Shown here: positions 1 through 64,000 of the stretch, piece by piece
Layout of the letters: every line of letters begins with the position of its first letter
Numbering within the stretch: position 1 is the stretch's first letter
Notes under the pieces: model-generated
Told to the model about the DNA's origin: nothing
What the model saw: the letters and a program-made list of their open reading frames with translations, nothing else
The model's database searches: none
Made by a program: the position numbers and the translations under genes
Source of the DNA: an uncultured Megamonas sp.
GTDB taxonomy: Bacteria; Bacillota; Negativicutes; Selenomonadales; Selenomonadaceae
Strand: one strand, 5' to 3'
Length of the DNA stretch: 64,000 bases
Assembly: GCF_905197185.1 (NCBI RefSeq)
Contig: NZ_CAJJXW010000001.1

Positions 1-700
1 GATGTTTTACCATATTAGCAGCATTTAAAATTAGATTATACGTTGCTACAATATTTAATTTTTCTGGAGAATTATTAAACCAATTAATCAATTCATTTTG
101 CACTGCTGTACGTTTGGTAATGATTAGTGGTTCATTGACTAGATCATCTGGTGTGATGAATTTTTTCTGTGCTAATCGGTGCTTTTCATGAATTAAAATG
201 CCCCATTCTTCTTTTTTAGGTAATCGAATAAAATTGTATTTACTGATATCAACAGGTTCAGTTACTAATCCCATATCTAAAAGACCATTTTCTATACGTT
301 CTTTAATTTCATCTGCAGTAGTACTATGAATATGGAATTTTACTAATGGATGAACTCTATGGAAATCCTTTATTTTTTGAGATAAATATGACATATTTTG
401 AGTTTCCCCACAACCTATAGAAATTTCTCCAACTAAATCATCGCATTCTTTTGTCAATTCTTGTTGTGTTTTTTCCATCAAAGAAATTATTTCTTTAGCA
501 CGACGACGCAATAACATACCATCTTCAGTTAAAATAATGCGATGTTTACTTCGTTGAAATAAAGTTACTCCGAGTTCTTCTTCTAATTGGATAAGTTGTC
601 TAGATAAAGTGGGCTGTGTAATATGCAACAAATTAGCTGCTTTTGTTATATTTTCTTCGCGAGCTACCATTAAAAAATATTTTAATAAACGAAATTCCAT
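1..700 (-). CDS. LysR-family transcriptional regulator (C-terminus runs past the window start)
   Basis: Minus-strand translation from ATG (rc of cat 698-700) gives MEFRLLKYFLMVAREENITKAANLLHITQPTLSRQLIQLEEELG, a classic LysR N-terminal HTH. The ORF stays open to position 1. Confidence 0.85.
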   Translation of the reverse strand, partial: MEFRLLKYFLMVAREENITKAANLLHITQPTLSRQLIQLEEELGVTLFQRSKHRIILTEDGMLLRRRAKEIISLMEKTQQELTKECDDLVGEISIGCGETQNMSYLSQKIKDFHRVHPLVKFHIHSTTADEIKERIENGLLDMGLVTEPVDISKYNFIRLPKKEEWGILIHEKHRLAQKKFITPDDLVNEPLIITKRTAVQNELINWFNNSPEKLNIVATYNLILNAANMVKH

Positions 701-841
701 AAAAGCACCTTCTAAAATTTTTATTTGATGTAATTATAGGATATATAAATATATTTGGCTAGAATTTAATTTGCAGGTATTTATTATTTAATAGCGAATA
801 AATTTTTATAGTGGATAAATTTATGGTTAGGAAGTGGATTT

Positions 842-1789
842 ATGAGTTTAAAATTAGTTGTAGCAGAAACAATAGGTATAGATGAAAAAACTTTGAATGA
901 ATTAGCAAAAGATATTTTACCTCAAGATGTAGAAATCAAGTATTATAATTCTTTAGCAGATAGCGATGAAGAAAAAATCAAACGCTGTAAAGATGCTGAT
1001 GCAGTGATAATAGCTAATAAACCATATAGAGAAAATGTTTTAAAAGCATGTAGTAATTTAAAAATGCTTTCTGTTGCTTTTACTGGTGTAGACCATGTAG
1101 ATATGGATTATTGTCATGAACATGATATCTTAGTTTCTAATTGTTCAGGATATGCAAATGAAGCTGTCAGCGAGCTTGTAATCGGTATGTGTATCAGTCT
1201 ATATAGAAAATTAGCACAATGTAGTGTAGCTACAAAAAATCATGAAACAAGTAATGGTCTTCGCGGGTTAGAACTTTGTCATAAAAAATTTGGTATTATT
1301 GGAGCAGGTGCTATTGGTTTAAAAGTAGCAAAATTAGCTAAAGCTTTTGGTTGTGAAGTATATTGTTATCGCAGACATATTCCTGAAAATAGTGAATTTA
1401 AATTTGTGGATATGGATACTATTTTGAAAGAATGCGATATTATTTCACTGCATATGCCACTTACAAAAGAAACTACATGTATGATAAATGCAGAAAAAAT
1501 TGCTTTAATGAAGAAAAATGCTATTTTAATCAATACAGCTAGAGGAAAAGTTATCGATACGCAAGCTTTAGCTGATGCTTTAAATAAGGGAAAAATTGCT
1601 GGTGCAGGCATTGATGTTTTTGATACAGAACCACCTATTGGAGCAGAAAACCCATTGTTAACTGCAAAAAATATTGTCTTATCTCCACATATTGGATTTG
1701 ATACGCAAGAAGCTATGCAGAAAAGAGCTATTATAGCTTTGGAAAATATTGCAAAATGGATTGAGGGAAAACCACAAAATATTATGTAA
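842..1789 (+). CDS. D-isomer-specific 2-hydroxyacid dehydrogenase (NAD-binding)
   Basis: 315 aa with a GIIGAGAIG Rossmann motif and a catalytic-domain layout typical of the PGDH/glyoxylate reductase family. Confidence 0.8.
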   Translation: MSLKLVVAETIGIDEKTLNELAKDILPQDVEIKYYNSLADSDEEKIKRCKDADAVIIANKPYRENVLKACSNLKMLSVAFTGVDHVDMDYCHEHDILVSNCSGYANEAVSELVIGMCISLYRKLAQCSVATKNHETSNGLRGLELCHKKFGIIGAGAIGLKVAKLAKAFGCEVYCYRRHIPENSEFKFVDMDTILKECDIISLHMPLTKETTCMINAEKIALMKKNAILINTARGKVIDTQALADALNKGKIAGAGIDVFDTEPPIGAENPLLTAKNIVLSPHIGFDTQEAMQKRAIIALENIAKWIEGKPQNIM

Positions 1790-1933
1790 TATTTTATAGA
1801 AGACATTAGAAAATCTATTTATATAAAGGTCTGATTTTATAGGGCTTTATTCTAGCGAATTTATAACTTGTAATCAAAGATACAGATATGCTATTATAGT
1901 ACTAGCAGGTTTAAGTTTGTGGGGAGGATAAAT

Positions 1934-2164
1934 ATGTTATTAACTATTTTGATGATTATAGATGCGTTAGTAGCGATTGGATTGATTGCTTCCGTACTTA
2001 TGCAAGAAGGTAAAACTGCTGGTATGGGAAGTTTATCAGGACAAAATGAGACAGCTTTTAGTAGCAGTGCTCGTGGTATGGATGCTCTAATGGCTCGTTT
2101 TACTGTGTTTTTCGCAGTGCTGTTTATGATAATTACTTTAATCATAGCTAAGATGGTAGCATAA
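1934..2164 (+). CDS. secG: preprotein translocase subunit SecG
   Basis: Small two-TM protein with the LMQEGKTAGMGSLSG motif. A GGAGG RBS precedes ATG 1934, so the ORF-track start at 1919 is probably too early. Confidence 0.7.
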   Translation: MLLTILMIIDALVAIGLIASVLMQEGKTAGMGSLSGQNETAFSSSARGMDALMARFTVFFAVLFMIITLIIAKMVA

Positions 2165-2286
2165 AAAATTATTCTCTATCTATTTGAATTAATTTGAAGT
2201 AGATAGGGAATTTTTTTTATCATAGAATTTAACATTTTGATTATTAATTTATTTTAATAATATTTTTAGATTTAGGAGGTATTTTT

Positions 2287-3021
2287 ATGATTATTAGTGG
2301 TGCAGAGCCATTTTTATTACCTGGAGGTTCAAAAGGTGTATTATTGATACATGGATTTACAGGCTCGCCTTCTGAAATGATATTATTAGGAAATTATTTA
2401 TATAGACAAGGCTATACTGTGCTAGGTGTGCGATTGGCTGGTCATGGTACAACTGTAGAGGAAATGGCTCATACAAATTGGCATGAATGGTATCACAGTG
2501 CGTGTGATGGATATCATTTATTACGCGGTATATGTAGTGAGATTTCTGTTATTGGTTTATCCATGGGTGGTTTATTAGCTATGAGAATTGGTAGAGATTT
2601 TCCTGTAAAGAAAATAATCTCAATGTCTGCTCCTGTATATATAGCTAATGAACGCAATTTAAGATTTTTACCACCACTTGAAAAATCAGTGGGACGATAT
2701 CAACGTAAAAATAGAAGAGAATTACCTGAACTAGCTAAGAGATATAATGTATCTTATAATAAAATGCCTCTTGTCTGCGTTCATCAATTATTAGATATAA
2801 TAGCAAAAACAAAAGAAATTCTACCAGAAATTTCTAAACCAATATTAATTGTTCAAAGTAAAAATGATCACACTGTTAAAGAAGAAAGTGGTCAGTATAT
2901 TTATGATCATGTTGGCAGTAAAGACAAAGAATTATTTAAATTGAATTTTTCTGGTCATTTAGTAACTTTGGATATTGAACATGATAAATTATTTAGCAAG
3001 ATTGAAGATTTTTTGAAATAA
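2287..3021 (+). CDS. alpha/beta-fold carboxylesterase/lipase
   Basis: HGFTGSP oxyanion region and GLSMGG nucleophile elbow. 244 aa. Confidence 0.75.
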   Translation: MIISGAEPFLLPGGSKGVLLIHGFTGSPSEMILLGNYLYRQGYTVLGVRLAGHGTTVEEMAHTNWHEWYHSACDGYHLLRGICSEISVIGLSMGGLLAMRIGRDFPVKKIISMSAPVYIANERNLRFLPPLEKSVGRYQRKNRRELPELAKRYNVSYNKMPLVCVHQLLDIIAKTKEILPEISKPILIVQSKNDHTVKEESGQYIYDHVGSKDKELFKLNFSGHLVTLDIEHDKLFSKIEDFLK

Positions 3022-3054
3022 ATTATTTGGAGATTTTAGATAGAGGATAAATTT

Positions 3055-5541
3055 ATGAATTTACAAGAAAAAATAATGGAATATATGCAAACTAAGGCTA
3101 AAAGACCGATGAGTCAAGAAGATTTATTATATGCTTTAGCTTTAGAAGCAGATGAAATAAGACAATTGCCAACTGCTATGGAAGAATTAGAGAAGAAAAA
3201 TTTACTCATTCAAAATAGAAGTGGTTTATTTGGTTTGCCAAAACATATGAATTTAGTTGTAGGTAAAATGAGCATCACGTCTAAAGGCTTTGGCTTTGTT
3301 ATTCCAGATAATGGATTAGAAGAAGGCAAAGCTAAAGTTGATGATATTTTCATTCCTGCTGGTATGTTAAATTCAGCGATGAATAATGATAAAGTATTAG
3401 TACGCATCACTACTGAAAGAAGTAATTTTTCTAAGCGTGAAGGTGAAGTAATTCGCATTTTAGAGCGTGCTAATAATAAAGTTGTAGGTACTTTTGAGAG
3501 CAGTAGAACTTTTGGTTTTGTAGTTCCAGATGATAATCGTTTAAATCAAGATATTTTTATTGAAGGTCGTAATTTTAATGGAGCAAAAGTGGGCATGAAA
3601 GTAGTGGCTGAAATCACTAAATGGCCTACGAAAAATCACAGTCCAGAAGGTAAGATTGTAGAAGTTTTGGGGAAAATAGGTGCTCCTGGTGTAGATATTT
3701 TATCTGTAATGCGTCAATATGATTTGGCAGAGCAATTTCCTGTAGATGTACAAGAAGAAGCTAAACAAATTGAACAAGTACCTAGTAAAGCAGAATGTAA
3801 TAAACGTAAAGATAGACGCCATTTACAAATAGTAACTATTGATGGTGAAGATGCTAAGGACTTAGATGATGGTGTTTATGCTGAAAAATTGCCAAATGGT
3901 AATTTTTTCTTAGGTGTGTATATTGCTGATGTCAGTCATTATGTAAAAGCTTTTTCACCTTTAGATAAAGAAGCTTATAATCGTGGTACAAGTGTATATT
4001 TGGCGGATAGAGTTATTCCTATGTTACCTGTAGAATTATCTAATGGTATCTGTAGTTTAAATGCTGGTGAAGATAGACTTTCCATGTGTGCGGAAATGGA
4101 AATCGACGCAAATGGTACTGTGATCAAATACGATATTTTCCCTACAGTTATTCATGTATATCGCCGATTAACTTATAAGTTAGTAAATCGTATCTTAGTA
4201 GAAAAAGATACGCAAATGGTTGAAGATAACCAAGATATTTTGCCATTGTTGCATAATTTAGAAGCAGTATATAAAGTTTTAAATAAACGACGTCAAATGC
4301 GTGGCTCTATAGATTTTGATATTCCTGAAGTTAAAGTAAAATTAAATGCTAAAGGTCAAGCTGTAGGCCTTGTAAAACGTGAACATGGCTTAGGTGAATC
4401 TATCATTGAAGAATGTATGTTAGTGGCGAATGAAACCGTAGCTGAACATATGGCTAGAAAAGAATTGCCTTTTATTTATCGTGTGCATGAAGAACCTGTA
4501 GAAGATAAAATGTTTGCCTTAAATGAATTATTGGCTAATTTTAATTTACATCTTAATCGCAATACTGAAGGTGAAATTGAGCCTAGAGCTATTCAAGAAG
4601 TATTAAATTCTATAAAAGGAAAACCAGAAGAAAAAATCATTTCTGCTGTAGCTTTACGTAGTATGCAACAAGCTAAGTATAAGGCAGAAAATTTGGGGCA
4701 TTTTGGTTTGGCTGCTAAATATTATACGCATTTTACTTCACCGATTAGACGTTATCCAGATTTAATCGTTCATCGTTTATTAAAAGAACAATTAAGTGGA
4801 AAAATGACAGCAGAACGTCAAGAAAAGTTAAAATCAAGATTACCTGAAGTAGCTACACATACATCTAAACAAGAACGAGTGGCTACAGAAGCGGAACGCG
4901 AGACAACTTTAATTAAAGAAATCGAATATATGGCTCGTTTCTTGGGTGATGAATTCCATGGTATTATCAGTGGTGTTACAGCTTTTGGCATTTTTGTAGA
5001 ATTAGATAATGGTGTCGAAGGTCTAGTTCATGTATCTACTATGGTAAATGATTATTATGAATATGTAGAAAAAGAATATGCTCTTGTTGGTGAAATGACT
5101 AATTTCAGATATCGTTTAGGTGATGAAGTAACTGTTATTTTGACAAGGGCAAGTATAAAAGAGCGTGCTATTGATTTTATCTTAAAAGATAATGGTAAAA
5201 TGCCTCTTGTTTTTGAAGATGATATAATCGCTAAACCATTTTTTACAGAAATTAATAATAATGTAAAAAAAGATTTAAAGATAAAAGAAAATTTTGCTAG
5301 AGAAAATAAAGCTAGTAAAAAGCAAGCGGATAAATATAAACGCAAAAAACGTAAAGATAAAGAGCATAAAAAAATAGAGGAGAAAAAGAAAAAATCTATT
5401 ACTAAGATAGAAAGCAAGAAAAAAGATAACAAGAAAAGTGCTTTTTATGATAAAATCTATACGAAGAAATCTCGCAAAAAAAGTGGATCTAAAGAACGTG
5501 TGCGAGATAGAGTTTCAAAAGGCAAACGCCGTAAGAAATAA
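3055..5541 (+). CDS. rnr: ribonuclease R with a Lys-rich C-terminal tail
   Basis: 828 aa. RNB-domain motifs (DGEDAKDLDDGV, cold-shock/S1 regions) and a conserved smpB neighbour. Confidence 0.92.
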   Translation: MNLQEKIMEYMQTKAKRPMSQEDLLYALALEADEIRQLPTAMEELEKKNLLIQNRSGLFGLPKHMNLVVGKMSITSKGFGFVIPDNGLEEGKAKVDDIFIPAGMLNSAMNNDKVLVRITTERSNFSKREGEVIRILERANNKVVGTFESSRTFGFVVPDDNRLNQDIFIEGRNFNGAKVGMKVVAEITKWPTKNHSPEGKIVEVLGKIGAPGVDILSVMRQYDLAEQFPVDVQEEAKQIEQVPSKAECNKRKDRRHLQIVTIDGEDAKDLDDGVYAEKLPNGNFFLGVYIADVSHYVKAFSPLDKEAYNRGTSVYLADRVIPMLPVELSNGICSLNAGEDRLSMCAEMEIDANGTVIKYDIFPTVIHVYRRLTYKLVNRILVEKDTQMVEDNQDILPLLHNLEAVYKVLNKRRQMRGSIDFDIPEVKVKLNAKGQAVGLVKREHGLGESIIEECMLVANETVAEHMARKELPFIYRVHEEPVEDKMFALNELLANFNLHLNRNTEGEIEPRAIQEVLNSIKGKPEEKIISAVALRSMQQAKYKAENLGHFGLAAKYYTHFTSPIRRYPDLIVHRLLKEQLSGKMTAERQEKLKSRLPEVATHTSKQERVATEAERETTLIKEIEYMARFLGDEFHGIISGVTAFGIFVELDNGVEGLVHVSTMVNDYYEYVEKEYALVGEMTNFRYRLGDEVTVILTRASIKERAIDFILKDNGKMPLVFEDDIIAKPFFTEINNNVKKDLKIKENFARENKASKKQADKYKRKKRKDKEHKKIEEKKKKSITKIESKKKDNKKSAFYDKIYTKKSRKKSGSKERVRDRVSKGKRRKK

Positions 5542-5571
5542 ATATTTTAGATAATAAGTAAGGTTGATTTT

Positions 5572-6045
5572 ATGGGAAAGAAAAATGCAAGTGTAAAAAT
5601 TGTTTGTGAAAATAGAAAGGCTCGTCATGATTATTTTATTCATGAAACATATGAAGCTGGAATTGTTTTAGTGGGTACAGAAGTTAAATCTCTTCGTGCT
5701 GGTAAAGCTAATTTAAAAGATAGCTTTGCTAAAATCAAAAATAATGAAATCTTTTTAGATAATATGCACATCAGCCCTTATGAACAGGGAAATATTTTCA
5801 ATCATGATCCACTTCGTGCTAGAAAATTACTGATGCATAAAATGGAAATAGTGAAATTATCCAGTAAGATCAAAGAAAAAGGTTTTACGTTAGTACCATT
5901 AAAAGTTTATTTTAGCAAAGGTAGAGCAAAAGTTGCTTTAGGTCTTGCTACTGGTAAGAAAAATTATGATAAACGTCAAGCTTTAGCAGAAAAAGCTGCC
6001 AAACGTGATGTTGAACGTGCATTGAAGGAACGTCAAAAATATTAA
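5572..6045 (+). CDS. smpB: SsrA-binding protein SmpB
   Basis: 157 aa starting with the N-terminal [11 protein letters not shown] motif, immediately downstream of rnr. Confidence 0.92.
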
Positions 6046-6077
6046 ATATAGCTAAGTGAGATGGTGATTAATTATTT

Positions 6078-7112
6078 ATGTGGGAAAAGATAAAATCTAT
6101 ATTAACTACTACTAAATATCAAGTTCGAATTGGCTTGGCTGTAGTATTAATATTTTTAGGCGGATATAATTTATTTTTCATCGGTGATGATGAAGGTCAT
6201 GGCGATAATATTTCTATAAATATAGAAAGTGGCATGTCTACAGCAGAAATTGCTCAAAATTTGCAAGAACATGCTATAATAAACAATGGTCTTGGTTTTC
6301 GCATTTTAGCTCGCTTGGAAGGTAAAGATACCCAATTTAAAGAAGGAATTTATTATTTTCGCGTAGGTATGAATATAAATTCTGTACTTGATAGATTGGT
6401 TCAAGGACCAGAAAGTCAAGTGGTGAGAATAACTATTCCAGAAGGTTTCACTGTAGAAGATATTGCTAATTTATTAGAAAAAGAAAATTTGACTACAAAA
6501 GAAGAATTTTGTAAGGTAGCAAAAGATTATACTCCATATGATTATATGAAAGAAGCTACAGAAAATAAGGATATCAAATATGCTGTAGAGGGTTTTTTAT
6601 TTCCTGATACTTACGATATTGATAGGTCTTATGGTGCAAAACAAATCATGCAAATCATGGTAGATAATTTTGACCATAGATTAAATAGTAAAATGCGTGA
6701 ACGTGCTAAAGAGGAAAATTTATCTATTTTTAAATTAGTAACTATGGCATCTTTAGTGGAAAAAGAAGCTAAGTTTGCAGAAGATAGACCAATTATTGCT
6801 GATGTATTTTTCAAACGACTAGAAAATCATATGATGTTACAATCTGATGCGACTATCCAATATGCTTTAGATGAACATAAGGAAGAATTTAGCATTGAAG
6901 ATACAAAGCTTGATTCTCCATATAATACGTATCAACATGAAGGTTTGACGCCAGGCCCTATTGGAAATCCTGGTCTTGCTTCTATTGAGGCTGTGTTATA
7001 TCCAGCAAATACAGATTATTTGTATTTTGTGGCAGATAGTGAAGGGCATAATCATTATAGTGTAACGTATGATGAACATTTAAAAGTTATTGATGAAATA
7101 TATGGTGAATAA
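6078..7112 (+). CDS. mltG: endolytic murein transglycosylase MltG (YceG family)
   Basis: N-terminal TM followed by a YceG-like domain. Shares the yrrL-yrrM-yrrN synteny seen in Bacillus. Confidence 0.85.
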   Translation: MWEKIKSILTTTKYQVRIGLAVVLIFLGGYNLFFIGDDEGHGDNISINIESGMSTAEIAQNLQEHAIINNGLGFRILARLEGKDTQFKEGIYYFRVGMNINSVLDRLVQGPESQVVRITIPEGFTVEDIANLLEKENLTTKEEFCKVAKDYTPYDYMKEATENKDIKYAVEGFLFPDTYDIDRSYGAKQIMQIMVDNFDHRLNSKMRERAKEENLSIFKLVTMASLVEKEAKFAEDRPIIADVFFKRLENHMMLQSDATIQYALDEHKEEFSIEDTKLDSPYNTYQHEGLTPGPIGNPGLASIEAVLYPANTDYLYFVADSEGHNHYSVTYDEHLKVIDEIYGE

Positions 7113-7136
7113 ATAATAATTAAGAGGAATTAAAAC

Positions 7137-7739
7137 GTGGAAGCTTTATTTAAGCAAATGGAAGATTTTGCAAAAGAAAATAAAGTACCAATCATCAATG
7201 AAAACGGCAGAAAAGTTTTTATTGATATAATAAAAAAATATAAGCCACAAAGAGTTTTAGAAATTGGTACTGCGATAGGATATTCTGCACTATTAACTAT
7301 TTATTATGGTGCAGAAAATGCAAAGATTATTTCTTTGGAATTAGATGAGGATCGTGCAACACAAGCTCAAAATTTTATAAATCAATCTAAATACAAGGAT
7401 CAGATTGAAATAATCTTAGGTGATGCTGCTGAAAATATAGGAAAGCTAGATAAAAATTATAAATTTGATATGGTTTTTATCGATGCAGCGAAAGGGCAAT
7501 ATCCTGATTATTTAAAAAAAGTATTGCCATTATTAGCTGATGATGGAATTATCTTGGCTGATAATGTATTATTCCGTGGATATGTAATGAGTGAAGAAAA
7601 GCCCCCTCGTCGATATAAGACTATTGTAAAAAGATTGCGTGAATACATTGCTATGGTAAGTGATACAGATAAATTTACAACAGAGATTTTTGAAAATGGC
7701 GATGGCTTAGCTTTAACTAAAAGATTGAAAACTAATTAA
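7137..7739 (+). CDS. class I SAM-dependent O-methyltransferase (YrrM-like)
   Basis: VLEIGTAIGYS SAM-binding motif. GTG start with an upstream RBS. Sits in the conserved position after mltG. Confidence 0.8.
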   Translation: MEALFKQMEDFAKENKVPIINENGRKVFIDIIKKYKPQRVLEIGTAIGYSALLTIYYGAENAKIISLELDEDRATQAQNFINQSKYKDQIEIILGDAAENIGKLDKNYKFDMVFIDAAKGQYPDYLKKVLPLLADDGIILADNVLFRGYVMSEEKPPRRYKTIVKRLREYIAMVSDTDKFTTEIFENGDGLALTKRLKTN

Positions 7740-7754
7740 TTATTTGGAGGAACA

Positions 7755-8999
7755 ATGCAAAATACAATAAAAAAACCTGAATTATTAGCACCAGCAGGAA
7801 ATTTAGAAAAATTGAAAATGGCTATTTTATATGGAGCAGATGCTGTATATCTTGGCGGAAAACGTTTTGGGCTTCGTGCTTATGGCGGTAATTTTTCTAA
7901 AGAAGAAATGATTGAAGGCGTTAAATTTGCTCATGAACGTGGTAGAAAAGTTTATGTAACAGCAAATATTTTTCCGCATAATAATGATATAAATGAGATT
8001 TTACCATATCTACAAGAATTGGTAGAGGTTGGAGTTGATGCTGTTTTAGTATCTGATATTGGTTTATTCATGCTCATAAAAAATGAAGTACCTGGTCTTG
8101 AAGTACATGTTAGTACACAGGCTAATAATACTAATTGGAGAGCTGTCAAAGCATGGCAAGATTTAGGAGCAGAACGCGTTGTATTAGCTCGTGAACTTTC
8201 CTTTGCTGAAATAAAGGAAATTCGCGAAAAAACTGATGTAGAATTAGAAATGTTTGTACATGGTGCAATGTGTATTTCTTATTCTGGTCGTTGCTTAATC
8301 AGTAATTATTTAACAGGTAGAGATTCTAATCGTGGAGCATGCACACAACCTTGCCGTTGGAAATATAATTTGACTGAAGAAAAACGTCCTGGTCAATTTT
8401 TCCCTGTAACTGAAGATGAAAATGGAACATATTTCTTTAATTCTAAAGATATGTGTTTGCTTCCTTATCTAAAAGACATCATTGAATGTGGTGTAGATAG
8501 TTTAAAAATTGAAGGTCGTATGAAATCTATTCATTATGTAGCTAGCGTAGTAAGTGCATATCGTCATGCTATTGATAGTTATTTTGAAAATCCAGAAGAA
8601 TTTACGATCAAACAAGAATGGATAGATGAATTAAATAAAGTTTCTCATCGTGAATATACAAGTGGTTTCTCTTATCATAAAACTTCTTGTGATGATCAAA
8701 TCTATAATACAACATCTTATGAACATACATCTGATTTTGTAGGCTTAGTACTTGATTATGATGAAGAAACAAAAATTGCTACTATACAGCAACGTAATCA
8801 TTTAACCGTTGGACAAGAAATAGAATTCTTCCAGCCTGATGCACCTTTATTTAAACAAACTATTACAGAAATGTTTAATGATGAAGGTATTTCCATAGAA
8901 GTAGCACCACATCCACAACAGATTATAACTATGAAAATGGATAAGCCTGTTGTGCCATATACAATTTTAAGACGTGATGTAGTTACTGAAGAAAATTAA
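7755..8999 (+). CDS. peptidase U32 family protein (collagenase-like, YrrN/YrrO-type)
   Basis: 414 aa with the E-x-F-x-H-G-A-x-C U32 signature (EMFVHGAMCISYSGRC). Confidence 0.85.
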   Translation: MQNTIKKPELLAPAGNLEKLKMAILYGADAVYLGGKRFGLRAYGGNFSKEEMIEGVKFAHERGRKVYVTANIFPHNNDINEILPYLQELVEVGVDAVLVSDIGLFMLIKNEVPGLEVHVSTQANNTNWRAVKAWQDLGAERVVLARELSFAEIKEIREKTDVELEMFVHGAMCISYSGRCLISNYLTGRDSNRGACTQPCRWKYNLTEEKRPGQFFPVTEDENGTYFFNSKDMCLLPYLKDIIECGVDSLKIEGRMKSIHYVASVVSAYRHAIDSYFENPEEFTIKQEWIDELNKVSHREYTSGFSYHKTSCDDQIYNTTSYEHTSDFVGLVLDYDEETKIATIQQRNHLTVGQEIEFFQPDAPLFKQTITEMFNDEGISIEVAPHPQQIITMKMDKPVVPYTILRRDVVTEEN

Positions 9000-9046
9000 A
9001 TAAAAAAAGCGTTATAATCATTTATTTACAGATTATAACGCTTTTT

Positions 9047-9376
9047 TTATTGAGATAGTTTCATTTGATAAGCTTCGCCCCAAGTTTTCATTGCTTCTAG
9101 AATAGGTTTTAAACTAATACCTGTTTCGGTTAAAGTGTATTCAACACGTGGAGGAACTTCAGCATATACTGTTCGATAAATAAGACCGTTTTTTTCCATA
9201 TCTCTTAATTGAGTTGTTAACACTTTTTGAGAAATATTTCCTAGAGATTTTTTTAGTTCACCAAATCTTTTTGTTCCTGAAGCTAAATCACGTAAAATTA
9301 ATACTTTCCATTTATCACCTATTAACATAAGTGTTGTTTCTACAGGACATTGGGGTAAATTTTTTGTTTTTAGCAT
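9047..9376 (-). CDS. HxlR-family transcriptional regulator
   Basis: CPVETTLMLIGDKWKVLILRDL winged-helix HxlR motif. The likely start is the internal M (MLKTKN), which makes the ORF-track N-terminus an over-extension. Confidence 0.75.
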   Translation of the reverse strand: MLKTKNLPQCPVETTLMLIGDKWKVLILRDLASGTKRFGELKKSLGNISQKVLTTQLRDMEKNGLIYRTVYAEVPPRVEYTLTETGISLKPILEAMKTWGEAYQMKLSQ

Positions 9377-9607
9377 AATATGTTCACCATTTCTAGATAA
9401 ATTATTATTTATTATATAAATGAAAATTAAGAAAGTCAATTTATGAATTATATTTAAAAATTTTTATCTATAAAAAATCCTATAGTTTATATAATTGTTA
9501 CTTAGAGGTAACTAAATAACAAAAAAGTGCTTACTTTACAGCTATATATAGCGAGTATAAAATAAGTTTTGCAAAGATAAAGCAGTTAAATTTTTTAGGA
9601 GGTTTTT

Positions 9608-10006
9608 ATGATGAAAAAAGTAATTGAATTTTTACAGCAAAATCCTGTACAATATCTTGCTACAGTTGGTAGAGATGGCAAAGCAAAATGTAGACCATTT
9701 ATGTTTGTTTTGGCAACAGATAATAAACTTTGGTTTAGCACAAATAATACTAAAGATGTTTATAAAGATATGCAAAAAAATCCATATATTGAAATATCTA
9801 TTGCTTCTCCTCAATATGCATGGCTTCGTTTAAATGGAAAAGTTGTTTTTGAAGAAAATAAGGAAATAAAAGAAGCTTGTATGAATAATCCTATTATTAA
9901 AAGTCAGTATAAAACAGCAGATAATCCTATTTTTAAAGTATTTTATCTAGAAAATCCTCATGGCACAATAGCTGATTTTTCTGGCAGAGAACCATATGTT
10001 TTTTGA
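9608..10006 (+). CDS. pyridoxamine 5'-phosphate oxidase-like FMN-binding protein
   Basis: 132 aa split-barrel PNPOx-like fold pattern. Divergent from the hxlR-like regulator, which is a common pairing. Confidence 0.6.
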   Translation: MMKKVIEFLQQNPVQYLATVGRDGKAKCRPFMFVLATDNKLWFSTNNTKDVYKDMQKNPYIEISIASPQYAWLRLNGKVVFEENKEIKEACMNNPIIKSQYKTADNPIFKVFYLENPHGTIADFSGREPYVF

Positions 10007-10060
10007 GTAAAAAAGCAAGATACTAAGTAATTGTATCTTGCTTTTCTATTAAAATGATTT

Positions 10061-10771
10061 TTATTCAAAATATAGATATACACCTAGTATACCTTGTTTT
10101 TGAGATATCCAGATGGTATTTTCTTTGCTATCTATTTCATTGCTGACAGCATAAGGAAGATTATTATTGAGCATGACTTGGTCAAGTGGCCAATATACAC
10201 CATCAATACTGACACCACTAGACGTACCACATAAAGGAAGAAGAGAAATAGCTTTAGGATGTTGTTTGAGATTTAATGTTAAGTGTTCTTCATTATGTAA
10301 AAAGAACAATATTTCCTTATCATCGGCGATACAGCCATAAAAATTTGATTTTAACATACCGTTAAAGCTGAATATACTGCTAAAAGCATGGTCAAAGCGT
10401 CCACCCCATGCACCTGTTAAAATAACAGTTGATGCAGGATATTTATCATCTATTATTTGTAGTGCTAATTGTGTATCAGTAACATCTTTTTTGGTGGGAA
10501 CTTTTGTTATAGTTACATTGTTATCCACTGCCCATTGCCATGCTTCAGAAGAGGCACTATCACCATCACCTATCAATTGGACTGGTTTGATATTTGCTTG
10601 CTTACAGATATCTATACCATGGTCAGCACAAAACACGTCTTTTCCTTCACTGATAGATTTTAACCATTGTGCATCAGGAGCATTACCTCCGCTCACTAAA
10701 ATTATTTGATTTTCAGGTATTTTATAACCAAATTTTGCTATTAATTGGGGAAGTTCAAGTATATTATTCAT
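10061..10771 (-). CDS. thiamine pyrophosphokinase
   Basis: VSGGNAP...ADHG...GDGDS...GAWGGRFDH motifs are characteristic of TPK catalytic and B1-binding domains. Confidence 0.75.
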   Translation of the reverse strand: MNNILELPQLIAKFGYKIPENQIILVSGGNAPDAQWLKSISEGKDVFCADHGIDICKQANIKPVQLIGDGDSASSEAWQWAVDNNVTITKVPTKKDVTDTQLALQIIDDKYPASTVILTGAWGGRFDHAFSSIFSFNGMLKSNFYGCIADDKEILFFLHNEEHLTLNLKQHPKAISLLPLCGTSSGVSIDGVYWPLDQVMLNNNLPYAVSNEIDSKENTIWISQKQGILGVYLYFE

Positions 10772-11651
10772 ATTGTTTAGCCTCTTTATATATATCTATT
10801 CTTTCATTTAGAGATTTTTTAAACTCTCTAGGTGTTTGTTTAAATATCTGTTTAAATGTTCTTGAAAAGGTGGAGTAATCTTTAAAACCACAATCAAAAC
10901 ATATCTGCGTTAAAGCTATTCCAGATTTAATCTTTTCTTTGGCAAATATTAAACGTTTATTTAATATATATTGATGAATACTGTAACCTGTTTTTAATTT
11001 AAATTTTCTCATTAAATAATATTTGCTTACAAAAAAGCGATTGGCTAAGTAATCAATATTTAATTCTGTAAATAAATGTTCATTTATATAGTCAATGACT
11101 GAGTTTATGGTTTTATCATAAGAAACTTTATGATAAATAGTTAAATTTTTATTATCATTGATGATAGCTCTATTTATTAAAATCATGAATTCCAAAAACT
11201 TTAAGTTATTATATAAATTATGGGCAAATCCTGTATCATTAGAAGATAGCTCTAAATTTTGTATCTGTTTTAAAATATCATTTTCATTAATATTATCCAA
11301 GTTCATAACGTATGAATTGTTATCTTGTGTGTATTTAAAACAAAAATCTAATTTATCATTGTTATCTGTTTGATTCTTTAAATAGTTAGGATTAATATAG
11401 ATGATAATGCGTTCATATGTTGTTGTATCATTGATTATTGGATAATGAATGCAATTATGGGGAACAAAGACGATATCATAAGGAAATAATTGATATGTTT
11501 GTCCTTCAATATTATATTTAACTTTACCACTTAAAAATAAAATTATTTTATCAAATTCATGATAATGAGCTTTGAATTCCATTTTATGGACATCTTTTAA
11601 ATGAAATAATTTAAAATAAGATGTTAAATAGCCTTTTTTTTGATATTCCAT
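10764..11651 (-). CDS. AraC-family transcriptional regulator (cupin + HTH)
   Basis: C-terminal AraC HTH (ICFDCGFKDYSTFSRTFK). RBS AGAGGGA sits before the internal ATG at 11651. Confidence 0.8.
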   Translation of the reverse strand: MEYQKKGYLTSYFKLFHLKDVHKMEFKAHYHEFDKIILFLSGKVKYNIEGQTYQLFPYDIVFVPHNCIHYPIINDTTTYERIIIYINPNYLKNQTDNNDKLDFCFKYTQDNNSYVMNLDNINENDILKQIQNLELSSNDTGFAHNLYNNLKFLEFMILINRAIINDNKNLTIYHKVSYDKTINSVIDYINEHLFTELNIDYLANRFFVSKYYLMRKFKLKTGYSIHQYILNKRLIFAKEKIKSGIALTQICFDCGFKDYSTFSRTFKQIFKQTPREFKKSLNERIDIYKEAKQYE

Positions 11652-11867
11652 AGCTATCCCTCTTTTCATAAATTATACTATACTTTATCTAAAACTTTTT
11701 GGCAAAAATTTTTTTGTCAACTGTTAAATTATAGAGCATTTTTTGCAATATTTTTTGCATTTATCATATAGTATTTGTTATATCTATAATATATAATATA
11801 GTCAATTTGAAGATATGCAATAAATATTCTGAGTATAGATGATTAATTATTTTAAGGAGTGGAAATA

Positions 11868-12218
11868 ATGTCATTAGTAATGAAAAAATATAAATATAAT
11901 CATAAAAATTATTTAGTATATGAAAGAAATCTTTTAGATAGAGAATTCACTACAAGCGAATGGCAGATGATTTGCGATAATAATTTAGGTATTGGAGCGG
12001 ATTTTATAATTGAAATAATCAATACACAAGTGTTCGTCTATAATATGTATGGTCAAAAAATTAAATTAAATAAAGATGTAGAATTTGTAATAGATTATCA
12101 TGAAGAAAAATCAGCTGATATGCAAAAGATGATTACTCGTAATATTGAAGTTCGTTTTACAAATTATTATATTAATAAATTAGCAAATGTAGTGATAAAA
12201 AAAGCTAATATTGCATGA
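11868..12218 (+). CDS. hypothetical protein
   Basis: ORF with GGAGTGG RBS followed by a rho-independent terminator at 12241-12270. No family recognised. Confidence 0.5.
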   Translation: MSLVMKKYKYNHKNYLVYERNLLDREFTTSEWQMICDNNLGIGADFIIEIINTQVFVYNMYGQKIKLNKDVEFVIDYHEEKSADMQKMITRNIEVRFTNYYINKLANVVIKKANIA

Positions 12219-12240
12219 ATTGATAAATAGAATATATGAA

Positions 12241-12270
12241 AGCATAGTGATAAATCGCTATGCTTTTTTT
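12241..12270 (+). terminator. rho-independent terminator
   Basis: agcatagtgataaatcgctatgct stem followed by a T-run. Confidence 0.7.
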
Positions 12271-12343
12271 ATTGCTAAGCTATAAAATTAATAAAATTTA
12301 TTCTATAATATAGACAAAATAAAAAATAAGGAGATAAAAATAA

Positions 12344-12724
12344 ATGAAGAATATATCTTTAGAAGAAAGATTTTTATCTACAAAAGGTCGAATTAATCGA
12401 AAAATATTTATTTTATATGCAATATCTTTTATTTTATTTTGTTTGTTTTTAATTATACCAACATTATTAATCGTTATCAGCACAACAGATGAAACCATAG
12501 TAGATATCAGTGCAAGTATCGTTTCTACATTGATAGAATTGGCATTATTACCAAGTTTGTTTTTGGGAATTAAGCGATTACATGATTTAGATAAATCGGC
12601 TGTTTGGATAGTTTTATATGTAATTCCCCTAATAAATATATTATTTTTCATCTATTTGTGTTTACGAAGAGGAACCATTGGTGATAATAAATATGGTAAG
12701 GACCCTCTGACATTAGATTTGTGA
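12344..12724 (+). CDS. DUF805-family inner-membrane protein (paralog 1)
   Basis: N-terminal GRINRKxF and RLHD motifs with multiple TMs. Confidence 0.75.
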   Translation: MKNISLEERFLSTKGRINRKIFILYAISFILFCLFLIIPTLLIVISTTDETIVDISASIVSTLIELALLPSLFLGIKRLHDLDKSAVWIVLYVIPLINILFFIYLCLRRGTIGDNKYGKDPLTLDL

Positions 12725-12735
12725 GGAGATTTTTT

Positions 12736-13176
12736 ATGGATTTAGAAGAAAAATATTTTTCTACAGAAGGTAGATTAAATAGAAAACCATTTATTCAGTA
12801 TATAATTTTTTTAATCATCATGCTATTGGCTTTTATAGGTATTATTACCATATTGGGATTGGCAAGTGCTATATCTATTGCTATTTTAAGTGAAAATATC
12901 AATGATTTAAATTTATTAACACAGGTAGAGATAATTCCTATTGTATTAGCTGGTATAGTTTCGATAATATTGATCATATTATTTTTACCACTTAATTTTT
13001 TGATGATACGTCGTCTGCATGATTTGAATTTTAGTGGTTGGTGGATAATATTTCCTATTGTTTTTCCTTGTGGTTATTTTATTTTTATTTTATATTTAAT
13101 TTTGGCTAAAGGTACAAAGGGTTTTAATAAATACGGTGATGATCCTTTAGAGATGACAAAAAGCAGTAATGTTTAA
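12736..13176 (+). CDS. DUF805-family inner-membrane protein (paralog 2)
   Basis: Same EKYFSTEGRLNRKPF...RRLHDLNFSGWW signature. Tandem duplicate. GAGGAG RBS before ATG 12736. Confidence 0.75.
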   Translation: MDLEEKYFSTEGRLNRKPFIQYIIFLIIMLLAFIGIITILGLASAISIAILSENINDLNLLTQVEIIPIVLAGIVSIILIILFLPLNFLMIRRLHDLNFSGWWIIFPIVFPCGYFIFILYLILAKGTKGFNKYGDDPLEMTKSSNV

Positions 13177-13209
13177 ATACATTACTGCTTTTTTATAATT
13201 GAAATGATA

Positions 13210-14382
13210 TTATTCAACTAAATCAATATTCACATCTGGATTTACATCTGCATCATAATCTACATTATCAAAACCAAAACCAAAGAGGTTATAGAAGTCA
13301 TTCCAATAACCTTCTACATCAGCATATTGAGATAAATTTTCAGTAGTTACTTTATTCCAATAATCAAAAATAGTATTTTGTACATCGTCTCTCATTTCTA
13401 AATCATCAATACGGATACGATGTTCATCATCTACTTTTGGTTGTGGTTGAGAGAGGTATTCATGCCATAAACGATACATTTGTTCAATAGTACCTTCATG
13501 AACATTTTTATCTTTCATTACGCGATACATTACCGCCACATATAAAGGAACAATAGGAATAGCAGAGCTAGACTGTGTTACTAAAGCTTTATTTACAGAT
13601 ATAATAGCTTTAAAGCCTTCTTGACGTAAAGTGTCAGCTGTTTTATAAAGATGTTGTTTAGCTGCACCGATAGTACCTTCATAATATATTGGATATGTAA
13701 TTTTAGAACCAATATAAGAATATGCTACAGTACAAGCATCATCAGTCAATACATCAGCAGCTTTTAAAGCGTGCATCCAATCAGCCCAATCTTCGCCACC
13801 CATAACTTTAATAGTAGCTTCTACTTCTTCAGGAGTAGCTGGAGGCAAAGTAGCTTCAGTTAATTCATTTGTTTTTAAATTTAAAGTTTTAGCAGTGAAA
13901 GGTTCATCAACAGTTTTTAATACGGAAGAATACATTGTTCCATCAGCTGTTGTACGACGAGGAGCAGCTAAGGAATAAACAACCATGTCAATTTTACCTA
14001 AATCTTTTTTTATAAGTTCAATAGTTTTTTCTTTAATAGCTTGAGAGAAAGCATCACCATTTATTGTTTTAGCATAATAGCCATCGTTTTTAGCGAATTC
14101 TTCAAATGCAGCTGTATTATACCAACCAGCTGTTGCAGTTCTTTTGCCATGTGCTGGTTTATCAAAGATAACTCCAATTGTAGAAGCTCCACTAGCATAA
14201 GTTGCACAGATACGAGAAGCTAAACCATAACCTGTAGAGGCACCTAATACTAATACTCGTTTACCAAGTTCAACCTTAGGCTGACTTTTTACATATTCGA
14301 TTTGACGGCGTACATTTTCTTTACAGCCTTCTGGATGAGAAGTTAAACAGATAAAATCTTTTACTCTTGGCTTGATAATCAT
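13210..14382 (-). CDS. fabV: trans-2-enoyl-CoA (enoyl-ACP) reductase FabV
   Basis: 390 aa with the MIIKPRVKDFICLTSHPEGC N-terminus and the overall signature of the FabV/TER family. Confidence 0.88.
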   Translation of the reverse strand: MIIKPRVKDFICLTSHPEGCKENVRRQIEYVKSQPKVELGKRVLVLGASTGYGLASRICATYASGASTIGVIFDKPAHGKRTATAGWYNTAAFEEFAKNDGYYAKTINGDAFSQAIKEKTIELIKKDLGKIDMVVYSLAAPRRTTADGTMYSSVLKTVDEPFTAKTLNLKTNELTEATLPPATPEEVEATIKVMGGEDWADWMHALKAADVLTDDACTVAYSYIGSKITYPIYYEGTIGAAKQHLYKTADTLRQEGFKAIISVNKALVTQSSSAIPIVPLYVAVMYRVMKDKNVHEGTIEQMYRLWHEYLSQPQPKVDDEHRIRIDDLEMRDDVQNTIFDYWNKVTTENLSQYADVEGYWNDFYNLFGFGFDNVDYDADVNPDVNIDLVE

Positions 14383-14652
14383 AAAATATTCTCCTTTACT
14401 TAGTTATCGCTAAGTTTTATATCATATTATCTTAATTAATATATATGGTTATTAATTTGAATAATAATAATATAAATATATATATTATTTATATTATACA
14501 ACTTAGAGTCAATAATCACAAATAATATTTAGATTAAAAATAGATTAATAAAATTATAGTGTATACCAATAAATTTATATTTTATAATTTATTTAATTGC
14601 AAAATAATATGGTATTGCTAAAATCAGCAATACCATATAAAAATTAATAGAT

Positions 14653-15447
14653 TTAATTTTCGTTTTGATTAACAATAATATCATTTTTGTTTACAGATAT
14701 TTCATCATTGATTTTCAAATAAATCGGTGAGAAAATACTAGTCTGATAAACATTTATACGTTTTATTTTGATTAATTCCAACATAGCTAAAAAAGTAGTG
14801 ATTAACTCAGATTTAGAAATCTTATGCTCACTATATTGAAATACAGTGTTAAAACATATATTTCCGCCATGCTGTTTGAGTAAAGCCAACAATTCAATAA
14901 TTTTATCTTCAATAGTATATTGTTCACGAGAAACATTCGCTATAATTGGCTCATGTTCAATTTGACTTTCCAATACATTTTGAAATGCTTGATATAAAAG
15001 ACTTATATCAAGACCTTTGGGTGGTATATGTTTTGTAGGTAAATTAGTGGCATCACGAAAAAAACGTTTTCCCGCTTCATCTGCCATTTCACCTAGAATA
15101 CTACTGACTTCTTTATAACGACGATATTCCAATAATCTTTCTACTAATTCTTTTCGTGGATCAATATCATCAGTATCATCTTCTGTTACTTCTTCAGTTT
15201 TTGTATCAGGTAATAAAATTTTGGATTTGATTTGTAATAATGTAGCTGCCATGACTAAAAATTCACTAGCTATTTCAATATTAAACTCTTTGAATTTAGC
15301 AAGATACTCCATATATTGTTCTGTCAATAAAGCAATGGGAATATCATAAATATCAATGCGATTTTTTTCAATTAAATGCAATAATAAATCTAATGGCCCT
15401 TCAAAAGATTCTAAATGAACCTTATATTGTTCTTGTTGCATATACAA
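14653..15447 (-). CDS. scpA: segregation and condensation protein A
   Basis: LESFEGPLDLLLHLIEKNRIDIYDIPI ScpA N-terminal motif. Confidence 0.88.
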   Translation of the reverse strand: MYMQQEQYKVHLESFEGPLDLLLHLIEKNRIDIYDIPIALLTEQYMEYLAKFKEFNIEIASEFLVMAATLLQIKSKILLPDTKTEEVTEDDTDDIDPRKELVERLLEYRRYKEVSSILGEMADEAGKRFFRDATNLPTKHIPPKGLDISLLYQAFQNVLESQIEHEPIIANVSREQYTIEDKIIELLALLKQHGGNICFNTVFQYSEHKISKSELITTFLAMLELIKIKRINVYQTSIFSPIYLKINDEISVNKNDIIVNQNEN

Positions 15448-15459
15448 TAATATTTAAAA

Positions 15460-16086
15460 TCAAATAATAATAGAAATAACAAGATTTAAAATTCCTATAA
15501 TAAAATTACTAATAGGGTGAATAATAAATCCTAGTATTCCAGTAAATACAAGAGCAATTAGAATTAAAAAACTATAACGATTGATTACAGAAGTCTGATA
15601 TTTATACGCTAATCTACCTGGTAATAATGAAGATAATACTTTTGAACCATCAAGTGGTGGAATTGGCACTAAATTAAAAATAGCAAAATTTACATTATAA
15701 ATAATGATTAATTGCAGTACCATGATAAGCCAATGAGGTGCAAAACTATATTTAAAACAAAGAGCAAAAAATATTGAAGCGACAAAAGCTGTGATTAAAT
15801 TAGCTACTGGTCCTGCTAAGGAAACCTGCATTTCACCTTTACGCCAATCATCAAAATTATTTAAATTAATTGGTACAGGCTTTGCCCAACCTATTTGAGC
15901 GAAAAATAACATAATCAAGCCGATAGGATCAATATGAGCTACAGGATTTAAAGTTAATCTTCCATTCATACGAGGAGTAAAATCCCCTAAATTATCAGCT
16001 ACTTTAGCATGAGCATATTCATGGACAGTCAATGCAATCAGCAAACCTGGAATTGCATAAATCATATCTGGACCAAAACCAAACAT
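15460..16086 (-). CDS. site-2 protease family zinc metalloprotease (peptidase M50)
   Basis: HEYAHA zinc-binding motif in a polytopic membrane protein, with a downstream LDG motif. Confidence 0.8.
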   Translation of the reverse strand: MFGFGPDMIYAIPGLLIALTVHEYAHAKVADNLGDFTPRMNGRLTLNPVAHIDPIGLIMLFFAQIGWAKPVPINLNNFDDWRKGEMQVSLAGPVANLITAFVASIFFALCFKYSFAPHWLIMVLQLIIIYNVNFAIFNLVPIPPLDGSKVLSSLLPGRLAYKYQTSVINRYSFLILIALVFTGILGFIIHPISNFIIGILNLVISIII

Positions 16087-16124
16087 TAAATACCTCCTAA
16101 ATCTTTAAATAACAAGTAAAAAAA

Positions 16125-16670
16125 TTATTGTTTACACAATTTTTCTGCCATTAAAATAGCAACAACAGACTTAGCATCAAAGATTTCACCTTTATTGACT
16201 AAATCCACAGCTTCATTTAATGGCATTTCTACTAAATTTATAAATTCATCATCATCAGTATGTTGTTTACCTTTTATTAAATCTTGAGCTAAATAAATAT
16301 AAATCCATTCATTAGAAAAACCAACAGTAGTAGCTAATTTATGAATTTGTGTGTATTTATTAGCAGTATAACCTGTTTCTTCGGATAATTCACGTTTAGC
16401 ACAAATTAATGGATCTTCATCCACACTATCTAATTTACCAGCAGGAATTTCTAAAGTCACTTTGCCGATAGGATAACGATATTGACGCACTAAAATAATA
16501 TTACCATTTGGCAATACAGGAATAACAGCAGAAGCACCTTGATGTTTAATCCATTCACGAACAGCCTTATTACCATTTGGCAATTTTACATAATCGCGTT
16601 TTACATGAAGTAATACCCCATCAAAAATATCTTCGGAAGAAACTTTTTCTTCAATTAAATCTTCATACAT
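16125..16670 (-). CDS. NUDIX hydrolase (ADP-ribose pyrophosphatase-like)
   Basis: Nudix box GKLDSVDEDPLICAKRELSEETGY. Confidence 0.82.
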   Translation of the reverse strand: MYEDLIEEKVSSEDIFDGVLLHVKRDYVKLPNGNKAVREWIKHQGASAVIPVLPNGNIILVRQYRYPIGKVTLEIPAGKLDSVDEDPLICAKRELSEETGYTANKYTQIHKLATTVGFSNEWIYIYLAQDLIKGKQHTDDDEFINLVEMPLNEAVDLVNKGEIFDAKSVVAILMAEKLCKQ

Positions 16671-16984
16671 GAAAATCCCTCACTTATATAAAATATTATC
16701 TACAATTATAAATTTATATTCATAATTATATCATCTATAAAAACAATAAGCTATGAGAAAAATAATACACAAAAGTATCTTGTAAATAGATTTTTTATGG
16801 CTTAAATTTTTAATAATTTTTATAAACCCGCCATTTAATTAACAACTTTACAATATTTATACAAAATCTATAAGGTTTTAAAATTTTTAGCAATAATAAA
16901 ATTAATGAAATTTATCATAATATAATTGACAAAGATTATCACTAATGATAACATAAAACATAAGTAATAAAATATAGATAGAAT

Positions 16985-17237
16985 AGGTGTCTATATAGAC
17001 TTAATAGGGAATTCGGTACAAGCCGAAGCGGTCCTGCCACTGTAAAGACGAGCAATTTCACAATTATGTCACTGAGATAAATTATCTTCTTGGGAAGGCG
17101 TGAATAGTTATGACTCTGAGCCAGGAGAACTGCCTATTTAATAATCACCGTTATTACCTGCGAGCGATGGGAAGGCGATTTTGTACGAATATAAATTTGT
17201 ATAATACTGCCTAATTCTGCGGAATTAGGTTTTTTTA
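16985..17237 (+). promoter_or_regulatory. cobalamin (B12) riboswitch with intrinsic terminator
   Basis: Conserved elements AGGGAA ... GGT ... GCCACTG (B12 box at 17036-17042) are present. Followed by the terminator hairpin cctaattc-tgcg-gaattagg-T7 (17210-17237). Lies upstream of the ABC transporter operon. Confidence 0.75.
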
Positions 17238-17264
17238 TTATATCTTATATTTGTATATAATCAT

Positions 17265-17300
17265 AAAAAAGTCTGCTTGCTAAAGCAGACTTTTTTATTT
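17265..17300 (+). terminator. second rho-independent hairpin in the riboswitch leader
   Basis: aaaaaagtctgcttgc-taa-agcagac-tttttt. Confidence 0.65.
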
Positions 17301-17389
17301 AGAAGATAAACAAAAAATAAAGAAAGGGGCTTGAAGATAATCTACTTAAAGAAATAAATGAAATATAAATATAAAGGAGGCTTTTTATT

Positions 17390-18322
17390 TTGAAACGATT
17401 AATAAATCGTTTAATTCAATTACTAATTACCTTAATTGGAGTCAGTTTTTTAACATTTTGTTTAACTTATTTATCACCTGGTGATCCAGCCACTATGCTC
17501 TTAGAAGCATCAGATACTATTGTTTCTCAAGAAATAATCGAGCAAACTCGTGAAGAAATGGGACTTAATGATCCATTTCTTGTACAATACGGCAATTGGC
17601 TTTTAGGTGTAGTGCAAGGTGATATGGGAATTTCTTATTCAGCTAAAAAACCTGTTATGGATAAATTAATGGAAGGTTTTACAGGAACTGTTTTATTAGC
17701 ATTAACTACAATTATTTTTATTATGGTTATTTCCATTCCTTTAGGAATTTTTTCTGCTACACATCGCAATAAAATTCCTGATTTTTTCGTGAGAATATTT
17801 TCTTTTATTGGTGTATCTATGCCAAGCTTTTGGGTGGGATTGATTTTATTATATATCTTTGGCTTGAAATTAGGTTTAGTTCCCATTGCTACAGCAAAGG
17901 TCAGTTTTTCAGGTTTGATATTGCCCGCACTTACTTTAGCTATTTATCAATCGGCAAAATATACTAGGCAAGTGCGTACCGTTATTTTAGATGAATTACA
18001 TCAAGATTATGTAATTGGTGCTAGAGCTAGAGGATTATCTGAAAAAGCTATTTTAGGGAAACATATTTTACCTAATGCCATTTTACCTTTAATAACTTTA
18101 CTAGGTATGTCCATTGGTTGGTTATTAGGTGGCGTTGCTGTTATTGAGACTGTTTTTTCCTGGCCAGGTATAGGCAAAATGGCAGTTCAAGCGATTACCA
18201 TGCGTGATTATCCATTAATTGAAGGAATTGTTTTATGGATTGCTACAGCATATACAGTAATTAATTTTTTAGTGGATTTATCTTATAGTTATCTCGATCC
18301 AAGAATAAAAAAGGAGAATTGA
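17390..18322 (+). CDS. ABC transporter permease, Opp/Dpp/Nik family (B subunit)
   Basis: Six-TM BPD_transp_1 permease of OppB/NikB type. Confidence 0.85.
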   Translation: MKRLINRLIQLLITLIGVSFLTFCLTYLSPGDPATMLLEASDTIVSQEIIEQTREEMGLNDPFLVQYGNWLLGVVQGDMGISYSAKKPVMDKLMEGFTGTVLLALTTIIFIMVISIPLGIFSATHRNKIPDFFVRIFSFIGVSMPSFWVGLILLYIFGLKLGLVPIATAKVSFSGLILPALTLAIYQSAKYTRQVRTVILDELHQDYVIGARARGLSEKAILGKHILPNAILPLITLLGMSIGWLLGGVAVIETVFSWPGIGKMAVQAITMRDYPLIEGIVLWIATAYTVINFLVDLSYSYLDPRIKKEN

Positions 18323-18328
18323 TACCAT

Positions 18329-19150
18329 ATGATTTTTAAATTTATAAAACAAAATAAATTATTCTCCATATATTCTTTTTTAGTTATTTTAATAATCTGC
18401 ATTGCTGTATTAGCACCAGTTTTAGTGCCTCATGATCCTTATGAAGCCAATATGTTGAAAGCATTACAAATGCCAAATAATGAATATATTTTAGGTACAG
18501 ATAAATTAGGCAGAGATATTTTTTCACGCATAATCTATGGTATGCAAATATCGTTATTTATGACAATTTGCATTGTGATTTTGACGGCAACTATAGGTTC
18601 AATCATAGGTATAATTGCTGGTTATTTTGGCGGTAAAAGCGAAATCATTTTAATGCGTTTGGCAGATATTATGCTTTCTTTTCCAGGAATTATTCTAGCT
18701 ATCGCTATAGCTGGCATCATGGGTGGAAGTATTATAAATACGATTTTCGCCTTAGTCGTCGTGAGTTGGGCAAAATATGCTCGCTTAGTACGAAGCTTAG
18801 TCATAAAATTAAAAAATAATGATTTTATCATCGCTAGTAAAACTAGTGGAGCAACTACATTTACAATTATTTATCATCATTTGCTACCTAATATTTTACC
18901 ATTGATAGTGATTACAGGAGCTATGGATATTGGCACTATGATGATGGAAATAGCAGGATTATCTTTTTTAGGTTTTGGAGCTCAACCACCTACACCAGAA
19001 TGGGGATTAATGCTCAATGAAGGTCGACAATATATCCAAACTGCCCCATGGTTGATGATTTATCCAGGGTTAGCTATTTTTATAGTAGTAGCTATATTTA
19101 ATCTTTGGGGAGATAGCTTACGTGATATTTTAGACCCTAGACAAGATTGA
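18329..19150 (+). CDS. ABC transporter permease, Opp/Dpp/Nik family (C subunit)
   Basis: OppC/NikC-like permease. AAGGAGA RBS. Confidence 0.85.
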   Translation: MIFKFIKQNKLFSIYSFLVILIICIAVLAPVLVPHDPYEANMLKALQMPNNEYILGTDKLGRDIFSRIIYGMQISLFMTICIVILTATIGSIIGIIAGYFGGKSEIILMRLADIMLSFPGIILAIAIAGIMGGSIINTIFALVVVSWAKYARLVRSLVIKLKNNDFIIASKTSGATTFTIIYHHLLPNILPLIVITGAMDIGTMMMEIAGLSFLGFGAQPPTPEWGLMLNEGRQYIQTAPWLMIYPGLAIFIVVAIFNLWGDSLRDILDPRQD

Positions 19151-19181
19151 TAAATTTTATTGATAAGAAAAGAGGCTGAAT

Positions 19182-20765
19182 ATGAAACATTTTAGAATGA
19201 AAAAATTATGGAAGGCTATTAGTTTAAGTCTATGTGGTATATTGACCGCAGGTATAATAGCTGGTTGTGGCTCTGAAAATACAGTAGATAAAACTACTTT
19301 GAAATTTGGAGTTACAAATTTTGCAGATACTTTAGAGCCAACACAAAATTATTTTGGTTGGGTTGTGATGCGTTATGCTATTGGTGAATGTTTAACTAAA
19401 TTTGATGAAAAAATGGAAATACAGCCATGGCTTGCGGAAAGTTGGTCTATTAGTGATGACCATTTAACATGGACTTTTAAAATCCGTGATGATGTAAAAT
19501 TTTCTAATGGCAATCTAGTAACAGCTGAAGCTGTAAAAAAATCTATTGAACGTGCTTTTACTAAAAATACCAGAGCAAAAACTTTCTTTGAATACACAGA
19601 AATGAAAGCTGATGGTCAAAATCTAATAATCACAACAAGCAAACCTCAACCTAATATGATTGGATTTTTAGCTGATCCCTTATTTATTATTGTAGATGTT
19701 ACAGCTGAAGAGCAAGGTCGAGATTTTGCCAAAGAAGGGCCGATTTGTACAGGTCCATATAAAGTAGAGTCTTTTGTTAAAGAAAAAGCTGTAATGGTGA
19801 AAAATGAATATTATTGGGATGGTGAAGTTCCTTTTGAGCGTGTAGAAATACCATCTATTGATGATCCTAATACTCGTGCTATGGCACTACAATCAGGTGA
19901 AGTTAATTTTGCTGTAAATATTGCTCCTGGAGATATAGATTTATTTAGAAATAATGATAATTTCTATATCGATGAAATTTCTTCTTTACGTACAGTACTT
20001 GCTCGCATTAATCAAAAAGGCATTTTAGGTGATGATAAAGTTCGTGCTGCCTTGATTTCTGCTTGTGATCGAGAAAATTATAATAATGTATTGTTAAAAG
20101 GTACATTTATTCCAGGTAAAGCACCAATACCGCCATCCATGGACTATGGCTTTGATGAGTTGACAGATCCAAATGCATATAATAAAGAAAGAGCTAAACA
20201 ATTACTAGCTGAAGCTGGTTGGAAAGACACTGATGGAGATGGTATTTTAGATAAAGATGGCAAAGATTTAAGCCTTGATTTTGTCGTATATAATAGCCGT
20301 GCAGAGCTTCCTTTATACGCTGAAGCTGTACAAGCTGATGCTAAAAAAGTAGGAATTAATATAAATATAAAAAGTGTAGATTATAACCTTATTGATAAAA
20401 TGGGCATTGATGGCGATTATGATTTACTCATCTCTAATATTACAACTGCTAATACTGGAGACCCTGAAATTTATTTAAGTTGGTATTGGAAAACTAATGT
20501 AAATGGAGATAATCCACAAAATGGCTCAGGATATAGTAACCATGAATATGATGAGATTTTAAATCAATTATCTGTCGAATTTGATAAAGAAAAACGTCGT
20601 CAATTAATCATAAAAGCACAACAAATCTTATTAAATGATGGTGCTGCATTATTCTTAGGTTATCCACAGACTAATATTATCAGCACTAAAGGCTTAGATG
20701 GTGTAGTCATGTATCCATCAGATTATTATTGGCTTACTAATAAAATAAAACCAGCTAAAGCATAA
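19182..20765 (+). CDS. ABC transporter substrate-binding lipoprotein, SBP family 5 (NikA/OppA-like)
   Basis: Lipobox LTAGIIAGC and a 527-aa family-5 SBP architecture. Confidence 0.85.
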   Translation: MKHFRMKKLWKAISLSLCGILTAGIIAGCGSENTVDKTTLKFGVTNFADTLEPTQNYFGWVVMRYAIGECLTKFDEKMEIQPWLAESWSISDDHLTWTFKIRDDVKFSNGNLVTAEAVKKSIERAFTKNTRAKTFFEYTEMKADGQNLIITTSKPQPNMIGFLADPLFIIVDVTAEEQGRDFAKEGPICTGPYKVESFVKEKAVMVKNEYYWDGEVPFERVEIPSIDDPNTRAMALQSGEVNFAVNIAPGDIDLFRNNDNFYIDEISSLRTVLARINQKGILGDDKVRAALISACDRENYNNVLLKGTFIPGKAPIPPSMDYGFDELTDPNAYNKERAKQLLAEAGWKDTDGDGILDKDGKDLSLDFVVYNSRAELPLYAEAVQADAKKVGININIKSVDYNLIDKMGIDGDYDLLISNITTANTGDPEIYLSWYWKTNVNGDNPQNGSGYSNHEYDEILNQLSVEFDKEKRRQLIIKAQQILLNDGAALFLGYPQTNIISTKGLDGVVMYPSDYYWLTNKIKPAKA

Positions 20766-20778
20766 AAGGGGTAAATTA

Positions 20779-21570
20779 ATGTTACTTGATGTATCTAATT
20801 TAACTATTCAATATAGCAAAAATATAGAAGCTACAGTTAAAGATATTAATTTTTCTTTGGATAGAGGAGAAATTTTGACCATAGTTGGAGAGTCTGGCTG
20901 TGGTAAAACCACAGTGATTAGAGCCATATTAGGTTGTTTGCCTAATAGCGGAAAGGTTAGAAACGGAAAAATTCTTTTTGAAAATCAAGATTTATTGAAA
21001 TACAACCATAAAGATTGGCTCTCTTTAAGAGGAAAACATATTGCTATGATTTTCCAAGATAGTGGTAATATGTTAAATCCTATCCAAACTATTGGTAAAC
21101 AATTTATAGAATATCTACAAATTCACGATGATCTTACTAAAAAAGAAGCATATTCTTTTGCTGTAGAAATGCTTACTCGTATGAATTTGCCTAATCCTGA
21201 AAATATCATGAAATCATATCCATTTGAATTATCTGGTGGTATGCGTCAGCGTGTTGGTATTGCTATGGCTATTATTTTTAGACCAGAGTTATTGCTTGCT
21301 GATGAACCTACTTCAGCTTTAGATGTTACCACTCAAGCACAAATAGTCAAAGAATTAATGGAGATTCCTCGCACTTGTGGTACAGCAATGATTGTAGTAA
21401 CTCATAATATCGGTGTGGCGGCTTATATGTCAGATAAAATTATGGTAATGAAACAAGGCAAAGTTGTAGAATATGGTAAAGCCGAAGATATAATTAATTC
21501 ACCACAGGCAGAATATACTAAAACTTTACTTGCTTCAGTTCCACAAATAGGAGGACAGCGCTATGTCTAA
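20779..21570 (+). CDS. ABC transporter ATP-binding protein (D subunit)
   Basis: Walker A GESGCGKTT and ABC signature LSGGMRQR. Confidence 0.88.
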   Translation: MLLDVSNLTIQYSKNIEATVKDINFSLDRGEILTIVGESGCGKTTVIRAILGCLPNSGKVRNGKILFENQDLLKYNHKDWLSLRGKHIAMIFQDSGNMLNPIQTIGKQFIEYLQIHDDLTKKEAYSFAVEMLTRMNLPNPENIMKSYPFELSGGMRQRVGIAMAIIFRPELLLADEPTSALDVTTQAQIVKELMEIPRTCGTAMIVVTHNIGVAAYMSDKIMVMKQGKVVEYGKAEDIINSPQAEYTKTLLASVPQIGGQRYV

Positions 21571-22507
21571 AGTTATTATGCAGGTAAAAAATATAACTAA
21601 AAAATTTCCAGCTAGTAATAATAGATTTTTAACAGCTTGTGATGATGTTAGTCTTAATATTAATGCTGGAGAAACAGTAGGCATCGTTGGTGAATCTGGT
21701 TGTGGTAAATCGACTTTAGCTAAAATGATCATGAATATATATAAGCCAACATCAGGTGAGATAATCTATCATAATCAAGATATCACTAAATTAAAGGGAG
21801 AAAATTTACGCCAAAATTACCGCCATATACAAATGATTTTCCAAGATACCATATCAGCTTTTAATCCTAAAATGAAAATTGGTAATATTATCTGTGAGCC
21901 GTTATTGAATTTTAATTTAATAAAAAAATCACAGATGAAAGCAAAAGCTCAAGGGTTACTGCGATTAGTAGAATTACCTGAAGACTTTATAGATAGATAT
22001 CCACATAATTTAAGTGGCGGTCAACGTCAACGTGTAGCTATTGCCAGAGCTTTAGCCTTAGATCCTGAAATCATTGTCTGTGATGAAGCGACATCTGCTC
22101 TTGATGTATCTGTTCAGGCTAAAATCATTGAATTATTAGTAAAACTTCAACGAGAAAAAAACATCACCTATATTTTTATTTGTCATGATTTGGCTTTGGT
22201 TAGTCTATTTAGTCATCGTATAGCTGTAATGTATTTGGGTAATATAGTTGAAAAAATTGATGGCGATAAATTGATCGAAGCAAAGCATCCATATACTAAA
22301 GCTTTATTAAAAGCAGTTTTTTCTCTAGACAATGAGCAAAATAAAAATATAGAAGCTCTTTCTGGTGATATTCCAAGTCCTTTGGATCTACCTAAAGGTT
22401 GTCCATTTCAAAATCGCTGTAAATACTGCAAAGATATCTGTAAACAGGAAAAGCCAAAATTAAAAGAGATATCAACTAATCATCATGTTGCTTGTCATTT
22501 ATTTTAA
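21563..22507 (+). CDS. ABC transporter ATP-binding protein (F subunit)
   Basis: GESGCGKST and LSGGQRQRV motifs, plus a C-terminal oligopeptide/dipeptide-type extension. Overlaps the upstream gene by 8 nt. Confidence 0.88.
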   Translation: MSKVIMQVKNITKKFPASNNRFLTACDDVSLNINAGETVGIVGESGCGKSTLAKMIMNIYKPTSGEIIYHNQDITKLKGENLRQNYRHIQMIFQDTISAFNPKMKIGNIICEPLLNFNLIKKSQMKAKAQGLLRLVELPEDFIDRYPHNLSGGQRQRVAIARALALDPEIIVCDEATSALDVSVQAKIIELLVKLQREKNITYIFICHDLALVSLFSHRIAVMYLGNIVEKIDGDKLIEAKHPYTKALLKAVFSLDNEQNKNIEALSGDIPSPLDLPKGCPFQNRCKYCKDICKQEKPKLKEISTNHHVACHLF

Positions 22508-22544
22508 ATAAAATAATATAAAAATTTTATAGATGGGAGATTTT

Positions 22545-23855
22545 ATGCTATCACAATTGACTTATAAAGAATATCTAAAAGTAACTATTCCCTTTATGTT
22601 ATCCACAGCTACACAGCCTCTACTAGGAGCTGTAAATACTGCTGTTATGGGACATATGTCAGAAGCTTTTTATATAGCTGCTGTTTCTTTGGGAGTAATC
22701 TTATTTAACAATATATATTGGCTATTCGGATTTTTGAGAGTGTCTACTACAAGTTTTTCTGCTCAAGCTTTAGGCAGTGAATCTGCCAAAGATAAATTTT
22801 TAGCTTTAGCTAGACCATTACTTATAGCTGTAGTAATAAGTTTAATATTTTTAATCATTTATCCGTGGATTTTCAAATATTATGCATTGCTCATGAAGCC
22901 TGAAAGCCAAGTTGTTGAATTGATGAAAAATTATTGTGATATCATTATATGGGGAGCTCCGTTTGTCTTAATCAATTATGTAACGCTAGGCTGGCTCATG
23001 GGACAGATGATAATTCGCTATACTATGTTTATGCAAATATCCATGAATGTGTTGAATATCATCTTATCTATCGTATTTGTATTTATCATGGATATGAATA
23101 TTCAAGGTGTAGCCTATGCTTCATTGATTGCTCAAATATATGGTTGTATGATAGGTTTTATCGCTATTTATAAACGAGGAAATTTAACTATTCGCAATGA
23201 ATACATTCAAAGTTTAAAAACTATACAGCCGTTTTTAGGCATGATGAAGGTAAATGTGGATTTAATGTTTCGCACTGTTTGTCTATTGACGATAAATAAT
23301 TTATTTGCCATAGCTGGGGCAAGCATGGGGACAGTTACACTAGCTAGTAATGCTGTTATTTTAGAAATTATTTTTATCGTGGTCTACTTTATTGATGGTA
23401 TGGCAAATGGTGTGAGTGTATTTTCAGGAAAAGCAAAGGGATATAAGGATATAAATCTATTAAATTCAGTATTAAAGATAAGCTTAAGATGTTTAGCTGT
23501 ATTTATAATTTTTATTTCAGTGATTATGTATATCACTAAATCGTATTTTATAAATATGATGACTGATTTAGCAGTCGTAGCTAATTATGCTAACGATTAT
23601 AGTATCTATTTGATTTTGCATCCAATATGTGCTTGTGTGGGATTGCTTTTATATGGTATGTATACAGGTATTGGCAATACAGCTTCTATCAGAAATATGA
23701 TGTTTGTCGCTATGATATTTTTCTATATCTGCCAAAAAATATTGATGTCTTATCTAGGTAATGATGGTATATGGCTAACATATAATTTAACGTATTTATT
23801 AGAATCAATTATTCTCATTTTGTATTTACCGTCACTAAAAAAATATTTTAATTAA
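22545..23855 (+). CDS. MATE-family efflux transporter
   Basis: 12-TM protein with a MATE-like duplicated architecture. Confidence 0.75.
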   Translation: MLSQLTYKEYLKVTIPFMLSTATQPLLGAVNTAVMGHMSEAFYIAAVSLGVILFNNIYWLFGFLRVSTTSFSAQALGSESAKDKFLALARPLLIAVVISLIFLIIYPWIFKYYALLMKPESQVVELMKNYCDIIIWGAPFVLINYVTLGWLMGQMIIRYTMFMQISMNVLNIILSIVFVFIMDMNIQGVAYASLIAQIYGCMIGFIAIYKRGNLTIRNEYIQSLKTIQPFLGMMKVNVDLMFRTVCLLTINNLFAIAGASMGTVTLASNAVILEIIFIVVYFIDGMANGVSVFSGKAKGYKDINLLNSVLKISLRCLAVFIIFISVIMYITKSYFINMMTDLAVVANYANDYSIYLILHPICACVGLLLYGMYTGIGNTASIRNMMFVAMIFFYICQKILMSYLGNDGIWLTYNLTYLLESIILILYLPSLKKYFN

Positions 23856-23857
23856 AG

Positions 23858-23912
23858 AAAACCTACTATAGATTACTTTTAAATAAGTTAATTTATAGTA
23901 GGTTTATTTTTA
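23858..23912. terminator. bidirectional terminator between the MATE gene and the Cof hydrolase gene
   Basis: aaacctactata...tatagtaggttt perfect inverted repeat flanked by A and T runs. Confidence 0.75.
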
Positions 23913-24701
23913 TAATACGTTATATTGTTTTAAAGCATAGGCTATGCCATCATTATCTACATCTAAAGTGATAAAATCTGCTATTTGTTTTAAGCTATCA
24001 TTAGCATTTCCCATAGCAATGCCATATTTTACAGCTTCAAGCATTTCCACATCGTTTCCGCCATCACCAAAAGCCATGGCTTCATTGATATCTATGCCGT
24101 AGTAAGCTAAAACTTTTTTGATTCCTGTGCCTTTACCACCATTTTTAGGAATAATATCTGTAAAATAAGGACACCAACGAACAGCTTTGCAATTTGGCAA
24201 ATATGGTAAGACTTCTTGTTCTTCATCTTCATTTAAGAAAATATTTAATTGATATGTTTTATGATTAGATACACGACTTACATCATCAAATGCTCTATCA
24301 GGTGCAGTATCTCCCAATTTTTCTTTTAATTTTGCCAAGCGGTCATTATAGAGATTAAAATAAAAATAATCCATTTCCATAAAGCCACAAGCGATATCTT
24401 TATCTTTGATGTAATTTGTAAATTGGATTAAATCTTCACGATTTAAATATTCTTCGTGTAAGATTTTTCCTGTACTATCATAACAATATTGACCATTAAA
24501 AGTAATATAACCAGTGAATAAATCGCCAAATTCATCAATTAAAAATTTTAAGTCATATGGCGGACGACCAGTTGCGATAAATAATTTTATACCTTTAGCT
24601 TTTAAAGTATGTAAAGCTTGTATAGTAGATTCAGGAATTTTATGTGTTTTAAAACTAACTAAGGTACCATCAATATCAAAGAAAATAGCTTTTATCATCA
24701 T
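23910..24701 (-). CDS. Cof-type HAD-IIB family hydrolase
   Basis: FFDIDGTL motif I, then GDGGNDVEM motif. Confidence 0.85.
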   Translation of the reverse strand: MMIKAIFFDIDGTLVSFKTHKIPESTIQALHTLKAKGIKLFIATGRPPYDLKFLIDEFGDLFTGYITFNGQYCYDSTGKILHEEYLNREDLIQFTNYIKDKDIACGFMEMDYFYFNLYNDRLAKLKEKLGDTAPDRAFDDVSRVSNHKTYQLNIFLNEDEEQEVLPYLPNCKAVRWCPYFTDIIPKNGGKGTGIKKVLAYYGIDINEAMAFGDGGNDVEMLEAVKYGIAMGNANDSLKQIADFITLDVDNDGIAYALKQYNVL

Positions 24702-24831
24702 ATCACCGTACTTTCATTAGAATCATAAAATATAAATCAATTATAACAAATTTTAAGCTAGTACGTATATTGTTTTTATGCTATATTATAAACAATAATT
24801 ATTGACTAGATAAATATAGAAAGAGATGTGA

Positions 24832-25701
24832 ATGATTTTCATGAATGCAACTTTAAAAAATATTACAGCTATGCTTATTTTTGGTAGTATTGGTTTATTT
24901 GTACGCAATATTGAACTTGCAAGTTCGCAAATAGCCCTAGTGCGTGGTTTTGTAGGTGCTTTTATTTTATTTATCGCTATGGTATGTTTGCACAAAAAAA
25001 TAAATCGAAATGCTTTAATAAAAAATTTACGTTATTTATTAATAGCTGGTGTAGCTATAGGTTTTAACTGGATTTTTTTATTTCAAGCATATAATTATAC
25101 AACAATAGCTACAGCGACACTTACATATTATTTAGCACCTACTTTTGTAGTATTATTATCACCATTTGTATTGAAGGAATCTTTATCTACTTTTAAAATC
25201 ATTTGTGTAATTTTATCTTTATTAGGTATGGCATTAGTCGCTGGTATATTCAATGATAATCAATCTGGTGTAAATGATTTTATCGGTGTATTGTATGGCA
25301 TATCTGCTGCTTTATTTTATGCGATTGTAGTATTAGCAAATAAATTTTTCAAAGATATTTCTGCCATTGATAGCAGTATTGCTCAATTATTATTGGCTTC
25401 AATAATTTTATTACCTTATGTAATTTATCAAGATAATTCATGGAGTATGAGTGGTTTTTCCTTGTTATCTTTACTTATTTTAGGTGTTATACATACAGGT
25501 ATAGCATATTTATTATATTTTTCATCATTGCAGACATTACCAGCACAAAAAGTTGCTATATTTAGCTATTTAGATCCTGTGACTGCGATTATTTTATCCA
25601 CTGTACTTTTAGCTGAACCAATGAGTATATCCCAATGGATTGGTGCTATTTTGATTTTAGGTTCATTATTTGCCAGCGAATTAATAAAGAAAAATAATTA
25701 A
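24832..25701 (+). CDS. EamA/DMT-family transporter
   Basis: 10-TM protein with duplicated EamA domains. Confidence 0.75.
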   Translation: MIFMNATLKNITAMLIFGSIGLFVRNIELASSQIALVRGFVGAFILFIAMVCLHKKINRNALIKNLRYLLIAGVAIGFNWIFLFQAYNYTTIATATLTYYLAPTFVVLLSPFVLKESLSTFKIICVILSLLGMALVAGIFNDNQSGVNDFIGVLYGISAALFYAIVVLANKFFKDISAIDSSIAQLLLASIILLPYVIYQDNSWSMSGFSLLSLLILGVIHTGIAYLLYFSSLQTLPAQKVAIFSYLDPVTAIILSTVLLAEPMSISQWIGAILILGSLFASELIKKNN

Positions 25702-25749
25702 CGATTATTGACAAATAATAATTTATAAATTATATTGTATATATAAATT

Positions 25750-25888
25750 AATAACAGGGAGCTAGTAAACTGGCTGAGAGGAAGTTGTGAACTTCGACCT
25801 ATGACCTGATTTGGATAATGCCAACGTAGGATAATATTTGTAGTTTAATGATAATTATAAGAGATGGCATTATGTTATCTCTTTTTTA
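25750..25888 (+). promoter_or_regulatory. TPP (thiamine pyrophosphate) riboswitch with intrinsic terminator
   Basis: CTGAGA ... ACCTGATTTGGATAATGCCAACGTAGGA core. Followed by the terminator aagagatggcattatgttatctc-T6 (25859-25888). Lies upstream of thiSFGH. Confidence 0.75.
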
Positions 25889-26059
25889 TTTAAATATCTA
25901 TATATTAATATTAGTTTAAATTAATTTTTAAAATTGCATAGAGTTGACCATGTGATTGAACAGGAGTTCATGAAGGGGTGCACCACCGCGGGTGTATCTT
26001 TTTGTGGACTCCTTTTTTAATAAAATTTTTCAAAAGATAAAAAATGAGGAGGTTTTATT

Positions 26060-26257
26060 TTGATAATAGTTAATGGACAAAATCAAGAAATATCTTTGCC
26101 TATGGATTTAGTTACTTATTTGCAAAAAAATAATTATCCTTTAGATAAGATAGCTATAGAGTTAAATGGTCAAATAGTTCCTAAAGCAAAATATACGCAA
26201 ACTATTTTAAATCCTAATGATAAATTAGAAATCGTAACTTTTGTTGGTGGTGGCTGA
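26060..26257 (+). CDS. thiS: sulfur carrier protein ThiS
   Basis: 65 aa ending in GG, first gene of the thi operon. Confidence 0.85.
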   Translation: MIIVNGQNQEISLPMDLVTYLQKNNYPLDKIAIELNGQIVPKAKYTQTILNPNDKLEIVTFVGGG

Positions 26258-26259
26258 TA

Positions 26260-26898
26260 ATGGCAGATATTTTGGCAAAAGAATTAATTTATCAAACTTT
26301 AAATGACCGCCATGGCATAGTCAATCAAGAAAAATTGAACAACGCTAAAGTGGCTATAGCTGGGCTTGGTGGTTTAGGCTCTAATATTGCTGTGGCACTG
26401 GCTAGAATAGGTGTAGGTCATTTACATTTAATTGATTTTGACAAAGTAGATATCAGTAATCTCAATAGACAACATTATTTCATCTCACATTTAAATAAAT
26501 ATAAAACGCAAGCTTTAGCTGAGCAATTACAAATGATAAATCCTTATTTAAATATCGTTACTGATTGTATAAAAGTAACAGAAGATAATATATTCTCATT
26601 ATTTAAAGATGAAGATATCATCTGTGAAGCTTTTGACGTTCCTGAAAATAAGGCGATGTTAGTAAATAAGGTATTAGAACTTTTCCCCGAAAAATATATC
26701 ATCTCAGGAAGTGGTATGGCGGGTTTTGGTCATAGCAATGAAATTCATACTCGCAAGGTGATGGGCAAATTTTATATCTGTGGTGATGAAAAAACTGCAT
26801 TATCCAATGAAAATAGTTTAATGGCTCCTAGAGTGGCCATTTGTGCTGGTCATCAAGCAAATTTAATCACTCAATTAATTTTAGAAAATAATTTATAA
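26260..26898 (+). CDS. thiF: ThiF/MoeB-family adenylyltransferase (short form)
   Basis: GLGGLGS nucleotide-binding motif, next to thiS. Confidence 0.82.
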   Translation: MADILAKELIYQTLNDRHGIVNQEKLNNAKVAIAGLGGLGSNIAVALARIGVGHLHLIDFDKVDISNLNRQHYFISHLNKYKTQALAEQLQMINPYLNIVTDCIKVTEDNIFSLFKDEDIICEAFDVPENKAMLVNKVLELFPEKYIISGSGMAGFGHSNEIHTRKVMGKFYICGDEKTALSNENSLMAPRVAICAGHQANLITQLILENNL

Positions 26899-26913
26899 AG
26901 AAGGTATCATATT

Positions 26914-27672
26914 ATGTGGCAATTAGGAAAACATCAATTCAATTCAAGATTTATTTTAGGTTCTGGTAAATATTCTTTAGAATTAATTCAAGCAGCAATC
27001 AATGAAGCAAAAGCTGAAATCGTAACTTTAGCACTTCGCCGTGTAAATAATGGCGGTATGGCTAATATTTTAGATTACATTCCTAAAGATATAGCACTAC
27101 TCCCTAATACTTCTGGAGCTAGAAATGCTGATGAAGCCATTCGCATAGCTCGTTTATCTAAAGAACTTTGTGGCAGTGATTTAGTAAAAATTGAAATTAT
27201 GCGTGATAGTAAATATCTTTTACCTGATAATTATGAAACTATCAAAGCTACTGAAGTTTTAGCTAAAGAAGGCTTCACTGTTATGCCTTATATGTATCCA
27301 GATTTAAATGTAGCCAGAGATTTAGTAAATGCTGGTGCTAGTTGTGTAATGCCTCTTGGTGCTCCCATCGGTTCTAATAAAGGTTTATGTACAAAAGAAT
27401 TCATTCAAATTCTCATAGATGAAATCGATTTACCAATTATTGTAGATGCTGGTATCGGTAGACCTTCTCAAGCTTGTGAAGCTATGGAAATGGGTGCTAC
27501 TGCTATTATGGCTAATACTGCTATAGCAACAGCAGGTGATGTCGTTCGCATGGCAAAAGCTTTTAATTATGCTATTGAAGCAGGACGCCTCGCTTATGAA
27601 GCAAAATTAGGTCGTGTAAAAGCACAAGGAGCAAGTGCATCTTCTCCATTGACAGGATTTTTACAAGATTGA
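26914..27672 (+). CDS. thiG: thiazole synthase ThiG
   Basis: 252 aa with the FILGSGKY N-terminus and a ThiG TIM-barrel pattern. Confidence 0.88.
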
Positions 27673-27710
27673 TTATTAATTTAATCAGTAATAATTGTGA
27701 GGTAAGATGA

Positions 27711-28928
27711 ATGAATAAAGATAATCATATTAATGAAAGTATTATTAATGATGAAGTAAGAGCTGAATTAAAAAAAGAACGTATTGACCATATGGCATAT
27801 TTACCAGATATGGAAGTTATACCTAGCGATATTTTAGATAAGGTTATAGCTGATATGGATAGTTATGATTATGATAAATATACTGCTCAAGATGTACAAA
27901 CTGCACTTAGTCATGACCATATTACACCAGAAGATTTTAGAGCCTTATTATCTCCAGCAGCACTTCCTTTTCTTGAACAGATAGCACAAAAAGCTCAAAA
28001 AACTACTAAGAGATTTTTTGGTAACTCTATCTATATGTTCACACCAATATATATTGCCAATTACTGCGAGAATTATTGTATCTATTGTGGTTTTAATTGC
28101 CATAACAAAATCAAACGTGCTAAATTGAATTATGATGAAATTGATAAAGAAATGCAGGAAATTGCTAAATCTGGATTGCAGGAAATCTTGATTTTAACAG
28201 GTGAAAGTCGCAAACAATCCAGTATAGAATATATAGGTGAGGCTTGTAAAATAGCTAAAAAATATTTCCGTGTTATTGGACTTGAAATCTATCCATTGAA
28301 TACAGATGAATATGCTTACCTACAAAAATGCGGTGCGGATTATGTAACTGTATTCCAAGAAACATATAATAGCGATAAATATGAAACTCTCCATTTGGCT
28401 GGACATAAACGTATTTTCCCTTATCGTTTCTATGCTCAAGAAAGAGCAATTCGTGGCGGTATGAGAGGCGTTGGCTTTGCTGCACTTTTAGGTTTAGATG
28501 ATTTTAGAAAAGACGCATTAGCTACAGGTATGCATGCATATTATTTACAACAAAAATATCCACATGCAGAAATAGCATTTTCTTGCCCTCGTCTTCGTCC
28601 AATCATTAATAATGATAAAATCAATCCTAAAGATGTACATGAAGCCCAGCTTTTACAAGTTGTATGTGCTTATCGTTTATTTATGCCATCTGCTAGTATT
28701 ACTATATCTACTAGAGAATGTGCTAGAGTTCGTGATAATCTCGTAAATATCGCTACTACAAAAATTTCTGCTGGTGTAAGTACCGCCATCGGTGAACATA
28801 GTCAAGAAAGCGAAGATAAAGGCGATGCTCAATTTGAAATTGCCGACACTCGTTCTGTAGACGAAGTATATCATGATTTAATTCATAACGGCTTACAGCC
28901 TGTTATGGCAGATTATTTATACGTATAA
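27711..28928 (+). CDS. thiH: 2-iminoacetate synthase ThiH (radical SAM)
   Basis: CENYCIYCGF radical-SAM cysteine motif. 405 aa. Confidence 0.85.
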   Translation: MNKDNHINESIINDEVRAELKKERIDHMAYLPDMEVIPSDILDKVIADMDSYDYDKYTAQDVQTALSHDHITPEDFRALLSPAALPFLEQIAQKAQKTTKRFFGNSIYMFTPIYIANYCENYCIYCGFNCHNKIKRAKLNYDEIDKEMQEIAKSGLQEILILTGESRKQSSIEYIGEACKIAKKYFRVIGLEIYPLNTDEYAYLQKCGADYVTVFQETYNSDKYETLHLAGHKRIFPYRFYAQERAIRGGMRGVGFAALLGLDDFRKDALATGMHAYYLQQKYPHAEIAFSCPRLRPIINNDKINPKDVHEAQLLQVVCAYRLFMPSASITISTRECARVRDNLVNIATTKISAGVSTAIGEHSQESEDKGDAQFEIADTRSVDEVYHDLIHNGLQPVMADYLYV

Positions 28929-29007
28929 TTTACTTCTTATATATTATTCTTTTTATTGATATATTGTACTAAATATTGTACAATAATCATAGAAAGAGGT
29001 GTTAAAT

Positions 29008-29265
29008 ATGTTAGCTGTAAACTATTCTACAATTAGAAATAAACTTAAAAATTATTGTGATGAAGCAACAGATAATAATCAAACTATTATTGTTACTCGT
29101 AAAGCTGAAAAAAATGTGGTAATTCTAAGTCTTGAAAAATATAATCGCCTCATGAAAATAGTTCAAAATGCTGAATATTTATCTATGTTAGATAGAGGAA
29201 TAAAACAACTAGAAGCTGGAAAAGGTCAAAAACACGACTTAATAGAGGCTGATATTGATGAATAA
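29008..29265 (+). CDS. type II antitoxin, Phd/YefM family
   Basis: YefM-like N-terminus (AVNYSTIRNKLKNYCDEA). RBS before ATG 29008. Overlaps the downstream toxin gene. Confidence 0.8.
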   Translation: MLAVNYSTIRNKLKNYCDEATDNNQTIIVTRKAEKNVVILSLEKYNRLMKIVQNAEYLSMLDRGIKQLEAGKGQKHDLIEADIDE

Positions 29266-29518
29266 ACTTTGGTCTGATAGGGCTTGGGATGATTATTTGT
29301 ATTGGCAATTTCAAGATAAAAAAATTTTAAAGAAAATAAATGAGCTCGTAAAAGATATAGAACGAAATGGATTATCTGAAGGAATAGGAAAGCCAGAGCC
29401 TTTAAAATATAAAAATGTTTGGAGTAGACGTATCGATAAGGAAAATCGTTTGGTCTATAATATTGTTAATGGGGAACTCTGGATTATAGCTTGTAGAGGT
29501 CATTATATTTCTTTATAA
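29255..29518 (+). CDS. type II toxin, YoeB/Txe family
   Basis: WSDRAWDDYLYWQ ... RIDKENRLVY ... RGHY motifs are typical of YoeB. Confidence 0.82.
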   Translation: MMNKLWSDRAWDDYLYWQFQDKKILKKINELVKDIERNGLSEGIGKPEPLKYKNVWSRRIDKENRLVYNIVNGELWIIACRGHYISL

Positions 29519-29536
29519 ATTATGCTGTAATATGTT

Positions 29537-29570
29537 AAAAAGTCTAACCTTTTGGTTAGACTTTTTCTTT
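29537..29570 (+). terminator. rho-independent terminator after yoeB
   Basis: agtctaacc-tttt-ggttagact-TTTT. Confidence 0.7.
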
Positions 29571-29589
29571 TTAAAATATAATATATAGA

Positions 29590-30123
29590 TTATTTGTTAA
29601 TAAAAGCCAACAAATCTTTTGTAGTCCAAAGATTTATATTAAATCCATTTTTATTTAGAGCTCTTGCTATTTCTAATTCATTTTCAAGTGATATTAACTT
29701 TGCATGTTCTTTATCATAAGTACGTCTAAGATAAATAACCTCATCATGAGTTTGTATATATTTTTTATTTAGTTCTTCATATTTATTTTTCCATGTATTA
29801 GAATTATCCTCATTTAAAGATTTAATAGAATAGTCTATATTATTTTTCGTAGAATATTTTAGTGAAGTAATTACTTCATTTAATTTAATTATTTTTTGTT
29901 TATAATCTTTTATAGTTTGTTCTTTCTTAATTATTATTTGCTTATTTTTTTCTATTAAATGTATATTATTTTCATTAATAATATTAAATGTATCTTTTTC
30001 TTTTTTATATAAAACATTTAAGTCATTTATTTTATTTTTTAAATTGGATATTTTATTATCTTTACGAGCATAATCTATAAAAAATATTAATATTATTAAA
30101 ATAAGAAAAAAGAGCTCATACAT
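29590..30123 (-). CDS. hypothetical membrane-anchored coiled-coil protein
   Basis: N-terminal TM (LFFLILIILIFFI) followed by about 150 aa of Lys/Glu/Asn-rich heptad-like sequence. Extremely AT-rich. Confidence 0.55.
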   Translation of the reverse strand: MYELFFLILIILIFFIDYARKDNKISNLKNKINDLNVLYKKEKDTFNIINENNIHLIEKNKQIIIKKEQTIKDYKQKIIKLNEVITSLKYSTKNNIDYSIKSLNEDNSNTWKNKYEELNKKYIQTHDEVIYLRRTYDKEHAKLISLENELEIARALNKNGFNINLWTTKDLLAFINK

Positions 30124-30369
30124 AAAATCACTTCTTTATAAATATTGTGTATTTCTAATATTAAATTAATTATATCTTAATTAATACTAAAAATAAATGA
30201 TAAAATATACGGTACTAATTGTTTATATTAATTTATCATTTATTATGGTAGATTATTTATATGTATAGAATATTTTAAATTAGGCACTAGACAAAACTAT
30301 ATTTCTAAAGTACACTTTAATCAAAGTAAATATTTCTCTTTGAAAGGATTAGGAGGACTTAATTATCTT

Positions 30370-31017
30370 ATGCTAGTATTAAAAAAACTACCTTTTCTAG
30401 TACTTTTAATATGTTGTTTATGTTTAGTGCCAACTCCTACAAAAGCAGCTCCTACTGATACTAGTAATTTAGCCATCAGTACAGTTACGGGTTTTTTAAA
30501 TCCAGAAAATGCTACTATAAGGGACGATTTACTAGAGCTATTGAAAGACTCTGAACATAGACAAGAATTAGCTGATTATATTGAATCAACTAGACCTGTT
30601 ATTGAAAAATATAAAGGTTATTTTGATACAGCGTCTAATGTAGCAATATGGTCAGAAGAAAATATTCCCATTATCGGCCATTTAATAGGTAATGTAGCTA
30701 TCAGTGTTACTAATTATTTTTATCAACAAGAACTACAAGAACTTGCCACTACTGAAGTTGCACAGAAATTTGCTGAGCTTCGTCAATCAGGTATTAATAT
30801 CGAGATAGATATTTTTCAAAGGGCCTTATCTAATTATGTTTTAAATGGTGGCGTAGATTTATCCTTAATCATGAATTTACAACAAGTTCTCAATGAAAGA
30901 TTAGAAGTGCATAACTTTTTAAAAGCTATAATTGAAAATTCTAACCTAGAATATAATATTGTTGATGATGGTAATATTATTCCTAAATTAGATACTAGAA
31001 TTAATTTCAATAAATAA
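30370..31017 (+). CDS. hypothetical secreted protein (signal peptide)
   Basis: Hydrophobic h-region LPFLVLLICCLCLVPTPTKA. No recognisable family. Confidence 0.55.
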   Translation: MLVLKKLPFLVLLICCLCLVPTPTKAAPTDTSNLAISTVTGFLNPENATIRDDLLELLKDSEHRQELADYIESTRPVIEKYKGYFDTASNVAIWSEENIPIIGHLIGNVAISVTNYFYQQELQELATTEVAQKFAELRQSGINIEIDIFQRALSNYVLNGGVDLSLIMNLQQVLNERLEVHNFLKAIIENSNLEYNIVDDGNIIPKLDTRINFNK

Positions 31018-31060
31018 AAAAATCCTATCTTTAAGTGATTTCTTAGAGATAGGATTTTTT
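31015..31060. terminator. bidirectional terminator
   Basis: aaaaaatcctatct...agataggatttttt. Confidence 0.75.
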
Positions 31061-31061
31061 G

Positions 31062-31298
31062 TTAAATCAATTTTTCAAAACGATATTTTTGGGAAACATC
31101 AGGATATTTTTGGCGGTCAACTTCACTCATAAACATATCTAAAGGTCTAATATAATCTTTAAAATCACCATATAAAGCTTTATAAACTACGAATTGTTCA
31201 TGAGTTTCTGTATGTGTAGCCACGGTAATAATCAAATATTTTTTATCTTCACCTTTGAAGTGAACCCATATTTCCCCTGATTTAGGTAGAGCTCTCAT
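31062..31298 (-). CDS. DUF1653-like small protein
   Basis: 78 aa with WxHFKG ... VxYxALYGD ... RPxxMF ... YP motifs that resemble the DUF1653 family. This is a remembered resemblance, not a searched match. Confidence 0.55.
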
Positions 31299-31331
31299 TA
31301 TATTATGTTTCTCCTTTATTTTTTTTAATTA

Positions 31332-31952
31332 TCAAATGAAATTACTAGCCATATGGCGGAGATGATATAAATCTGCATATAGATTTTCACCAGGACAAGC
31401 GGTAGCATTAAAATCGCGATGTCCAAATATTGTATTTTCATTTGGACTTAAGCTATACATTTGACATAACAAACCAATCAATTTACTTGCAGAGGCAATT
31501 TGCATATCTGTAGGCATTTCATCGTTAAAATTGCCGGATAAACAAATGCCTATACTAGTATTATTGTGTTGATAAGTATGTGCACCGATATCTTCTAGCG
31601 GTCTACCGGTTTCAATTAAACCACTTTTGCGTATAAACATATGATAACCTATACCAGACCAACCATTTTGCAGGTGAATGCGATGGATATCTGCAGCTGT
31701 GATATCGTCATTTCCGCCAATAGCAGAATGATGAACTATGATTTGTGAAGTTCTAGGTCTAGTAGATAAAGAAGTAAAATTGAAATAATTTTCAACAATT
31801 GGTAAATCAGAAGCATATAATGTATAATCAGCTGCTTTAGCTATATTATTATTAATATTTGCTATAGAATTTAAAAAAGTGGAAATATTTGCTCCTGCAA
31901 GTAATGCTCCACCTAATTTTAATCCTTTAATTATAAAATCACGTCTATTCAT
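31332..31952 (-). CDS. N-acetylmuramoyl-L-alanine amidase (Amidase_2/PGRP fold) with Tat signal peptide
   Basis: Twin-arginine signal MNRRDFIIKG...AGA. Zn-binding IVHHSA, GYHMFI and a C-terminal H..ATACPG typical of Amidase_2. Confidence 0.75.
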   Translation of the reverse strand: MNRRDFIIKGLKLGGALLAGANISTFLNSIANINNNIAKAADYTLYASDLPIVENYFNFTSLSTRPRTSQIIVHHSAIGGNDDITAADIHRIHLQNGWSGIGYHMFIRKSGLIETGRPLEDIGAHTYQHNNTSIGICLSGNFNDEMPTDMQIASASKLIGLLCQMYSLSPNENTIFGHRDFNATACPGENLYADLYHLRHMASNFI

Positions 31953-32180
31953 ATAATTTGTCCTTCCCTAATTAGTGTATCTATAGTATAGCATCTTGAG
32001 TTAACTATAAGTCTAGTATAAAATTTCTCCAATATAATATATTAATTGTATTGAAATGTATTTTCAAGTGTTTTAGAGAATATTTCTCAATTAATTATAA
32101 AAAATAAAACTAAAAAGTACAATATTTACTACACTTTGAAATTTGCAGTTGCTTATGATACAATAAAAATTAGTTTTTAT

Positions 32181-32210
32181 AAAGCCTTGAAATATAAGGC
32201 TTTATTTTAA
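32181..32210 (+). terminator. hairpin/terminator upstream of the rep-like gene
   Basis: aaagcctt-gaaatata-aggcttta then tttt. Confidence 0.5.
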
Positions 32211-32265
32211 ATTCTTGAATATTTTATAGGTTAATTTTTATTAAAATTTTAGGAGGAATTTTTTA

Positions 32266-34272
32266 ATGGCACACCGCAAGACTAAACAACATACTGTAAA
32301 TGTTGTAAAAGCTCAATTTTGTGCACCAGAAAACATATCATATTTGGATTTATTTGAAGGATTTAACGAATTATATACTATAAATATAGCTACTAATATA
32401 GATTTTTTAGCTAATCTATTAGAACTATTTACAAAAGTAGAGATTATTTTTGGTAATCTCGCACTTGTACCATCTACTTTGGAAAATACATTTGCTATGC
32501 AAAGAAATACTTTGCAAGAATTATATAAAACGGAACAATATGCTAATTTTAAAGAAAAATATGATCAAGGTAATTTAAATATATATTTAGCAGATGCTCC
32601 CTTATACCCTGAAAAATTATTTTGCTTGAAAAATACGCAGACAGGAGCAACTAGAGTAATCTTAGGCAGTAACAATTTTGACCAATTACCAGCTAACAGT
32701 GACCGCAATCAAGCTTTAGTTTATTTTGATGATGAAAGTGCTTTCAATTATTATATGAACATATATAATGATTTCAAACAGAATAATAGCGAAATAGTAA
32801 ATGAAAATGCATGGGAAATAACATATGAAGATACTCAAATGCTCGAAATTTTACCTATTTTGCATAAAGCTAAACAAGATAGCGAACATATCTATCCAGC
32901 AGTTAGTAAGACAACTATCGTAAAAACAGCAGAATATATCTCAGATATCGAGCGTTTAGCAAAAGATTTTGTAGATATTCCTAAGGCAGACCGTAAAGGA
33001 CAGGCTAAAATCACAAACGATAAGATAGATACTATTAAACGTAAAACATTAGAAAATATTCAAGTTCGCCGTGCTAAATTTGAAAAATTTATGCCACAAT
33101 TAGTTATTGAACCAGAACGCAATCGTGCTTTTTATAATGAACGTGAATTTAATTTCCGTCCTTATCGCAGTGATGTAAAACGTGATGCTGAAATTTATTT
33201 ACAATATATGGAAGGTTTTAATACAGCAGTACCAGCTAAAAATATTGAACCTTTAAAATTTGAGTATTTTAAATTGATGTCATGGTGCTTTTTATCTCCA
33301 TTTTTAGCACGTGTGCGTACTACAATTAGAGAAGCTACTGTAACTGATGAAGTATTTACATATCCGATAGTAGCTTTATTATGTGGTCAATCAAATGCAG
33401 GAAAAACAATCTATGCTTCTTTATTGATGAAAATGATGACTGATTCTGCTTTATATAAAGCTTTTGGTCAAAATAACTTCACGAAAACACGCATTGATTC
33501 ACTTCTCTGCGATATAAAAGGTTTACCTATATTAATCGATGATATCACTCAAACTCAATTTACTAATAATAGTGGAAATATCATCAAACAAGAAGAACGC
33601 ATCATTCGTGAAACTAAACCAGAAAATTTAAATTATTATTCAGCTATTTTACTTACAGCTAATAAAGATTTAAATAGCTTGAAAAATGAGCTTACTAAAC
33701 GTATGGTCGTTTTCCATGTAAATGCCAGCTGGAACAACGAATTTACACGTCAGCAAAAAAGTCCATGCTCTGAATTAATTCAAAAAATGAGAAACAATTT
33801 TTATAGTGCATATCTGGCAAAAATCATTCCTCATATTAATTTGTATTTAAGCCAAATCAATGATTTAGGCTCTAGTAGCATAGATTTATATAATATAAGC
33901 TCTGAAGTAATAATATCTATCTTTAAAGAATGTGGTTTAGATATTCCAAGCTATATGAGACCTCTTACTATGAAAGATTATTTTGATAGTAAGGCTGTAA
34001 ATGAAATCATGATAAAATTCTTCCAAAGACAATATCGTCTAAATCGTGATTTCTTTGAAGTTAACAAGAAAAATAATCAATTGATCTTTGAAGATAAAAG
34101 TTTATCTTCTGTAGGTAAGATGACTCCTATGCGTATTGCTGAATCACTCCCACCTGAATTGGAAGCAGATGTAGTCGGTGATAAAGTGATTATGCGATTG
34201 GATAGTGCAACTAAATTCTTTAGCACAGAATTCAAAGAACAAGGTCTTTTAAATAAATTATTTGGCAGATAA
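32266..34272 (+). CDS. mobile-element replication-initiator-like protein: degenerate PLD-like N-domain plus SF3-helicase-like P-loop NTPase
   Basis: Walker A VALLCGQSNAGKT, Walker B LPILIDDIT about 45 aa later, and motif C SAILLTANKD about 40 aa after that. The spacing and order fit superfamily-3 helicases. The N-terminal RVILGSNNFD resembles a PLD GSxN motif but lacks the HxK residues. Converges on the integrase gene. Confidence 0.6.
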   Translation: MAHRKTKQHTVNVVKAQFCAPENISYLDLFEGFNELYTINIATNIDFLANLLELFTKVEIIFGNLALVPSTLENTFAMQRNTLQELYKTEQYANFKEKYDQGNLNIYLADAPLYPEKLFCLKNTQTGATRVILGSNNFDQLPANSDRNQALVYFDDESAFNYYMNIYNDFKQNNSEIVNENAWEITYEDTQMLEILPILHKAKQDSEHIYPAVSKTTIVKTAEYISDIERLAKDFVDIPKADRKGQAKITNDKIDTIKRKTLENIQVRRAKFEKFMPQLVIEPERNRAFYNEREFNFRPYRSDVKRDAEIYLQYMEGFNTAVPAKNIEPLKFEYFKLMSWCFLSPFLARVRTTIREATVTDEVFTYPIVALLCGQSNAGKTIYASLLMKMMTDSALYKAFGQNNFTKTRIDSLLCDIKGLPILIDDITQTQFTNNSGNIIKQEERIIRETKPENLNYYSAILLTANKDLNSLKNELTKRMVVFHVNASWNNEFTRQQKSPCSELIQKMRNNFYSAYLAKIIPHINLYLSQINDLGSSSIDLYNISSEVIISIFKECGLDIPSYMRPLTMKDYFDSKAVNEIMIKFFQRQYRLNRDFFEVNKKNNQLIFEDKSLSSVGKMTPMRIAESLPPELEADVVGDKVIMRLDSATKFFSTEFKEQGLLNKLFGR

Positions 34273-34285
34273 ATTAATAATAAAT

Positions 34286-34322
34286 AAAAAAAGCACACAT
34301 TTATTTGTGTGCCTTTTTTTTA
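34286..34322. terminator. bidirectional terminator between the rep-like gene and the integrase gene
   Basis: aaaaaaagcacaca-tttatt-tgtgtgc-ttttttt. Confidence 0.8.
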
Positions 34323-35341
34323 TCTTCATTTACATTTTCATTTAAATTAATGCCAGTAGTATAACGTTTATCCATTTTATTGTAGATGTGAGCATATTTA
34401 CTAGTTATATTGACATTACTGTGACGCAAAACTTGTTTTACTATTTGTAAATCTTTTGTATCTTTATAAAGTAGAGTGCCACATGTATGGCGGAGCATAT
34501 GGCAGCTTATATCTTCTTTTTTTAATCCTGCCTTAGTCAGCCATTTATCCACATTATAACGAATACCTCGTCTATCCATTCTTTTTCCTTTTACTTGATT
34601 AGTCAAAGTTGTAAATACTGGCTCTCCAAATTCATCAATAAAGGCAAAATCAAATGGTCGTATTTTTAAATATTCTTGTAATAAAATTAAAACATCATCA
34701 CGAGGATAAATAAAATCATTATGCCCTTTACCATGAATATATATTGTCTTCATCTCCCAATTTATATCATTGATAGACATGCGATGAACTTCCACTGTTC
34801 TCAATCCTTCTAATGCCATAAGCATAATGATGAGTTTATCTCTTAAATATTCAATATGTTTTTCATCATAATTAGGTATAATATTTAATAAATTTCGTAG
34901 TTGTTCTAATGTAAGAAATTTCATAGGAGAGATTTCACTTGCTTCATGTATTTTTACACCTACATCTTTAGCAGGGCTATTTTCTATTAATTTTAATTTT
35001 ACAGCAATATTATAGAATTGTTTTATCGCATTTAGCTTTACCTTAATACTACCTTTTTTCATATTTATTTTTATTAAAAAATCTCGATAGTACATAAATT
35101 GATATTCTGTTATCTTTAATGGATGCACTTTATTTGTTAAACACCATTTTATATAACTATCAATAGCAGAACAATAACTTCTTAAAGTGTCTTCTGATGG
35201 TTCACCTTGAGAAAGATATCGTTTCAATAAACTTTTATAATTCAATAATAAAGTATTTTCATTTATCTCTTCTTGTCGTAAATAATCTTTTACTAAAAAA
35301 TCATTATCATCTATTTTTATTAAATTTGCCAAAAATCTCAC
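34301..35341 (-). CDS. tyrosine-type site-specific recombinase/integrase
   Basis: C-terminal HMLRHTCGT ... LRHSNVNITSKYAHI (R-H-R-Y catalytic tetrad context). N-terminal SAM-like core-binding domain. Confidence 0.88.
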   Translation of the reverse strand: MRFLANLIKIDDNDFLVKDYLRQEEINENTLLLNYKSLLKRYLSQGEPSEDTLRSYCSAIDSYIKWCLTNKVHPLKITEYQFMYYRDFLIKINMKKGSIKVKLNAIKQFYNIAVKLKLIENSPAKDVGVKIHEASEISPMKFLTLEQLRNLLNIIPNYDEKHIEYLRDKLIIMLMALEGLRTVEVHRMSINDINWEMKTIYIHGKGHNDFIYPRDDVLILLQEYLKIRPFDFAFIDEFGEPVFTTLTNQVKGKRMDRRGIRYNVDKWLTKAGLKKEDISCHMLRHTCGTLLYKDTKDLQIVKQVLRHSNVNITSKYAHIYNKMDKRYTTGINLNENVNEDKKKAHK

Positions 35342-35987
35342 TCCTATTTCAAAATAAAATAAAATTATCTATTATATATCAATTTACCTATTTAGCATAA
35401 ATAATAATAAATATTGATTTAAAATTATTTTTATTACATGTAAATTATTATTTTTATATAGTTATCTATTTTATATTAATAATTTATTGATTTTGAGTAT
35501 TTATAAAAATTATTTGTTATAATTATAGCTGTTTTAAGCGTTTTATTTTTCATTTTAATATAAATATATGCAAAAGAAAATAAAACCTCTTAAAATCGAT
35601 TTTAAATAAAAATTTTATATATGATGAATTTATTTTTTCAAAAATAAGCTTTTCTTTGAATTTAACTTCCTATTTTTTATGAAATAGGAAGTTGATTTAA
35701 TTATATCATCAATTTATATGATTAGTAAATAATAACAAATAAAATCTGTTAATAATATATTTAATTTTCTGTATATTTTACTTTTAATTTATTAATAATT
35801 ATTATTTAATTAATATGTTTATCTAAAACATAAAAATTATGTTTAAATAATAGTTATTAGAATTTAATTATTATCGATTTTAAACATATAATAATTTTAT
35901 GTATTATATAGAATATATCTATATAAAAACAGAGGTAATATTTTATATAATAAACAAATATGATAAAATATTTACGAGGTGATTATT

Positions 35988-36254
35988 ATGGCAAAACGCC
36001 CTAAAATAAAAATAACATTAATCGATAGAAAAGGACCTTGCGGTTGTCATCGCGGTCATAAAATAGGTGATAGCTTTGATTTTGATACACAACGTGGTAA
36101 ATTATGCCCTATGGCGATGCATGTAGCATTTCCTTATATTGATATCTTAAGATATGGTGGTTCTATACCTAATCAACCAGAAGGCACAGCTGTATTTTGT
36201 TGCCCAGACGTAGACACCATAAACGTTTTTAGAATAGAAAAGGAAGATATTTAA
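35988..36254 (+). CDS. TIGR04076-like Cys-rich small protein
   Basis: About 88 aa with CGCHRGHKIGD ... CPMAMH ... ILRYGG ... CCPD motifs. GAGGTG RBS before ATG 35988. Confidence 0.55.
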   Translation: MAKRPKIKITLIDRKGPCGCHRGHKIGDSFDFDTQRGKLCPMAMHVAFPYIDILRYGGSIPNQPEGTAVFCCPDVDTINVFRIEKEDI

Positions 36255-36401
36255 TTTATATATTTTATTTTCATTAAATAAAAATGCTTAATATTACACA
36301 CATTATATAAATTGACTATTTTTTTATTAATGTATTAATATATTTTTTATGGCACTTATATGACACTAAAATGGCACCGCATAACTTATTACTTTGTAGT
36401 A

Positions 36402-36654
36402 ATAAGTTATTTTTTTATAGATTTTTCAATTTCATCAAGAATTTTATTATTAGCACTATCTATAAAAGCTAGAAATCCTGTATTTCTAGCTCTTACCCAT
36501 TCACTAGTAGTTGTAGAGATTTCTTTTTCTTCTTCGTCAAGTCTCTAACTTCTTTTTCAAGCTCATCAAAATTTAAATTTTTATTTGTTTCATCAGCTAA
36601 TAAAGAACGAATTTCTTCTTTTCTTTGTAAAATTTCTTCTAATCGTTTATTCAT
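36402..36654 (-). pseudogene. frameshifted small phage-like ORF (frameshift in an A-rich tract)
   Basis: Minus-strand ORF MNKRLEEILQRKEEIRSLLADETNKNLNFDELEKEVRDLTKKKK. It stops shortly after the aagaagaaaaagaaa tract. A one-base frame change would continue it as ...EISTTTSEWVRARNTGFLAFIDSANNKILDEIEKSIKK, an ORF with no start codon of its own. Confidence 0.45.
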
Positions 36655-36785
36655 TGTATTTTCCTTTCTGAATATCTTAAAAATGGGTACAAAAAAGCAC
36701 CTTCTTAGGTGCTTAACTAATAAATTTATGTTATACTATTTTCGTTACTCAACTCCAATCTGGTAACAGAGAGGAGGTGCATATA

Positions 36786-36875
36786 ATGAACTTCACTGAT
36801 ATTGTTGTGCTTATTATGGTAAATGTAATCTCTTACTTCATTTACAAATGGATAGATAAGCACTTTTTTGAGTAA
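36786..36875 (+). CDS. Fst/Ldr-like type I toxin peptide (29 aa)
   Basis: MNFTDIVVLIMVNVISYFIYKWIDKHFFE is a single TM helix with a charged tail and a YxxYKW aromatic motif. Strong RBS GAGAGGAGGTG. Sits in par-like architecture with direct repeats, a bidirectional terminator and a convergent promoter. Confidence 0.6.
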   Translation: MNFTDIVVLIMVNVISYFIYKWIDKHFFE

Positions 36876-36909
36876 CTATCCTAACGCTCTAGCATTAGTG
36901 CAATAATGT

Positions 36910-36945
36910 AAAAACCCTTAGGAACTACCACTTCCTAAGGGTTTT
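36910..36945. terminator. bidirectional rho-independent terminator shared by the toxin mRNA and the antisense RNA
   Basis: aaaaa-cccttagg-aactaccactt-cctaaggg-tttt. Confidence 0.75.
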
Positions 36946-36973
36946 GTGCATTATAATGAACTTCACTGTTTCT
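36910..36973 (-). ncRNA. candidate antisense antitoxin sRNA (RNA II-like, about 64 nt)
   Basis: Minus-strand sigma-A-like promoter TTGCAA (37002-37007), 16-nt spacer, TATACT (36980-36985). The transcript would contain the complement of the 16-20 nt repeat ataatgaacttcactg (copy 2 at 36953-36968) that overlaps the toxin start codon (copy 1 at 36783-36798). It ends at the shared terminator. Confidence 0.5.
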
Positions 36974-37119
36974 ATAATTAGTATAGCATATCTTGTGATT
37001 TTTGCAATATAAAACACAAAATCCTTTTATAAATACGTCATATACTGTGCTATAAACTTTTCTAAAAATTCACTAGCAGACATCATTGGATTGGAATACG
37101 AACTTAATAAATAATTCAA

Positions 37120-37563
37120 CCTATCATTAAGCACATTTTTTATTTTTCCATTATCCTTTAGACCAAAAGATGTAAAAAGTAGAAGAATTTTTGGACACTG
37201 GGAGCTAGATACCATAGTATCTAGTAGTGGAAAATCTAAGGCTTGTTTAGCAACATTTATAGAAAGTTTATATGGCAATAAAAATAAAAAATAGAACAGT
37301 CCCATCAATGCTAAAAGCAATAAAAAAGTTAGTGAAAGTACTACCAAAAAAGGCATTAAAAACATTTACAACAGATAGAAGAAAAGAATTTGCATGTTAC
37401 AAAGAAGTAGAAAAATTAAATATAAAAGTATATTTTGCAGATACTTATGCAGCATGGCAAAGAGGTAGCAACGAAAATTCAAGATGATTTAATAGAAAAA
37501 TTAATATTATTAAATAGTAGACCAAAAAGAATTGTCGCACTTGGATTGACAATTCATTATTAA
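37120..37563 (+). pseudogene. IS30-family transposase remnant (5'-truncated, multiple frameshifts)
   Basis: Translations in three frames give ...RPKDVKSRRIFGHWELDTIVSSSGKSKACLATFIE... / ...TDRRKEFACYKEVEKLNIKVYFADTYAAWQRGSNEN... / ...LNSRPKRIVALGLTIHY*. These match the IS30 DDE-domain and C-terminal motifs. There is no N-terminal HTH region. Confidence 0.65.
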
Positions 37564-37774
37564 TAAAAAGTATAGCCATCTAACTTAATTATATATTGAC
37601 AAAATAATGATTATCCTTATATAATTGAACTAGAAAAATATAATAGTAACAAACTACATTAATCCCTAAAATACTTGCTTCTACTGATCGTCATTGTAGA
37701 AGCTTTATTTTTTTATAGAGAAAAAAAGATAGACAGAAATATTTCTGCCTATCTTTTTTAATTGGGGGATTTAT

Positions 37775-38389
37775 TTATTCTTTATTGATATATTCAATAA
37801 TGATATCTGCAATATCTTCAAGGGATTTATGGCTTGTATTAACACTTAAATCATAATTTTTAGGATTTCCCCATTCTTTGCCTGTATAATAAGCATAATA
37901 CTCAGCTCTTTTAGCATCTTCTTGATTTAATTCAATAACAGATTTTCCATCATATACTGTTCTCCCGCGTTCTTCACGATATTCATCATTTGCACAAACA
38001 AATACAGAACATACATTTTCATTGCCTTGTAAAACAGCATCTGCACATCTACCAAGAATAATGCAATTACCATCTTTAGCCAAACGACGAATAATTTCAG
38101 ATTCTTGTTCAAACATTTTATGGTTCATTGGTTTAGCACCACTCATACCAAAAATATAGAATGGCATAAATTTCAAAGAAAGTGGTGGCACATTATCTTC
38201 TAATTCTTTTAAGTCTTTTTCACTCATACCACTAATACCTAATTGAGCAGCAGCCATATGCACGATTTGTCTATCATATAACTTATAATTTAATTTTCTA
38301 GCTAAAATATTTGCGAGTTCACGACCGCCACTACCATATTGACGACTAATTGCTATAACATTATTTTTCACAAGAAGACCTTCTTTCAA
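37775..38389 (-). CDS. cytidylate kinase-like family protein (P-loop)
   Basis: IAISRQYGSGGRELA Walker-A-like N-terminus of the CMP-kinase-like family. 13 nt downstream of fucP on the same strand. Confidence 0.65.
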   Translation of the reverse strand: MKEGLLVKNNVIAISRQYGSGGRELANILARKLNYKLYDRQIVHMAAAQLGISGMSEKDLKELEDNVPPLSLKFMPFYIFGMSGAKPMNHKMFEQESEIIRRLAKDGNCIILGRCADAVLQGNENVCSVFVCANDEYREERGRTVYDGKSVIELNQEDAKRAEYYAYYTGKEWGNPKNYDLSVNTSHKSLEDIADIIIEYINKE

Positions 38390-38402
38390 AATTATTTATT
38401 AA

Positions 38403-39746
38403 TTAATCATTTACTTTGCGGAAAGCTAAAGAATATCCTAAAACAACTGCAAAACATACTACAGGTAAATAAAATGCTGTTCTAATAGCTGCTTCGGTTG
38501 CGGAGAAACCACTAACCATGAAGCTTAATGCACTAGAGTCAACTAACCAACCCATGATAGGAGTGATTATTGCACCACCTAAGATAGCCATGATTAAACC
38601 TGCTGCACCAAATTTTACTTCAGCACCGAGACCACGAAGAGCAATACCATAAATTGTTGGGAACATTAAGCTCATGCAACCAGAAATTGCAATTAAGCAA
38701 TATACAGATACAGATGTTGGTAAATAAATTGTACCGAGGCAACATAAAATACCAGCTAAAGCGAAGACTGCCATCATTTTTGCAGGAACAAAATATTTCA
38801 TCAAATATGTGCAAAGCCATCTGCAAGCAATAAATAATACCATTGCATAGATATAGTAATTAACAGCATCGGCTTCAATGATATTTTTTGTAGCCATAAT
38901 ATATTTAATAGTCCATGTCCAAACTGCGATTTGTACACCTACATAGAAGAACTGAGTGATAACACCCCAATAATAACGAGGATTTTGTAATAATTTACCA
39001 AATGCTTGAGGAACAGTCATTGCTACACGACCATCCTTATCATTTAATTTACTTCTAAAGAAAATAACCCAAATAATAAATGCGATTAAGATTAAGCCAA
39101 CATAAGGAACACATACCCAGAAAAGTTCTGTATCTCTGATAGCGGAAAGTTCAGCAGGAGACATAGCTAATCTATCATCTAAATCAGCAGGATTCAAGTT
39201 TGCTAAGATAATATATTTTGCTAAGAATAATCCAGCCATTGAACCTACAGGATTGAATGCTTGAGCAAAATTCAATCTGCGAACGCTTGTTTCTTGAGCA
39301 CCCAAAGATAATACAAATGGATTACATGTTGTTTCTAATACAGATAAACCACCAGCTAAGATAAAAATAGATACTAAGAATAAATTATAACTTTGCAAAA
39401 TAGCAGCTGGAATATAACCAAATGCTCCTATCATATAAAAACCAAGACCAACTAAAACGCCAACACGATAGGAATATTTTTTAATGATAAATGCTGCTGG
39501 CATAGCAAGTACAGCATATGCACCATAAAAAGCTACCTGTACTAAAGAAGAATCAACAGCTTTAATCATAAAGATCTTAGCAAATGAAGGAACCAAGTTA
39601 TCAGTCATATTGTTTAATAAACCCCAAAGAGCAAAACAAGATACTAATAAGAAAAAATATATTCTATATTGAGCAGGAACTACTGGTATACTATTGCTAT
39701 TATTCGCAATATTCTTTTGACTTAATGTATTTGCGTTATTTTCCAT
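38403..39746 (-). CDS. fucP: L-fucose:H+ symporter permease (MFS)
   Basis: 12-TM MFS protein with a FucP-like N-terminus, sitting in the fuc operon. Confidence 0.8.
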   Translation of the reverse strand: MENNANTLSQKNIANNSNSIPVVPAQYRIYFFLLVSCFALWGLLNNMTDNLVPSFAKIFMIKAVDSSLVQVAFYGAYAVLAMPAAFIIKKYSYRVGVLVGLGFYMIGAFGYIPAAILQSYNLFLVSIFILAGGLSVLETTCNPFVLSLGAQETSVRRLNFAQAFNPVGSMAGLFLAKYIILANLNPADLDDRLAMSPAELSAIRDTELFWVCVPYVGLILIAFIIWVIFFRSKLNDKDGRVAMTVPQAFGKLLQNPRYYWGVITQFFYVGVQIAVWTWTIKYIMATKNIIEADAVNYYIYAMVLFIACRWLCTYLMKYFVPAKMMAVFALAGILCCLGTIYLPTSVSVYCLIAISGCMSLMFPTIYGIALRGLGAEVKFGAAGLIMAILGGAIITPIMGWLVDSSALSFMVSGFSATEAAIRTAFYLPVVCFAVVLGYSLAFRKVND

Positions 39747-39791
39747 GATAAAACCTCTCTTAAATATTTATACACGAACAAAATCACATAA

Positions 39792-40232
39792 TTAATCCAC
39801 TACAACACCTTTTTGTAGCATGATATTAGCGTAAAGAGCCTTTTCACTTGTAGCGATAATAGCATAAGCTGTTTTGGCTTCTTCGTAGAAAGCAAATCTT
39901 TCAATATTACCGATGGCATTTGCTCCACGTTCATCATGTTTAGCTACGATTTCTTTGTAAGTGTCCCAAATAGGTGTTTCTACTGTATCACCTGGCATTA
40001 CTTCCATGAGATTAACAGGTTTATCAACATAAATATCTAATGGAAAAACTTTTAAAATTGCATCTAATAATTCAGGTACACCATGTCCATCACATCTGAT
40101 TACTATTGCATTTTTTCCCATGGACTCTGCTGGGAAATTTCCATCAGCGATAACAATTCTATCGCTATGACCCATTTCACAAAGTACTTTTAATAATTCA
40201 GGTGATAATATTTTAGGAATATTTTTTAACAT
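39792..40232 (-). CDS. fucU: L-fucose mutarotase (RbsD/FucU family)
   Basis: 146 aa with the NIPKILSPELLKVLCEMGHSD RbsD/FucU signature. Confidence 0.82.
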   Translation of the reverse strand: MLKNIPKILSPELLKVLCEMGHSDRIVIADGNFPAESMGKNAIVIRCDGHGVPELLDAILKVFPLDIYVDKPVNLMEVMPGDTVETPIWDTYKEIVAKHDERGANAIGNIERFAFYEEAKTAYAIIATSEKALYANIMLQKGVVVD

Positions 40233-41701
40233 AACAAATTCTCCTTAACATTTTTATATATTTCGTCCCAATTTTCATCTTTTTGGGGTTCATAAACAGT
40301 AACATTTTCAGAATTAGCAACTATTCTGCGTGCTTCTTTAATATCTTTTATTTCACCTAATGCCATTAACTGCAACGCAATATTTCCCATTACTGTAGCT
40401 TCTACAGGGCCTGCCACTACTTTTCTACCACAAACGTTAGCTGTTAATTGACATAATAGTTTACTTTGGATACCGCCACCAATGATGTTTAATGTATCAT
40501 ATTTTTTGCCAGTAGCTATTTCAATCTGTTCTAAAGCAAATCTGTATTTAACAGCTAAGCTCTGATCAATACAGCGAACAATTTCTGCTTCATTTTGAGG
40601 AACATATTGACCTGTCCGTTTACAATATTCTTGAATTCGTTTTGGAATATTACCTGCTGAAACAAATTCTTCATTATCTGTATCAATAAAGGAATTTATC
40701 ATACCCACTTTACTAGCCATCTGTTCAAGTTCACCAAAACCATATTCTTTACCTTCTCTAATCCATTGACGACGACTTTCTTGAATGAGCCATAGTCCTA
40801 TAATATTTTTCAAGAAAGAAGTTTTATTATCTGCTCCGCCTTCATTAGTAATATTCAAACTTGCAGAAGTTTCATTAATTATTGGTGTTTTCAATTCTGT
40901 TCCTAATAAGGACCATGTACCACAAGATAAGAATATAAAATCATCTTCTTGAGTTGGCACTGCCACCATAGCTGATTGAGTATCATGTCCTGCTACAGCA
41001 ATTATATCTATTTCATTTATACCTAACTCTTCACTAATTTGTTTGCTCAACTTACCAATCTTCGTTCCTGGTTGAACAATTTTAGTGAATATATTTTTTG
41101 GTAAATCCAAATTTTCAATAATTTCTGAAGACCATTTTTTATTTTTTGCATCTAATAACTGAGTTGTAGAAGCTATTGTATATTCTGTACATTTCTCATT
41201 AGATAAGAAATAATTTAATAAATCCGGCATCAGTAATAAAGTATCAGCTTTTTCTAATAATTCTGGTTGATTTTCTTTTATAGCCATCAATTGAAAAAGA
41301 GTATTTAATTCCATGAACTGATTACCAGTAATGCTATAAATAGTATCTTTATCCAATTTAGCAAAAACTTTATCCATCATACCTTTTGTTCTAGCATCTC
41401 TATAATGAACAGGATTTTCTAAAAGTTTGCCATCTTTATTTAAAAGACCAAAATCAACGCCCCATGTATCTATACCTAGACTTTTTATTTCACCCTCTTG
41501 TTTTGCTTTTATTAAACCAGTTTTTATATCATGAAATAATCTTAATACGTCCCAATACATAGTATCTAATAATATTACAGGATCATTTGTAAAGCGATGT
41601 ATCTCTTTTAATGAAATTTTTTTGCCATCAAAAGTTCCTATAATAGCTCTACCACTAGATGCACCAAAGTCTAAAGCTAATACCTTAACGTCCTTTCCCA
41701 T
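40226..41701 (-). CDS. fucK: FGGY-family sugar kinase (L-fuculokinase/rhamnulokinase-like)
   Basis: LALDFGASSGR N-terminal FGGY motif. AGGAGTG RBS before the internal ATG at 41701. Sits in the operon with fucI and fucA. Confidence 0.78.
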   Translation of the reverse strand: MGKDVKVLALDFGASSGRAIIGTFDGKKISLKEIHRFTNDPVILLDTMYWDVLRLFHDIKTGLIKAKQEGEIKSLGIDTWGVDFGLLNKDGKLLENPVHYRDARTKGMMDKVFAKLDKDTIYSITGNQFMELNTLFQLMAIKENQPELLEKADTLLLMPDLLNYFLSNEKCTEYTIASTTQLLDAKNKKWSSEIIENLDLPKNIFTKIVQPGTKIGKLSKQISEELGINEIDIIAVAGHDTQSAMVAVPTQEDDFIFLSCGTWSLLGTELKTPIINETSASLNITNEGGADNKTSFLKNIIGLWLIQESRRQWIREGKEYGFGELEQMASKVGMINSFIDTDNEEFVSAGNIPKRIQEYCKRTGQYVPQNEAEIVRCIDQSLAVKYRFALEQIEIATGKKYDTLNIIGGGIQSKLLCQLTANVCGRKVVAGPVEATVMGNIALQLMALGEIKDIKEARRIVANSENVTVYEPQKDENWDEIYKNVKENLLC

Positions 41702-41947
41702 ATTCTCACTCCTCATTGTTAACTTTTAACCTTATTATATCAACACATAATTATTAAATCTTGTTATATTATCACTAAAAATAGAACTATATTCACATTT
41801 AATAAATAATTTGAAAATTTTATATAAAATCATAAAACAAAATAAACTGACAACAAAAATAAATTTAAAAATTTACTACCTATATCTTTAATTTTATTTT
41901 TCATAAAAAAATAGCCCAATAGTATATATTGGGCTATTCTATAAAAA

Positions 41948-42631
41948 TTAGTCTTCTTTATAATGTTTATAACCTGGGTGTCTGCCTTTTACGCCATAGT
42001 AGCTGCGTAAGTTGATGAGTTTATCAATATTTTCACGAGAAATTTCTTTTGGTCCACCTAAAAGATAAGCATTTAAGTTGATTTTAGCAAACAATTCTAA
42101 TGTTTCCATTTTATAATAAGCTTCCACCAAATTAGAACCAACAGTCAATGCACCGTGATTTTCTAATAATACAGCATCATGTTCTTGAATGTAAGGTGCA
42201 ATAGCTTCAGGTACCTCGTAAGTAGAAGGTGTTCCATAAGGGGTGATAGGAATAGAACCTAATGCTACTACTGTTTCAATCATATCATATCTATCTAAAG
42301 GTACATGAGCTACAGCAAAACCAGTAGCTGTTGGGGGATGTGCATGAAGCACTGCACCTACATCTTCACGATCAGCATAGCAACGCAAATGCATTTTGAT
42401 TTCAGAAGATGGTCTATAACCTTCATTTGCTTCTAAAATTTCACCTTGAACATTGATACGTACTAATTTTTCAGGAGTGATGAAACTTTTACTAATTCCT
42501 GTTGGTGTAGCAAGGAATGTGCCATCATCTAATTTTACAGTTATATTACCATCATTAGCAGCAACCCAACCTAATTGCCACATTTTATGACAAATATCGC
42601 ATATTTGATCTTTTATTTCTTCATAAGCCAT
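41948..42631 (-). CDS. fucA: L-fuculose-phosphate aldolase (class II aldolase)
   Basis: Class II aldolase/adducin fold motifs (HAHPP, GALTVG). GGAGGA RBS. Confidence 0.82.
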   Translation of the reverse strand: MAYEEIKDQICDICHKMWQLGWVAANDGNITVKLDDGTFLATPTGISKSFITPEKLVRINVQGEILEANEGYRPSSEIKMHLRCYADREDVGAVLHAHPPTATGFAVAHVPLDRYDMIETVVALGSIPITPYGTPSTYEVPEAIAPYIQEHDAVLLENHGALTVGSNLVEAYYKMETLELFAKINLNAYLLGGPKEISRENIDKLINLRSYYGVKGRHPGYKHYKED

Positions 42632-42668
42632 AAACAAGCTCCTCCAATTAATCTATATTATATTCTAA

Positions 42669-44462
42669 TTATTTATATAAAGGACCATAGTTTTTGCAAG
42701 CTCTATAGTCTTGACCTTCTTTATCCATACCGAAAGCATTCCAAGCAGCAGGACGGAAGATTTTATCTTCAGGAACGTTATGCATGCATACAGGAATTCT
42801 GAGCATAGAGCATAATGTAATGAGGTCTGCACCGATATGACCATAGCTGATAGCACCGTGATTTGCACCCCAGTTATTCATTACATCATAAGCAGATTTG
42901 AATGCACCTTCACCAGTTAAACGTGGAGCGAACCAAGTGCAAGGCCAAGTGTAGTCAGTACGTTTCCAGAGTTTATCAGATACTTCATCTGGTAATTTTA
43001 CAGTCCAACCTTCTGCAATCTGTAATACAGGGCCTAAGCCTTTTACAAGATTTAAACGAACCATAGTTACAGGCATTTCGCTATTTGTTAAGAAACGGGA
43101 GCTAAATCCGCCACCTCTGAAGTAACCATTATCAGCAGGGCACCATTCAGTTGCATCGAGGCAAGCTTTTTGATCTTTTTCAGTCATTTCCCAGAATGGT
43201 TTAATTACGCCATTACCATTTTCATCTTTTGCTTCACCACAAGCATCGATACAAGCAGCACCGGAGTTGATTAAGTGAATAAATCCTTTGGATTCTTTAG
43301 CAACGCCTTCTAATTCATAACCAGTAGCCTGTTTAACTGCTTCAAGGCTCCAGTATGTTCTAACGTCAGCGAAGATTTGTGCAGTATTTGTTAATAATTT
43401 ACCAAAGAGCATACCTACGCCATTTAATGTATCATTTTCTGTAGCAAGTACATATGGTTCTCTTGCACCATTCCAGTCAAAAGAAGAGTTCATCATTGCT
43501 TCTGGGAAGTCGCAGTTTGGATAAAAGTCTGTCCACTGTCTTTGACCTTGGAAACCACCAGCAATTGCATTGTGACCTAATTGTTCTTCTTCGCAACCTT
43601 CTGGTAAGTTTTTATTACCATTATAGAGGTCTTTAATGATACACATCATTTTTACAACAAATTCCCAAGCTTCTTCTTTTTCAGCGTCAGTTTTACGGCA
43701 GAAATCTGGGTTTTTGTCAAAGCCTTGTTTGCAGTTTTCTTTAGTCCATTTTAAAGCTTTTTCAAATTCTGCATGGTCATAAATGCCTTCTGTCATACGA
43801 CGGATAATTTCAACTTCATCTACAGATTCAACTCTCATGCCAAGATATTCTTCAAAAAATTCTGGGCTAATGATAGAACCTGCGATACCCATACAAATAG
43901 AACCAATCTGTAAGTAAGATTTACCTCTCATTGTAGCAACAGCTACAGCTGCACGACCAAATCTTAAAAGTTTTTCTTGAACATCTTCTGGAATTTCTGT
44001 AGCATCTGCATTTTGAACATCATGTCCATAAATACCGAAAGCTGGAAGACCTTTTTGTGCATGGCTTGCAAGTACAGAAGCAAGATATACAGCACCAGGA
44101 CGTTCAGTACCATTGAAGCCCCAAACACCTTTGATTGTTTTTGGATCCATATCCATTGTTTCAGAACCATAACACCAACAAGGAGTTACTGTTAAAGTAA
44201 TATCTACGCCTTCTTTTTTAAATTTTTCTGCACAAGCAGCACTTTCAGGTGCACGACCAATTGTTGTATCAGCAATAACTACTTTTACGGGTTCACCGTT
44301 AGAATATTTGAGGTTTTCTGTAAATAATTTAGCAGCAGCTTTTGCCATGCCCATAGTTTGTTCTTCTAAAGATTCTCTAACTTTTAAAACGCCTCTACGT
44401 CCATCAATTGTAGGGCGGATACCAATTACAGGATAATCTCCAATTAATCTATTTGTTGCCAT
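42669..44462 (-). CDS. fucI: L-fucose isomerase
   Basis: 597 aa with the [24 protein letters not shown]-terminus typical of FucI. AGGAGG RBS. Confidence 0.88.
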
Positions 44463-44675
44463 TATAAAATTCCTCCTAAGAAATCTTTTTGTATATATCT
44501 TTTTGTTTGTTGTTCACTTGATGATTAAATTATAGCAATTAAATATTAATAATACTTGTTATATTATCACTAAAAATATAACAATATTCACTTTTTAAAA
44601 ATTGTATGAAACTTTACATTTTTAGAAATATAAGTATAATAATAATATAAAATTTTATTTATTAGGAGAACAATT

Positions 44676-45554
44676 ATGAAACGCGATAGTTATAATGAAC
44701 AAAGAGAACGCGGTAATTTTTCATTTCCTGTAGAATATCATTATGTAACTAATCATCATCCACGCTACAATATGCCATATCATTGGCATATTCAATATGA
44801 AATAATTCGCGTATTAGAAGGTAAAATTGTAATTTCTATAGACGAAAATGAATATACGGCTAGTGCAGGAGATATAATTTTCATCACAGATGGTTGCGTT
44901 CATGGTGGAAAAGCTTTTTTAGAAAATACTATATATGAATGTATGGTTTTTGATAAAAAATTATTTGAAACGAATATAGGTGATCAAAATATTCTTCAAA
45001 ACTTCTTTGATCATCATCTTATTGTAAATAATTATTTTGATAATAAATATCCTGATATACATCAAGCTATATGGACTATATTTGATGCTTTAAAAAACAA
45101 GCTATTTGGTTATGAATACATTGTATTAGGTGGTTTATTTAATTTTTTAGGATTAATTTTAAAATACAAATTATATACTAAATCCTTTACAAATTTTATA
45201 AGTAGTAACCAAAAAAATATTCATAAATTAAAAAAAGCATTTCATTTAATTGCAACTTCTTATAATCAACCGCTTACTTTGGAAGATTTAGCCAATACTT
45301 CTGGTTTATCACCAAAATATTTCTGTCGATTTTTTCAAAGTATGACGAACAAAACACCTATAGCTTACTTAAATTATTATCGAATTGAATGTGCTTGCAC
45401 TAAATTAGTTAATGAAAGGGATTTATCAATCACAGATATAGCATATAGCTGTGGTTTTAATGATTTATCTTACTTTATAAAAACATTTCGTAAATATAAA
45501 AATACTACTCCCAATAAATATATGAAATCTTATTTTGAAATGACAAAAAAATAA
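44676..45554 (+). CDS. AraC-family transcriptional regulator (probable fuc operon regulator)
   Basis: N-terminal cupin and C-terminal AraC HTH (TDIAYSCGFNDLSYFIKTFRK). Divergent from fucI. Confidence 0.8.
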   Translation: MKRDSYNEQRERGNFSFPVEYHYVTNHHPRYNMPYHWHIQYEIIRVLEGKIVISIDENEYTASAGDIIFITDGCVHGGKAFLENTIYECMVFDKKLFETNIGDQNILQNFFDHHLIVNNYFDNKYPDIHQAIWTIFDALKNKLFGYEYIVLGGLFNFLGLILKYKLYTKSFTNFISSNQKNIHKLKKAFHLIATSYNQPLTLEDLANTSGLSPKYFCRFFQSMTNKTPIAYLNYYRIECACTKLVNERDLSITDIAYSCGFNDLSYFIKTFRKYKNTTPNKYMKSYFEMTKK

Positions 45555-45555
45555 C

Positions 45556-45606
45556 AAAAAGGCTCTTATTAACCTCATATTTAAAGTTAATAAGAGCCTT
45601 TTTAAT
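45556..45606. terminator. bidirectional terminator between the AraC gene and hfq
   Basis: aaaaaggctcttattaac...gttaataagagccttttt. Confidence 0.8.
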
Positions 45607-45617
45607 TAATAAAATTA

Positions 45618-45881
45618 TTATTGTTGTTCACTAGGAGTTTCTGTTTTTTTATTATCTTGAAAAGAATTTTTCAATGGTTGTAAAGGGCTAATAGTAGAAA
45701 TAGCATGTTTATATACCATCATCTGTTTTCCAGCAGAATCTAAGATAACTGTAAAATTATCAAAACCTTTTACATTTCCACGTAATTGGAAGCCATTTGT
45801 TAAATGGATAATAACTCCTACATTTTCTTTTCTCACTTGATTTAAAAATACATCTTGTAAATTTATTGTTTTATTTGGCAT
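45618..45881 (-). CDS. hfq: RNA chaperone Hfq
   Basis: Sm1/Sm2 motifs ([11 protein letters not shown]...[13 protein letters not shown]...YKHAIST). Downstream of miaA. Confidence 0.9.
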
Positions 45882-45977
45882 CTTAAGAGTCCTCCAATTA
45901 AAATATACTTCGTTTACTCAACTAAATTAGTTATTTATAATAATTTTATTATCATAATAACAAAATTATATGTCAAT

Positions 45978-46928
45978 TCATACAGTCTCCATATTAAAAT
46001 GTATTAAACAATCTTTTAATACTTTAGACAATAAATCATCTTCATCTAATTGTTCAACATCATACCAAGAAATATATGGCATTTTCTTATACCATGTAAA
46101 TTGACGCTTTGCAAAATGACGAGTAGCTTTCTTCATTTCATAAACAGCAGTATTTAGATCGATATTACCATTTAAATAATTAGCTATTTCTCGATAACCA
46201 ATACCTTTCATTGATTGCCAGTCTATCTCAGCTCCATTTTGCAACAATGATTTTACTTCATCTATAAAGCCATTATCCATCATAATATCTACACGTTGAT
46301 TAATTCTATCATATAAATTTTGACGACTGCGTTTTAAGCCTACAATATACGCATCATAAACCAATTCCCCTGTTAATTCATAGTGATTTTTTTGCGATAT
46401 TTGTTCTTTACCTAAATGATAGACTTCTAAAGCACGAATAATACGATTAAAATTATTGATATGCAATCTTTGAGCTGTTTGAGGATCTACCTCTTGCAAC
46501 ATTTTATAAACATATTCTCTTCCATGCTCATCTGCCAATTGCTCTAAATGATGTCTATATTCAACGTCACCAGAAGTTTCATTAAAAATATAACCTTCAA
46601 GTAAAGACTTTACATATAATCCTGTACCGCCAGCTAAAATAGGAATTTTCCCTTCATCATTTATCTGTTTGATCAAAGGTTTTACTTTATCATGAAAATC
46701 ACTTACATTGAAATTTTCCCATGGTTCTAAAATATCAATAATATGATGTTTTACACCATTCATTTCCTCAATTGTCGGCTTTGCAGTACCTATATCAAAA
46801 CCCTTATATACTAGCATACTATCGCCAGAGATTATTTCTGTGGATAACTTTTGAGCTAAATCTATGCTAAGCTTTGTTTTTCCTACAGCAGTTGGCCCTA
46901 GAATAACGATTAATTTTGATTTCTCCAT
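45978..46928 (-). CDS. miaA: tRNA dimethylallyltransferase MiaA
   Basis: P-loop ILGPTAVGKT and MiaA-type DSMLVYKGFDIGTAKP. Confidence 0.9.
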   Translation of the reverse strand: MEKSKLIVILGPTAVGKTKLSIDLAQKLSTEIISGDSMLVYKGFDIGTAKPTIEEMNGVKHHIIDILEPWENFNVSDFHDKVKPLIKQINDEGKIPILAGGTGLYVKSLLEGYIFNETSGDVEYRHHLEQLADEHGREYVYKMLQEVDPQTAQRLHINNFNRIIRALEVYHLGKEQISQKNHYELTGELVYDAYIVGLKRSRQNLYDRINQRVDIMMDNGFIDEVKSLLQNGAEIDWQSMKGIGYREIANYLNGNIDLNTAVYEMKKATRHFAKRQFTWYKKMPYISWYDVEQLDEDDLLSKVLKDCLIHFNMETV

Positions 46929-46929
46929 C

Positions 46930-47607
46930 TTATTTTACTAAATCCAAAGATGAACCAACTGGTACTATATCTACAGTACAATGTGAAATACTTTCTGTAT
47001 AAGATTTAAATGCTTCAGGATTTTCAGCAATAACAGGCCAAGTATTATAGTGAACAGGAATTGCATGTTTTGCTTTTAATAATTGAGCTGCTTTTGCTGC
47101 GTCTTGAGCATCCATTGTATAATTACTGCCAATTGGTAAAATAGCATAATCAATCTGTTGTTTTTCACCAATAAGCGCCATATCACTGAATAAAGCAGTA
47201 TCTCCAGCAAAATATACTACAGTATTATCATTAAATTTAATTACAAAACCACAAGGTGTTCCCCCAGCAACACCTGCACTATGCAAAGCTAATACTGCTG
47301 TTACTACACCAAATGGGAATTTAAATGAACCACCTAAATTCATACCATGAACATTAGTATAGTCTTCTGGCAATTTAGTCAAAACTTCCGGTGTAGAGAT
47401 AACTTTAGCTCCAGTTCTTTGAGCAATCTGTGTAGCATCACCATAATGATCGCCATGAGCATGAGTTAACAAAATATAATCACATTCTACTTCATCAGCA
47501 GAAATACTTGCTAATGGATTTCCTGTTAAAAATGGATCGAATAATAATTTTTCATTTTCTGTTTCTAATAAAAAACAAGCATGTCCATAATATTTAAATT
47601 TAATCAT
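46930..47607 (-). CDS. MBL-fold metallo-hydrolase
   Basis: HAHGDH metallo-beta-lactamase motif. Confidence 0.8.
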   Translation of the reverse strand: MIKFKYYGHACFLLETENEKLLFDPFLTGNPLASISADEVECDYILLTHAHGDHYGDATQIAQRTGAKVISTPEVLTKLPEDYTNVHGMNLGGSFKFPFGVVTAVLALHSAGVAGGTPCGFVIKFNDNTVVYFAGDTALFSDMALIGEKQQIDYAILPIGSNYTMDAQDAAKAAQLLKAKHAIPVHYNTWPVIAENPEAFKSYTESISHCTVDIVPVGSSLDLVK

Positions 47608-47631
47608 TTAAATCACCTTCTATAATTTATT

Positions 47632-49335
47632 TTAAAAGAAAATTAATGCTTCTTTTCTTTTTTTAGCATTAGCCAACATTTCTTGAGCATTATCAAGAGA
47701 AGCTTGTGTAAAGTTTATACCAGATGACATTCTTGCAATTTCAGCTATTTTAGCATCATAGTCAAGTTCATCAATAATAGTAAAAGTTTTATTATCTTTT
47801 GTTTCTTTTTTTATATAAAAATGAGCATCTGCCATAGCTGCAATCTGCGGTAAATGAGTTATACAAATTACTTGTCTATATAATGATATGCGAGCTATTT
47901 TTTCAGCCATCATTTGAGCGGTTTTACCGCCAACACCTGTATCCACTTCATCAAATACCATTAAATCAATATCGTCTTTTTGAGCTGTAATTGTCTTCAA
48001 TGCTAAAGCAATACGTGATAATTCACCGCCAGAAACTATTTTCTGCAATGATTTTAAGTCTTCACCCAAATTAGCTGAAAATAATATTTCTACTTCATCG
48101 GCACCATTTTCAGTAAAATTATCATTCATATTTAAATTTATTACTAATTTAGCATCAGCCATAGATAACGATGTCAATTCATTCATAATAGCACACTCTA
48201 ATGCTTTTGCACTTTCATAACGTATTTCATGCAGAGCTACAGCCTCTTGATGTACTTTTTCGCTTAATAAAGATAATTCTTGTTCCAATTTTGCGATATT
48301 ATCGTCATAATTTTCGATATAAGTTAATTCATCCTTAGCTTTAGTCAGATAATTTAATATATCTTCAATAGTATCGCCATATTTTTTTCGCAATTTATCA
48401 ATATCATTCATACGAGATTGCATCATATCTAATTTTTGAGGACTGTAATCTATACTTTCACCATAATTACGAATTTCATCAGCACTATCTTGTATTTGGA
48501 AATAAGCTTCATCCAATATTTGATGAACTTTAGCCATATTTTCATCATATTGAGATAGATTTTCTAAATCTTTACGAACTTGACTCAATGAACTCAATAC
48601 GGAAAATTTACCATTTTCACCTTCATAAAGTAAATTATACGCATCTTGCGTTAATAATGATATCTTTTCTGCATTAGCTAAGATCTTTATTTCAGACTCT
48701 AATTTTTCATCTTCACCTAAAGTCAATTTAGCATTTTCAATTTCATTGATTTGCCATTTTAACATATCTAATCGTTGAGCCATCTCTTGTGTATTTATTT
48801 TATTATCAGCTAATTTTTGTTTTAATTGTAACCATTGATAATATTCTTTTAAATACTTTTGCTTTTGTTCTAAAATTTTATTATCGCCATAAGTATCAAT
48901 AAGCGATAACTGTTTTAAAGGCTTTAATAATGCTTGATTAGCATGTTGACCATGTATATCTACAAGCAATTCGCCTAACTGACGTAATATAGCCATTGTC
49001 GTATGACAATTATTGATTTGTACACTATTTTTACCGTTTGTATTTATCTGTCTTGTTATAATTAAAATATCATCTTCAACTAAAATATTATATTCTGTCA
49101 AAAAATTTTTAACTACATCATTATCTAAAGTAAAAACAGCTTCTACTCGCATGTATTCACAATTACTACGAATAACATCAATATTTGTACGTCGTCCAAT
49201 GACCATACCTAAAGCACCTAGTAAAATAGATTTACCAGCACCTGTTTCACCAGTAAGAATATTAAGACCTTTATTAAAATCTATTTGTACATGCTCAATT
49301 AGGGCAAAATTCCAAATTGATAGTGTCTTTAACAT
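47632..49335 (-). CDS. recN: DNA repair protein RecN
   Basis: 567 aa SMC-like with Walker A GETGAGKS, a central coiled coil and a C-terminal signature. Confidence 0.9.
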   Translation of the reverse strand: MLKTLSIWNFALIEHVQIDFNKGLNILTGETGAGKSILLGALGMVIGRRTNIDVIRSNCEYMRVEAVFTLDNDVVKNFLTEYNILVEDDILIITRQINTNGKNSVQINNCHTTMAILRQLGELLVDIHGQHANQALLKPLKQLSLIDTYGDNKILEQKQKYLKEYYQWLQLKQKLADNKINTQEMAQRLDMLKWQINEIENAKLTLGEDEKLESEIKILANAEKISLLTQDAYNLLYEGENGKFSVLSSLSQVRKDLENLSQYDENMAKVHQILDEAYFQIQDSADEIRNYGESIDYSPQKLDMMQSRMNDIDKLRKKYGDTIEDILNYLTKAKDELTYIENYDDNIAKLEQELSLLSEKVHQEAVALHEIRYESAKALECAIMNELTSLSMADAKLVINLNMNDNFTENGADEVEILFSANLGEDLKSLQKIVSGGELSRIALALKTITAQKDDIDLMVFDEVDTGVGGKTAQMMAEKIARISLYRQVICITHLPQIAAMADAHFYIKKETKDNKTFTIIDELDYDAKIAEIARMSSGINFTQASLDNAQEMLANAKKRKEALIFF

Positions 49336-49349
49336 GAATATCCTCCAAA

Positions 49350-49802
49350 TTAATTAAGCATATCCTGTAATCTTTTCATTATATCTTCCACAGCAGATAT
49401 AGGTTTTACTACTATAAAAATATTATCATCACCAGCTACTGTACCTATAATTTCAGGCCATTTAGCATAATCTAAAGTAGAAGCCACTGCATTAGCTGCA
49501 CCTGGAAGTGTTTTTACCACAATGATATTTTCACTGAAGTTTAAACCAACTACAGAATCTCTAAATAAATTTAATAAACGATTTTTGGAATACATCAATT
49601 CCTTATCTGTTGGATAAGCATATCGATATCTTCCATCACCTGTTGGAACTTTTATTAGCATTAATTCTTTGATATCACGAGAAACAGTAGCCTGTGTTAC
49701 CACTATATGCTGTTCTCGCAAAGCATTAGCTAACTCTTCTTGTGTTTCAATAACGGAATGTTCAATAATCTCCTTAATTCTTGCATGTCGTGTAGCTTTC
49801 AT
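49350..49802 (-). CDS. argR: arginine repressor ArgR/AhrC
   Basis: 150 aa with an N-terminal winged HTH and a C-terminal oligomerisation domain (GTVAGDDNIFIV). Confidence 0.88.
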   Translation of the reverse strand: MKATRHARIKEIIEHSVIETQEELANALREQHIVVTQATVSRDIKELMLIKVPTGDGRYRYAYPTDKELMYSKNRLLNLFRDSVVGLNFSENIIVVKTLPGAANAVASTLDYAKWPEIIGTVAGDDNIFIVVKPISAVEDIMKRLQDMLN

Positions 49803-50389
49803 GCATATTCACCAACTTTCTCAATCCAACATAATGCTGGAGCATTTAAATTATGATTTATCATTTTATACCAACCTACTGTAAAAGCTTTTTTAGGCAA
49901 GTCTTTTACAAATAGTTTTATAGCCTGATATTCCTTTAAACCTTCTTCATGACCTGGATACATAACAATTGCAATATAGCCATTTATATTTAAAACATTT
50001 AATATTTTATCTATGGTCTTTAATGTTATATCATTTTTAGTCGTAAATTCGTGATCTCCACCTGGTAAATATCCCAGATTGAAAATAGCTACATCTATTT
50101 TTGCCTGTATATAATTATTAATATTTTCATGAGAATCATGTATGAATTTTATATTTTCTAAAGGTAAATTTATATTATTTTTATTTTCAATTAATAATTT
50201 TTTAGTATTCAATATTGCTTGTTCTTGTATATCAAAAGCATATAATTTAGCTTTTGATTTTGCATTTTGAGCTAAGAATAATGTATCATTGCCATTGCCA
50301 GCTGTAGCATCAATTATTATATTAGCTTCAACTAATCTATCTTTTAATAGGCAATGTGCTAATTGTATCGAATTACTAAGCTTTTGCAT
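49799..50389 (-). CDS. class I SAM-dependent methyltransferase (putative rRNA methylase, YtqB-like)
   Basis: DATAGNGNDT motif I-like sequence. 196 aa. Confidence 0.65.
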   Translation of the reverse strand: MQKLSNSIQLAHCLLKDRLVEANIIIDATAGNGNDTLFLAQNAKSKAKLYAFDIQEQAILNTKKLLIENKNNINLPLENIKFIHDSHENINNYIQAKIDVAIFNLGYLPGGDHEFTTKNDITLKTIDKILNVLNINGYIAIVMYPGHEEGLKEYQAIKLFVKDLPKKAFTVGWYKMINHNLNAPALCWIEKVGEYA

Positions 50390-50432
50390 CGAAAATTCCT
50401 CTTTTATATTATTTTAAAATAAAAATTTAAAT

Positions 50433-51287
50433 TTATAGACATAATTTATTCATAAATGTCTGATAAAAATTTTTATCTTCAAATCTAACTATTTGTGCTG
50501 GAAATTTGGCTTTTTCAATGATAATTTCATCATCAGGCTCAATATCGACACTTTCTTGACCATCCAATGTCAGATTTACACTTCTCTTTGTCATACTAAT
50601 AATATTAATAATATTCAATGTTACTTTTTCACTTTCATCGATTACCATAGGACGAATAAAACAAGAATGAGGACATATTGGCGTTAAAATTATACCTTTT
50701 ACTTTTGGATTTACAATTGGGCCACCTGCTGATAAAGAATATGCAGTAGAACCAGTAGGTGTAGATATTATCAATCCATCAGCTTTATAATTCGTCACCA
50801 TATAATCATTGATGGCCACACCAAAATGTAACATACGGGATACGCCACATTTACTCACAACGACATCATTTACTGCACTGCCTATATAATTTAACTTATC
50901 TTGTCGTTTTATATAAGCAGATAACATTAATCGTTCTTCTATTTTGTATTGTCTATTGATTATTTTTGTTAATTTAGCTTCAATTTCGCCTGGTTCAATA
51001 TCTGCTAAAAATCCTAAATGACCAATATTTATACCACAAACGGGTGTACCATTTTTAGCTAAAGTTCTACAAAGACCTAATAATGTACCATCTCCGCCAA
51101 TACTGATAGCCATATCAATGTATTCGTTTTCCAAGTTTTGACTAATCAATTCTTCATGATAGAAAAATTTACCTTCTTTTGGTGGTAATAATAGTTCAAT
51201 ATTATACTGATTAGCAAATTTTATTATTCTCTCTAAAATTTCGCCAGCTCCAGATTTAGTTACATTAGGATAAATAGCTATTTTCAT
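50433..51287 (-). CDS. nadK: NAD(+) kinase
   Basis: GGDGT motif and an NADK C-terminal domain. Confidence 0.88.
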   Translation of the reverse strand: MKIAIYPNVTKSGAGEILERIIKFANQYNIELLLPPKEGKFFYHEELISQNLENEYIDMAISIGGDGTLLGLCRTLAKNGTPVCGINIGHLGFLADIEPGEIEAKLTKIINRQYKIEERLMLSAYIKRQDKLNYIGSAVNDVVVSKCGVSRMLHFGVAINDYMVTNYKADGLIISTPTGSTAYSLSAGGPIVNPKVKGIILTPICPHSCFIRPMVIDESEKVTLNIINIISMTKRSVNLTLDGQESVDIEPDDEIIIEKAKFPAQIVRFEDKNFYQTFMNKLCL

Positions 51288-51301
51288 GAAATATTATCCT
51301 C

Positions 51302-52120
51302 CTATTTATCTAATTGTGCATGGGCCTTTTGTACAACATCTTTTATTAAATTATCATCAATATTACTTTGATGCTGTTTATCCAAATCTAATAAAATAAG
51401 ATATTCAATATTTCCTTCTGGCCCTTTTACTGGAGAATATGTCAATTCTCTAGGTACAAAACCTAATTGTGTACTTAAATCTACGATTTTTTTGATTACT
51501 TCTTCATGCACACTTGGTTCGCGAACGACTCCTTTTTTACCAACTTTTTCTTTTCCAGCTTCAAATTGCGGTTTAATCAATGCTACAATTTTTCCATCAT
51601 CGCTAAGTAATGTTTTAGCTACAGGTAAAACTTTGTCCAATGAAATAAATGCTACATCAATTGAGGCAAAATTTATAGGTTCACCTATATCTTCTGGAGT
51701 AACATAGCGGATATTTGTTCTTTCCATATTTACTACGCGTTCATCTGTACGCAAGGACCATGCTAATTGACCATATCCTACATCTATAGCAAAAACTTTT
51801 TTCGCCCCATTTTGCAAAGAACAATCTGTAAATCCGCCAGTAGATGCACCGATATCAGCTACAACTAAATCTGTTAAATCCAAATTAAATTCTTTAATTG
51901 CTTTGGCTAATTTTAATCCACCGCGACTTACATAACCTATACTATCTCCTAAAACACGAAGTACAGCATCTTCTTTTACCATGGTACCTGGTTTATCTAT
52001 TTTTTGGCCATTAACCAATACCAATCCAGCCATTATAGTTGTTTTAGCACGTTCTCGACTAGATACTAAATTTTGTTCTGTCAACATCACATCTAAACGT
52101 TTTTTTGCCATTGAATTCAC
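51302..52120 (-). CDS. tlyA: TlyA-family rRNA 2'-O-methyltransferase (hemolysin A-like)
   Basis: S4 domain followed by an FtsJ-like MTase (DIGASTGGFTDC). Confidence 0.85.
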   Translation of the reverse strand: MNSMAKKRLDVMLTEQNLVSSRERAKTTIMAGLVLVNGQKIDKPGTMVKEDAVLRVLGDSIGYVSRGGLKLAKAIKEFNLDLTDLVVADIGASTGGFTDCSLQNGAKKVFAIDVGYGQLAWSLRTDERVVNMERTNIRYVTPEDIGEPINFASIDVAFISLDKVLPVAKTLLSDDGKIVALIKPQFEAGKEKVGKKGVVREPSVHEEVIKKIVDLSTQLGFVPRELTYSPVKGPEGNIEYLILLDLDKQHQSNIDDNLIKDVVQKAHAQLDK

Positions 52121-52128
52121 ACCTATTT

Positions 52129-54006
52129 CTATTCTTTAAAATCTTTTATTACTTGTACTATATCTTCACTTGTTAACTTACATTCAGATAATAATTCACT
52201 GCGTGTACCTTGTTCTATAAATTCGTCTTGTATACCCATACGAATTACTGGTTTATAAATTTTATGTGCATTTAATAATTCTAAAATTGCACTGCCAAAA
52301 CCGCCAGCTAAAATACCTTCTTCAATAGTTACGATATGATTTACTTTTTCAGCCATGGATAAAATCAAATCTTCATCAAGTGGTTTTATAAAGCGAGCAT
52401 TAATAACATTGCAATTTATGTTTTCTAATGATAATTTTTCACTAGCGATCATGGCTTCTTTTACCATTGAACCAACAGCTATTATTGCTACGGTAGCATT
52501 TTCATTATCTTGTAAAATTTCACCTTTGCCTAAAGGTAAAATCTCTGTTTCTTCTTTAACTGGAACACCGCAGGCATTGCCTCGTGGGTAACGTATGCTA
52601 CAAGGACAATTATAATTTACACTACTAAATACCATTTGACGAAGTTCGTTTTCATCTTTTGGTGCCATGACTATCATATTAGGCATTTGTCTCATATAAG
52701 CTATATCAAATACACCATGATGTGTTGGCCCATCTTCACCAACAAGTCCTGCTCTATCTAAACAAAATACTACTGGTAATTTTTGCAAACATATATCATG
52801 AATCATTTGATCATAAGCACGTTGTGCAAATGTTGAATACAATGCTACAAATGGTCGTTTACCGATGCAAGCTTGACCGCCAGCAAAAGTTACAGCATGT
52901 TCTTCTGCTATACCTACATCAAAAAATCTATTAGGATATATATTAGCAAATTTTTGTAGCCCTGTACCCGACGGCATAGCTGCTGTTATAGCGGTTATTT
53001 CTTTATTTTTGGCGGCTAAATCCACTAAAGCTTGACTAAAAACTGCTGTATACGTAGGCACAATACTATTTGAAGCAATCACTTCTCCTGTCAATACATC
53101 AAATTTACCAATACCATGGAATTTGGCTGGATTATTTTCTGCTGGCAAATAACCATGCCCTTTTTTGGTTTGTATATGAATAAGTACAGGCCCATCAATA
53201 TTTGATTTCACTTTTTCAAATACATTGATTAAATCTGTTAAATTATGTCCATTAAGTGGACCGATATAGTTAAAACCTAAAGCTTCAAAAATACCACCAG
53301 GAACAATGGCATTTTTTACACCATCTTTTACATAATTAGCTGTTTTTAATACAGATTCACCTATTTTAGGTATATTACCTAAAAATCGCTGAATATCCTT
53401 TTTAGCACGTTTATATTTCCCATCAATGCGAATAAGTGATAAATATTCAGACAATGCACCTACATTTTGTGAAATAGACATTTCATTATCATTTAAAATT
53501 ACAATCAATTTACGCTTCGAAATGCCTGCATTATTCAATCCTTCAAAAGCTTCTCCACCAGTTAAAGCACCATCACCAATGATGGCAATTACATTATAAT
53601 CTTCACCATTTAAATCACGTGCAACTGCCATTCCCAAAGCTGCTGAAATTGATGTACTAGCATGACCTACACCAAAAGCATCATATTCACTTTCAAAACG
53701 ATTTGGAAAACCTGTTATTCCATTTTTTTTACGCAATGTAGAAAACTTTTCTAATCTACCTGTTAATATTTTATGTGCATAAGCTTGATGACCAACATCC
53801 CAAACAAATTTATCTCTAGGGCAAGAAAATACTTTATGTAAGGCTAAAGTAAGTTCTACCGTTCCAAGACATGGAGCCAAATGTCCACCATTTTTAGCTA
53901 CAGTTTTTATTATCACGTCTCTAATCTGTGTAGCTACAATTTCTAATTGAGTCTCGGTCAAATATTTTAGCTCTGCTGGAGAATGTATCTGCTCTAAAAT
54001 ATTCAT
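52129..54006 (-). CDS. dxs: 1-deoxy-D-xylulose-5-phosphate synthase
   Basis: TPP-binding GDGALTGG and a transketolase-like architecture. About 625 aa. Confidence 0.9.
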   Translation of the reverse strand: MNILEQIHSPAELKYLTETQLEIVATQIRDVIIKTVAKNGGHLAPCLGTVELTLALHKVFSCPRDKFVWDVGHQAYAHKILTGRLEKFSTLRKKNGITGFPNRFESEYDAFGVGHASTSISAALGMAVARDLNGEDYNVIAIIGDGALTGGEAFEGLNNAGISKRKLIVILNDNEMSISQNVGALSEYLSLIRIDGKYKRAKKDIQRFLGNIPKIGESVLKTANYVKDGVKNAIVPGGIFEALGFNYIGPLNGHNLTDLINVFEKVKSNIDGPVLIHIQTKKGHGYLPAENNPAKFHGIGKFDVLTGEVIASNSIVPTYTAVFSQALVDLAAKNKEITAITAAMPSGTGLQKFANIYPNRFFDVGIAEEHAVTFAGGQACIGKRPFVALYSTFAQRAYDQMIHDICLQKLPVVFCLDRAGLVGEDGPTHHGVFDIAYMRQMPNMIVMAPKDENELRQMVFSSVNYNCPCSIRYPRGNACGVPVKEETEILPLGKGEILQDNENATVAIIAVGSMVKEAMIASEKLSLENINCNVINARFIKPLDEDLILSMAEKVNHIVTIEEGILAGGFGSAILELLNAHKIYKPVIRMGIQDEFIEQGTRSELLSECKLTSEDIVQVIKDFKE

Positions 54007-54027
54007 ATATAACACACTTTCTTTAGT

Positions 54028-54906
54028 TTATTTGTTTCTAGTAATCAAATAATCTACTAAAGCTCTTAAAAATTCTGCATTTTCACCAAAGCCTTCTAAA
54101 GCAACTTTTGCTTTATTTACAGCTTCTTGTGCCAAAGCTTTTGCACTTTCTAATGAACCTAAAGTTACATACGTAGATTTATGATTTTTTTCATCACTGC
54201 CTACAGGTTTACCTATAGTTTTTTCATCGCCAACGACATCTAAAATATCATCAGTAATTTGGAAAGCCAATCCAAATTGACGGGCATACTCTGTCAAATT
54301 AGCTAATTGTACATCATTAGCACCAGCTAAAATAGCTCCAGAACGAATAGCAGCACAAAATAATGCACCTGTTTTAGCTGCATGCATTTGTCTTAAAGTC
54401 TGCATATCAATTTGTTTATTTTCTGATTGCATATCTATGACTTGTCCACCAACCATACCTTCAGCACCAGCAGCCTTACTCATTTCTGCGATAATTTTAA
54501 CTTTTGTATCTGCATCTACATTTTTATCTGTAGCAATTATTTCAAAAGCCATAGTAAGAAGTGCATCACCAGCTAAAATAGCTAAAGCTTCACCGAAAAC
54601 TTTATGATTAGTAAGCTTTCCTCGACGATAATCATCATTATCCATAGCAGGCAAATCATCATGTATCAATGAATACGTATGAATAAATTCTATTGAAGTA
54701 GCTAATCTTAAAAATTTTTCTCCATCAACACCTAAAGCATCAGCTGCCGCCATTATTAAAATAGGACGAAGTCTCTTTCCGCCAGCCATTAAACTATAAT
54801 TCATAGCTTTAGCTAAATCCTTATTAAGTGCCATATTTTCTGTGTAAATTTCTGTTAATTGTTGATTTATCAAATCTATCTTTCTTTGCATATAAGCTTT
54901 CATCAT
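54028..54906 (-). CDS. ispA: farnesyl-diphosphate synthase (polyprenyl synthetase)
   Basis: FARM IHTYSLIHDDLPAMDNDDYRRG and SARM FQITDDILD motifs. Confidence 0.88.
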   Translation of the reverse strand: MMKAYMQRKIDLINQQLTEIYTENMALNKDLAKAMNYSLMAGGKRLRPILIMAAADALGVDGEKFLRLATSIEFIHTYSLIHDDLPAMDNDDYRRGKLTNHKVFGEALAILAGDALLTMAFEIIATDKNVDADTKVKIIAEMSKAAGAEGMVGGQVIDMQSENKQIDMQTLRQMHAAKTGALFCAAIRSGAILAGANDVQLANLTEYARQFGLAFQITDDILDVVGDEKTIGKPVGSDEKNHKSTYVTLGSLESAKALAQEAVNKAKVALEGFGENAEFLRALVDYLITRNK

Positions 54907-55146
54907 TTAATAATCACCTTCTACATTCAGCTTTTTTTCAGTTATTTTATTATCTTTTATATCAACTTCTGTATATATAGCATCTTTTGCTTTATTTAGT
55001 TCATCTAAACAAAAATTCGATAATTTCATACCTTCATTATATTTATCTATTAATTCATTTAACGGAATATCTCCTGCTTCCAATTGATTAACAATTTCTT
55101 CAAGAGTTTCCATAGCATTTTCAAATGTTATTTTTTTTCTAGCCAT
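54907..55146 (-). CDS. xseB: exodeoxyribonuclease VII small subunit
   Basis: 79 aa with FEEAMEELEEIV-type N-terminus (FENAMETLEEIVNQLE). Confidence 0.85.
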   Translation of the reverse strand: MARKKITFENAMETLEEIVNQLEAGDIPLNELIDKYNEGMKLSNFCLDELNKAKDAIYTEVDIKDNKITEKKLNVEGDY

Positions 55147-55155
55147 GAGAAAACC

Positions 55156-56358
55156 TCATTTTTCCTGTATTTCTATAATTTTAGCTTGAATTTTACCATC
55201 ATTAATCTCTATATTTAATGGCTTATTAATATCTATATCATGTATACTTTTTACATATTTATCTTCTTGTTTTGTAATACTAAAACCTCTTTGTAACACG
55301 TTTAAAGGATTTAATACTTTCATTTTTTCTATAAGAAGTTCTATCTGATGTTCTTTATCTATATATTTATCTTTTACAATTTTATTTAATCGTTCAATCA
55401 ATAAATCTAATTCTTGTTGTCTATTTTGTAACAATCGTTCTTTATCACTAAAAATACTATGCTTTAATAATAATTTAAATTTATTTTGTTTAATCAAAAA
55501 AAGATTATACGCTTTATTTCTACAATCTCTCTTTAGACTTTCAATATAGTTCACTAATGTATCTTTTTCTACTACAGCCAATTCTGCAGCTTGAGAAGGT
55601 GTTGCCGCTCTTACATCGCTTACAAAATCTGACAATGTATAATCCGTCTCATGCCCTACTGCTGAAATAATTGGTATTTTCGATGCAAAAATTTCTCTTA
55701 CTACAATTTCTTCATTAAATGCCCATAAATCTTCAAGTGAACCACCACCACGCCCGATGATGATAACATCTACAGGACATTTTTCATTAAAAAACTTAAT
55801 GCCTTGTACAATTTCTTTACTAGCATTTTCACCTTGTACTAATACTGAATACAATAAAATTTTTACTAATGGATTTCTTCTTCTAGCTACATGGCAAATA
55901 TCTTTAATAACTGCCCCTGTTCTTGACGTTACAACACCTATTCTTTTTGGATAAAAAGGCAATTCTTTTTTATGATTTTTATCGAATAAACCTTCACCAT
56001 TTAATTTATCCTTTAGTTGTTCAAACGCTAGTGCAAGCTCACCGATACCTTCTGGAGATAATTTTTGCACATATAATTGATACAATCCATCTTTTTCATA
56101 AATCGATATATATCCATTTGCTATGACTTTCATTCCATTTTGAGGAGCAAAACGAAATTTCATAGCATTAAAACGAAATGCCACACATTTTATACTAGCT
56201 GAATTATCTTTTAAAGTGAAATAACAATGTCCTGAAGAATGTACCTTAAAGTTAGATATTTCTCCTTTTAACATAATGTTTTGTAAAATAACATCATCTT
56301 CAAATTGTTGCTTTAAATATTTATTTAATTGACTTACTGTATAAATTTTTTCTGTCAT
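55156..56358 (-). CDS. xseA: exodeoxyribonuclease VII large subunit
   Basis: OB-fold N-terminus and ExoVII-L catalytic region. Conserved synteny. Confidence 0.88.
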   Translation of the reverse strand: MTEKIYTVSQLNKYLKQQFEDDVILQNIMLKGEISNFKVHSSGHCYFTLKDNSASIKCVAFRFNAMKFRFAPQNGMKVIANGYISIYEKDGLYQLYVQKLSPEGIGELALAFEQLKDKLNGEGLFDKNHKKELPFYPKRIGVVTSRTGAVIKDICHVARRRNPLVKILLYSVLVQGENASKEIVQGIKFFNEKCPVDVIIIGRGGGSLEDLWAFNEEIVVREIFASKIPIISAVGHETDYTLSDFVSDVRAATPSQAAELAVVEKDTLVNYIESLKRDCRNKAYNLFLIKQNKFKLLLKHSIFSDKERLLQNRQQELDLLIERLNKIVKDKYIDKEHQIELLIEKMKVLNPLNVLQRGFSITKQEDKYVKSIHDIDINKPLNIEINDGKIQAKIIEIQEK

Positions 56359-56415
56359 TATATCCTCATATAAATAAAAATGCCAGGCTGTAACTAGCCT
56401 GGCAAATAAACATTG

Positions 56416-56811
56416 TTATTTAATCATTGAGCCCAAAATACCATTAACAAAACGGGCAGAATCATCTGTACCGAATTTTTTGGCTAATTCGACAGCTTCA
56501 TTGATTGCTATATTAGGCACCAGTTTATCTGAACTGAATTTCATTTCAAATATAGCTAGACGAACGATATTTCTATCAATACCTGACATACGCTCGATTT
56601 TCCAGTCTTTAGACTTTTCCGCTATCATTTTATCAATAGACTCTAAATTTTCTCTAGTACCATTAACTAATATTCTTACAAAATCACAATCAGCTCCATG
56701 AAGTTTTTTATGTGATAATGCATTTTCAATAGCACTATCTACTTCACATTCATTAAAATCTAATTGAAATAATGACTGTAATGCGATTTCTCTCGCTTGT
56801 CTGCGACTCAT
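56416..56811 (-). CDS. nusB: transcription antitermination factor NusB
   Basis: 131 aa with the MSRRQAREIALQ N-terminus. Confidence 0.9.
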   Translation of the reverse strand: MSRRQAREIALQSLFQLDFNECEVDSAIENALSHKKLHGADCDFVRILVNGTRENLESIDKMIAEKSKDWKIERMSGIDRNIVRLAIFEMKFSSDKLVPNIAINEAVELAKKFGTDDSARFVNGILGSMIK

Positions 56812-56829
56812 ATAAAAAACTAGCTCCTT

Positions 56830-57081
56830 TTACCAACGACGTGAATAGGGTGGTAAGATTTTTTGAATTTTATATAAGATATTATCAGAAAAATCATCAT
56901 CTTTATCTATTAAATTACCCACATAAAAGCCTATTCCCATACAAATTATTACAAACAATGTAGTAAATAAACCAAATATAAGTATAGATAATGAAATTAC
57001 AAATCCTAAGATAATACCAATAGTCCTACCACAATGCTCATGTAATTGATATTTGATAAAATTTAAAATATCTTCTTTCAT
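56830..57081 (-). CDS. DUF2273-like small membrane protein (Asp23 locus)
   Basis: Two-TM small protein located between the amaP-like gene and nusB. Confidence 0.55.
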   Translation of the reverse strand: MKEDILNFIKYQLHEHCGRTIGIILGFVISLSILIFGLFTTLFVIICMGIGFYVGNLIDKDDDFSDNILYKIQKILPPYSRRW

Positions 57082-57101
57082 TGTGCACCTCAGCTAAAAC
57101 C

Positions 57102-57677
57102 TCATACAACACGCTTTTTATTGTTAGTAGAATTATTTGATATACTTTCTACATTAATATCAATTTTAGCTTCTTCAATACCTATATATTCTTTTAAATA
57201 TATATCAAGTTGTTTTTTTATTTCATCACTAATTGATACAATGTTATTTTCTTCGCCAACAATTAATTTTAGCTTAAAGTTTGGTATTAAAGTTTTATCT
57301 TTGGTTGGTGCCTTAGTCATTTTTAATCTTACTTTAACATCACGGACTCCTGTAATAGAACGGGCAATCTTATCAGCCATATCTTTTAGTGCTATTAAGG
57401 AAATATGAACTTCTCCCATTTTTCCTTGCACAATTACAGCCTCATTTGTTGATACATCATTACTATGTGTAGATAAACTCTGTATTAATAAATATAGACT
57501 ACAAATAAAAATGACTATTGCAACCACCACAGTTTCCATACGACTACACAAATACAAAAACTCATTCCAAATCTGAGCATCTGGAATAAATCTAGCAAAT
57601 AAAACTATAGTCAAGATAGAAACTGCACCAAATGCCAAAGCGTAAAAGAACAGGATGATACGATTTATAACGCTCAT
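57102..57677 (-). CDS. alkaline shock response membrane anchor protein AmaP-like
   Basis: N-terminal TMs plus an Asp23-like extracytoplasmic region. Immediately downstream of asp23. Confidence 0.6.
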   Translation of the reverse strand: MSVINRIILFFYALAFGAVSILTIVLFARFIPDAQIWNEFLYLCSRMETVVVAIVIFICSLYLLIQSLSTHSNDVSTNEAVIVQGKMGEVHISLIALKDMADKIARSITGVRDVKVRLKMTKAPTKDKTLIPNFKLKLIVGEENNIVSISDEIKKQLDIYLKEYIGIEEAKIDINVESISNNSTNNKKRVV

Positions 57678-57697
57678 ACTACTCCTCTTTCTTATAC

Positions 57698-58087
57698 TTA
57701 GCGAACGCGTGCTTCTTCTGTTTTTGCATCTTCAGGAAAACCTACACCCTGAACATGAACATTAACTTCTACAGTATTAAGACCTGTCATATTTTCAATA
57801 GCAGATTTTACTGTTTCTTGTACATTTAAAGCTATATCTGGAATACGCACACCATATTTAACAATGATATAAAGATCAATAGCTGCTTCTTTTTCGCCAA
57901 CCTCAACTTTTACACCTTTAGAAAAGTTTTTACGGCCTAAAATTTCAGCAATACCACCAGCGATACCACCGCTCATTCCTGCTACACCATCAACTTCAGT
58001 AGCAGCAAGACCTGCAATAATACTTACTACTTCATCCGCAATGCGAATAGTACCTAATGCATTGTTAATACCTTTTTTTTCGTCCAT
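57698..58087 (-). CDS. Asp23/Gls24-family envelope stress protein
   Basis: 129 aa matching the Asp23 family pattern (GVAGMSGGIAGGIAEILGRKNFSKGVKVEV). Confidence 0.82.
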   Translation of the reverse strand: MDEKKGINNALGTIRIADEVVSIIAGLAATEVDGVAGMSGGIAGGIAEILGRKNFSKGVKVEVGEKEAAIDLYIIVKYGVRIPDIALNVQETVKSAIENMTGLNTVEVNVHVQGVGFPEDAKTEEARVR

Positions 58088-58301
58088 GTTAAATCCTCCT
58101 TTGAAACTAAAGCAGTCTATATTGTTTTAGTTTTTTTATTAAGTTAATTATAACAAAAAATTTATAAATATACAACTAATGGAAATTACTCTCTTTTCAT
58201 TATAAATCATATATAAATTTACTATTTATGCTTAATTTTCATGAAGAATTACCTTAATTTAATTTTTAATTTTTCTTTATTATTCTTAGAAAAATTATTA
58301 C

Positions 58302-58335
58302 AAAAAGCCTTAGAGAAAAATCTCTAAGGCTTTTC
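58302..58335 (-). terminator. terminator downstream of pyk
   Basis: aaaaagccttagagaaaaatctctaaggctttt. Confidence 0.7.
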
Positions 58336-58363
58336 TATTAATTATTTAATTTTAATCTAAAAA

Positions 58364-59782
58364 TTAAATTGTATGAACACGGATTGTGCTTGTATTACCT
58401 TCACCGAATTTCATACCAGAAGTGATGATTGTTTTGTCACCCTGTTTTACGATACCCTGACGAACTGCTGCAGCTGTTGCTGTTGCGATCATTTCATCAA
58501 CATCATCCCAAGCTTTACCTTCAACAGGAACAACGCCCCAACGAAGATTTAAGTGACGAGCTACACGATCATTTGGAGTATATGCAATGATTGTAGCCTG
58601 TGGACGATATTTAGATACAACTTTAGAAGTGTAACCGCTTTCAGTTGGAGTAATAATAGCTTCTGCACTAAGTTCATAAGCCATTTGTACTGTAGCATGA
58701 GCAATAACATCAGTTGTAGAAACATTGTGATGAGTGAAACCTTTGGATACGAAGATTTCTTTGTATTCAAGAGCTTGTTCTACACGTTTAGCGATAACGT
58801 TCATTGTAGAAACAGCTTCTAATGGATAATCACCATTAGCGGATTCACCAGAAAGCATGATTGCATCTGCACCATCAAAGATAGCGTTAGCAACGTCAGA
58901 AGCTTCTGCACGAGTTGGACGTGGGTTAGAAGTCATAGTTTCAAGCATCTGAGTAGCTACGATAACTGGTTTACCAAGTTTGTTACATTTTCTGATGATA
59001 TCTTTCTGAATAAGTGGAACTTCTTCAGCTGGCATTTCAACACCGAGGTCACCACGAGCAACCATGATAGCATCGGAAGCAGCGATGATAGCATCAATAT
59101 TTTTAACAGCTTCAACACATTCGATTTTAGAAATGATTTCCATGTGTCCACCATGTTCTTTAATAAGAGCACGGATTGCTTCAACGTCTTCAGCACGTTG
59201 AATGAAGGAAGCTGCTACGAAATCCATATCATGTTCAATACCGAAAATGATATCGTTTCTATCCTGTTCAGAAATAGCAGGAAGACCGAGGGATACACCA
59301 GGAGCTGCAGCACGTTTACGAGTGCTCATAGGACCATCATTTAAAATAGTACAAATGATGTCTTTGCCTACGATTTCATCAACATGAAGACCTACAAGAC
59401 CATCAGAAAGTAATAAGATATTACCTGGTTTAACTTCTGTGTAAAGTTTTTTATGATTGATGGAAACATGAGTTTCATCACCTGGAATGTCATCATTAGT
59501 TAAAGTGAATTTATTACCTTTTTTAAGGTATACTTTACCTTCAGCAAAATCGCCAAGACGCATTTCAGGTCCTTTTGTATCAAGCATTAAAGATACAGTT
59601 TTACCAAGTTTTTTAGCAGTTTCTTTTACTTGATTAATGCGAGCTTCATGTTCTGCATAGTCACCATGAGAGAAATTGAAACGAGCAACATTCATACCAT
59701 TTTCAATAACTTTTTCTAAAAGGCCATCGCCTTTATCATAGTTAGGACCCATTGTGCAAACGATTTTTGTTTTCTTTAACAT
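58364..59782 (-). CDS. pyk: pyruvate kinase
   Basis: TKIVCTMGP and MLDTKGPEMR motifs. GGTGGGGA RBS before ATG 59782. The ORF-track GTG start at 59797 is probably an over-extension. Confidence 0.9.
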   Translation of the reverse strand: MLKKTKIVCTMGPNYDKGDGLLEKVIENGMNVARFNFSHGDYAEHEARINQVKETAKKLGKTVSLMLDTKGPEMRLGDFAEGKVYLKKGNKFTLTNDDIPGDETHVSINHKKLYTEVKPGNILLLSDGLVGLHVDEIVGKDIICTILNDGPMSTRKRAAAPGVSLGLPAISEQDRNDIIFGIEHDMDFVAASFIQRAEDVEAIRALIKEHGGHMEIISKIECVEAVKNIDAIIAASDAIMVARGDLGVEMPAEEVPLIQKDIIRKCNKLGKPVIVATQMLETMTSNPRPTRAEASDVANAIFDGADAIMLSGESANGDYPLEAVSTMNVIAKRVEQALEYKEIFVSKGFTHHNVSTTDVIAHATVQMAYELSAEAIITPTESGYTSKVVSKYRPQATIIAYTPNDRVARHLNLRWGVVPVEGKAWDDVDEMIATATAAAVRQGIVKQGDKTIITSGMKFGEGNTSTIRVHTI

Positions 59783-59812
59783 TTTTAAAATCCCCACCTA
59801 AATAATAAAATT

Positions 59813-60814
59813 TTATTTACTCATTGCTTCTTGAACAGCTACTGCTACGGCTACGCTAGCACCTACCATAGGGTTATTACCCATACCGATAAGTCCCATC
59901 ATTTCAACGTGAGCAGGAACGGAAGAAGAACCAGCAAACTGAGCATCAGAATGCATACGACCCATAGTATCAGTCATACCATAAGATGCAGGACCTGCTG
60001 CCATGTTATCTGGATGAAGTGTTCTACCAGTACCGCCACCAGAAGCAACAGAGAAATATTTTTTACCCTTTTCGATACATTCTTTTTTGTAACAACCAGC
60101 TACTGGATGTTGAAAACGGGTAGGATTAGTAGAGTTACCAGTGATAGAGATGTCAACATCTTCTTTATGCATGATAGCAACACCTTCTTGAACGCTATCT
60201 GCACCGTAACATTTAATAGCTGCACGTTCACCATTAGAATATGCAGTTTCTTTAACTACTTTGATTTCACCAGTTGCATAATCATATTGAGTCTGAACAT
60301 ATGTGAAACCATTGATACGGGAAATAATTTGAGCTGCATCTTTACCAAGACCATTTAAAATAACTTTTAAAGGAGTAGTTCTTACTTTATTTGCAGTTCT
60401 AGCGATACCAATAGCACCTTCAGCTGCAGCAAAAGATTCATGACCAGCAAGGAAAGCAAAGCATTTTGCATCTTCACTTAAAAGCATAGATGCAAGATTA
60501 CCATGACCTAAACCAACTTTTCTGTTTTCTGCAACAGAACCAGGAATACAGAAAGATTGTAAACCTTCACCAATAATTTTTGCAGCGTCTACAGCTTTTG
60601 TAGCACCTTTTTTAATAGCCATAGCTGCACCTACAGTGTAAGCCCAGCAAGCATTTTCAAAGCAAATTGGCTGAATACCTTTAACGATAGCAGCTACATC
60701 TATGCCTTTATCATCACAGATTTTTTTTGCTTCTTCTAAAGAAGAGATGCCATAGCTGTCTAAAGCTTTGTTAATTTTGTCAATACGACGTTCGTAACTT
60801 TCAAACAATGCCAT
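59813..60814 (-). CDS. GGGtGRT-family protein
   Basis: Contains the eponymous SGGGTGRT motif. 333 aa. Confidence 0.8.
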   Translation of the reverse strand: MALFESYERRIDKINKALDSYGISSLEEAKKICDDKGIDVAAIVKGIQPICFENACWAYTVGAAMAIKKGATKAVDAAKIIGEGLQSFCIPGSVAENRKVGLGHGNLASMLLSEDAKCFAFLAGHESFAAAEGAIGIARTANKVRTTPLKVILNGLGKDAAQIISRINGFTYVQTQYDYATGEIKVVKETAYSNGERAAIKCYGADSVQEGVAIMHKEDVDISITGNSTNPTRFQHPVAGCYKKECIEKGKKYFSVASGGGTGRTLHPDNMAAGPASYGMTDTMGRMHSDAQFAGSSSVPAHVEMMGLIGMGNNPMVGASVAVAVAVQEAMSK

Positions 60815-60842
60815 TTAATTTCATTCCTTCCTATTTTCTGTA

Positions 60843-61541
60843 TTATTCTTTACGAGGATCTACGTATCTTGCAGCTTCAGCAAAACGACCATAAGTACCT
60901 TTTGCTTTTTCTAAAGCTTCTTGTGCAGGAATACCTTTTTTAGTAATCATTTCCATCATTTTGCCGAGATGAACGAATTCATAACCAATGATACGGTCTT
61001 CTGCATCAAGAGCAATTCTTGTTACATAACCTTCAGCAAGTTCAAGATAACGAGAACCTTTTGCAAGTGTACCATACATAGTACCAACCTGACTTCTTAA
61101 ACCTTTACCAAGGTCTTCAAGGCCAGCACCGATAGGAAGACCACCTTCGGAGAATGCAGTCTGAGTTCTACCGTATACGATCTGGAGGAATAATTCTCTC
61201 ATAGCAGTATTAATAGCATCACAAACGAGGTCTGTGTTTAATGCTTCAAGAATAGTTTTACCAGGAAGAATTTCAGAAGCCATAGCTGCGGAATGAGTCA
61301 TACCGGAGCAACCAATAGTTTCTACTAAAGCTTCTTGGATAACGCCATCTTTAACATTAAGAGTTAATTTACATGCACCTTGTTGAGGAGCACACCAGCC
61401 AACACCATGAGTTAAACCGCTGATATCTTTAATTTCTTTAGCCTGTACCCATTTGCCTTCTTCAGGAATTGGAGCTGGGCCATGTTTTTCAATGCCTTTT
61501 GCCACACATGTCATATTAGACACTTCTTGTGAATAGATCAT
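60843..61541 (-). CDS. NifU/IscU N-terminal-like domain protein (partner of the GGGtGRT protein)
   Basis: The core GACKLTLNVKDGVIQEALVETIGCSGMTHSAAMASEILPGKTILEALNTD aligns with the IscU scaffold core (AC..., GC..., ...LNTD). AAGGAGAGG RBS. Confidence 0.6.
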   Translation of the reverse strand: MIYSQEVSNMTCVAKGIEKHGPAPIPEEGKWVQAKEIKDISGLTHGVGWCAPQQGACKLTLNVKDGVIQEALVETIGCSGMTHSAAMASEILPGKTILEALNTDLVCDAINTAMRELFLQIVYGRTQTAFSEGGLPIGAGLEDLGKGLRSQVGTMYGTLAKGSRYLELAEGYVTRIALDAEDRIIGYEFVHLGKMMEMITKKGIPAQEALEKAKGTYGRFAEAARYVDPRKE

Positions 61542-61708
61542 CTTTGTTTCCTCTCCTTAATATATACATTTTATACACGATATACATTATATCATTATAT
61601 TATATCATTATTCAAGTTTATGATATCAAAACTTAAAATAATAATTGCTTTTCTAAAATTAATAATACAATTTTATATTAAAATCGAAATTCATCAATAA
61701 AATTAATA

Positions 61709-63232
61709 TTAGTCAATTAAAGCTTTACCAGTCATTTCTGCTGGAATTTCAAGACCTGCTAATTTTAATAAAGTTGGAGCGATATCACATAAAGCACCAT
61801 CTTTAACTTCTTTAACTTTATCAGAAACTACGATAAATGGTACTGGATTTGTAGTATGAGCTGTAAATGCTTCTTTTGTTTCTTCATCTAACATTTTTTC
61901 AGCATTACCATGGTCAGCAGTGATACATACGCTACCACCAACTTGTTTTATAGCGTCTACAAAACGACCAACACAAGTATCTACAGTTTCAACTGCTTTT
62001 ACAGCTGCTTCCATAACACCTGTATGACCAACCATATCACCATTAGCATAGTTTAAGATGATAAAATCATATTTTTTAGATAAAATAGCTTCAACTACTT
62101 TGTCTGTTACTTCAATAGCACTCATTTCTGGTTGTAAATCATAAGTAGCAACTTTTGGAGAAGGTACTAATATACGATCTTCACCTTCATAAGGCTGTTC
62201 AACCCCACCATTAAAGAAGAAAGTTACATGTGCATATTTTTCTGTTTCTGCAATACGAAGTTGAGTATAACCGAGTTTACTTACATATTCACCTAAAGTA
62301 TTTGTTAAAGATTCAGGTTTATAAGCAATTTCTACGTTCATACCTTTTTCATACTGAGTCATTGTTGCAAATGGAACTTTTAAATCTTCATTGCGAGCAA
62401 AACCATCAAAAGTAGTATCTACAAAAGCATGAGTAAGTTCACGTGCTCTATCAGGACGGAAATTGAAGAAAATTGCTCCATCATTACTTGTCATACCAGT
62501 ATAATTACCGATTACAGCTGGAACAACAAATTCATCTGTAGTATCTTCTTCGTAAGAATTTTTAATTGCAAGTTCGCTAGAAGCTTGTTTTACACCTTCG
62601 CCTAAAGCAATAGCATTATAAGCTTTCTGTACACGATCCCAACGTTTATCACGGTCCATAGCATAATAACGACCAGAAATTGTAGCTATTTTACCAACAC
62701 CAATTTCTTTTAATTTAGCTTCAAGTTCAGCTAAATAATCAGCAGCACTAGATGGTGGTACATCACGTCCATCAAGAAAAGCATGTACGAAAACGTTTTC
62801 AACGCCTTCTTGTTTTGCTAACTGTAAAAGTGCATAAAGATGACTGTTATGACTATGAACTCCACCATCGGATAATAATCCCATTAAATGAAGAGCACCA
62901 TTATTTTTCTTAACAGCATTGATAATATCTAAAAATACAGGATTTTTAAAGAATGCACCTTCACGAATAGCTTTTGTAATACGTGTTAATTCTTGATAAA
63001 CGATACGACCAGCACCAATATTTGTATGACCAACTTCAGAGTTACCCATTTGTCCATCAGGAAGACCTACAGCTTCACCAGAACAAGCAAGTTGGGCATG
63101 TGGATATTTTGCTGTTAATCCATCAATAACAGGTGTTTTACCTACGTTAACAGCATTAGTTGTGCTTTTAGGATCGCCAACTCCCCAACCATCCATAATA
63201 ATTAAAGCAACAGGAGCGTTAAGTTTTGACAT
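61709..63232 (-). CDS. gpmI: 2,3-bisphosphoglycerate-independent phosphoglycerate mutase
   Basis: 507 aa with LIIMDGWG and a metalloenzyme domain, in glycolytic gene context. Confidence 0.92.
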   Translation of the reverse strand: MSKLNAPVALIIMDGWGVGDPKSTTNAVNVGKTPVIDGLTAKYPHAQLACSGEAVGLPDGQMGNSEVGHTNIGAGRIVYQELTRITKAIREGAFFKNPVFLDIINAVKKNNGALHLMGLLSDGGVHSHNSHLYALLQLAKQEGVENVFVHAFLDGRDVPPSSAADYLAELEAKLKEIGVGKIATISGRYYAMDRDKRWDRVQKAYNAIALGEGVKQASSELAIKNSYEEDTTDEFVVPAVIGNYTGMTSNDGAIFFNFRPDRARELTHAFVDTTFDGFARNEDLKVPFATMTQYEKGMNVEIAYKPESLTNTLGEYVSKLGYTQLRIAETEKYAHVTFFFNGGVEQPYEGEDRILVPSPKVATYDLQPEMSAIEVTDKVVEAILSKKYDFIILNYANGDMVGHTGVMEAAVKAVETVDTCVGRFVDAIKQVGGSVCITADHGNAEKMLDEETKEAFTAHTTNPVPFIVVSDKVKEVKDGALCDIAPTLLKLAGLEIPAEMTGKALID

Positions 63233-63376
63233 TATTACACTACCTCAATCTATTAATTTTAAAATAGCATAGCACACATCAATCACAATCATTTTATAAA
63301 TTACTATGATGTGTGCTTCCTGTATTACAGGCAATCCCCATGTGCTACACGGTTTATTGTTTATTAATAATAAAAA

Positions 63377-64000
63377 TTATTTAAAATTAACAATAGCACT
63401 GAAATCAGCAGCTTTCAAGGAAGCACCACCAACTAAAGCACCATCAACGTTTGGTTTCTGCATTAAACCATCAATAGTAGCAGGTTTTACGCTTCCGCCG
63501 TATTGAATACGTACAGCATCAGCAGTAGCTTCATCAAACATAGCTTTTACAGTTTCACGAATATAAGCACAAACTTCTTCAGCTTGTTCGAATGTAGCAG
63601 TTTTACCAGTACCGATAGCCCAGATTGGTTCATAAGCGATTACAAGACCAGCAACTTGCTGAGCAGTTAAACCTTCAAGAGCAGCTTTAATCTGAGCACC
63701 AACAAAATCATTAGTTGTGCCAGCTTCACGAGTTTCTAAAGTTTCACCGCAGCAGATAATTGGAACAATACCAGCAGCAAGAGCAGCTTTAGCACGTTTA
63801 TTTACATATTCATCAGTTTCACCAAACATTTCACGACGTTCGGAATGACCGATTACAACGTATTCAACGCCAAGTTCTGTAAGCATTTCAGCAGAAATTT
63901 CACCAGTGAAAGCACCGCTTTTTTCCCAATGAACATTCTGAGCACCAACATGAATATTAGTACCTTTTGCAGCTTCACAAACAGCAGCAAGAGCTGTAAA
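63377..64000 (-). CDS. tpiA: triose-phosphate isomerase (N-terminus lies beyond the window end)
   Basis: The ORF-track start at 63886 is an internal Met. The reading frame stays open to 64000 and encodes ...[37 protein letters not shown], the TIM signature. Confidence 0.9.

Follow-up and report, generated by a model that had tools for sequence, protein, structure and literature searches.

A cobalamin riboswitch precedes a Nik-type ABC transporter operon in an uncultured Megamonas, a probable case of B12-repressed cobalt uptake

Among the closest described counterparts of the locus studied here are the NikABCDE systems that Clostridium tetani and Desulfitobacterium hafniense carry downstream of a B12 riboswitch; because of that riboswitch, Rodionov et al. 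2006, as cited in Zhang et al. 2009 (PMC2667541), predicted them to transport cobalt rather than nickel. An earlier note on this DNA, made from the sequence, had stated that comparative genomics proposed such a role for Nik-like systems under B12 riboswitches, and this citation bears it out. More generally, a B12 riboswitch is taken as the mark of cobalt systems and NikR as that of nickel systems (PMC7689651, PMC2667541). Escherichia coli NikABCDE is under the control of the repressor NikR (PMC2667541), and its cargo is a chelated metal, Ni-(L-His)2; according to PMC7689651 (reference 129), chelated metal, such as Ni-(His)2, is the characteristic ligand of Nik-family substrate-binding proteins (SBPs). 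CbtJKL of Sinorhizobium meliloti imports cobalt as an ABC-type system and is controlled by an adenosylcobalamin riboswitch; the likeness of CbtJ to BtuF at first led to the system being regarded as a transporter of cobalamin (PMC7689651). For CbiMNQO, cobalt supply is encoded and co-regulated with the genes of B12 biosynthesis (PMC7689651, PMC2667541).

In this study, we describe an operon within a stretch of 64,000 nucleotides (the window) from an uncultured Megamonas sp. (GCF_905197185.1 NZ_CAJJXW010000001.1). With a probability of roughly 0.62, we read it as a Nik-type importer by which this gut bacterium takes up cobalt for B12/corrin synthesis under repression by B12. The leader of the operon contains the following features:

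16926 to 16954, + strand: candidate sigma-70 promoter (TTGACA, 17 nt, TG-n-TAACAT), by consensus match only
16968 to 17151, + strand: cobalamin (B12) riboswitch aptamer, RF00174 (99.3 bits, Rfam)
17152 to 17208, + strand: expression-platform linker with the invariant box ACCTGCGAG(C/T)GATGGGAAGGCGATTTTG (leader alignment)
17209 to 17237, + strand: terminator 1, candidate riboswitch-controlled intrinsic terminator, 9-bp stem and T7 (terminator scan)
17266 to 17297, + strand: terminator-like hairpin 2 (8-bp stem flanked by A6 and T6), 35 nt downstream of terminator 1 and in tandem with it

That the leader is a cobalamin riboswitch, as the earlier note had claimed, was upheld by an Rfam covariance-model scan, in which RF00174 aligned over its whole length (model 1-189 of 189) with 99.3 bits (E = 1.3e-23; gathering score 31.5). 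The start that had been given for the feature, 16985, lies inside the aptamer, the true edge of which is 17 nt earlier. Of the two motifs named in the note, AGGGAA occurs at 17004-17009 and GCCACTG at 17036-17042, but the latter is not the B12 box: in the Rfam alignment, the box consensus gCCACUG aligns with GTCACTG at 17068-17074, and GCCACTG corresponds to the conserved GCaACUG segment upstream of it. The candidate promoter is the top promoter-like match of the intergenic region (10/12 plus the extended TG), and its -35 element, TTGACA, is kept in M. hypermegale and Ca. M. gallistercoris.

The terminator scan also bore out the proposed terminator-type expression platform. Terminator 1 (GCCTAATTC-TGCG-GAATTAGGT followed by T7; dG -11.7 kcal/mol) lies 58 nt past the aptamer, its stem is preserved in locus L003 by compensatory changes (A to G in one arm, T to C in the other), and a simple scan found a hairpin with a T-run in 35/43 riboswitch-bearing leaders. 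Within the linker, the box at 17157-17185 has a single variable position among four aligned leaders and is otherwise identical; a stretch of it can base-pair with the 5' arm of terminator 1, which makes the box a candidate for an antiterminator or P13 region. A platform of this kind would be able to couple ligand binding to expression, presumably by way of that antiterminator pairing. Hairpin 2 (A6-GTCTGCTT-GCTA-AAGCAGAC-T6; dG -20.2 kcal/mol including the A/T extension), of which the window holds one copy only, looks like an intrinsic terminator and was overlooked by both automatic scans because its A-run pairs with its T-run. The hairpin and T-run are kept, with an altered stem sequence, in L001, L002 and L003 (M. 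hypermegale, Ca. M. gallistercoris and a Selenomonadaceae MAG). The second hairpin reported in the note therefore exists and is conserved, but the suggested second layer of attenuation found no support, as nothing indicates that the hairpin answers to a signal of its own.

Downstream of the leader, the unit is composed as follows:

17390 to 18322, + strand: permease 1, NikB/Opp2B-type, TTG start with AAGGAGG 10 nt upstream (NF045470; Pfam BPD_transp_1)
18329 to 19150, + strand: permease 2, NikC/Opp2C-type (NCBIfam NF045474)
19182 to 20765, + strand: substrate-binding lipoprotein (the SBP), SBP_bac_5 (Pfam PF00496; lipobox IIAGC at residues 25-29)
20779 to 21570, + strand: ATPase 1, NikD/OppD-type (ABC_tran)
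21563 to 22507, + strand: ATPase 2, NikE/OppF-type, with an oligo_HPY C-terminal domain (ABC_tran and oligo_HPY)
22533 to 23855, + strand: MATE-family transporter, probable sixth gene (Pfam MatE; TIGR00797; likely start ATG at 22546, after GGGAG)
23853 to 23912, no strand assigned: strong hairpin where the MATE (+) and HAD hydrolase (-) genes converge, probably a bidirectional terminator that closes the unit

The five genes from 17390 to 22507 are arranged as the earlier note had it, permease/permease/SBP/ATPase/ATPase, and supply all the parts of a five-component system with a cluster-C SBP, but the limit of five genes is doubtful, since the MATE gene is very probably a sixth. Both permeases exceed the cut-offs of NCBIfam nickel permease models (NF045470, Opp2B nickel ABC transporter permease, 389.5 bits against 350; NF045474, Opp2C nickel transporter permease, 339.6 against 300) and fall far below those for DppB/C and for OppB/C (OppB, 158.6 bits against 388; OppC, 178.1 against 433). 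The top NCBIfam match of the SBP is Opp5A_nikA at 334.8 bits, under the cut-off of 600; it likewise stays under the cut-offs of TIGR02294 nickel_nikA (189.9 bits against 393), DppA (103.7 against 1005) and OppA (76.9 against 947). For the ATPases, every model scores under its own cut-off, with OppD, NikD, CntF and CntD at 252-258 bits for ATPase 1, and DppF/OppF-type models at about 335 and NikE at 274 for ATPase 2.

Nickel-binding proteins are the top PDB matches of the SBP, the best being 3t66, 'nickel-binding protein' (1.6e-57). A phylogeny comparing the SBP with NikA and OppA/DppA, the check that the earlier note had put forward, placed it with Staphylococcus aureus NikA and 3t66 in one clade (100/100 bootstraps), with E. 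coli NikA, DppA and OppA outside and E. coli and Brucella NikA in a clade of their own (100/100). Together with the permease scores, this supports placing the transporter, within the peptide/nickel family, on the nickel/cobalt branch (Nik, S. aureus Opp2/Opp5A-type), in agreement with the note's view that it is no oligopeptide importer. Of the seven ligand contacts of E. coli NikA, the SBP keeps one (Arg97), with Val, Phe, Asp, Thr, Thr and Asn at the positions of Met27, Trp100, Arg137, Trp398, Tyr402 and His416; this loss is not decisive, because S. aureus NikA lacks these residues too. In M. hypermegale, a second NikA, of the E. coli type and retaining 6/7 ligand residues, adjoins the operon. 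An AlphaFold model of the SBP was too poor in quality for a reading of the pocket. The annotated neighbours include no gene resembling nikR.

The MATE gene scores 195.5 bits with TIGR00797 (cut-off 147.4), and no terminator was found in the gap of 25-38 nt that separates it from the gene for ATPase 2. The first strong same-strand terminator of the unit is the hairpin 3' of the MATE gene (dG -23.2 kcal/mol, z -6.05; 0/200 shuffles fold equally well), and the MATE gene is thus probably in the same transcript as the ABC genes. Among 36 fully flanked loci, 27 carry a MATE gene on the same strand no more than 1.8 kb from the operon, in at least six arrangements and with at least three MATE subtypes. 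It stands under the riboswitch itself in L016, L041, L055, L060 and L088, closes the cbi cluster of S. ruminantium, and also adjoins the operons of the distant relatives L086 and L087; an adjacent MATE gene is missing in M. hypermegale and in many Selenomonadaceae MAG loci.

The riboswitch precedes the operon in 47/71 assessable orthologous loci, which come from Megamonas, Selenomonas, Mitsuokella, Anaerovibrio and Propionispira, and the aptamers of relatives at the equivalent position score 75-105 bits. Farther afield, a riboswitch (115 bits) lies upstream of the operon in Paenibacillus xylanexedens, the SBP of which is 40% identical, as well as in another distant relative and in L088. About 20 Veillonella orthologues (73-75% identical) have a different leader and no B12 riboswitch, and B12 control is therefore not universal for this protein family. 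The genes around the operon in relatives support a connection with cobalt and B12 synthesis. In Propionispira the order is riboswitch, CbiK (1.3e-77), MATE and then the operon; a CbiK-like gene is downstream of the operon in L039; and in S. ruminantium CbiD and CbiE (both over cut-off), followed by MATE, are directly 5' of it. M. hypermegale and Anaerovibrio have CobW/HypB/UreG-type GTPases as neighbours, and Veillonella has a CorA-like gene and a heavy-metal P-type ATPase. A urease-gamma fragment close to the operon of L086 would suggest nickel, and no cbi genes were found near the operon within the window. In L016, L041, L063 and L088 the co-regulated outer-membrane partner is a general-porin-type SLH protein and not a TonB-dependent receptor, which favours a small solute.

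These Negativicutes form propionate and need corrinoids. Our model predicts that the leader transcript begins at the sigma-70 promoter (~16926-16954) and folds into the cobalamin riboswitch. When cobamide is high, the ligand-bound aptamer would allow terminator 1 to form, halting transcription, and hairpin 2 would probably catch read-through and make the off state tighter. With little cobamide, a competing pairing, probably of the GGGAAGGCG box with the 5' arm of terminator 1, would block the terminator, so that all six genes, for two permeases, the lipoprotein SBP, two ATPases and MATE, would be transcribed. The resulting ABC system, of the S. aureus NikBCDE/NikA (Opp2/Opp5A) type, would most likely supply corrin synthesis with cobalt, which would probably enter as a small chelate rather than as the free ion; nickel is a possible second substrate. 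If hairpin 2 were an unconditional terminator, expression would be limited even at low B12, which counts against this model.

Of the elements of this model, the substrate is the most conjectural, and the choice between cobalt, nickel and a corrinoid leans to cobalt by context, namely the B12 riboswitch together with CbiK, CbiD/E, CobW-type and CorA neighbours. We counted against cobalt the SBP scores below the NikA cut-offs, the 1/7 ligand residues, the riboswitch-free Veillonella loci, the urease-gamma fragment of L086 and the lack of cbi genes near the operon in the window. B12 riboswitches very often govern corrinoid uptake. Uptake genes are listed among riboswitch targets (PMC7689651), and an importer of a corrinoid or a precursor (cobinamide, an incomplete corrinoid or a tetrapyrrole), acting like BtuFCD and off when B12 is plentiful, would fit the absence of the E. 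coli NikA nickel-site residues, the haem binding reported for E. coli NikA (PMC2667541) and the haem-binding HbpA among the PDB relatives of the SBP. Such an importer is nevertheless unlikely, given that the SBP belongs to SBP_bac_5 and not to a BtuF-type family, that the permeases pass nickel-permease equivalog cut-offs, that the porin-type partner points to a small solute, and that CbiK, CobW-type GTPases, CorA and the P-type ATPase indicate a metal ion. To our knowledge the Opp/Nik family includes no corrinoid importer, and our literature searches found none. We give slightly less credence to a chiefly nickel importer of the S. aureus NikABCDE type whose B12 control is incidental to the lineage. 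Curated equivalog models do call the permeases nickel permeases, the nearest solved relatives of the SBP bind nickel, and both L086 and Veillonella could be read in this way; yet B12 repression of nickel uptake has no physiological rationale, the riboswitch link holds across distances of 40% identity, cbi, CbiK and CobW-type genes are close by in relatives, M. hypermegale owns a separate canonical NikA paralogue, and the published rule assigns B12 riboswitches to cobalt systems and NikR to nickel systems (PMC7689651, PMC2667541).

An ordinary oligopeptide or dipeptide importer, placed under B12 for reasons of amino-acid economy (methionine, for example, when the B12-dependent methionine synthase is idle), is very improbable: membership of the peptide/nickel superfamily, the OppD, OppF and DppF models at the top for the ATPases, and the similar scores of B. 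subtilis AppA and E. coli NikA against the SBP are outweighed by OppA, DppA, OppB and OppC scores far under cut-off where Opp2B and Opp2C are passed, by the 100/100 clade with S. aureus NikA and 3t66, and by a neighbourhood indicative of metals and B12 rather than peptides. Returning to B12-repressed cobalt uptake, a specific form of it, modelled on the export of staphylopine by CntE and its import by CntABCDF, would have the MATE protein export a chelator and the cobalt-chelate re-enter by way of the SLH-porin, in loci that have one, and then the ABC importer. The recurrence of MATE beside the operon, under the riboswitch and at the end of the S. ruminantium cbi cluster, including the L086 and L087 operons, is consistent with this proposal, as is the binding of chelated metal that is typical of Nik-family SBPs (PMC7689651, reference 129). 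We regard it as doubtful, however, since CntK/L/M-like chelator-biosynthesis genes were seen in no locus, the SBP scores low against CntA (150 bits, cut-off 800), M. hypermegale and many Selenomonadaceae MAG loci have no adjacent MATE, the substrate of a MATE protein is not predictable from sequence, and literature searches found no precedent.

Among known systems, opine-metallophore Cnt membership was rejected, with CntA (150.4 bits against 800), CntC (248.8 against 440) and CntD and CntF (~252 against 380-385) all far under cut-off and neither the window nor any of the related loci inspected showing CntKLM biosynthesis genes. What is shared with staphylopine CntABCDF and CntE is a Nik/Opp-family importer and an efflux-family exporter in one locus. 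The Cnt cargo is metal-chelator complexes, cobalt and nickel included, CntE is an MFS exporter and control is by Zur/Fur, whereas the exporter here is a MATE protein and the proposed control is by B12. CbiMNQO shares the proposed role in cobalt supply, and the end of the cbi cluster, where the operon sits in S. ruminantium, is a frequent position of cbiMNQO; it is, however, an ECF transporter that has no solute-binding protein and is unrelated in sequence. CbtJKL, with the same regulatory logic and proposed cobalt substrate, comprises one binding protein, one permease and one ATPase, against the two permeases, two ATPases and PF00496 SBP found here. S. aureus NikBCDE (Opp2)/NikA (Opp5A), which imports nickel-histidine, has in common the Opp2B/Opp2C equivalogs, Opp5A_nikA as the best SBP family and the 100%-bootstrap clade, but its NikA is only ~27% identical to an SBP that misses the family cut-off, and here a B12 riboswitch precedes an operon that includes the SBP gene. 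The label 'CbtJKL type' used in the note named the wrong family, CbtJ being BtuF-like (PMC7689651) and the SBP of this operon SBP_bac_5. E. coli NikABCDE has the same five-component architecture and superfamily, but the order A-B-C-D-E and control by NikR (PMC2667541) instead of a riboswitch; membership of that type was rejected on the 1/7 ligand residues and the separate SBP clade. The systems of C. tetani and D. hafniense, compared by their description in PMC2667541, share a Nik-family five-component ABC transporter and a cobalamin riboswitch directly upstream; they are predictions from Clostridia, whereas the present operon is from Negativicutes, has the order B-C-A-D-E and tandem terminators, and is linked to MATE and, in relatives, a porin. 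Altogether, the operon is a further case of the kind of system predicted in 2006, a good but largely ordinary example in which only the recurrence of MATE and porin partners may be new.

Cobalt, probably taken up as a small chelate and possibly alongside nickel, is the substrate that we favour for the transporter encoded downstream of the leader, because the transporter is a Nik-type system, its B12 control is conserved, its neighbours in relatives include cobalt and B12 genes, and its co-regulated partner in the outer membrane is, in some loci, an SLH-porin of general type. This reading is well supported by context, though not proven.

In an Rfam scan of the whole window, the cobalamin riboswitch family (RF00174) matched 16968-17151 on the plus strand over its full length, at 99.3 bits where the gathering score is 31.5 (E = 1.3e-23), so that the covariance model confirms the riboswitch that the earlier note had recognized in the leader. 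Both B12-box motifs quoted in that note are in the sequence, but the Rfam alignment puts the consensus B12 box at GTCACTG (17068-17074) and not at GCCACTG (17036-17042). Three further signals flank the aptamer:

16926-16954, plus strand: promoter-like site (TTGACA, 17 nt, TG-n-TAACAT), the top intergenic match
17209-17237, plus strand: terminator 1, a canonical intrinsic terminator 58 nt 3' of the aptamer, -11.7 kcal/mol
17266-17297, plus strand: hairpin 2 with a T-run, 35 nt after the first terminator, -20.2 kcal/mol

The -35 element of the promoter-like site is kept in other Megamonas, and no second promoter was found at the scan thresholds between hairpin 2 and the first permease gene. Between the aptamer and terminator 1 lies an invariant box, ACCTGCGAG(C/T)GATGGGAAGGCGATTTTG, with which the 5' arm of the terminator can pair in every aligned leader; we infer that the box is a candidate antiterminator. 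The leader would then work as a classical off-switch, in which ligand bound to the aptamer would let the terminator form and RNA without ligand would adopt the antiterminator. A kissing loop between L5 and L13 was considered and rejected: the TACAA of L5 is complementary to TTGTA (17181-17185) in both the window and the M. hypermegale locus, but the related locus L003 shows no covariation.

Hairpin 2 was missed by both automatic scans because its A-run pairs with its own T-run. Its structure and T-run are kept, with an altered stem sequence, in three other lineages, and it is therefore functional in some way; as a single copy in the window, it is not a repeated or mobile element. The proposal of a second layer of attenuation is unsupported as stated, since the hairpin, although conserved, gives no sign of sensing a second signal. 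It is most simply read as a fail-safe terminator in tandem with the first, one that read-through transcription would still have to pass at low B12. By a simple scan, at least one hairpin with a T-run is present in 35 of 43 riboswitch-bearing leaders, and two are present in seven.

The association of riboswitch and operon extends to other genera. The substrate-binding lipoprotein (SBP) has its top genome match in M. hypermegale (89% identity), and 80 orthologous loci, with SBPs 71-89% identical, were scored for a cobalamin riboswitch 5' of the operon. It was present in 47 and absent from 24, and nine loci were too short to judge. The positive loci belong to Megamonas, Selenomonas, Mitsuokella, Anaerovibrio, Propionispira and many Selenomonadaceae metagenome-assembled genomes (MAGs). 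Even in Paenibacillus xylanexedens, whose SBP is 40% identical, the operon has the same B-C-A-D-E order and a 115-bit riboswitch directly 5', and another relative (SBP 39% identical) likewise carries a riboswitch directly 5' of the operon. A Mitsuokella MAG (L022) has a second cobalamin riboswitch 1.7 kb upstream on the opposite strand (1723-1905, minus strand, 90.6 bits), which faces away from the side with MATE and the operon; ORFs tried as its target on that strand match no Pfam family. In two Anaerovibrio/Veillonellaceae MAGs, an FMN riboswitch (~104 bits) lies directly 3' of a riboswitch-less operon (L017 6472-6633; L018 8094-8255).

Veillonella accounts for 20 of the 24 riboswitch-negative loci, and these have a different conserved leader in common. 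It is ~190 nt long and highly conserved across the 20 loci (for example L020 ~3940-4217, and also L019-L061), holds the tiny ORF MGKMEQDCLNYSPC and closes, just 5' of the first permease gene, with a hairpin (CCACC...GGTGG) and T-run. A comparison with Rfam gave no family match (best E 0.67). In the RNAalifold structure, compensatory change is seen in 2 of 41 pairs, a low number because the sequences vary too little. The element could be an undescribed regulatory leader.

The first gene of the operon starts with TTG at 17390, after an AAGGAGG ribosome-binding site. The operon encodes two permeases, the lipoprotein SBP (lipobox IIAGC) and two ATPases in that order, and ends at 22507. The earlier note counted five genes, a number that the sequence does not support: a MATE gene follows 25-38 nt 3' of the last ATPase gene, with no terminator in the gap, and the first strong same-strand terminator is a hairpin past the MATE stop codon (-23.2 kcal/mol, z = -6.05), so the transcription unit very probably comprises six genes. 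The window neighbours, FabV, ScpA, an M50-like protein and a Nudix hydrolase upstream and a HAD hydrolase, an EamA transporter and the thi operon downstream, are all unrelated to the operon and were rejected as functional clues. A few kb 5' of the operon are two adjoining DUF805 membrane-protein genes (12344-13176, plus strand), near which lie genes for an AraC-family regulator (10764-11669, minus strand) and thiamine pyrophosphokinase (10061-10771, minus strand). In what is an ordinary operon for thiamine biosynthesis, a TPP riboswitch (25745-25850, plus strand; 58.9 bits against 54.3) precedes thiF (26260-26898) by ~400 nt, and thiG (26914-27672) and one more gene (27711-28928) come next. 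A match to the Streptococcus sRNA SpF66 (RF02442) at 36751-36957 on the plus strand (49.2 bits against 42, alignment accuracy 0.69), here in a Negativicutes genome, ends in a terminator-like hairpin; it could be a remote relative or else a borderline match.

The MATE gene is a recurrent companion of the operon. Of the 36 loci with complete flanks, 27 have a MATE gene on the operon's strand no more than 1.8 kb away. The arrangements number at least six and the MATE subtypes at least three; in some loci the gene sits under the riboswitch itself. Several Selenomonadaceae and Veillonellaceae loci also have a gene for an SLH-domain outer-membrane protein with a Porin_4 barrel:

MATE, arrangements: 3' of the ATPase genes (window); between riboswitch and permeases; after CbiK; at the end of a cbi cluster just 5' of the riboswitch; beside distant relatives of the operon
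MATE, loci: window 22533-23855; L005, L012, L016, L020, L041, L055, L060, L063, L086, L087, L088
SLH/Porin_4 protein, between riboswitch and permeases: L016 1986-3245; L041 2802-4172; L063 2434-3825; L088 6916-8172

The L088 riboswitch stands at the head of a unit of seven genes: MATE, SLH-porin and the five ABC genes. That MATE genes have re-associated with the operon again and again suggests functional coupling of the two, and the placement of the porin gene suggests a dedicated, B12-controlled outer-membrane channel. The recurrence of both partners makes it conceivable that cobalt is scavenged in chelated form. A chelator might be exported by the MATE protein and its cobalt complex brought back in, an unproven idea against which it counts that no chelator-biosynthesis genes were seen in any operon locus. 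A full "cobaltophore" shuttle for B12 synthesis in diderm Firmicutes, in which MATE would export the chelator, the SLH-porin would pass the complex and the Nik-type ABC system would import it, with riboswitch-less Veillonella running the same module under the ~190-nt leader, is doubtful (a chance of a little under one in five). If real, the module would be clearest in L088, L016 and L041, and the window would hold its MATE and ABC version. We found nothing specific in the literature on the pairing of MATE with Nik-type systems, and the MATE and porin partnership may be the part that is new.

Other genes found beside the operon in relatives suggest a link with cobalt and B12 synthesis. A CbiK cobaltochelatase gene lies between riboswitch and operon in Propionispira arboris (Pfam 1.3e-77), a CbiK-like gene lies 3' of the operon in locus L039, and CbiD and CbiE, both over cut-off, are encoded directly 5' of it in S. 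ruminantium. CobW/HypB/UreG-type GTPases occur in the M. hypermegale and Anaerovibrio loci, and a CorA-like gene and a heavy-metal P-type ATPase in those of Veillonella. The gap between SBP and first ATPase is a hot spot for cassettes of 1.5-5 kb (L046, L047, L053, L065, L070, L073, L074, L076), which carry a C5 DNA methyltransferase in L047, an N6 methyltransferase with a type I S subunit in L076, and a 470-aa membrane protein without Pfam match plus an SHMT-like enzyme in L047, L053 and L065.

Both permeases pass the curated NCBIfam equivalog cut-offs set for nickel permeases of S. aureus (Opp2B, 389.5 bits against 350; Opp2C, 339.6 against 300) and score far under those for peptide permeases. 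The top family of the SBP is Opp5A_nikA at 334.8 bits, under the cut-off of 600, with OppA at 76.9 and DppA at 103.7. The nearest solved structure is 3t66 (1.6e-57), a Bacillus structural-genomics protein labelled nickel-binding, followed by the Brucella, E. coli and S. aureus NikA structures; in that comparison, B. subtilis AppA scores about equal to E. coli NikA. In a neighbour-joining tree (100 bootstraps) of the SBP with 49 distant representatives and reference proteins, with just two peptide-binding proteins as outgroups, the SBP fell on the NikA side of the comparison with OppA/DppA that the earlier note had proposed: it clustered with S. aureus NikA and 3t66 in 100/100 bootstraps, E. 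coli and Brucella NikA formed a separate clade (100/100), and DppA and OppA lay outside. The Nik-type family and the B12 control support in part that note's view of a probable cobalt/nickel or corrinoid-related importer rather than an oligopeptide importer, its CbtJKL label excepted. A peptide importer is highly improbable.

A nickel importer would agree with the names of these family models, and we consider it quite unlikely. Only one of the seven ligand-contact residues of E. coli NikA is kept in the SBP (Arg97); S. aureus NikA likewise lacks them, and the binding mode is therefore different, with a metal ligand still possible. An AlphaFold model of the SBP from a 12-sequence alignment (mean pLDDT 53.9, pTM 0.47) is too poor for a reading of pocket or fold. 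In M. hypermegale, a second NikA of E. coli type, with 6/7 ligand residues kept, adjoins the operon and probably marks the true nickel system. The presence of this second NikA makes the B12-controlled system a separate paralogue. There (L001 9435-12026 and onward), a LysR-type regulator lies directly 3' of the operon, followed by this NikA and a permease, an arrangement absent from the matching position in the window. In the distant relative L086, whose operon is riboswitch-controlled, a 79-aa urease-gamma ORF (10900-11139) just 3' of the MATE gene may link that clade to nickel. Import of a corrinoid or a precursor would also suit B12 control, and is unlikely: in some loci, the outer-membrane partner under shared control is the general-type SLH-porin, not a TonB-dependent receptor, which argues against a corrinoid of 1.3 kDa. 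For the cobalt importer that we favour, automatic labels such as "peptide" or "nickel" transporter are probably misleading across the operon's clade.

Megamonas, Selenomonas and Veillonella are abundant propionate producers of gut and rumen, and their succinate pathway relies on a corrinoid enzyme; cobalt acquisition therefore matters for propionate output and gut B12 ecology. The operon is a well-defined, broadly conserved candidate cobalt importer. Our literature search found nothing specific on this operon type in Negativicutes or on Megamonas B12 metabolism, and no experimentally or biochemically characterized member of the class of Nik-type cobalt importers.

Contrary to the earlier note, the operon is not of the CbtJKL type, because CbtJKL is an ABC system with a BtuF-like binding protein and thus belongs to another family (PMC7689651). 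Its closer precedents are NikABCDE-family members in C. tetani and D. hafniense which, according to Zhang et al. (2009, PMC2667541, citing Rodionov et al. 2006), have a predicted B12 riboswitch 5' and are counted as cobalt systems. A 2021 review (PMC7689651) repeats the rule that control by a B12 riboswitch is the sign of cobalt uptake, and control by NikR that of nickel uptake. The operon thereby joins an already predicted class of B12-riboswitch Nik-type cobalt systems, and its membership of that class is well supported.

Follow-up and report, generated by a model that had tools for sequence, protein, structure and literature searches.

A putative par/Fst-type type I toxin-antitoxin cassette within a decayed Megamonas prophage

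Anatomy of the locus

Analysis of a 64,000-nt stretch of DNA (the window) from a gut uncultured Megamonas sp. genome revealed an unannotated cassette of approximately 280 bp (36729-37007), flanked by fragments of phage genes. The ORF, RBS, repeat, terminator and antisense promoter, all of which had been proposed in an earlier note on this DNA, were each re-read directly from the sequence. The features of the locus and of its flanks are as follows:

36654-36518, minus strand: N-terminal part of a phage major-capsid gene; phage contig L074, 98% identical here, has the complete gene
36714-36686, minus strand: intrinsic terminator ahead of the capsid fragment (part of the context 36518-36714)
36729-36737, plus strand: RNA I promoter, extended -10 TGTTATACT, with a weak -35 GTGCTT at 36709-14 (read from sequence)
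36744-36949, plus strand: predicted RNA I (toxin mRNA), ~205 nt, with ends placed by promoter and terminator
36753-36776, plus strand: 5' stem-loop pairing CUCC with the SD GGAG, inner stem UCUG/CAGA, loop GUAA (MFE and centroid folds)
36771-36777, plus strand: Shine-Dalgarno (SD) sequence GAGGAGG, 8 nt ahead of the ATG (read from sequence)
36776-36798, plus strand: repeat copy 1, GTGCAT-ATAATGAACTTCACTG, running from the SD 3' end as far as codon 5 and predicted to be bound by RNA II
36786-36875, plus strand: toxin ORF of 29 aa, MNFTDIVVLIMVNVISYFIYKWIDKHFFE, from ATG 36786 to TAA 36875 (read from sequence)
36848-36881, plus strand: stop-codon helix GGAUAG (36848-53)/CUAUCC (36876-81), pairing the Trp-Ile codons with the 3'UTR and enclosing the last codons and the stop
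36911-36945, both strands: shared bidirectional intrinsic terminator, perfect 14-bp stem, 7-nt loop CTACCAC
36946-36968, plus strand: repeat copy 2, GTGCATTATAATGAACTTCACTG; its complement is the predicted 5' tail of RNA II
36907-36973, minus strand: predicted RNA II (antitoxin sRNA), ~67 nt, a mostly unstructured 5' tail plus the terminator hairpin, with ends placed in the same way
36980-37007, minus strand: RNA II promoter TTGCAA, 16 nt, TG-n-TATACT, with 9/12 consensus matches
37033-37160, minus strand: phage portal gene fragment

The short ORF with a strong RBS is thus as first described. The encoded peptide has a TM segment at approximately residues 6-20 (mean hydropathy 2.4), followed by K21-W22 and the tail IDKHFFE; the proposed TM-plus-charged-tail layout holds, though the tail is short and only weakly charged (3-4 charged residues plus two Phe). 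The peptide has the conserved Trp between the hydrophobic TM helix and the charged C-terminus. Among the aromatic residues that had been attributed to Fst/Ldr toxins, this Trp is indeed a signature of the superfamily, whereas the complete YxxYKW pattern is a motif of a sub-family and not of Fst/Ldr toxins generally. The majority of Fst/Ldr members carry a (P/D/S/T)xxxG(C) motif within the TM helix, and the Pro and Gly of (P/D/S/T)xxxG are essential for the toxicity of pAD1 Fst. This motif is absent from the window peptide, which has L-I-M-V-N (LxxxN) at the aligned positions.

Searches with the window peptide gave no match at E <= 10 to Pfam PF13955 (Fst_toxin), PF13940 (Ldr_toxin) or NCBIfam NF033608, no match to the C. 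difficile type I toxin model NCBIfam NF047374, and nothing meaningful among PHROGs and the other Pfam/NCBIfam models; tblastn against plasmids returned only chance matches, inside a PTS EIIC gene (E 0.8). The exact 32-aa ORF obtained with an upstream GTG start is absent from a collection of 153 billion gene calls; the look-up covered this 32-aa form, the 29-aa form being below the length limit.

The plus-strand toxin promoter is an extended -10 promoter with a poor -35 box, which corrects the earlier note. On the opposite strand, the near-consensus promoter reported there was found again, with TTGCAA at 37007-37002, TATACT at 36985-36980 and TG ahead of the -10 box. A convergent RNA of about 64 nt had been postulated to run from it to the common terminator; with a predicted start near 36973 and an end at ~36907, our estimate is ~67 nt. 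The predicted RNA II lies 3' of the ORF, does not overlap it, and has its terminator in common with RNA I. The strength and bidirectionality claimed for this terminator agree with its perfect 14-bp arms (36911-24 and 36932-45), which have A5 and T4 tracts on opposite sides. We attribute its absence from a simple terminator scan to pairing of the U-tract with the A-tract, as in bidirectional terminators. Because both RNAs use this one terminator, their 3' ends are complementary, with a predicted overlap of 43 bp and -78.5 kcal/mol.

The second region of complementarity is encoded by a direct repeat. Both positions given for it earlier, over the start codon and beyond the terminator, stand, but the exact repeat, TATAATGAACTTCACTG, comprises 17 nt and not 16; its two copies in the 64-kb window are at 36782-36798 and 36952-36968. 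In shuffled sequences 0.04 matches to the 17-mer are expected, even with 2 mismatches, and two matches occurred in 0 of 100 shuffles. The repeat continues upstream via GTGCAT (36776-81 and 36946-51) with a 1-nt indel, giving 23 nt in a single interrupted block that has no clearly separate DRa and DRb. Duplex prediction, which the earlier note had suggested as a check, yielded -32.7 kcal/mol for pairing between the 5' tail of RNA II and the start region of RNA I, versus -11.0 +/- 2.7 kcal/mol for shuffled tails (lowest of 500 shuffles, -24.1 kcal/mol). RNA I folds with z = -5.2 and a paired SD, and the 5' tail of RNA II is unpaired in the centroid fold.

Relatives of the cassette

A motif scan identified more than 80 relatives in viral contigs, Megamonas, the Veillonella plasmid pVJL1, Lachnospiraceae and Streptococcus. 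The scan pattern fixed the Lys codon as AAA (not AAR), so the family set is biased towards AAA-Lys. The layout is common to nearly all relatives, and in each of them the two repeat copies match one another, with a sequence particular to that locus. The motif Y[FY][IV][CY]KW[LI]D closes ORFs of 25-35 aa in approximately 72 of the 79 viral-contig matches and in 12 of 12 genome matches, and K, W and D are invariant in an alignment of 40 peptides. SxxxG or SxxxS predominates among the relatives and DxxxG is found in the streptococcal members, whereas the Megamonas clade stands apart. In those TM codons that the search motif does not cover, family members differ pairwise by 0.50, 0.22 and 0.53 per site at codon positions 1, 2 and 3, the pattern expected of a coding sequence for a hydrophobic helix, which indicates translation.

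Similarity of the family to curated toxin models is faint. Four of the 40 aligned peptides match the Fst model, with at most 19.7 bits against a cutoff of 26, and 27 of the 40 weakly match NF047374 (best E 4e-4; listed scores 14-18 bits against a cutoff of 60). A family profile search of PDB found neither Fst nor PepA1, only a chance transporter match. Direct hhalign comparisons, at the low probabilities of 31% and 9%, place the family in register with PepA1 (4B19) and Fst (2KV5): in these low-probability alignments the family S is opposite P and G/S/N opposite G of PxxxG, and the family Trp is opposite Trp in PepA1 and Val in Fst.

The regulatory elements recur throughout the family. GC-rich hairpins of 12-16 bp with A and T arms occur 20-50 nt past the stop in most relatives. 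In 46 of 46 distinct loci a locus-specific repeat lies just past this hairpin, and in 38 it covers the start codon. Gapped scores of the family repeats are at least 21 (median 34), compared with a median of 14 and a 95th percentile of 19 in shuffled controls. Median energies of tail/start-region duplexes are -39.0 kcal/mol for cognate and -16.0 kcal/mol for non-cognate pairs, and in 43 of 44 loci no other RNA II is predicted to pair better than the cognate one. For the non-cognate RNA II of the Megamonas paralogue L095 the predicted value is -12.5 kcal/mol, versus approximately -31 to -32 kcal/mol for each cognate pair, so that no repression of the window toxin by it is predicted. The par-like architecture claimed in the earlier note (convergent RNAs, a common bidirectional terminator and a start-region repeat) is not peculiar to the window: it is conserved with covariation in dozens of relatives, and the convergent layout with a shared terminator was seen in ~49.

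Promoters are conserved likewise. An extended -10 is found at the matching position in relatives, with TG in 76% of 49 loci, and the promoter on the RNA II strand has a median of 10/12 consensus matches versus 7 in shuffles. The predicted lengths are 176-238 nt (median 205) for the family RNA I and 63-93 nt (median 74) for RNA II. The RNA II promoter hexamers are kept in three Megamonas paralogues (L095, L094 and L068) despite an overall identity of 73-82%.

Two helices in RNA I were analyzed across the family. For the 5' stem-loop, the mean probability of a paired SD is 0.88 across 43 distinct 5'UTRs, versus 0.65 with the upstream part shuffled, and the central SD base takes part in an A-U pair in 32 loci but in a compensatory G-C pair in 6. 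The stop-codon helix is well aligned and was tested with a specified structure: family-wide, 91% of cells are paired, compared with 12-64% in slid controls, and 17 cells are changed on both sides versus 4.5 +/- 1.8 in shuffles (0 of 500 reach 17). Indels shift the 5' hairpin and most of the terminator out of register in the MAFFT alignment, so that RNAalifold did not recover them; these elements were therefore tested per sequence.

The stop-codon helix is also contained in the Rfam model RF02442 (SpF66), whose covariance model matches the window at 36751-36957 (plus strand) over its full length with 49.2 bits (E 4e-10; gathering score 42 bits). Other copies scored 46.0 (pVJL1), 46.6 (L004) and 44.4 bits (L090); the window copy is just above the threshold at 49 bits, versus 262 for a true streptococcal copy. 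The RF02442 consensus translates to MSLILELVLTIIADVIAGIILYFVCKWLDGKE, a DxxxG-type peptide with the C-terminal motif of the window peptide, which matches PF13955 with E 0.025. Rfam labels RF02442 merely "Streptococcus sRNA SpF66".

Prophage context and comparison with characterized systems

In the phage contig L074, the cassette sits between the prohead protease and major capsid genes, with RNA II co-directional with the late genes and the toxin gene antisense to the late operon. The window cassette is 98% identical to this phage moron at the nucleotide level and encodes an identical peptide. Its flanks consist of truncated capsid and portal genes and IS30-like fragments; relative to L074, the window lacks ~1.5 kb comprising the remainder of the portal gene together with the prohead protease gene. 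The cassette is thus the best-preserved part of a decayed prophage. A blastn search of the locus against cultured-phage records gave no match. Relatives in viral contigs sit variously beside cI-like repressors, portal and tail genes and a HicB gene, and the pVJL1 copy is unannotated on the published Veillonella plasmid.

The prototype of the Fst/RNAII class, pAD1 par of Enterococcus faecalis, resembles the locus in several respects (PMC7472228): (i) a convergent mRNA of ~200 nt and sRNA of ~65 nt (predicted here), (ii) a common bidirectional terminator and an sRNA that does not overlap the ORF, (iii) repeats that make the sRNA complementary to the site of translation initiation, beyond the overlap of the 3' ends, (iv) a 5' stem-loop sequestering the SD, and (v) a single-TM peptide of ~30 aa in which, by the low-probability alignment, a small-xxx-small position lines up and an acidic residue follows the Trp/Val position. 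The two differ in that pAD1 par has distinct DRa and DRb and the locus one interrupted 23-nt repeat, and in that par is located on a plasmid and the locus on a prophage in a diderm Negativicute. pAD1 Fst has Val, PxxxG and an acidic tail, whereas the window peptide has Trp, no PxxxG and a short, weakly charged tail, and there is no significant sequence match between the two. In pAD1 par, a YUNR U-turn in the terminator loop is the site of first contact. By inspection, the terminator loops of the locus, CUACCAC in RNA I and GUGGUAG in RNA II, contain no YUNR tetranucleotide; we do not regard YUNR as a family-defining feature.

The closest characterized relatives by sequence are Fst-A and Fst-B of S. 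pneumoniae. Fozo (2010) and Weaver (2020) described the Fst/Ldr signature as a Trp between the TM helix and the charged tail, and a pneumococcal clade with DxxxG exists (PMC7472228); the SpF66 consensus peptide, as judged by its sequence, matches this clade. The pneumococcal homologs were tested by Fozo (2010), with Fst-B toxic in E. coli and an antisense RNA of 65-75 nt (PMC2887945). The Fst-A/Fst-B loci (SPV_2132/2448/2450 with srf-07/27/28 in D39) are probably the source of RF02442; we infer the identity of SpF66 with fst-A/B from the translated Rfam consensus. The S. pneumoniae systems have the Y[FY][IV][CY]KW[LI]D motif in common with the locus, and also the terminator arrangement, 5' hairpin and stop-codon helix that the Rfam model describes; their peptides have DxxxG and a G-K-[KE] tail, as opposed to LxxxN and a KHFFE tail in the window peptide.

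The fst-Sm/srSm system of Streptococcus mutans (Koyanagi and Levesque 2013) has direct repeats at the start codon, a bidirectional terminator and RNAs of ~200 and 70 nt (PMC3543317). Like the locus, it is chromosomal and was formerly unannotated in a small intergenic region. It differs by two tandem repeats, DRI and DRII, and by the canonical APUU(A/V)GUU motif, which is absent from the window peptide; the fst-Sm RNAs and toxicity have been shown by experiment, whereas those of the locus are predicted.

Prophage-borne type I systems are a known theme in Clostridioides difficile and B. subtilis, and small hydrophobic toxins of C. difficile prophages (CD0956.2/RCd10 and others) have been proposed to act as prophage stabilizers (PMC6563280). 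These toxins are mostly longer (34-59 aa, versus 29 aa for the window peptide) and have Lys-rich tails. The C. difficile antitoxins overlap their toxin transcripts directly and are not known to use the repeat pairing of the par type.

Two other regulatory classes were considered for the locus and rejected. An attenuator or riboswitch is ruled out by the lack of a downstream gene on the plus strand and by the convergent promoter beyond the terminator. In TA systems of the hok/sok or ldr/rdl type, the antisense RNA faces the 5' leader of the toxin mRNA, a leader ORF is present and activation depends on 3' processing; this does not fit an antisense promoter located 3' of the ORF and past the terminator, and no leader ORF lies upstream of the toxin ORF.

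Proposed function and alternative readings

The locus is very probably a type I toxin-antitoxin cassette of the par/Fst type (Fst/RNAII class), borne by a Megamonas prophage and intact within its decayed remnant. Comparative evidence supports the par/Fst-like reading well. Sequence analysis and comparison show how the locus is built, that its complementary segments co-evolve, that the ORF is under coding constraint, that promoters and RNA helices are conserved and that the cassette came from a prophage. In relatives, namely pneumococcal Fst-B (PMC2887945) and Fst-Sm (PMC3543317), toxicity on over-production, protection by the sRNA and a toxin mRNA that outlasts its antitoxin have been demonstrated. 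By analogy with pAD1 par, fst-Sm/srSm and pneumococcal Fst-B, both RNAs would be synthesized, the peptide would be toxic, RNA II would be the less stable partner, and the cassette may stabilize its mobile element.

In the proposed mechanism, the extended -10 promoter would drive the toxin mRNA of ~205 nt, in which the SD is held closed by the 5' stem-loop and which would code for the 29-aa single-pass membrane peptide. The stronger convergent promoter would produce the ~67-nt RNA II, ending at the common bidirectional terminator. The free 5' tail of RNA II would pair, via the repeat, with the SD-proximal region, start codon and first codons of RNA I, forming a 23-bp duplex with one bulge and thereby blocking translation initiation. 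When RNA II is lost or lowered, the peptide would be synthesized and the cell damaged or arrested.

The same cassette could instead be mainly a phage moron with a phage role (superinfection exclusion, abortive infection, or lysis/life-cycle control) and not a classical addiction module; late read-through would then add to the antitoxin pool, and the toxin would be set free once prophage transcription is lost. This is possible, though we consider it unlikely. It is consistent with the position of the cassette in L074 between prohead protease and capsid, where RNA II is co-directional with the late genes and the terminator precedes capsid, with the abundance of family members at varied positions in viral contigs, and with the precedent of prophage type I systems in C. 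difficile and B. subtilis (PMC6563280). One relative, though not the window peptide, weakly matches the Pfam LydA holin model below threshold, and another equally weakly matches a PHROG holin family. However, these holin-like matches fall well short of threshold, the remnant that retains the locus is unable to produce phage, and the family also occurs on the small plasmid pVJL1, for which plasmid maintenance is the simpler reading. A holin was also rejected as the primary reading of the locus itself: the matches of its relatives are far sub-threshold, and no endolysin adjoins it.

A more specific proposal, which appears rather improbable, is that the Megamonas clade forms a distinct branch of a large unannotated prophage-moron Fst-like ("YYICKWLD") family, in which late transcription, and not RNA II alone, sets the toxin level. 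If so, a module inside and antisense to a phage late operon would be tied to the phage life cycle through retention, exclusion or abortive infection, and exchange of the otherwise essential small-xxx-small motif for a membrane-embedded Asn would imply another helix association or target.

It is distinctly improbable that the cassette is an inactive relic, once functional but decaying with its prophage, with expression and toxicity gone. The host element is certainly degraded, as seen from the truncated capsid and portal genes and the IS30-like fragments, and such decay does happen to the cassette itself: in L085, a sister copy from a Megamonas MAG, the -10 box of RNA I is deleted. The weak -35 of RNA I points the same way, and so do a few substitutions by which the 3'UTR hairpin differs from that of the phage copy. 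Yet these substitutions preserve the predicted long-range pairing (by inspection of the fold), the peptide is identical to that of L074 in a cassette of 98% identity, and the promoters, SD, ORF, repeats (17/17 identical) and terminator are intact while the flanking genes are destroyed. An intact cassette amid destroyed flanks is the pattern that an active addiction module would produce.

A non-coding sRNA pair, or a chance or IS-derived repeat, without a functional peptide is hardly credible: Rfam describes RF02442 as an sRNA only and gene callers have not recorded the ORF in its 32-aa GTG form, but the ORF is open across taxa with one C-terminal motif and a hydrophobic core, its second codon positions are 2.3-2.4 times less variable than the first and third, it has a strong SD at the correct spacing, and the 17-mer occurs twice in 64 kb against 0.04 expected. 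The repeat as a remnant of an IS terminal repeat, the alternative that the earlier note itself had named, is excluded, as its two copies are in direct orientation within the cassette and do not coincide with an IS end, and as it is both family-specific and locus-specific in every relative.

As a par/Fst-type cassette, the locus is fairly ordinary for a known class and does not overturn current understanding. It is a clean example of a class missed by gene callers and curated protein models, in agreement with the earlier remark that small loci escape annotation: the pVJL1 copy is unannotated, Pfam and NCBIfam are silent, and the 32-aa form is in no gene call. Y[FY][IV][CY]KW[LI]D followed by a bidirectional terminator and by a repeat of the start-codon region forms a specific signature that could be used to annotate gut and oral Firmicutes, phages and plasmids. 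Regulation of the par type (3'-convergent and repeat-mediated) would be extended to Negativicutes, namely Megamonas, Phascolarctobacterium and Veillonella (predicted); no earlier report of it in this class was found in the literature searched, the coverage of which was incomplete. Plasmid pVJL1 has been used for building Veillonella cloning vectors, and the cassette that it carries is a candidate stability determinant. The dozens of co-varying toxin/antitoxin repeat pairs represent a ready set of orthogonal antisense pairs.

Elements of the predicted toxin-antitoxin cassette

The locus very probably represents a par-type type I toxin-antitoxin cassette, and the par-like reading proposed in the earlier note is supported as far as sequence and comparison permit. 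Its toxicity, expression and biological role are inferred from characterised relatives.

Predicted elements of the cassette (window coordinates)
36729-37, plus strand: RNA I (toxin mRNA) promoter with an extended -10 box, TGTTATACT, and a poor -35 box; read from the sequence
36771-36777, plus strand: Shine-Dalgarno sequence GAGGAGG, 8 nt upstream of the ATG; read from the sequence
36786-36875, plus strand: toxin ORF, ATG to TAA, encoding MNFTDIVVLIMVNVISYFIYKWIDKHFFE; read from the sequence
36782-36798 and 36952-36968, plus strand: two copies of the exact repeat TATAATGAACTTCACTG; sequence scan
36911-24 and 36932-45, both strands: perfect 14-bp inverted repeat with a 7-nt loop, between the repeat copies; sequence scan
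37007-36980, minus strand: RNA II (antitoxin sRNA) promoter, TTGCAA-16 nt-TATACT, with TG ahead of the -10 box; promoter scan

The 29-aa ORF with a strong ribosome-binding site, the strong bidirectional terminator and the near-consensus promoter on the opposite strand are all present as the earlier note described them, and the repeat that spans the start codon and recurs past the terminator has an exact length of 17 nt. It extends to 23 nt with the upstream GTGCAT and a 1-nt indel (36776-98 / 36946-68). No third copy was found in the whole window, even at up to two mismatches; the number of matches expected from shuffles is 0.04, and two matches occurred in 0 of 100 shuffles. The arms of the inverted repeat start with AAAA and finish with TTTT, as in a bidirectional intrinsic terminator. 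A simple terminator scan of the window did not list this hairpin (36911-36945), which we attribute to pairing of its T-run with the A-run. Given the position of the minus-strand promoter, the convergent RNA II is predicted to start near 36973 and to be about 67 nt long.

The predicted RNA I (36745-36949, 205 nt) folds at -56.8 kcal/mol (z = -5.2). In this fold, CUCC of a 5' stem-loop (36753-36776) is paired with GGAG of the Shine-Dalgarno sequence, and a second helix between GGAUAG (36848-53, the Trp-Ile codons) and CUAUCC (36876-81) encloses the stop codon. RNA II is predicted to consist of the terminator hairpin preceded by a 5' tail, which the centroid fold leaves unpaired. Duplex formation between the two repeat copies, a check suggested earlier, is borne out by prediction: the tail and RNA I 36776-36799 form a duplex of -32.7 kcal/mol, compared with -11.0 +/- 2.7 kcal/mol for shuffled tails (minimum -24.1, n=500). 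The 3' ends of the two RNAs are also complementary over 43 nt.

Relatives of the cassette and their common architecture

A blastn search with the locus gave a single plasmid match, to an unannotated region of the 4.8-kb plasmid pVJL1 of Veillonella sp. OK1 (70.5% identity; L001:2523-2760, NC_019271.1, record about 800-1060). This copy encodes a TTG-start 28-aa peptide, MNLLLSFLLSIMASIAAYYICKWIDRHF, has a terminator at the equivalent position and a repeat pair of its own, GTGCTAATTTTGAATTTACTATTATCTTTC and GTGCTAATTTGAATTAGCTATTATCTTTC, and is a candidate determinant of plasmid stability. Searched for with a degenerate DNA pattern, the peptide motif Y[FY][IV][CY]KW[LI]D was found in 79 viral contigs; in about 72 of these it ends a 25-35-aa ORF, with the stop 1-7 codons later. 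In the Streptococcus satellite phages Javan542 and Javan544, a homologue is present under the annotation "hypothetical". With a narrower version of the pattern, 12 genome loci were found: in an uncultured Megamonas MAG (two loci, L085 with an identical peptide and L095, an 82%-identical paralogue), Candidatus Megamonas gallistercoris, Phascolarctobacterium, Erysipelotrichaceae, Massilimicrobiota (two copies within one locus), Butyribacter, Lachnospiraceae (two loci), an uncultured Clostridia MAG and an uncultured Firmicutes MAG (a pVJL1-like copy).

Comparison of these loci revealed several common features: (i) in most, the stop codon is followed at 20-50 nt by a GC-rich hairpin of 12-16 bp with A and T arms; (ii) the start-region repeat recurs directly past the hairpin in all 46 distinct loci (gapped score median 34, minimum 21; shuffled controls, median 14, 95th percentile 19), the start codon lying within it in 38; and (iii) minus-strand promoters occur at the expected place, with a median of 10 of 12 consensus matches versus 7 in shuffles. 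The repeat sequence varies between loci, and the two copies inside each locus remain matched. The median energy of the predicted tail-start duplexes is -39.0 kcal/mol for cognate versus -16.0 for non-cognate pairs, and the cognate antitoxin is the best predicted partner in 43 of 44 loci; the sole other case is assumed to reflect a near-identical sister copy. Cross-pairing of the Megamonas paralogues reaches about -12 to -20 kcal/mol versus -30 to -39 within a type, and they are predicted not to cross-react.

The two RNAs of par of pAD1 are about 210 and 65 nt long. The sizes predicted for the family, 176-238 nt for RNA I (from extended -10 plus-strand promoters) and 63-93 nt for RNA II, match these, the RNAs of fst-Sm/srSm (about 200 and 70 nt; PMC3543317) and the 65-75-nt pneumococcal antisense RNA (PMC2887945).

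Nearly all members have the Shine-Dalgarno sequence base-paired when the 5'UTR is folded (mean P 0.88, versus 0.65 with the upstream part shuffled), and where this sequence reads GGGGG instead of GGAGG the partner U becomes C (32 A-U, 6 G-C). The stop-codon helix is 91% paired across the family, with 17 two-sided changes, a number that none of 500 shuffles reached (4.5 +/- 1.8); in slid controls the pairing collapses. By this comparison, the cassette architecture is a property of the family and co-evolves.

Two further helices were observed. In the window RNA I fold, codons 5-9 (36799-36811) form a 13-bp long-range helix with the 3'UTR immediately before the terminator (36897-36909), and RNAalifold reports a family-wide covarying coding-region helix (columns 84-95 with 126-136 of the family alignment) that rivals the stop-codon helix for the GGAUAG segment. 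These helices may represent alternative folds that govern translation or stability.

Individual copies differ in several respects. L085:1719-2093 encodes the identical peptide and shares 94.6% nucleotide identity with window 36658-37042; a deletion of about 12 nt takes out its RNA I extended -10 box (…tttatgtt|gttactcaa…) and leaves the RNA II promoter intact, which looks like toxin silencing through promoter loss. L095 (L095:1271-1356 and 1677-1883) has a tRNA gene about 320 bp away, and its RNA II is predicted not to pair with the window-type toxin mRNA. On the Massilimicrobiota timonensis chromosome, two cassettes 5.3 kb apart (L089:77-274 and 5360-5557) have identical promoters and 5'UTRs in the stretches shown, and diverged start-region repeats and peptides; this fits the observation in Fozo 2010 (PMC2887945) of lineage-specific duplications whose interaction sites have diverged.

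Affiliation of the peptide and of the SpF66 family

For the 14 transmembrane codons upstream of the search motif in 40 distinct sequences, pairwise differences per site at codon positions 1, 2 and 3 are 0.50, 0.22 and 0.53. This pattern argues for a conserved hydrophobic helix and not a purely structural RNA, and by this measure the family ORF is evidently translated.

The Fst/Ldr-type layout proposed earlier holds in part. The window peptide has the signature Trp between the transmembrane helix and a charged tail, the tail (IDKHFFE) being short and of modest charge. It has no meaningful match in Pfam, NCBIfam or PHROG, and it and the Megamonas clade carry LxxxN where relatives have SxxxG, therefore departing from a motif type that the majority of the Fst/Ldr superfamily has and that is indispensable in pAD1 Fst. 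Four of 40 aligned family peptides reach at most 19.7 bits with NF033608 (type_I_tox_Fst; cutoff 26), and 27 of 40 score E ~1e-3 with the C. difficile type I toxin model (cutoff 60 bits). A family-profile search of PDB found neither Fst nor PepA1. Aligned by hhalign with the PepA1 and Fst sequences (confirmed against 4B19 and 2KV5), the family is in register with both, at probabilities of 31% and 9%; in these low-probability alignments the family S stands opposite P of PxxxG, G/S/N opposite G, and Trp opposite Trp of PepA1 and Val of Fst. Val replacing Trp has been noted for the pAD1 prototype Fst (Weaver, PMC7472228). The window locus is outside the curated Fst HMM families; given this weak peptide membership, we class its architecture as par-like and its signature as Fst/Ldr-like.

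The Rfam family RF02442 (SpF66_sRNA, Streptococcus) matches window 36751-36957 (plus strand) over the full model length with 49.2 bits (gathering score 42); the pVJL1 cassette scores 46 bits. Read as mRNA, the RF02442 consensus encodes MSLILELVLTIIADVIAGIILYFVCKWLDGKE, which shares the C-terminal motif of the window peptide (…YFIYKWID…) and carries a DxxxG motif, exactly the type of the DxxxG pneumococcal clade described within the Fst/Ldr superfamily (Weaver 2020, PMC7472228). Fst-B of the pneumococcus was shown to be toxic in E. coli and to have an antisense RNA of 65-75 nt (Fozo et al. 2010, PMC2887945), and three such loci are annotated in D39 (PMC6212727). From the consensus, we infer that SpF66 is probably one of these loci. 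Pneumococcal and Clostridium bolteae sequences had already been assigned to Ldr/Fst (Fozo 2010, PMC2887945).

Phage context and genomic neighbourhood

Window 36518-37042 is 98% identical to L074, a viral contig with an intact phage (IMGVR_UViG_3300029820_000018). There (L074:8401-9648) the cassette lies downstream of the terminase and portal genes, with the prohead protease gene (Peptidase_S78) on one side and the major capsid gene on the other. RNA II runs in the direction of the late genes, to which the toxin strand is antisense, and an intrinsic terminator separates the cassette from the capsid gene. The phage remains in the window comprise IS30-like fragments and the following features, and the cassette is intact.

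Phage remains near the cassette (window coordinates)
34301-35341: integrase
36654-36518, minus strand: capsid N-terminal fragment
37160-37033, minus strand: portal fragment

In other viral contigs the family adjoins cI-like repressors, portal or tail genes, a HicB gene or a NERD nuclease, and it behaves as a mobile moron. For the type I systems of C. difficile and B. subtilis, residence in prophages and a role in stabilisation are well-established themes (PMC6563280). Mildly new, in our view, are (i) the presence of this cassette type in Negativicutes, (ii) the extent of the prophage-borne, unannotated 'YYICKWLD' family, (iii) its being missed by Pfam and NCBIfam models, with none of the scanned peptides at the curated cutoff, (iv) the LxxxN variant of the transmembrane motif, and (v) the cassette position within a phage late operon.

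Relative to L074, window 36518-37160 lacks about 1.5 kb, comprising the protease gene and most of the portal gene, and the two aligned blocks overlap by 10 bp at the junction (37033-37042). A 668-aa ORF beside the integrase (32266-34272) has no Pfam match at E <= 1e-3.

A fucose utilisation cluster (38403-45554) lies 1.5 kb from the cassette and encodes a permease, a FucU-like protein, a kinase, an aldolase, FucI (an exact match to WP_296898036.1) and an AraC-type regulator, all but FucI read from translations. RecN of the window likewise matches WP_296898052.1 exactly, and the two matches assign the window to an uncultured Megamonas sp. (Negativicutes, Selenomonadaceae). Pneumococcal fst-A/B are flanked by the fucose regulator fcsR (Fozo 2010, PMC2887945), and chromosomal Fst loci are linked with sugar metabolism genes (Weaver 2020, PMC7472228). 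The proximity in the window is likely a coincidence, since prophage debris intervenes. Elsewhere in the window, a cobalamin riboswitch (16968-17151, 99 bits) and a TPP riboswitch (25745-25850, 59 bits) were found, the latter upstream of thiF/thiG/thiH-like genes named from their translations.
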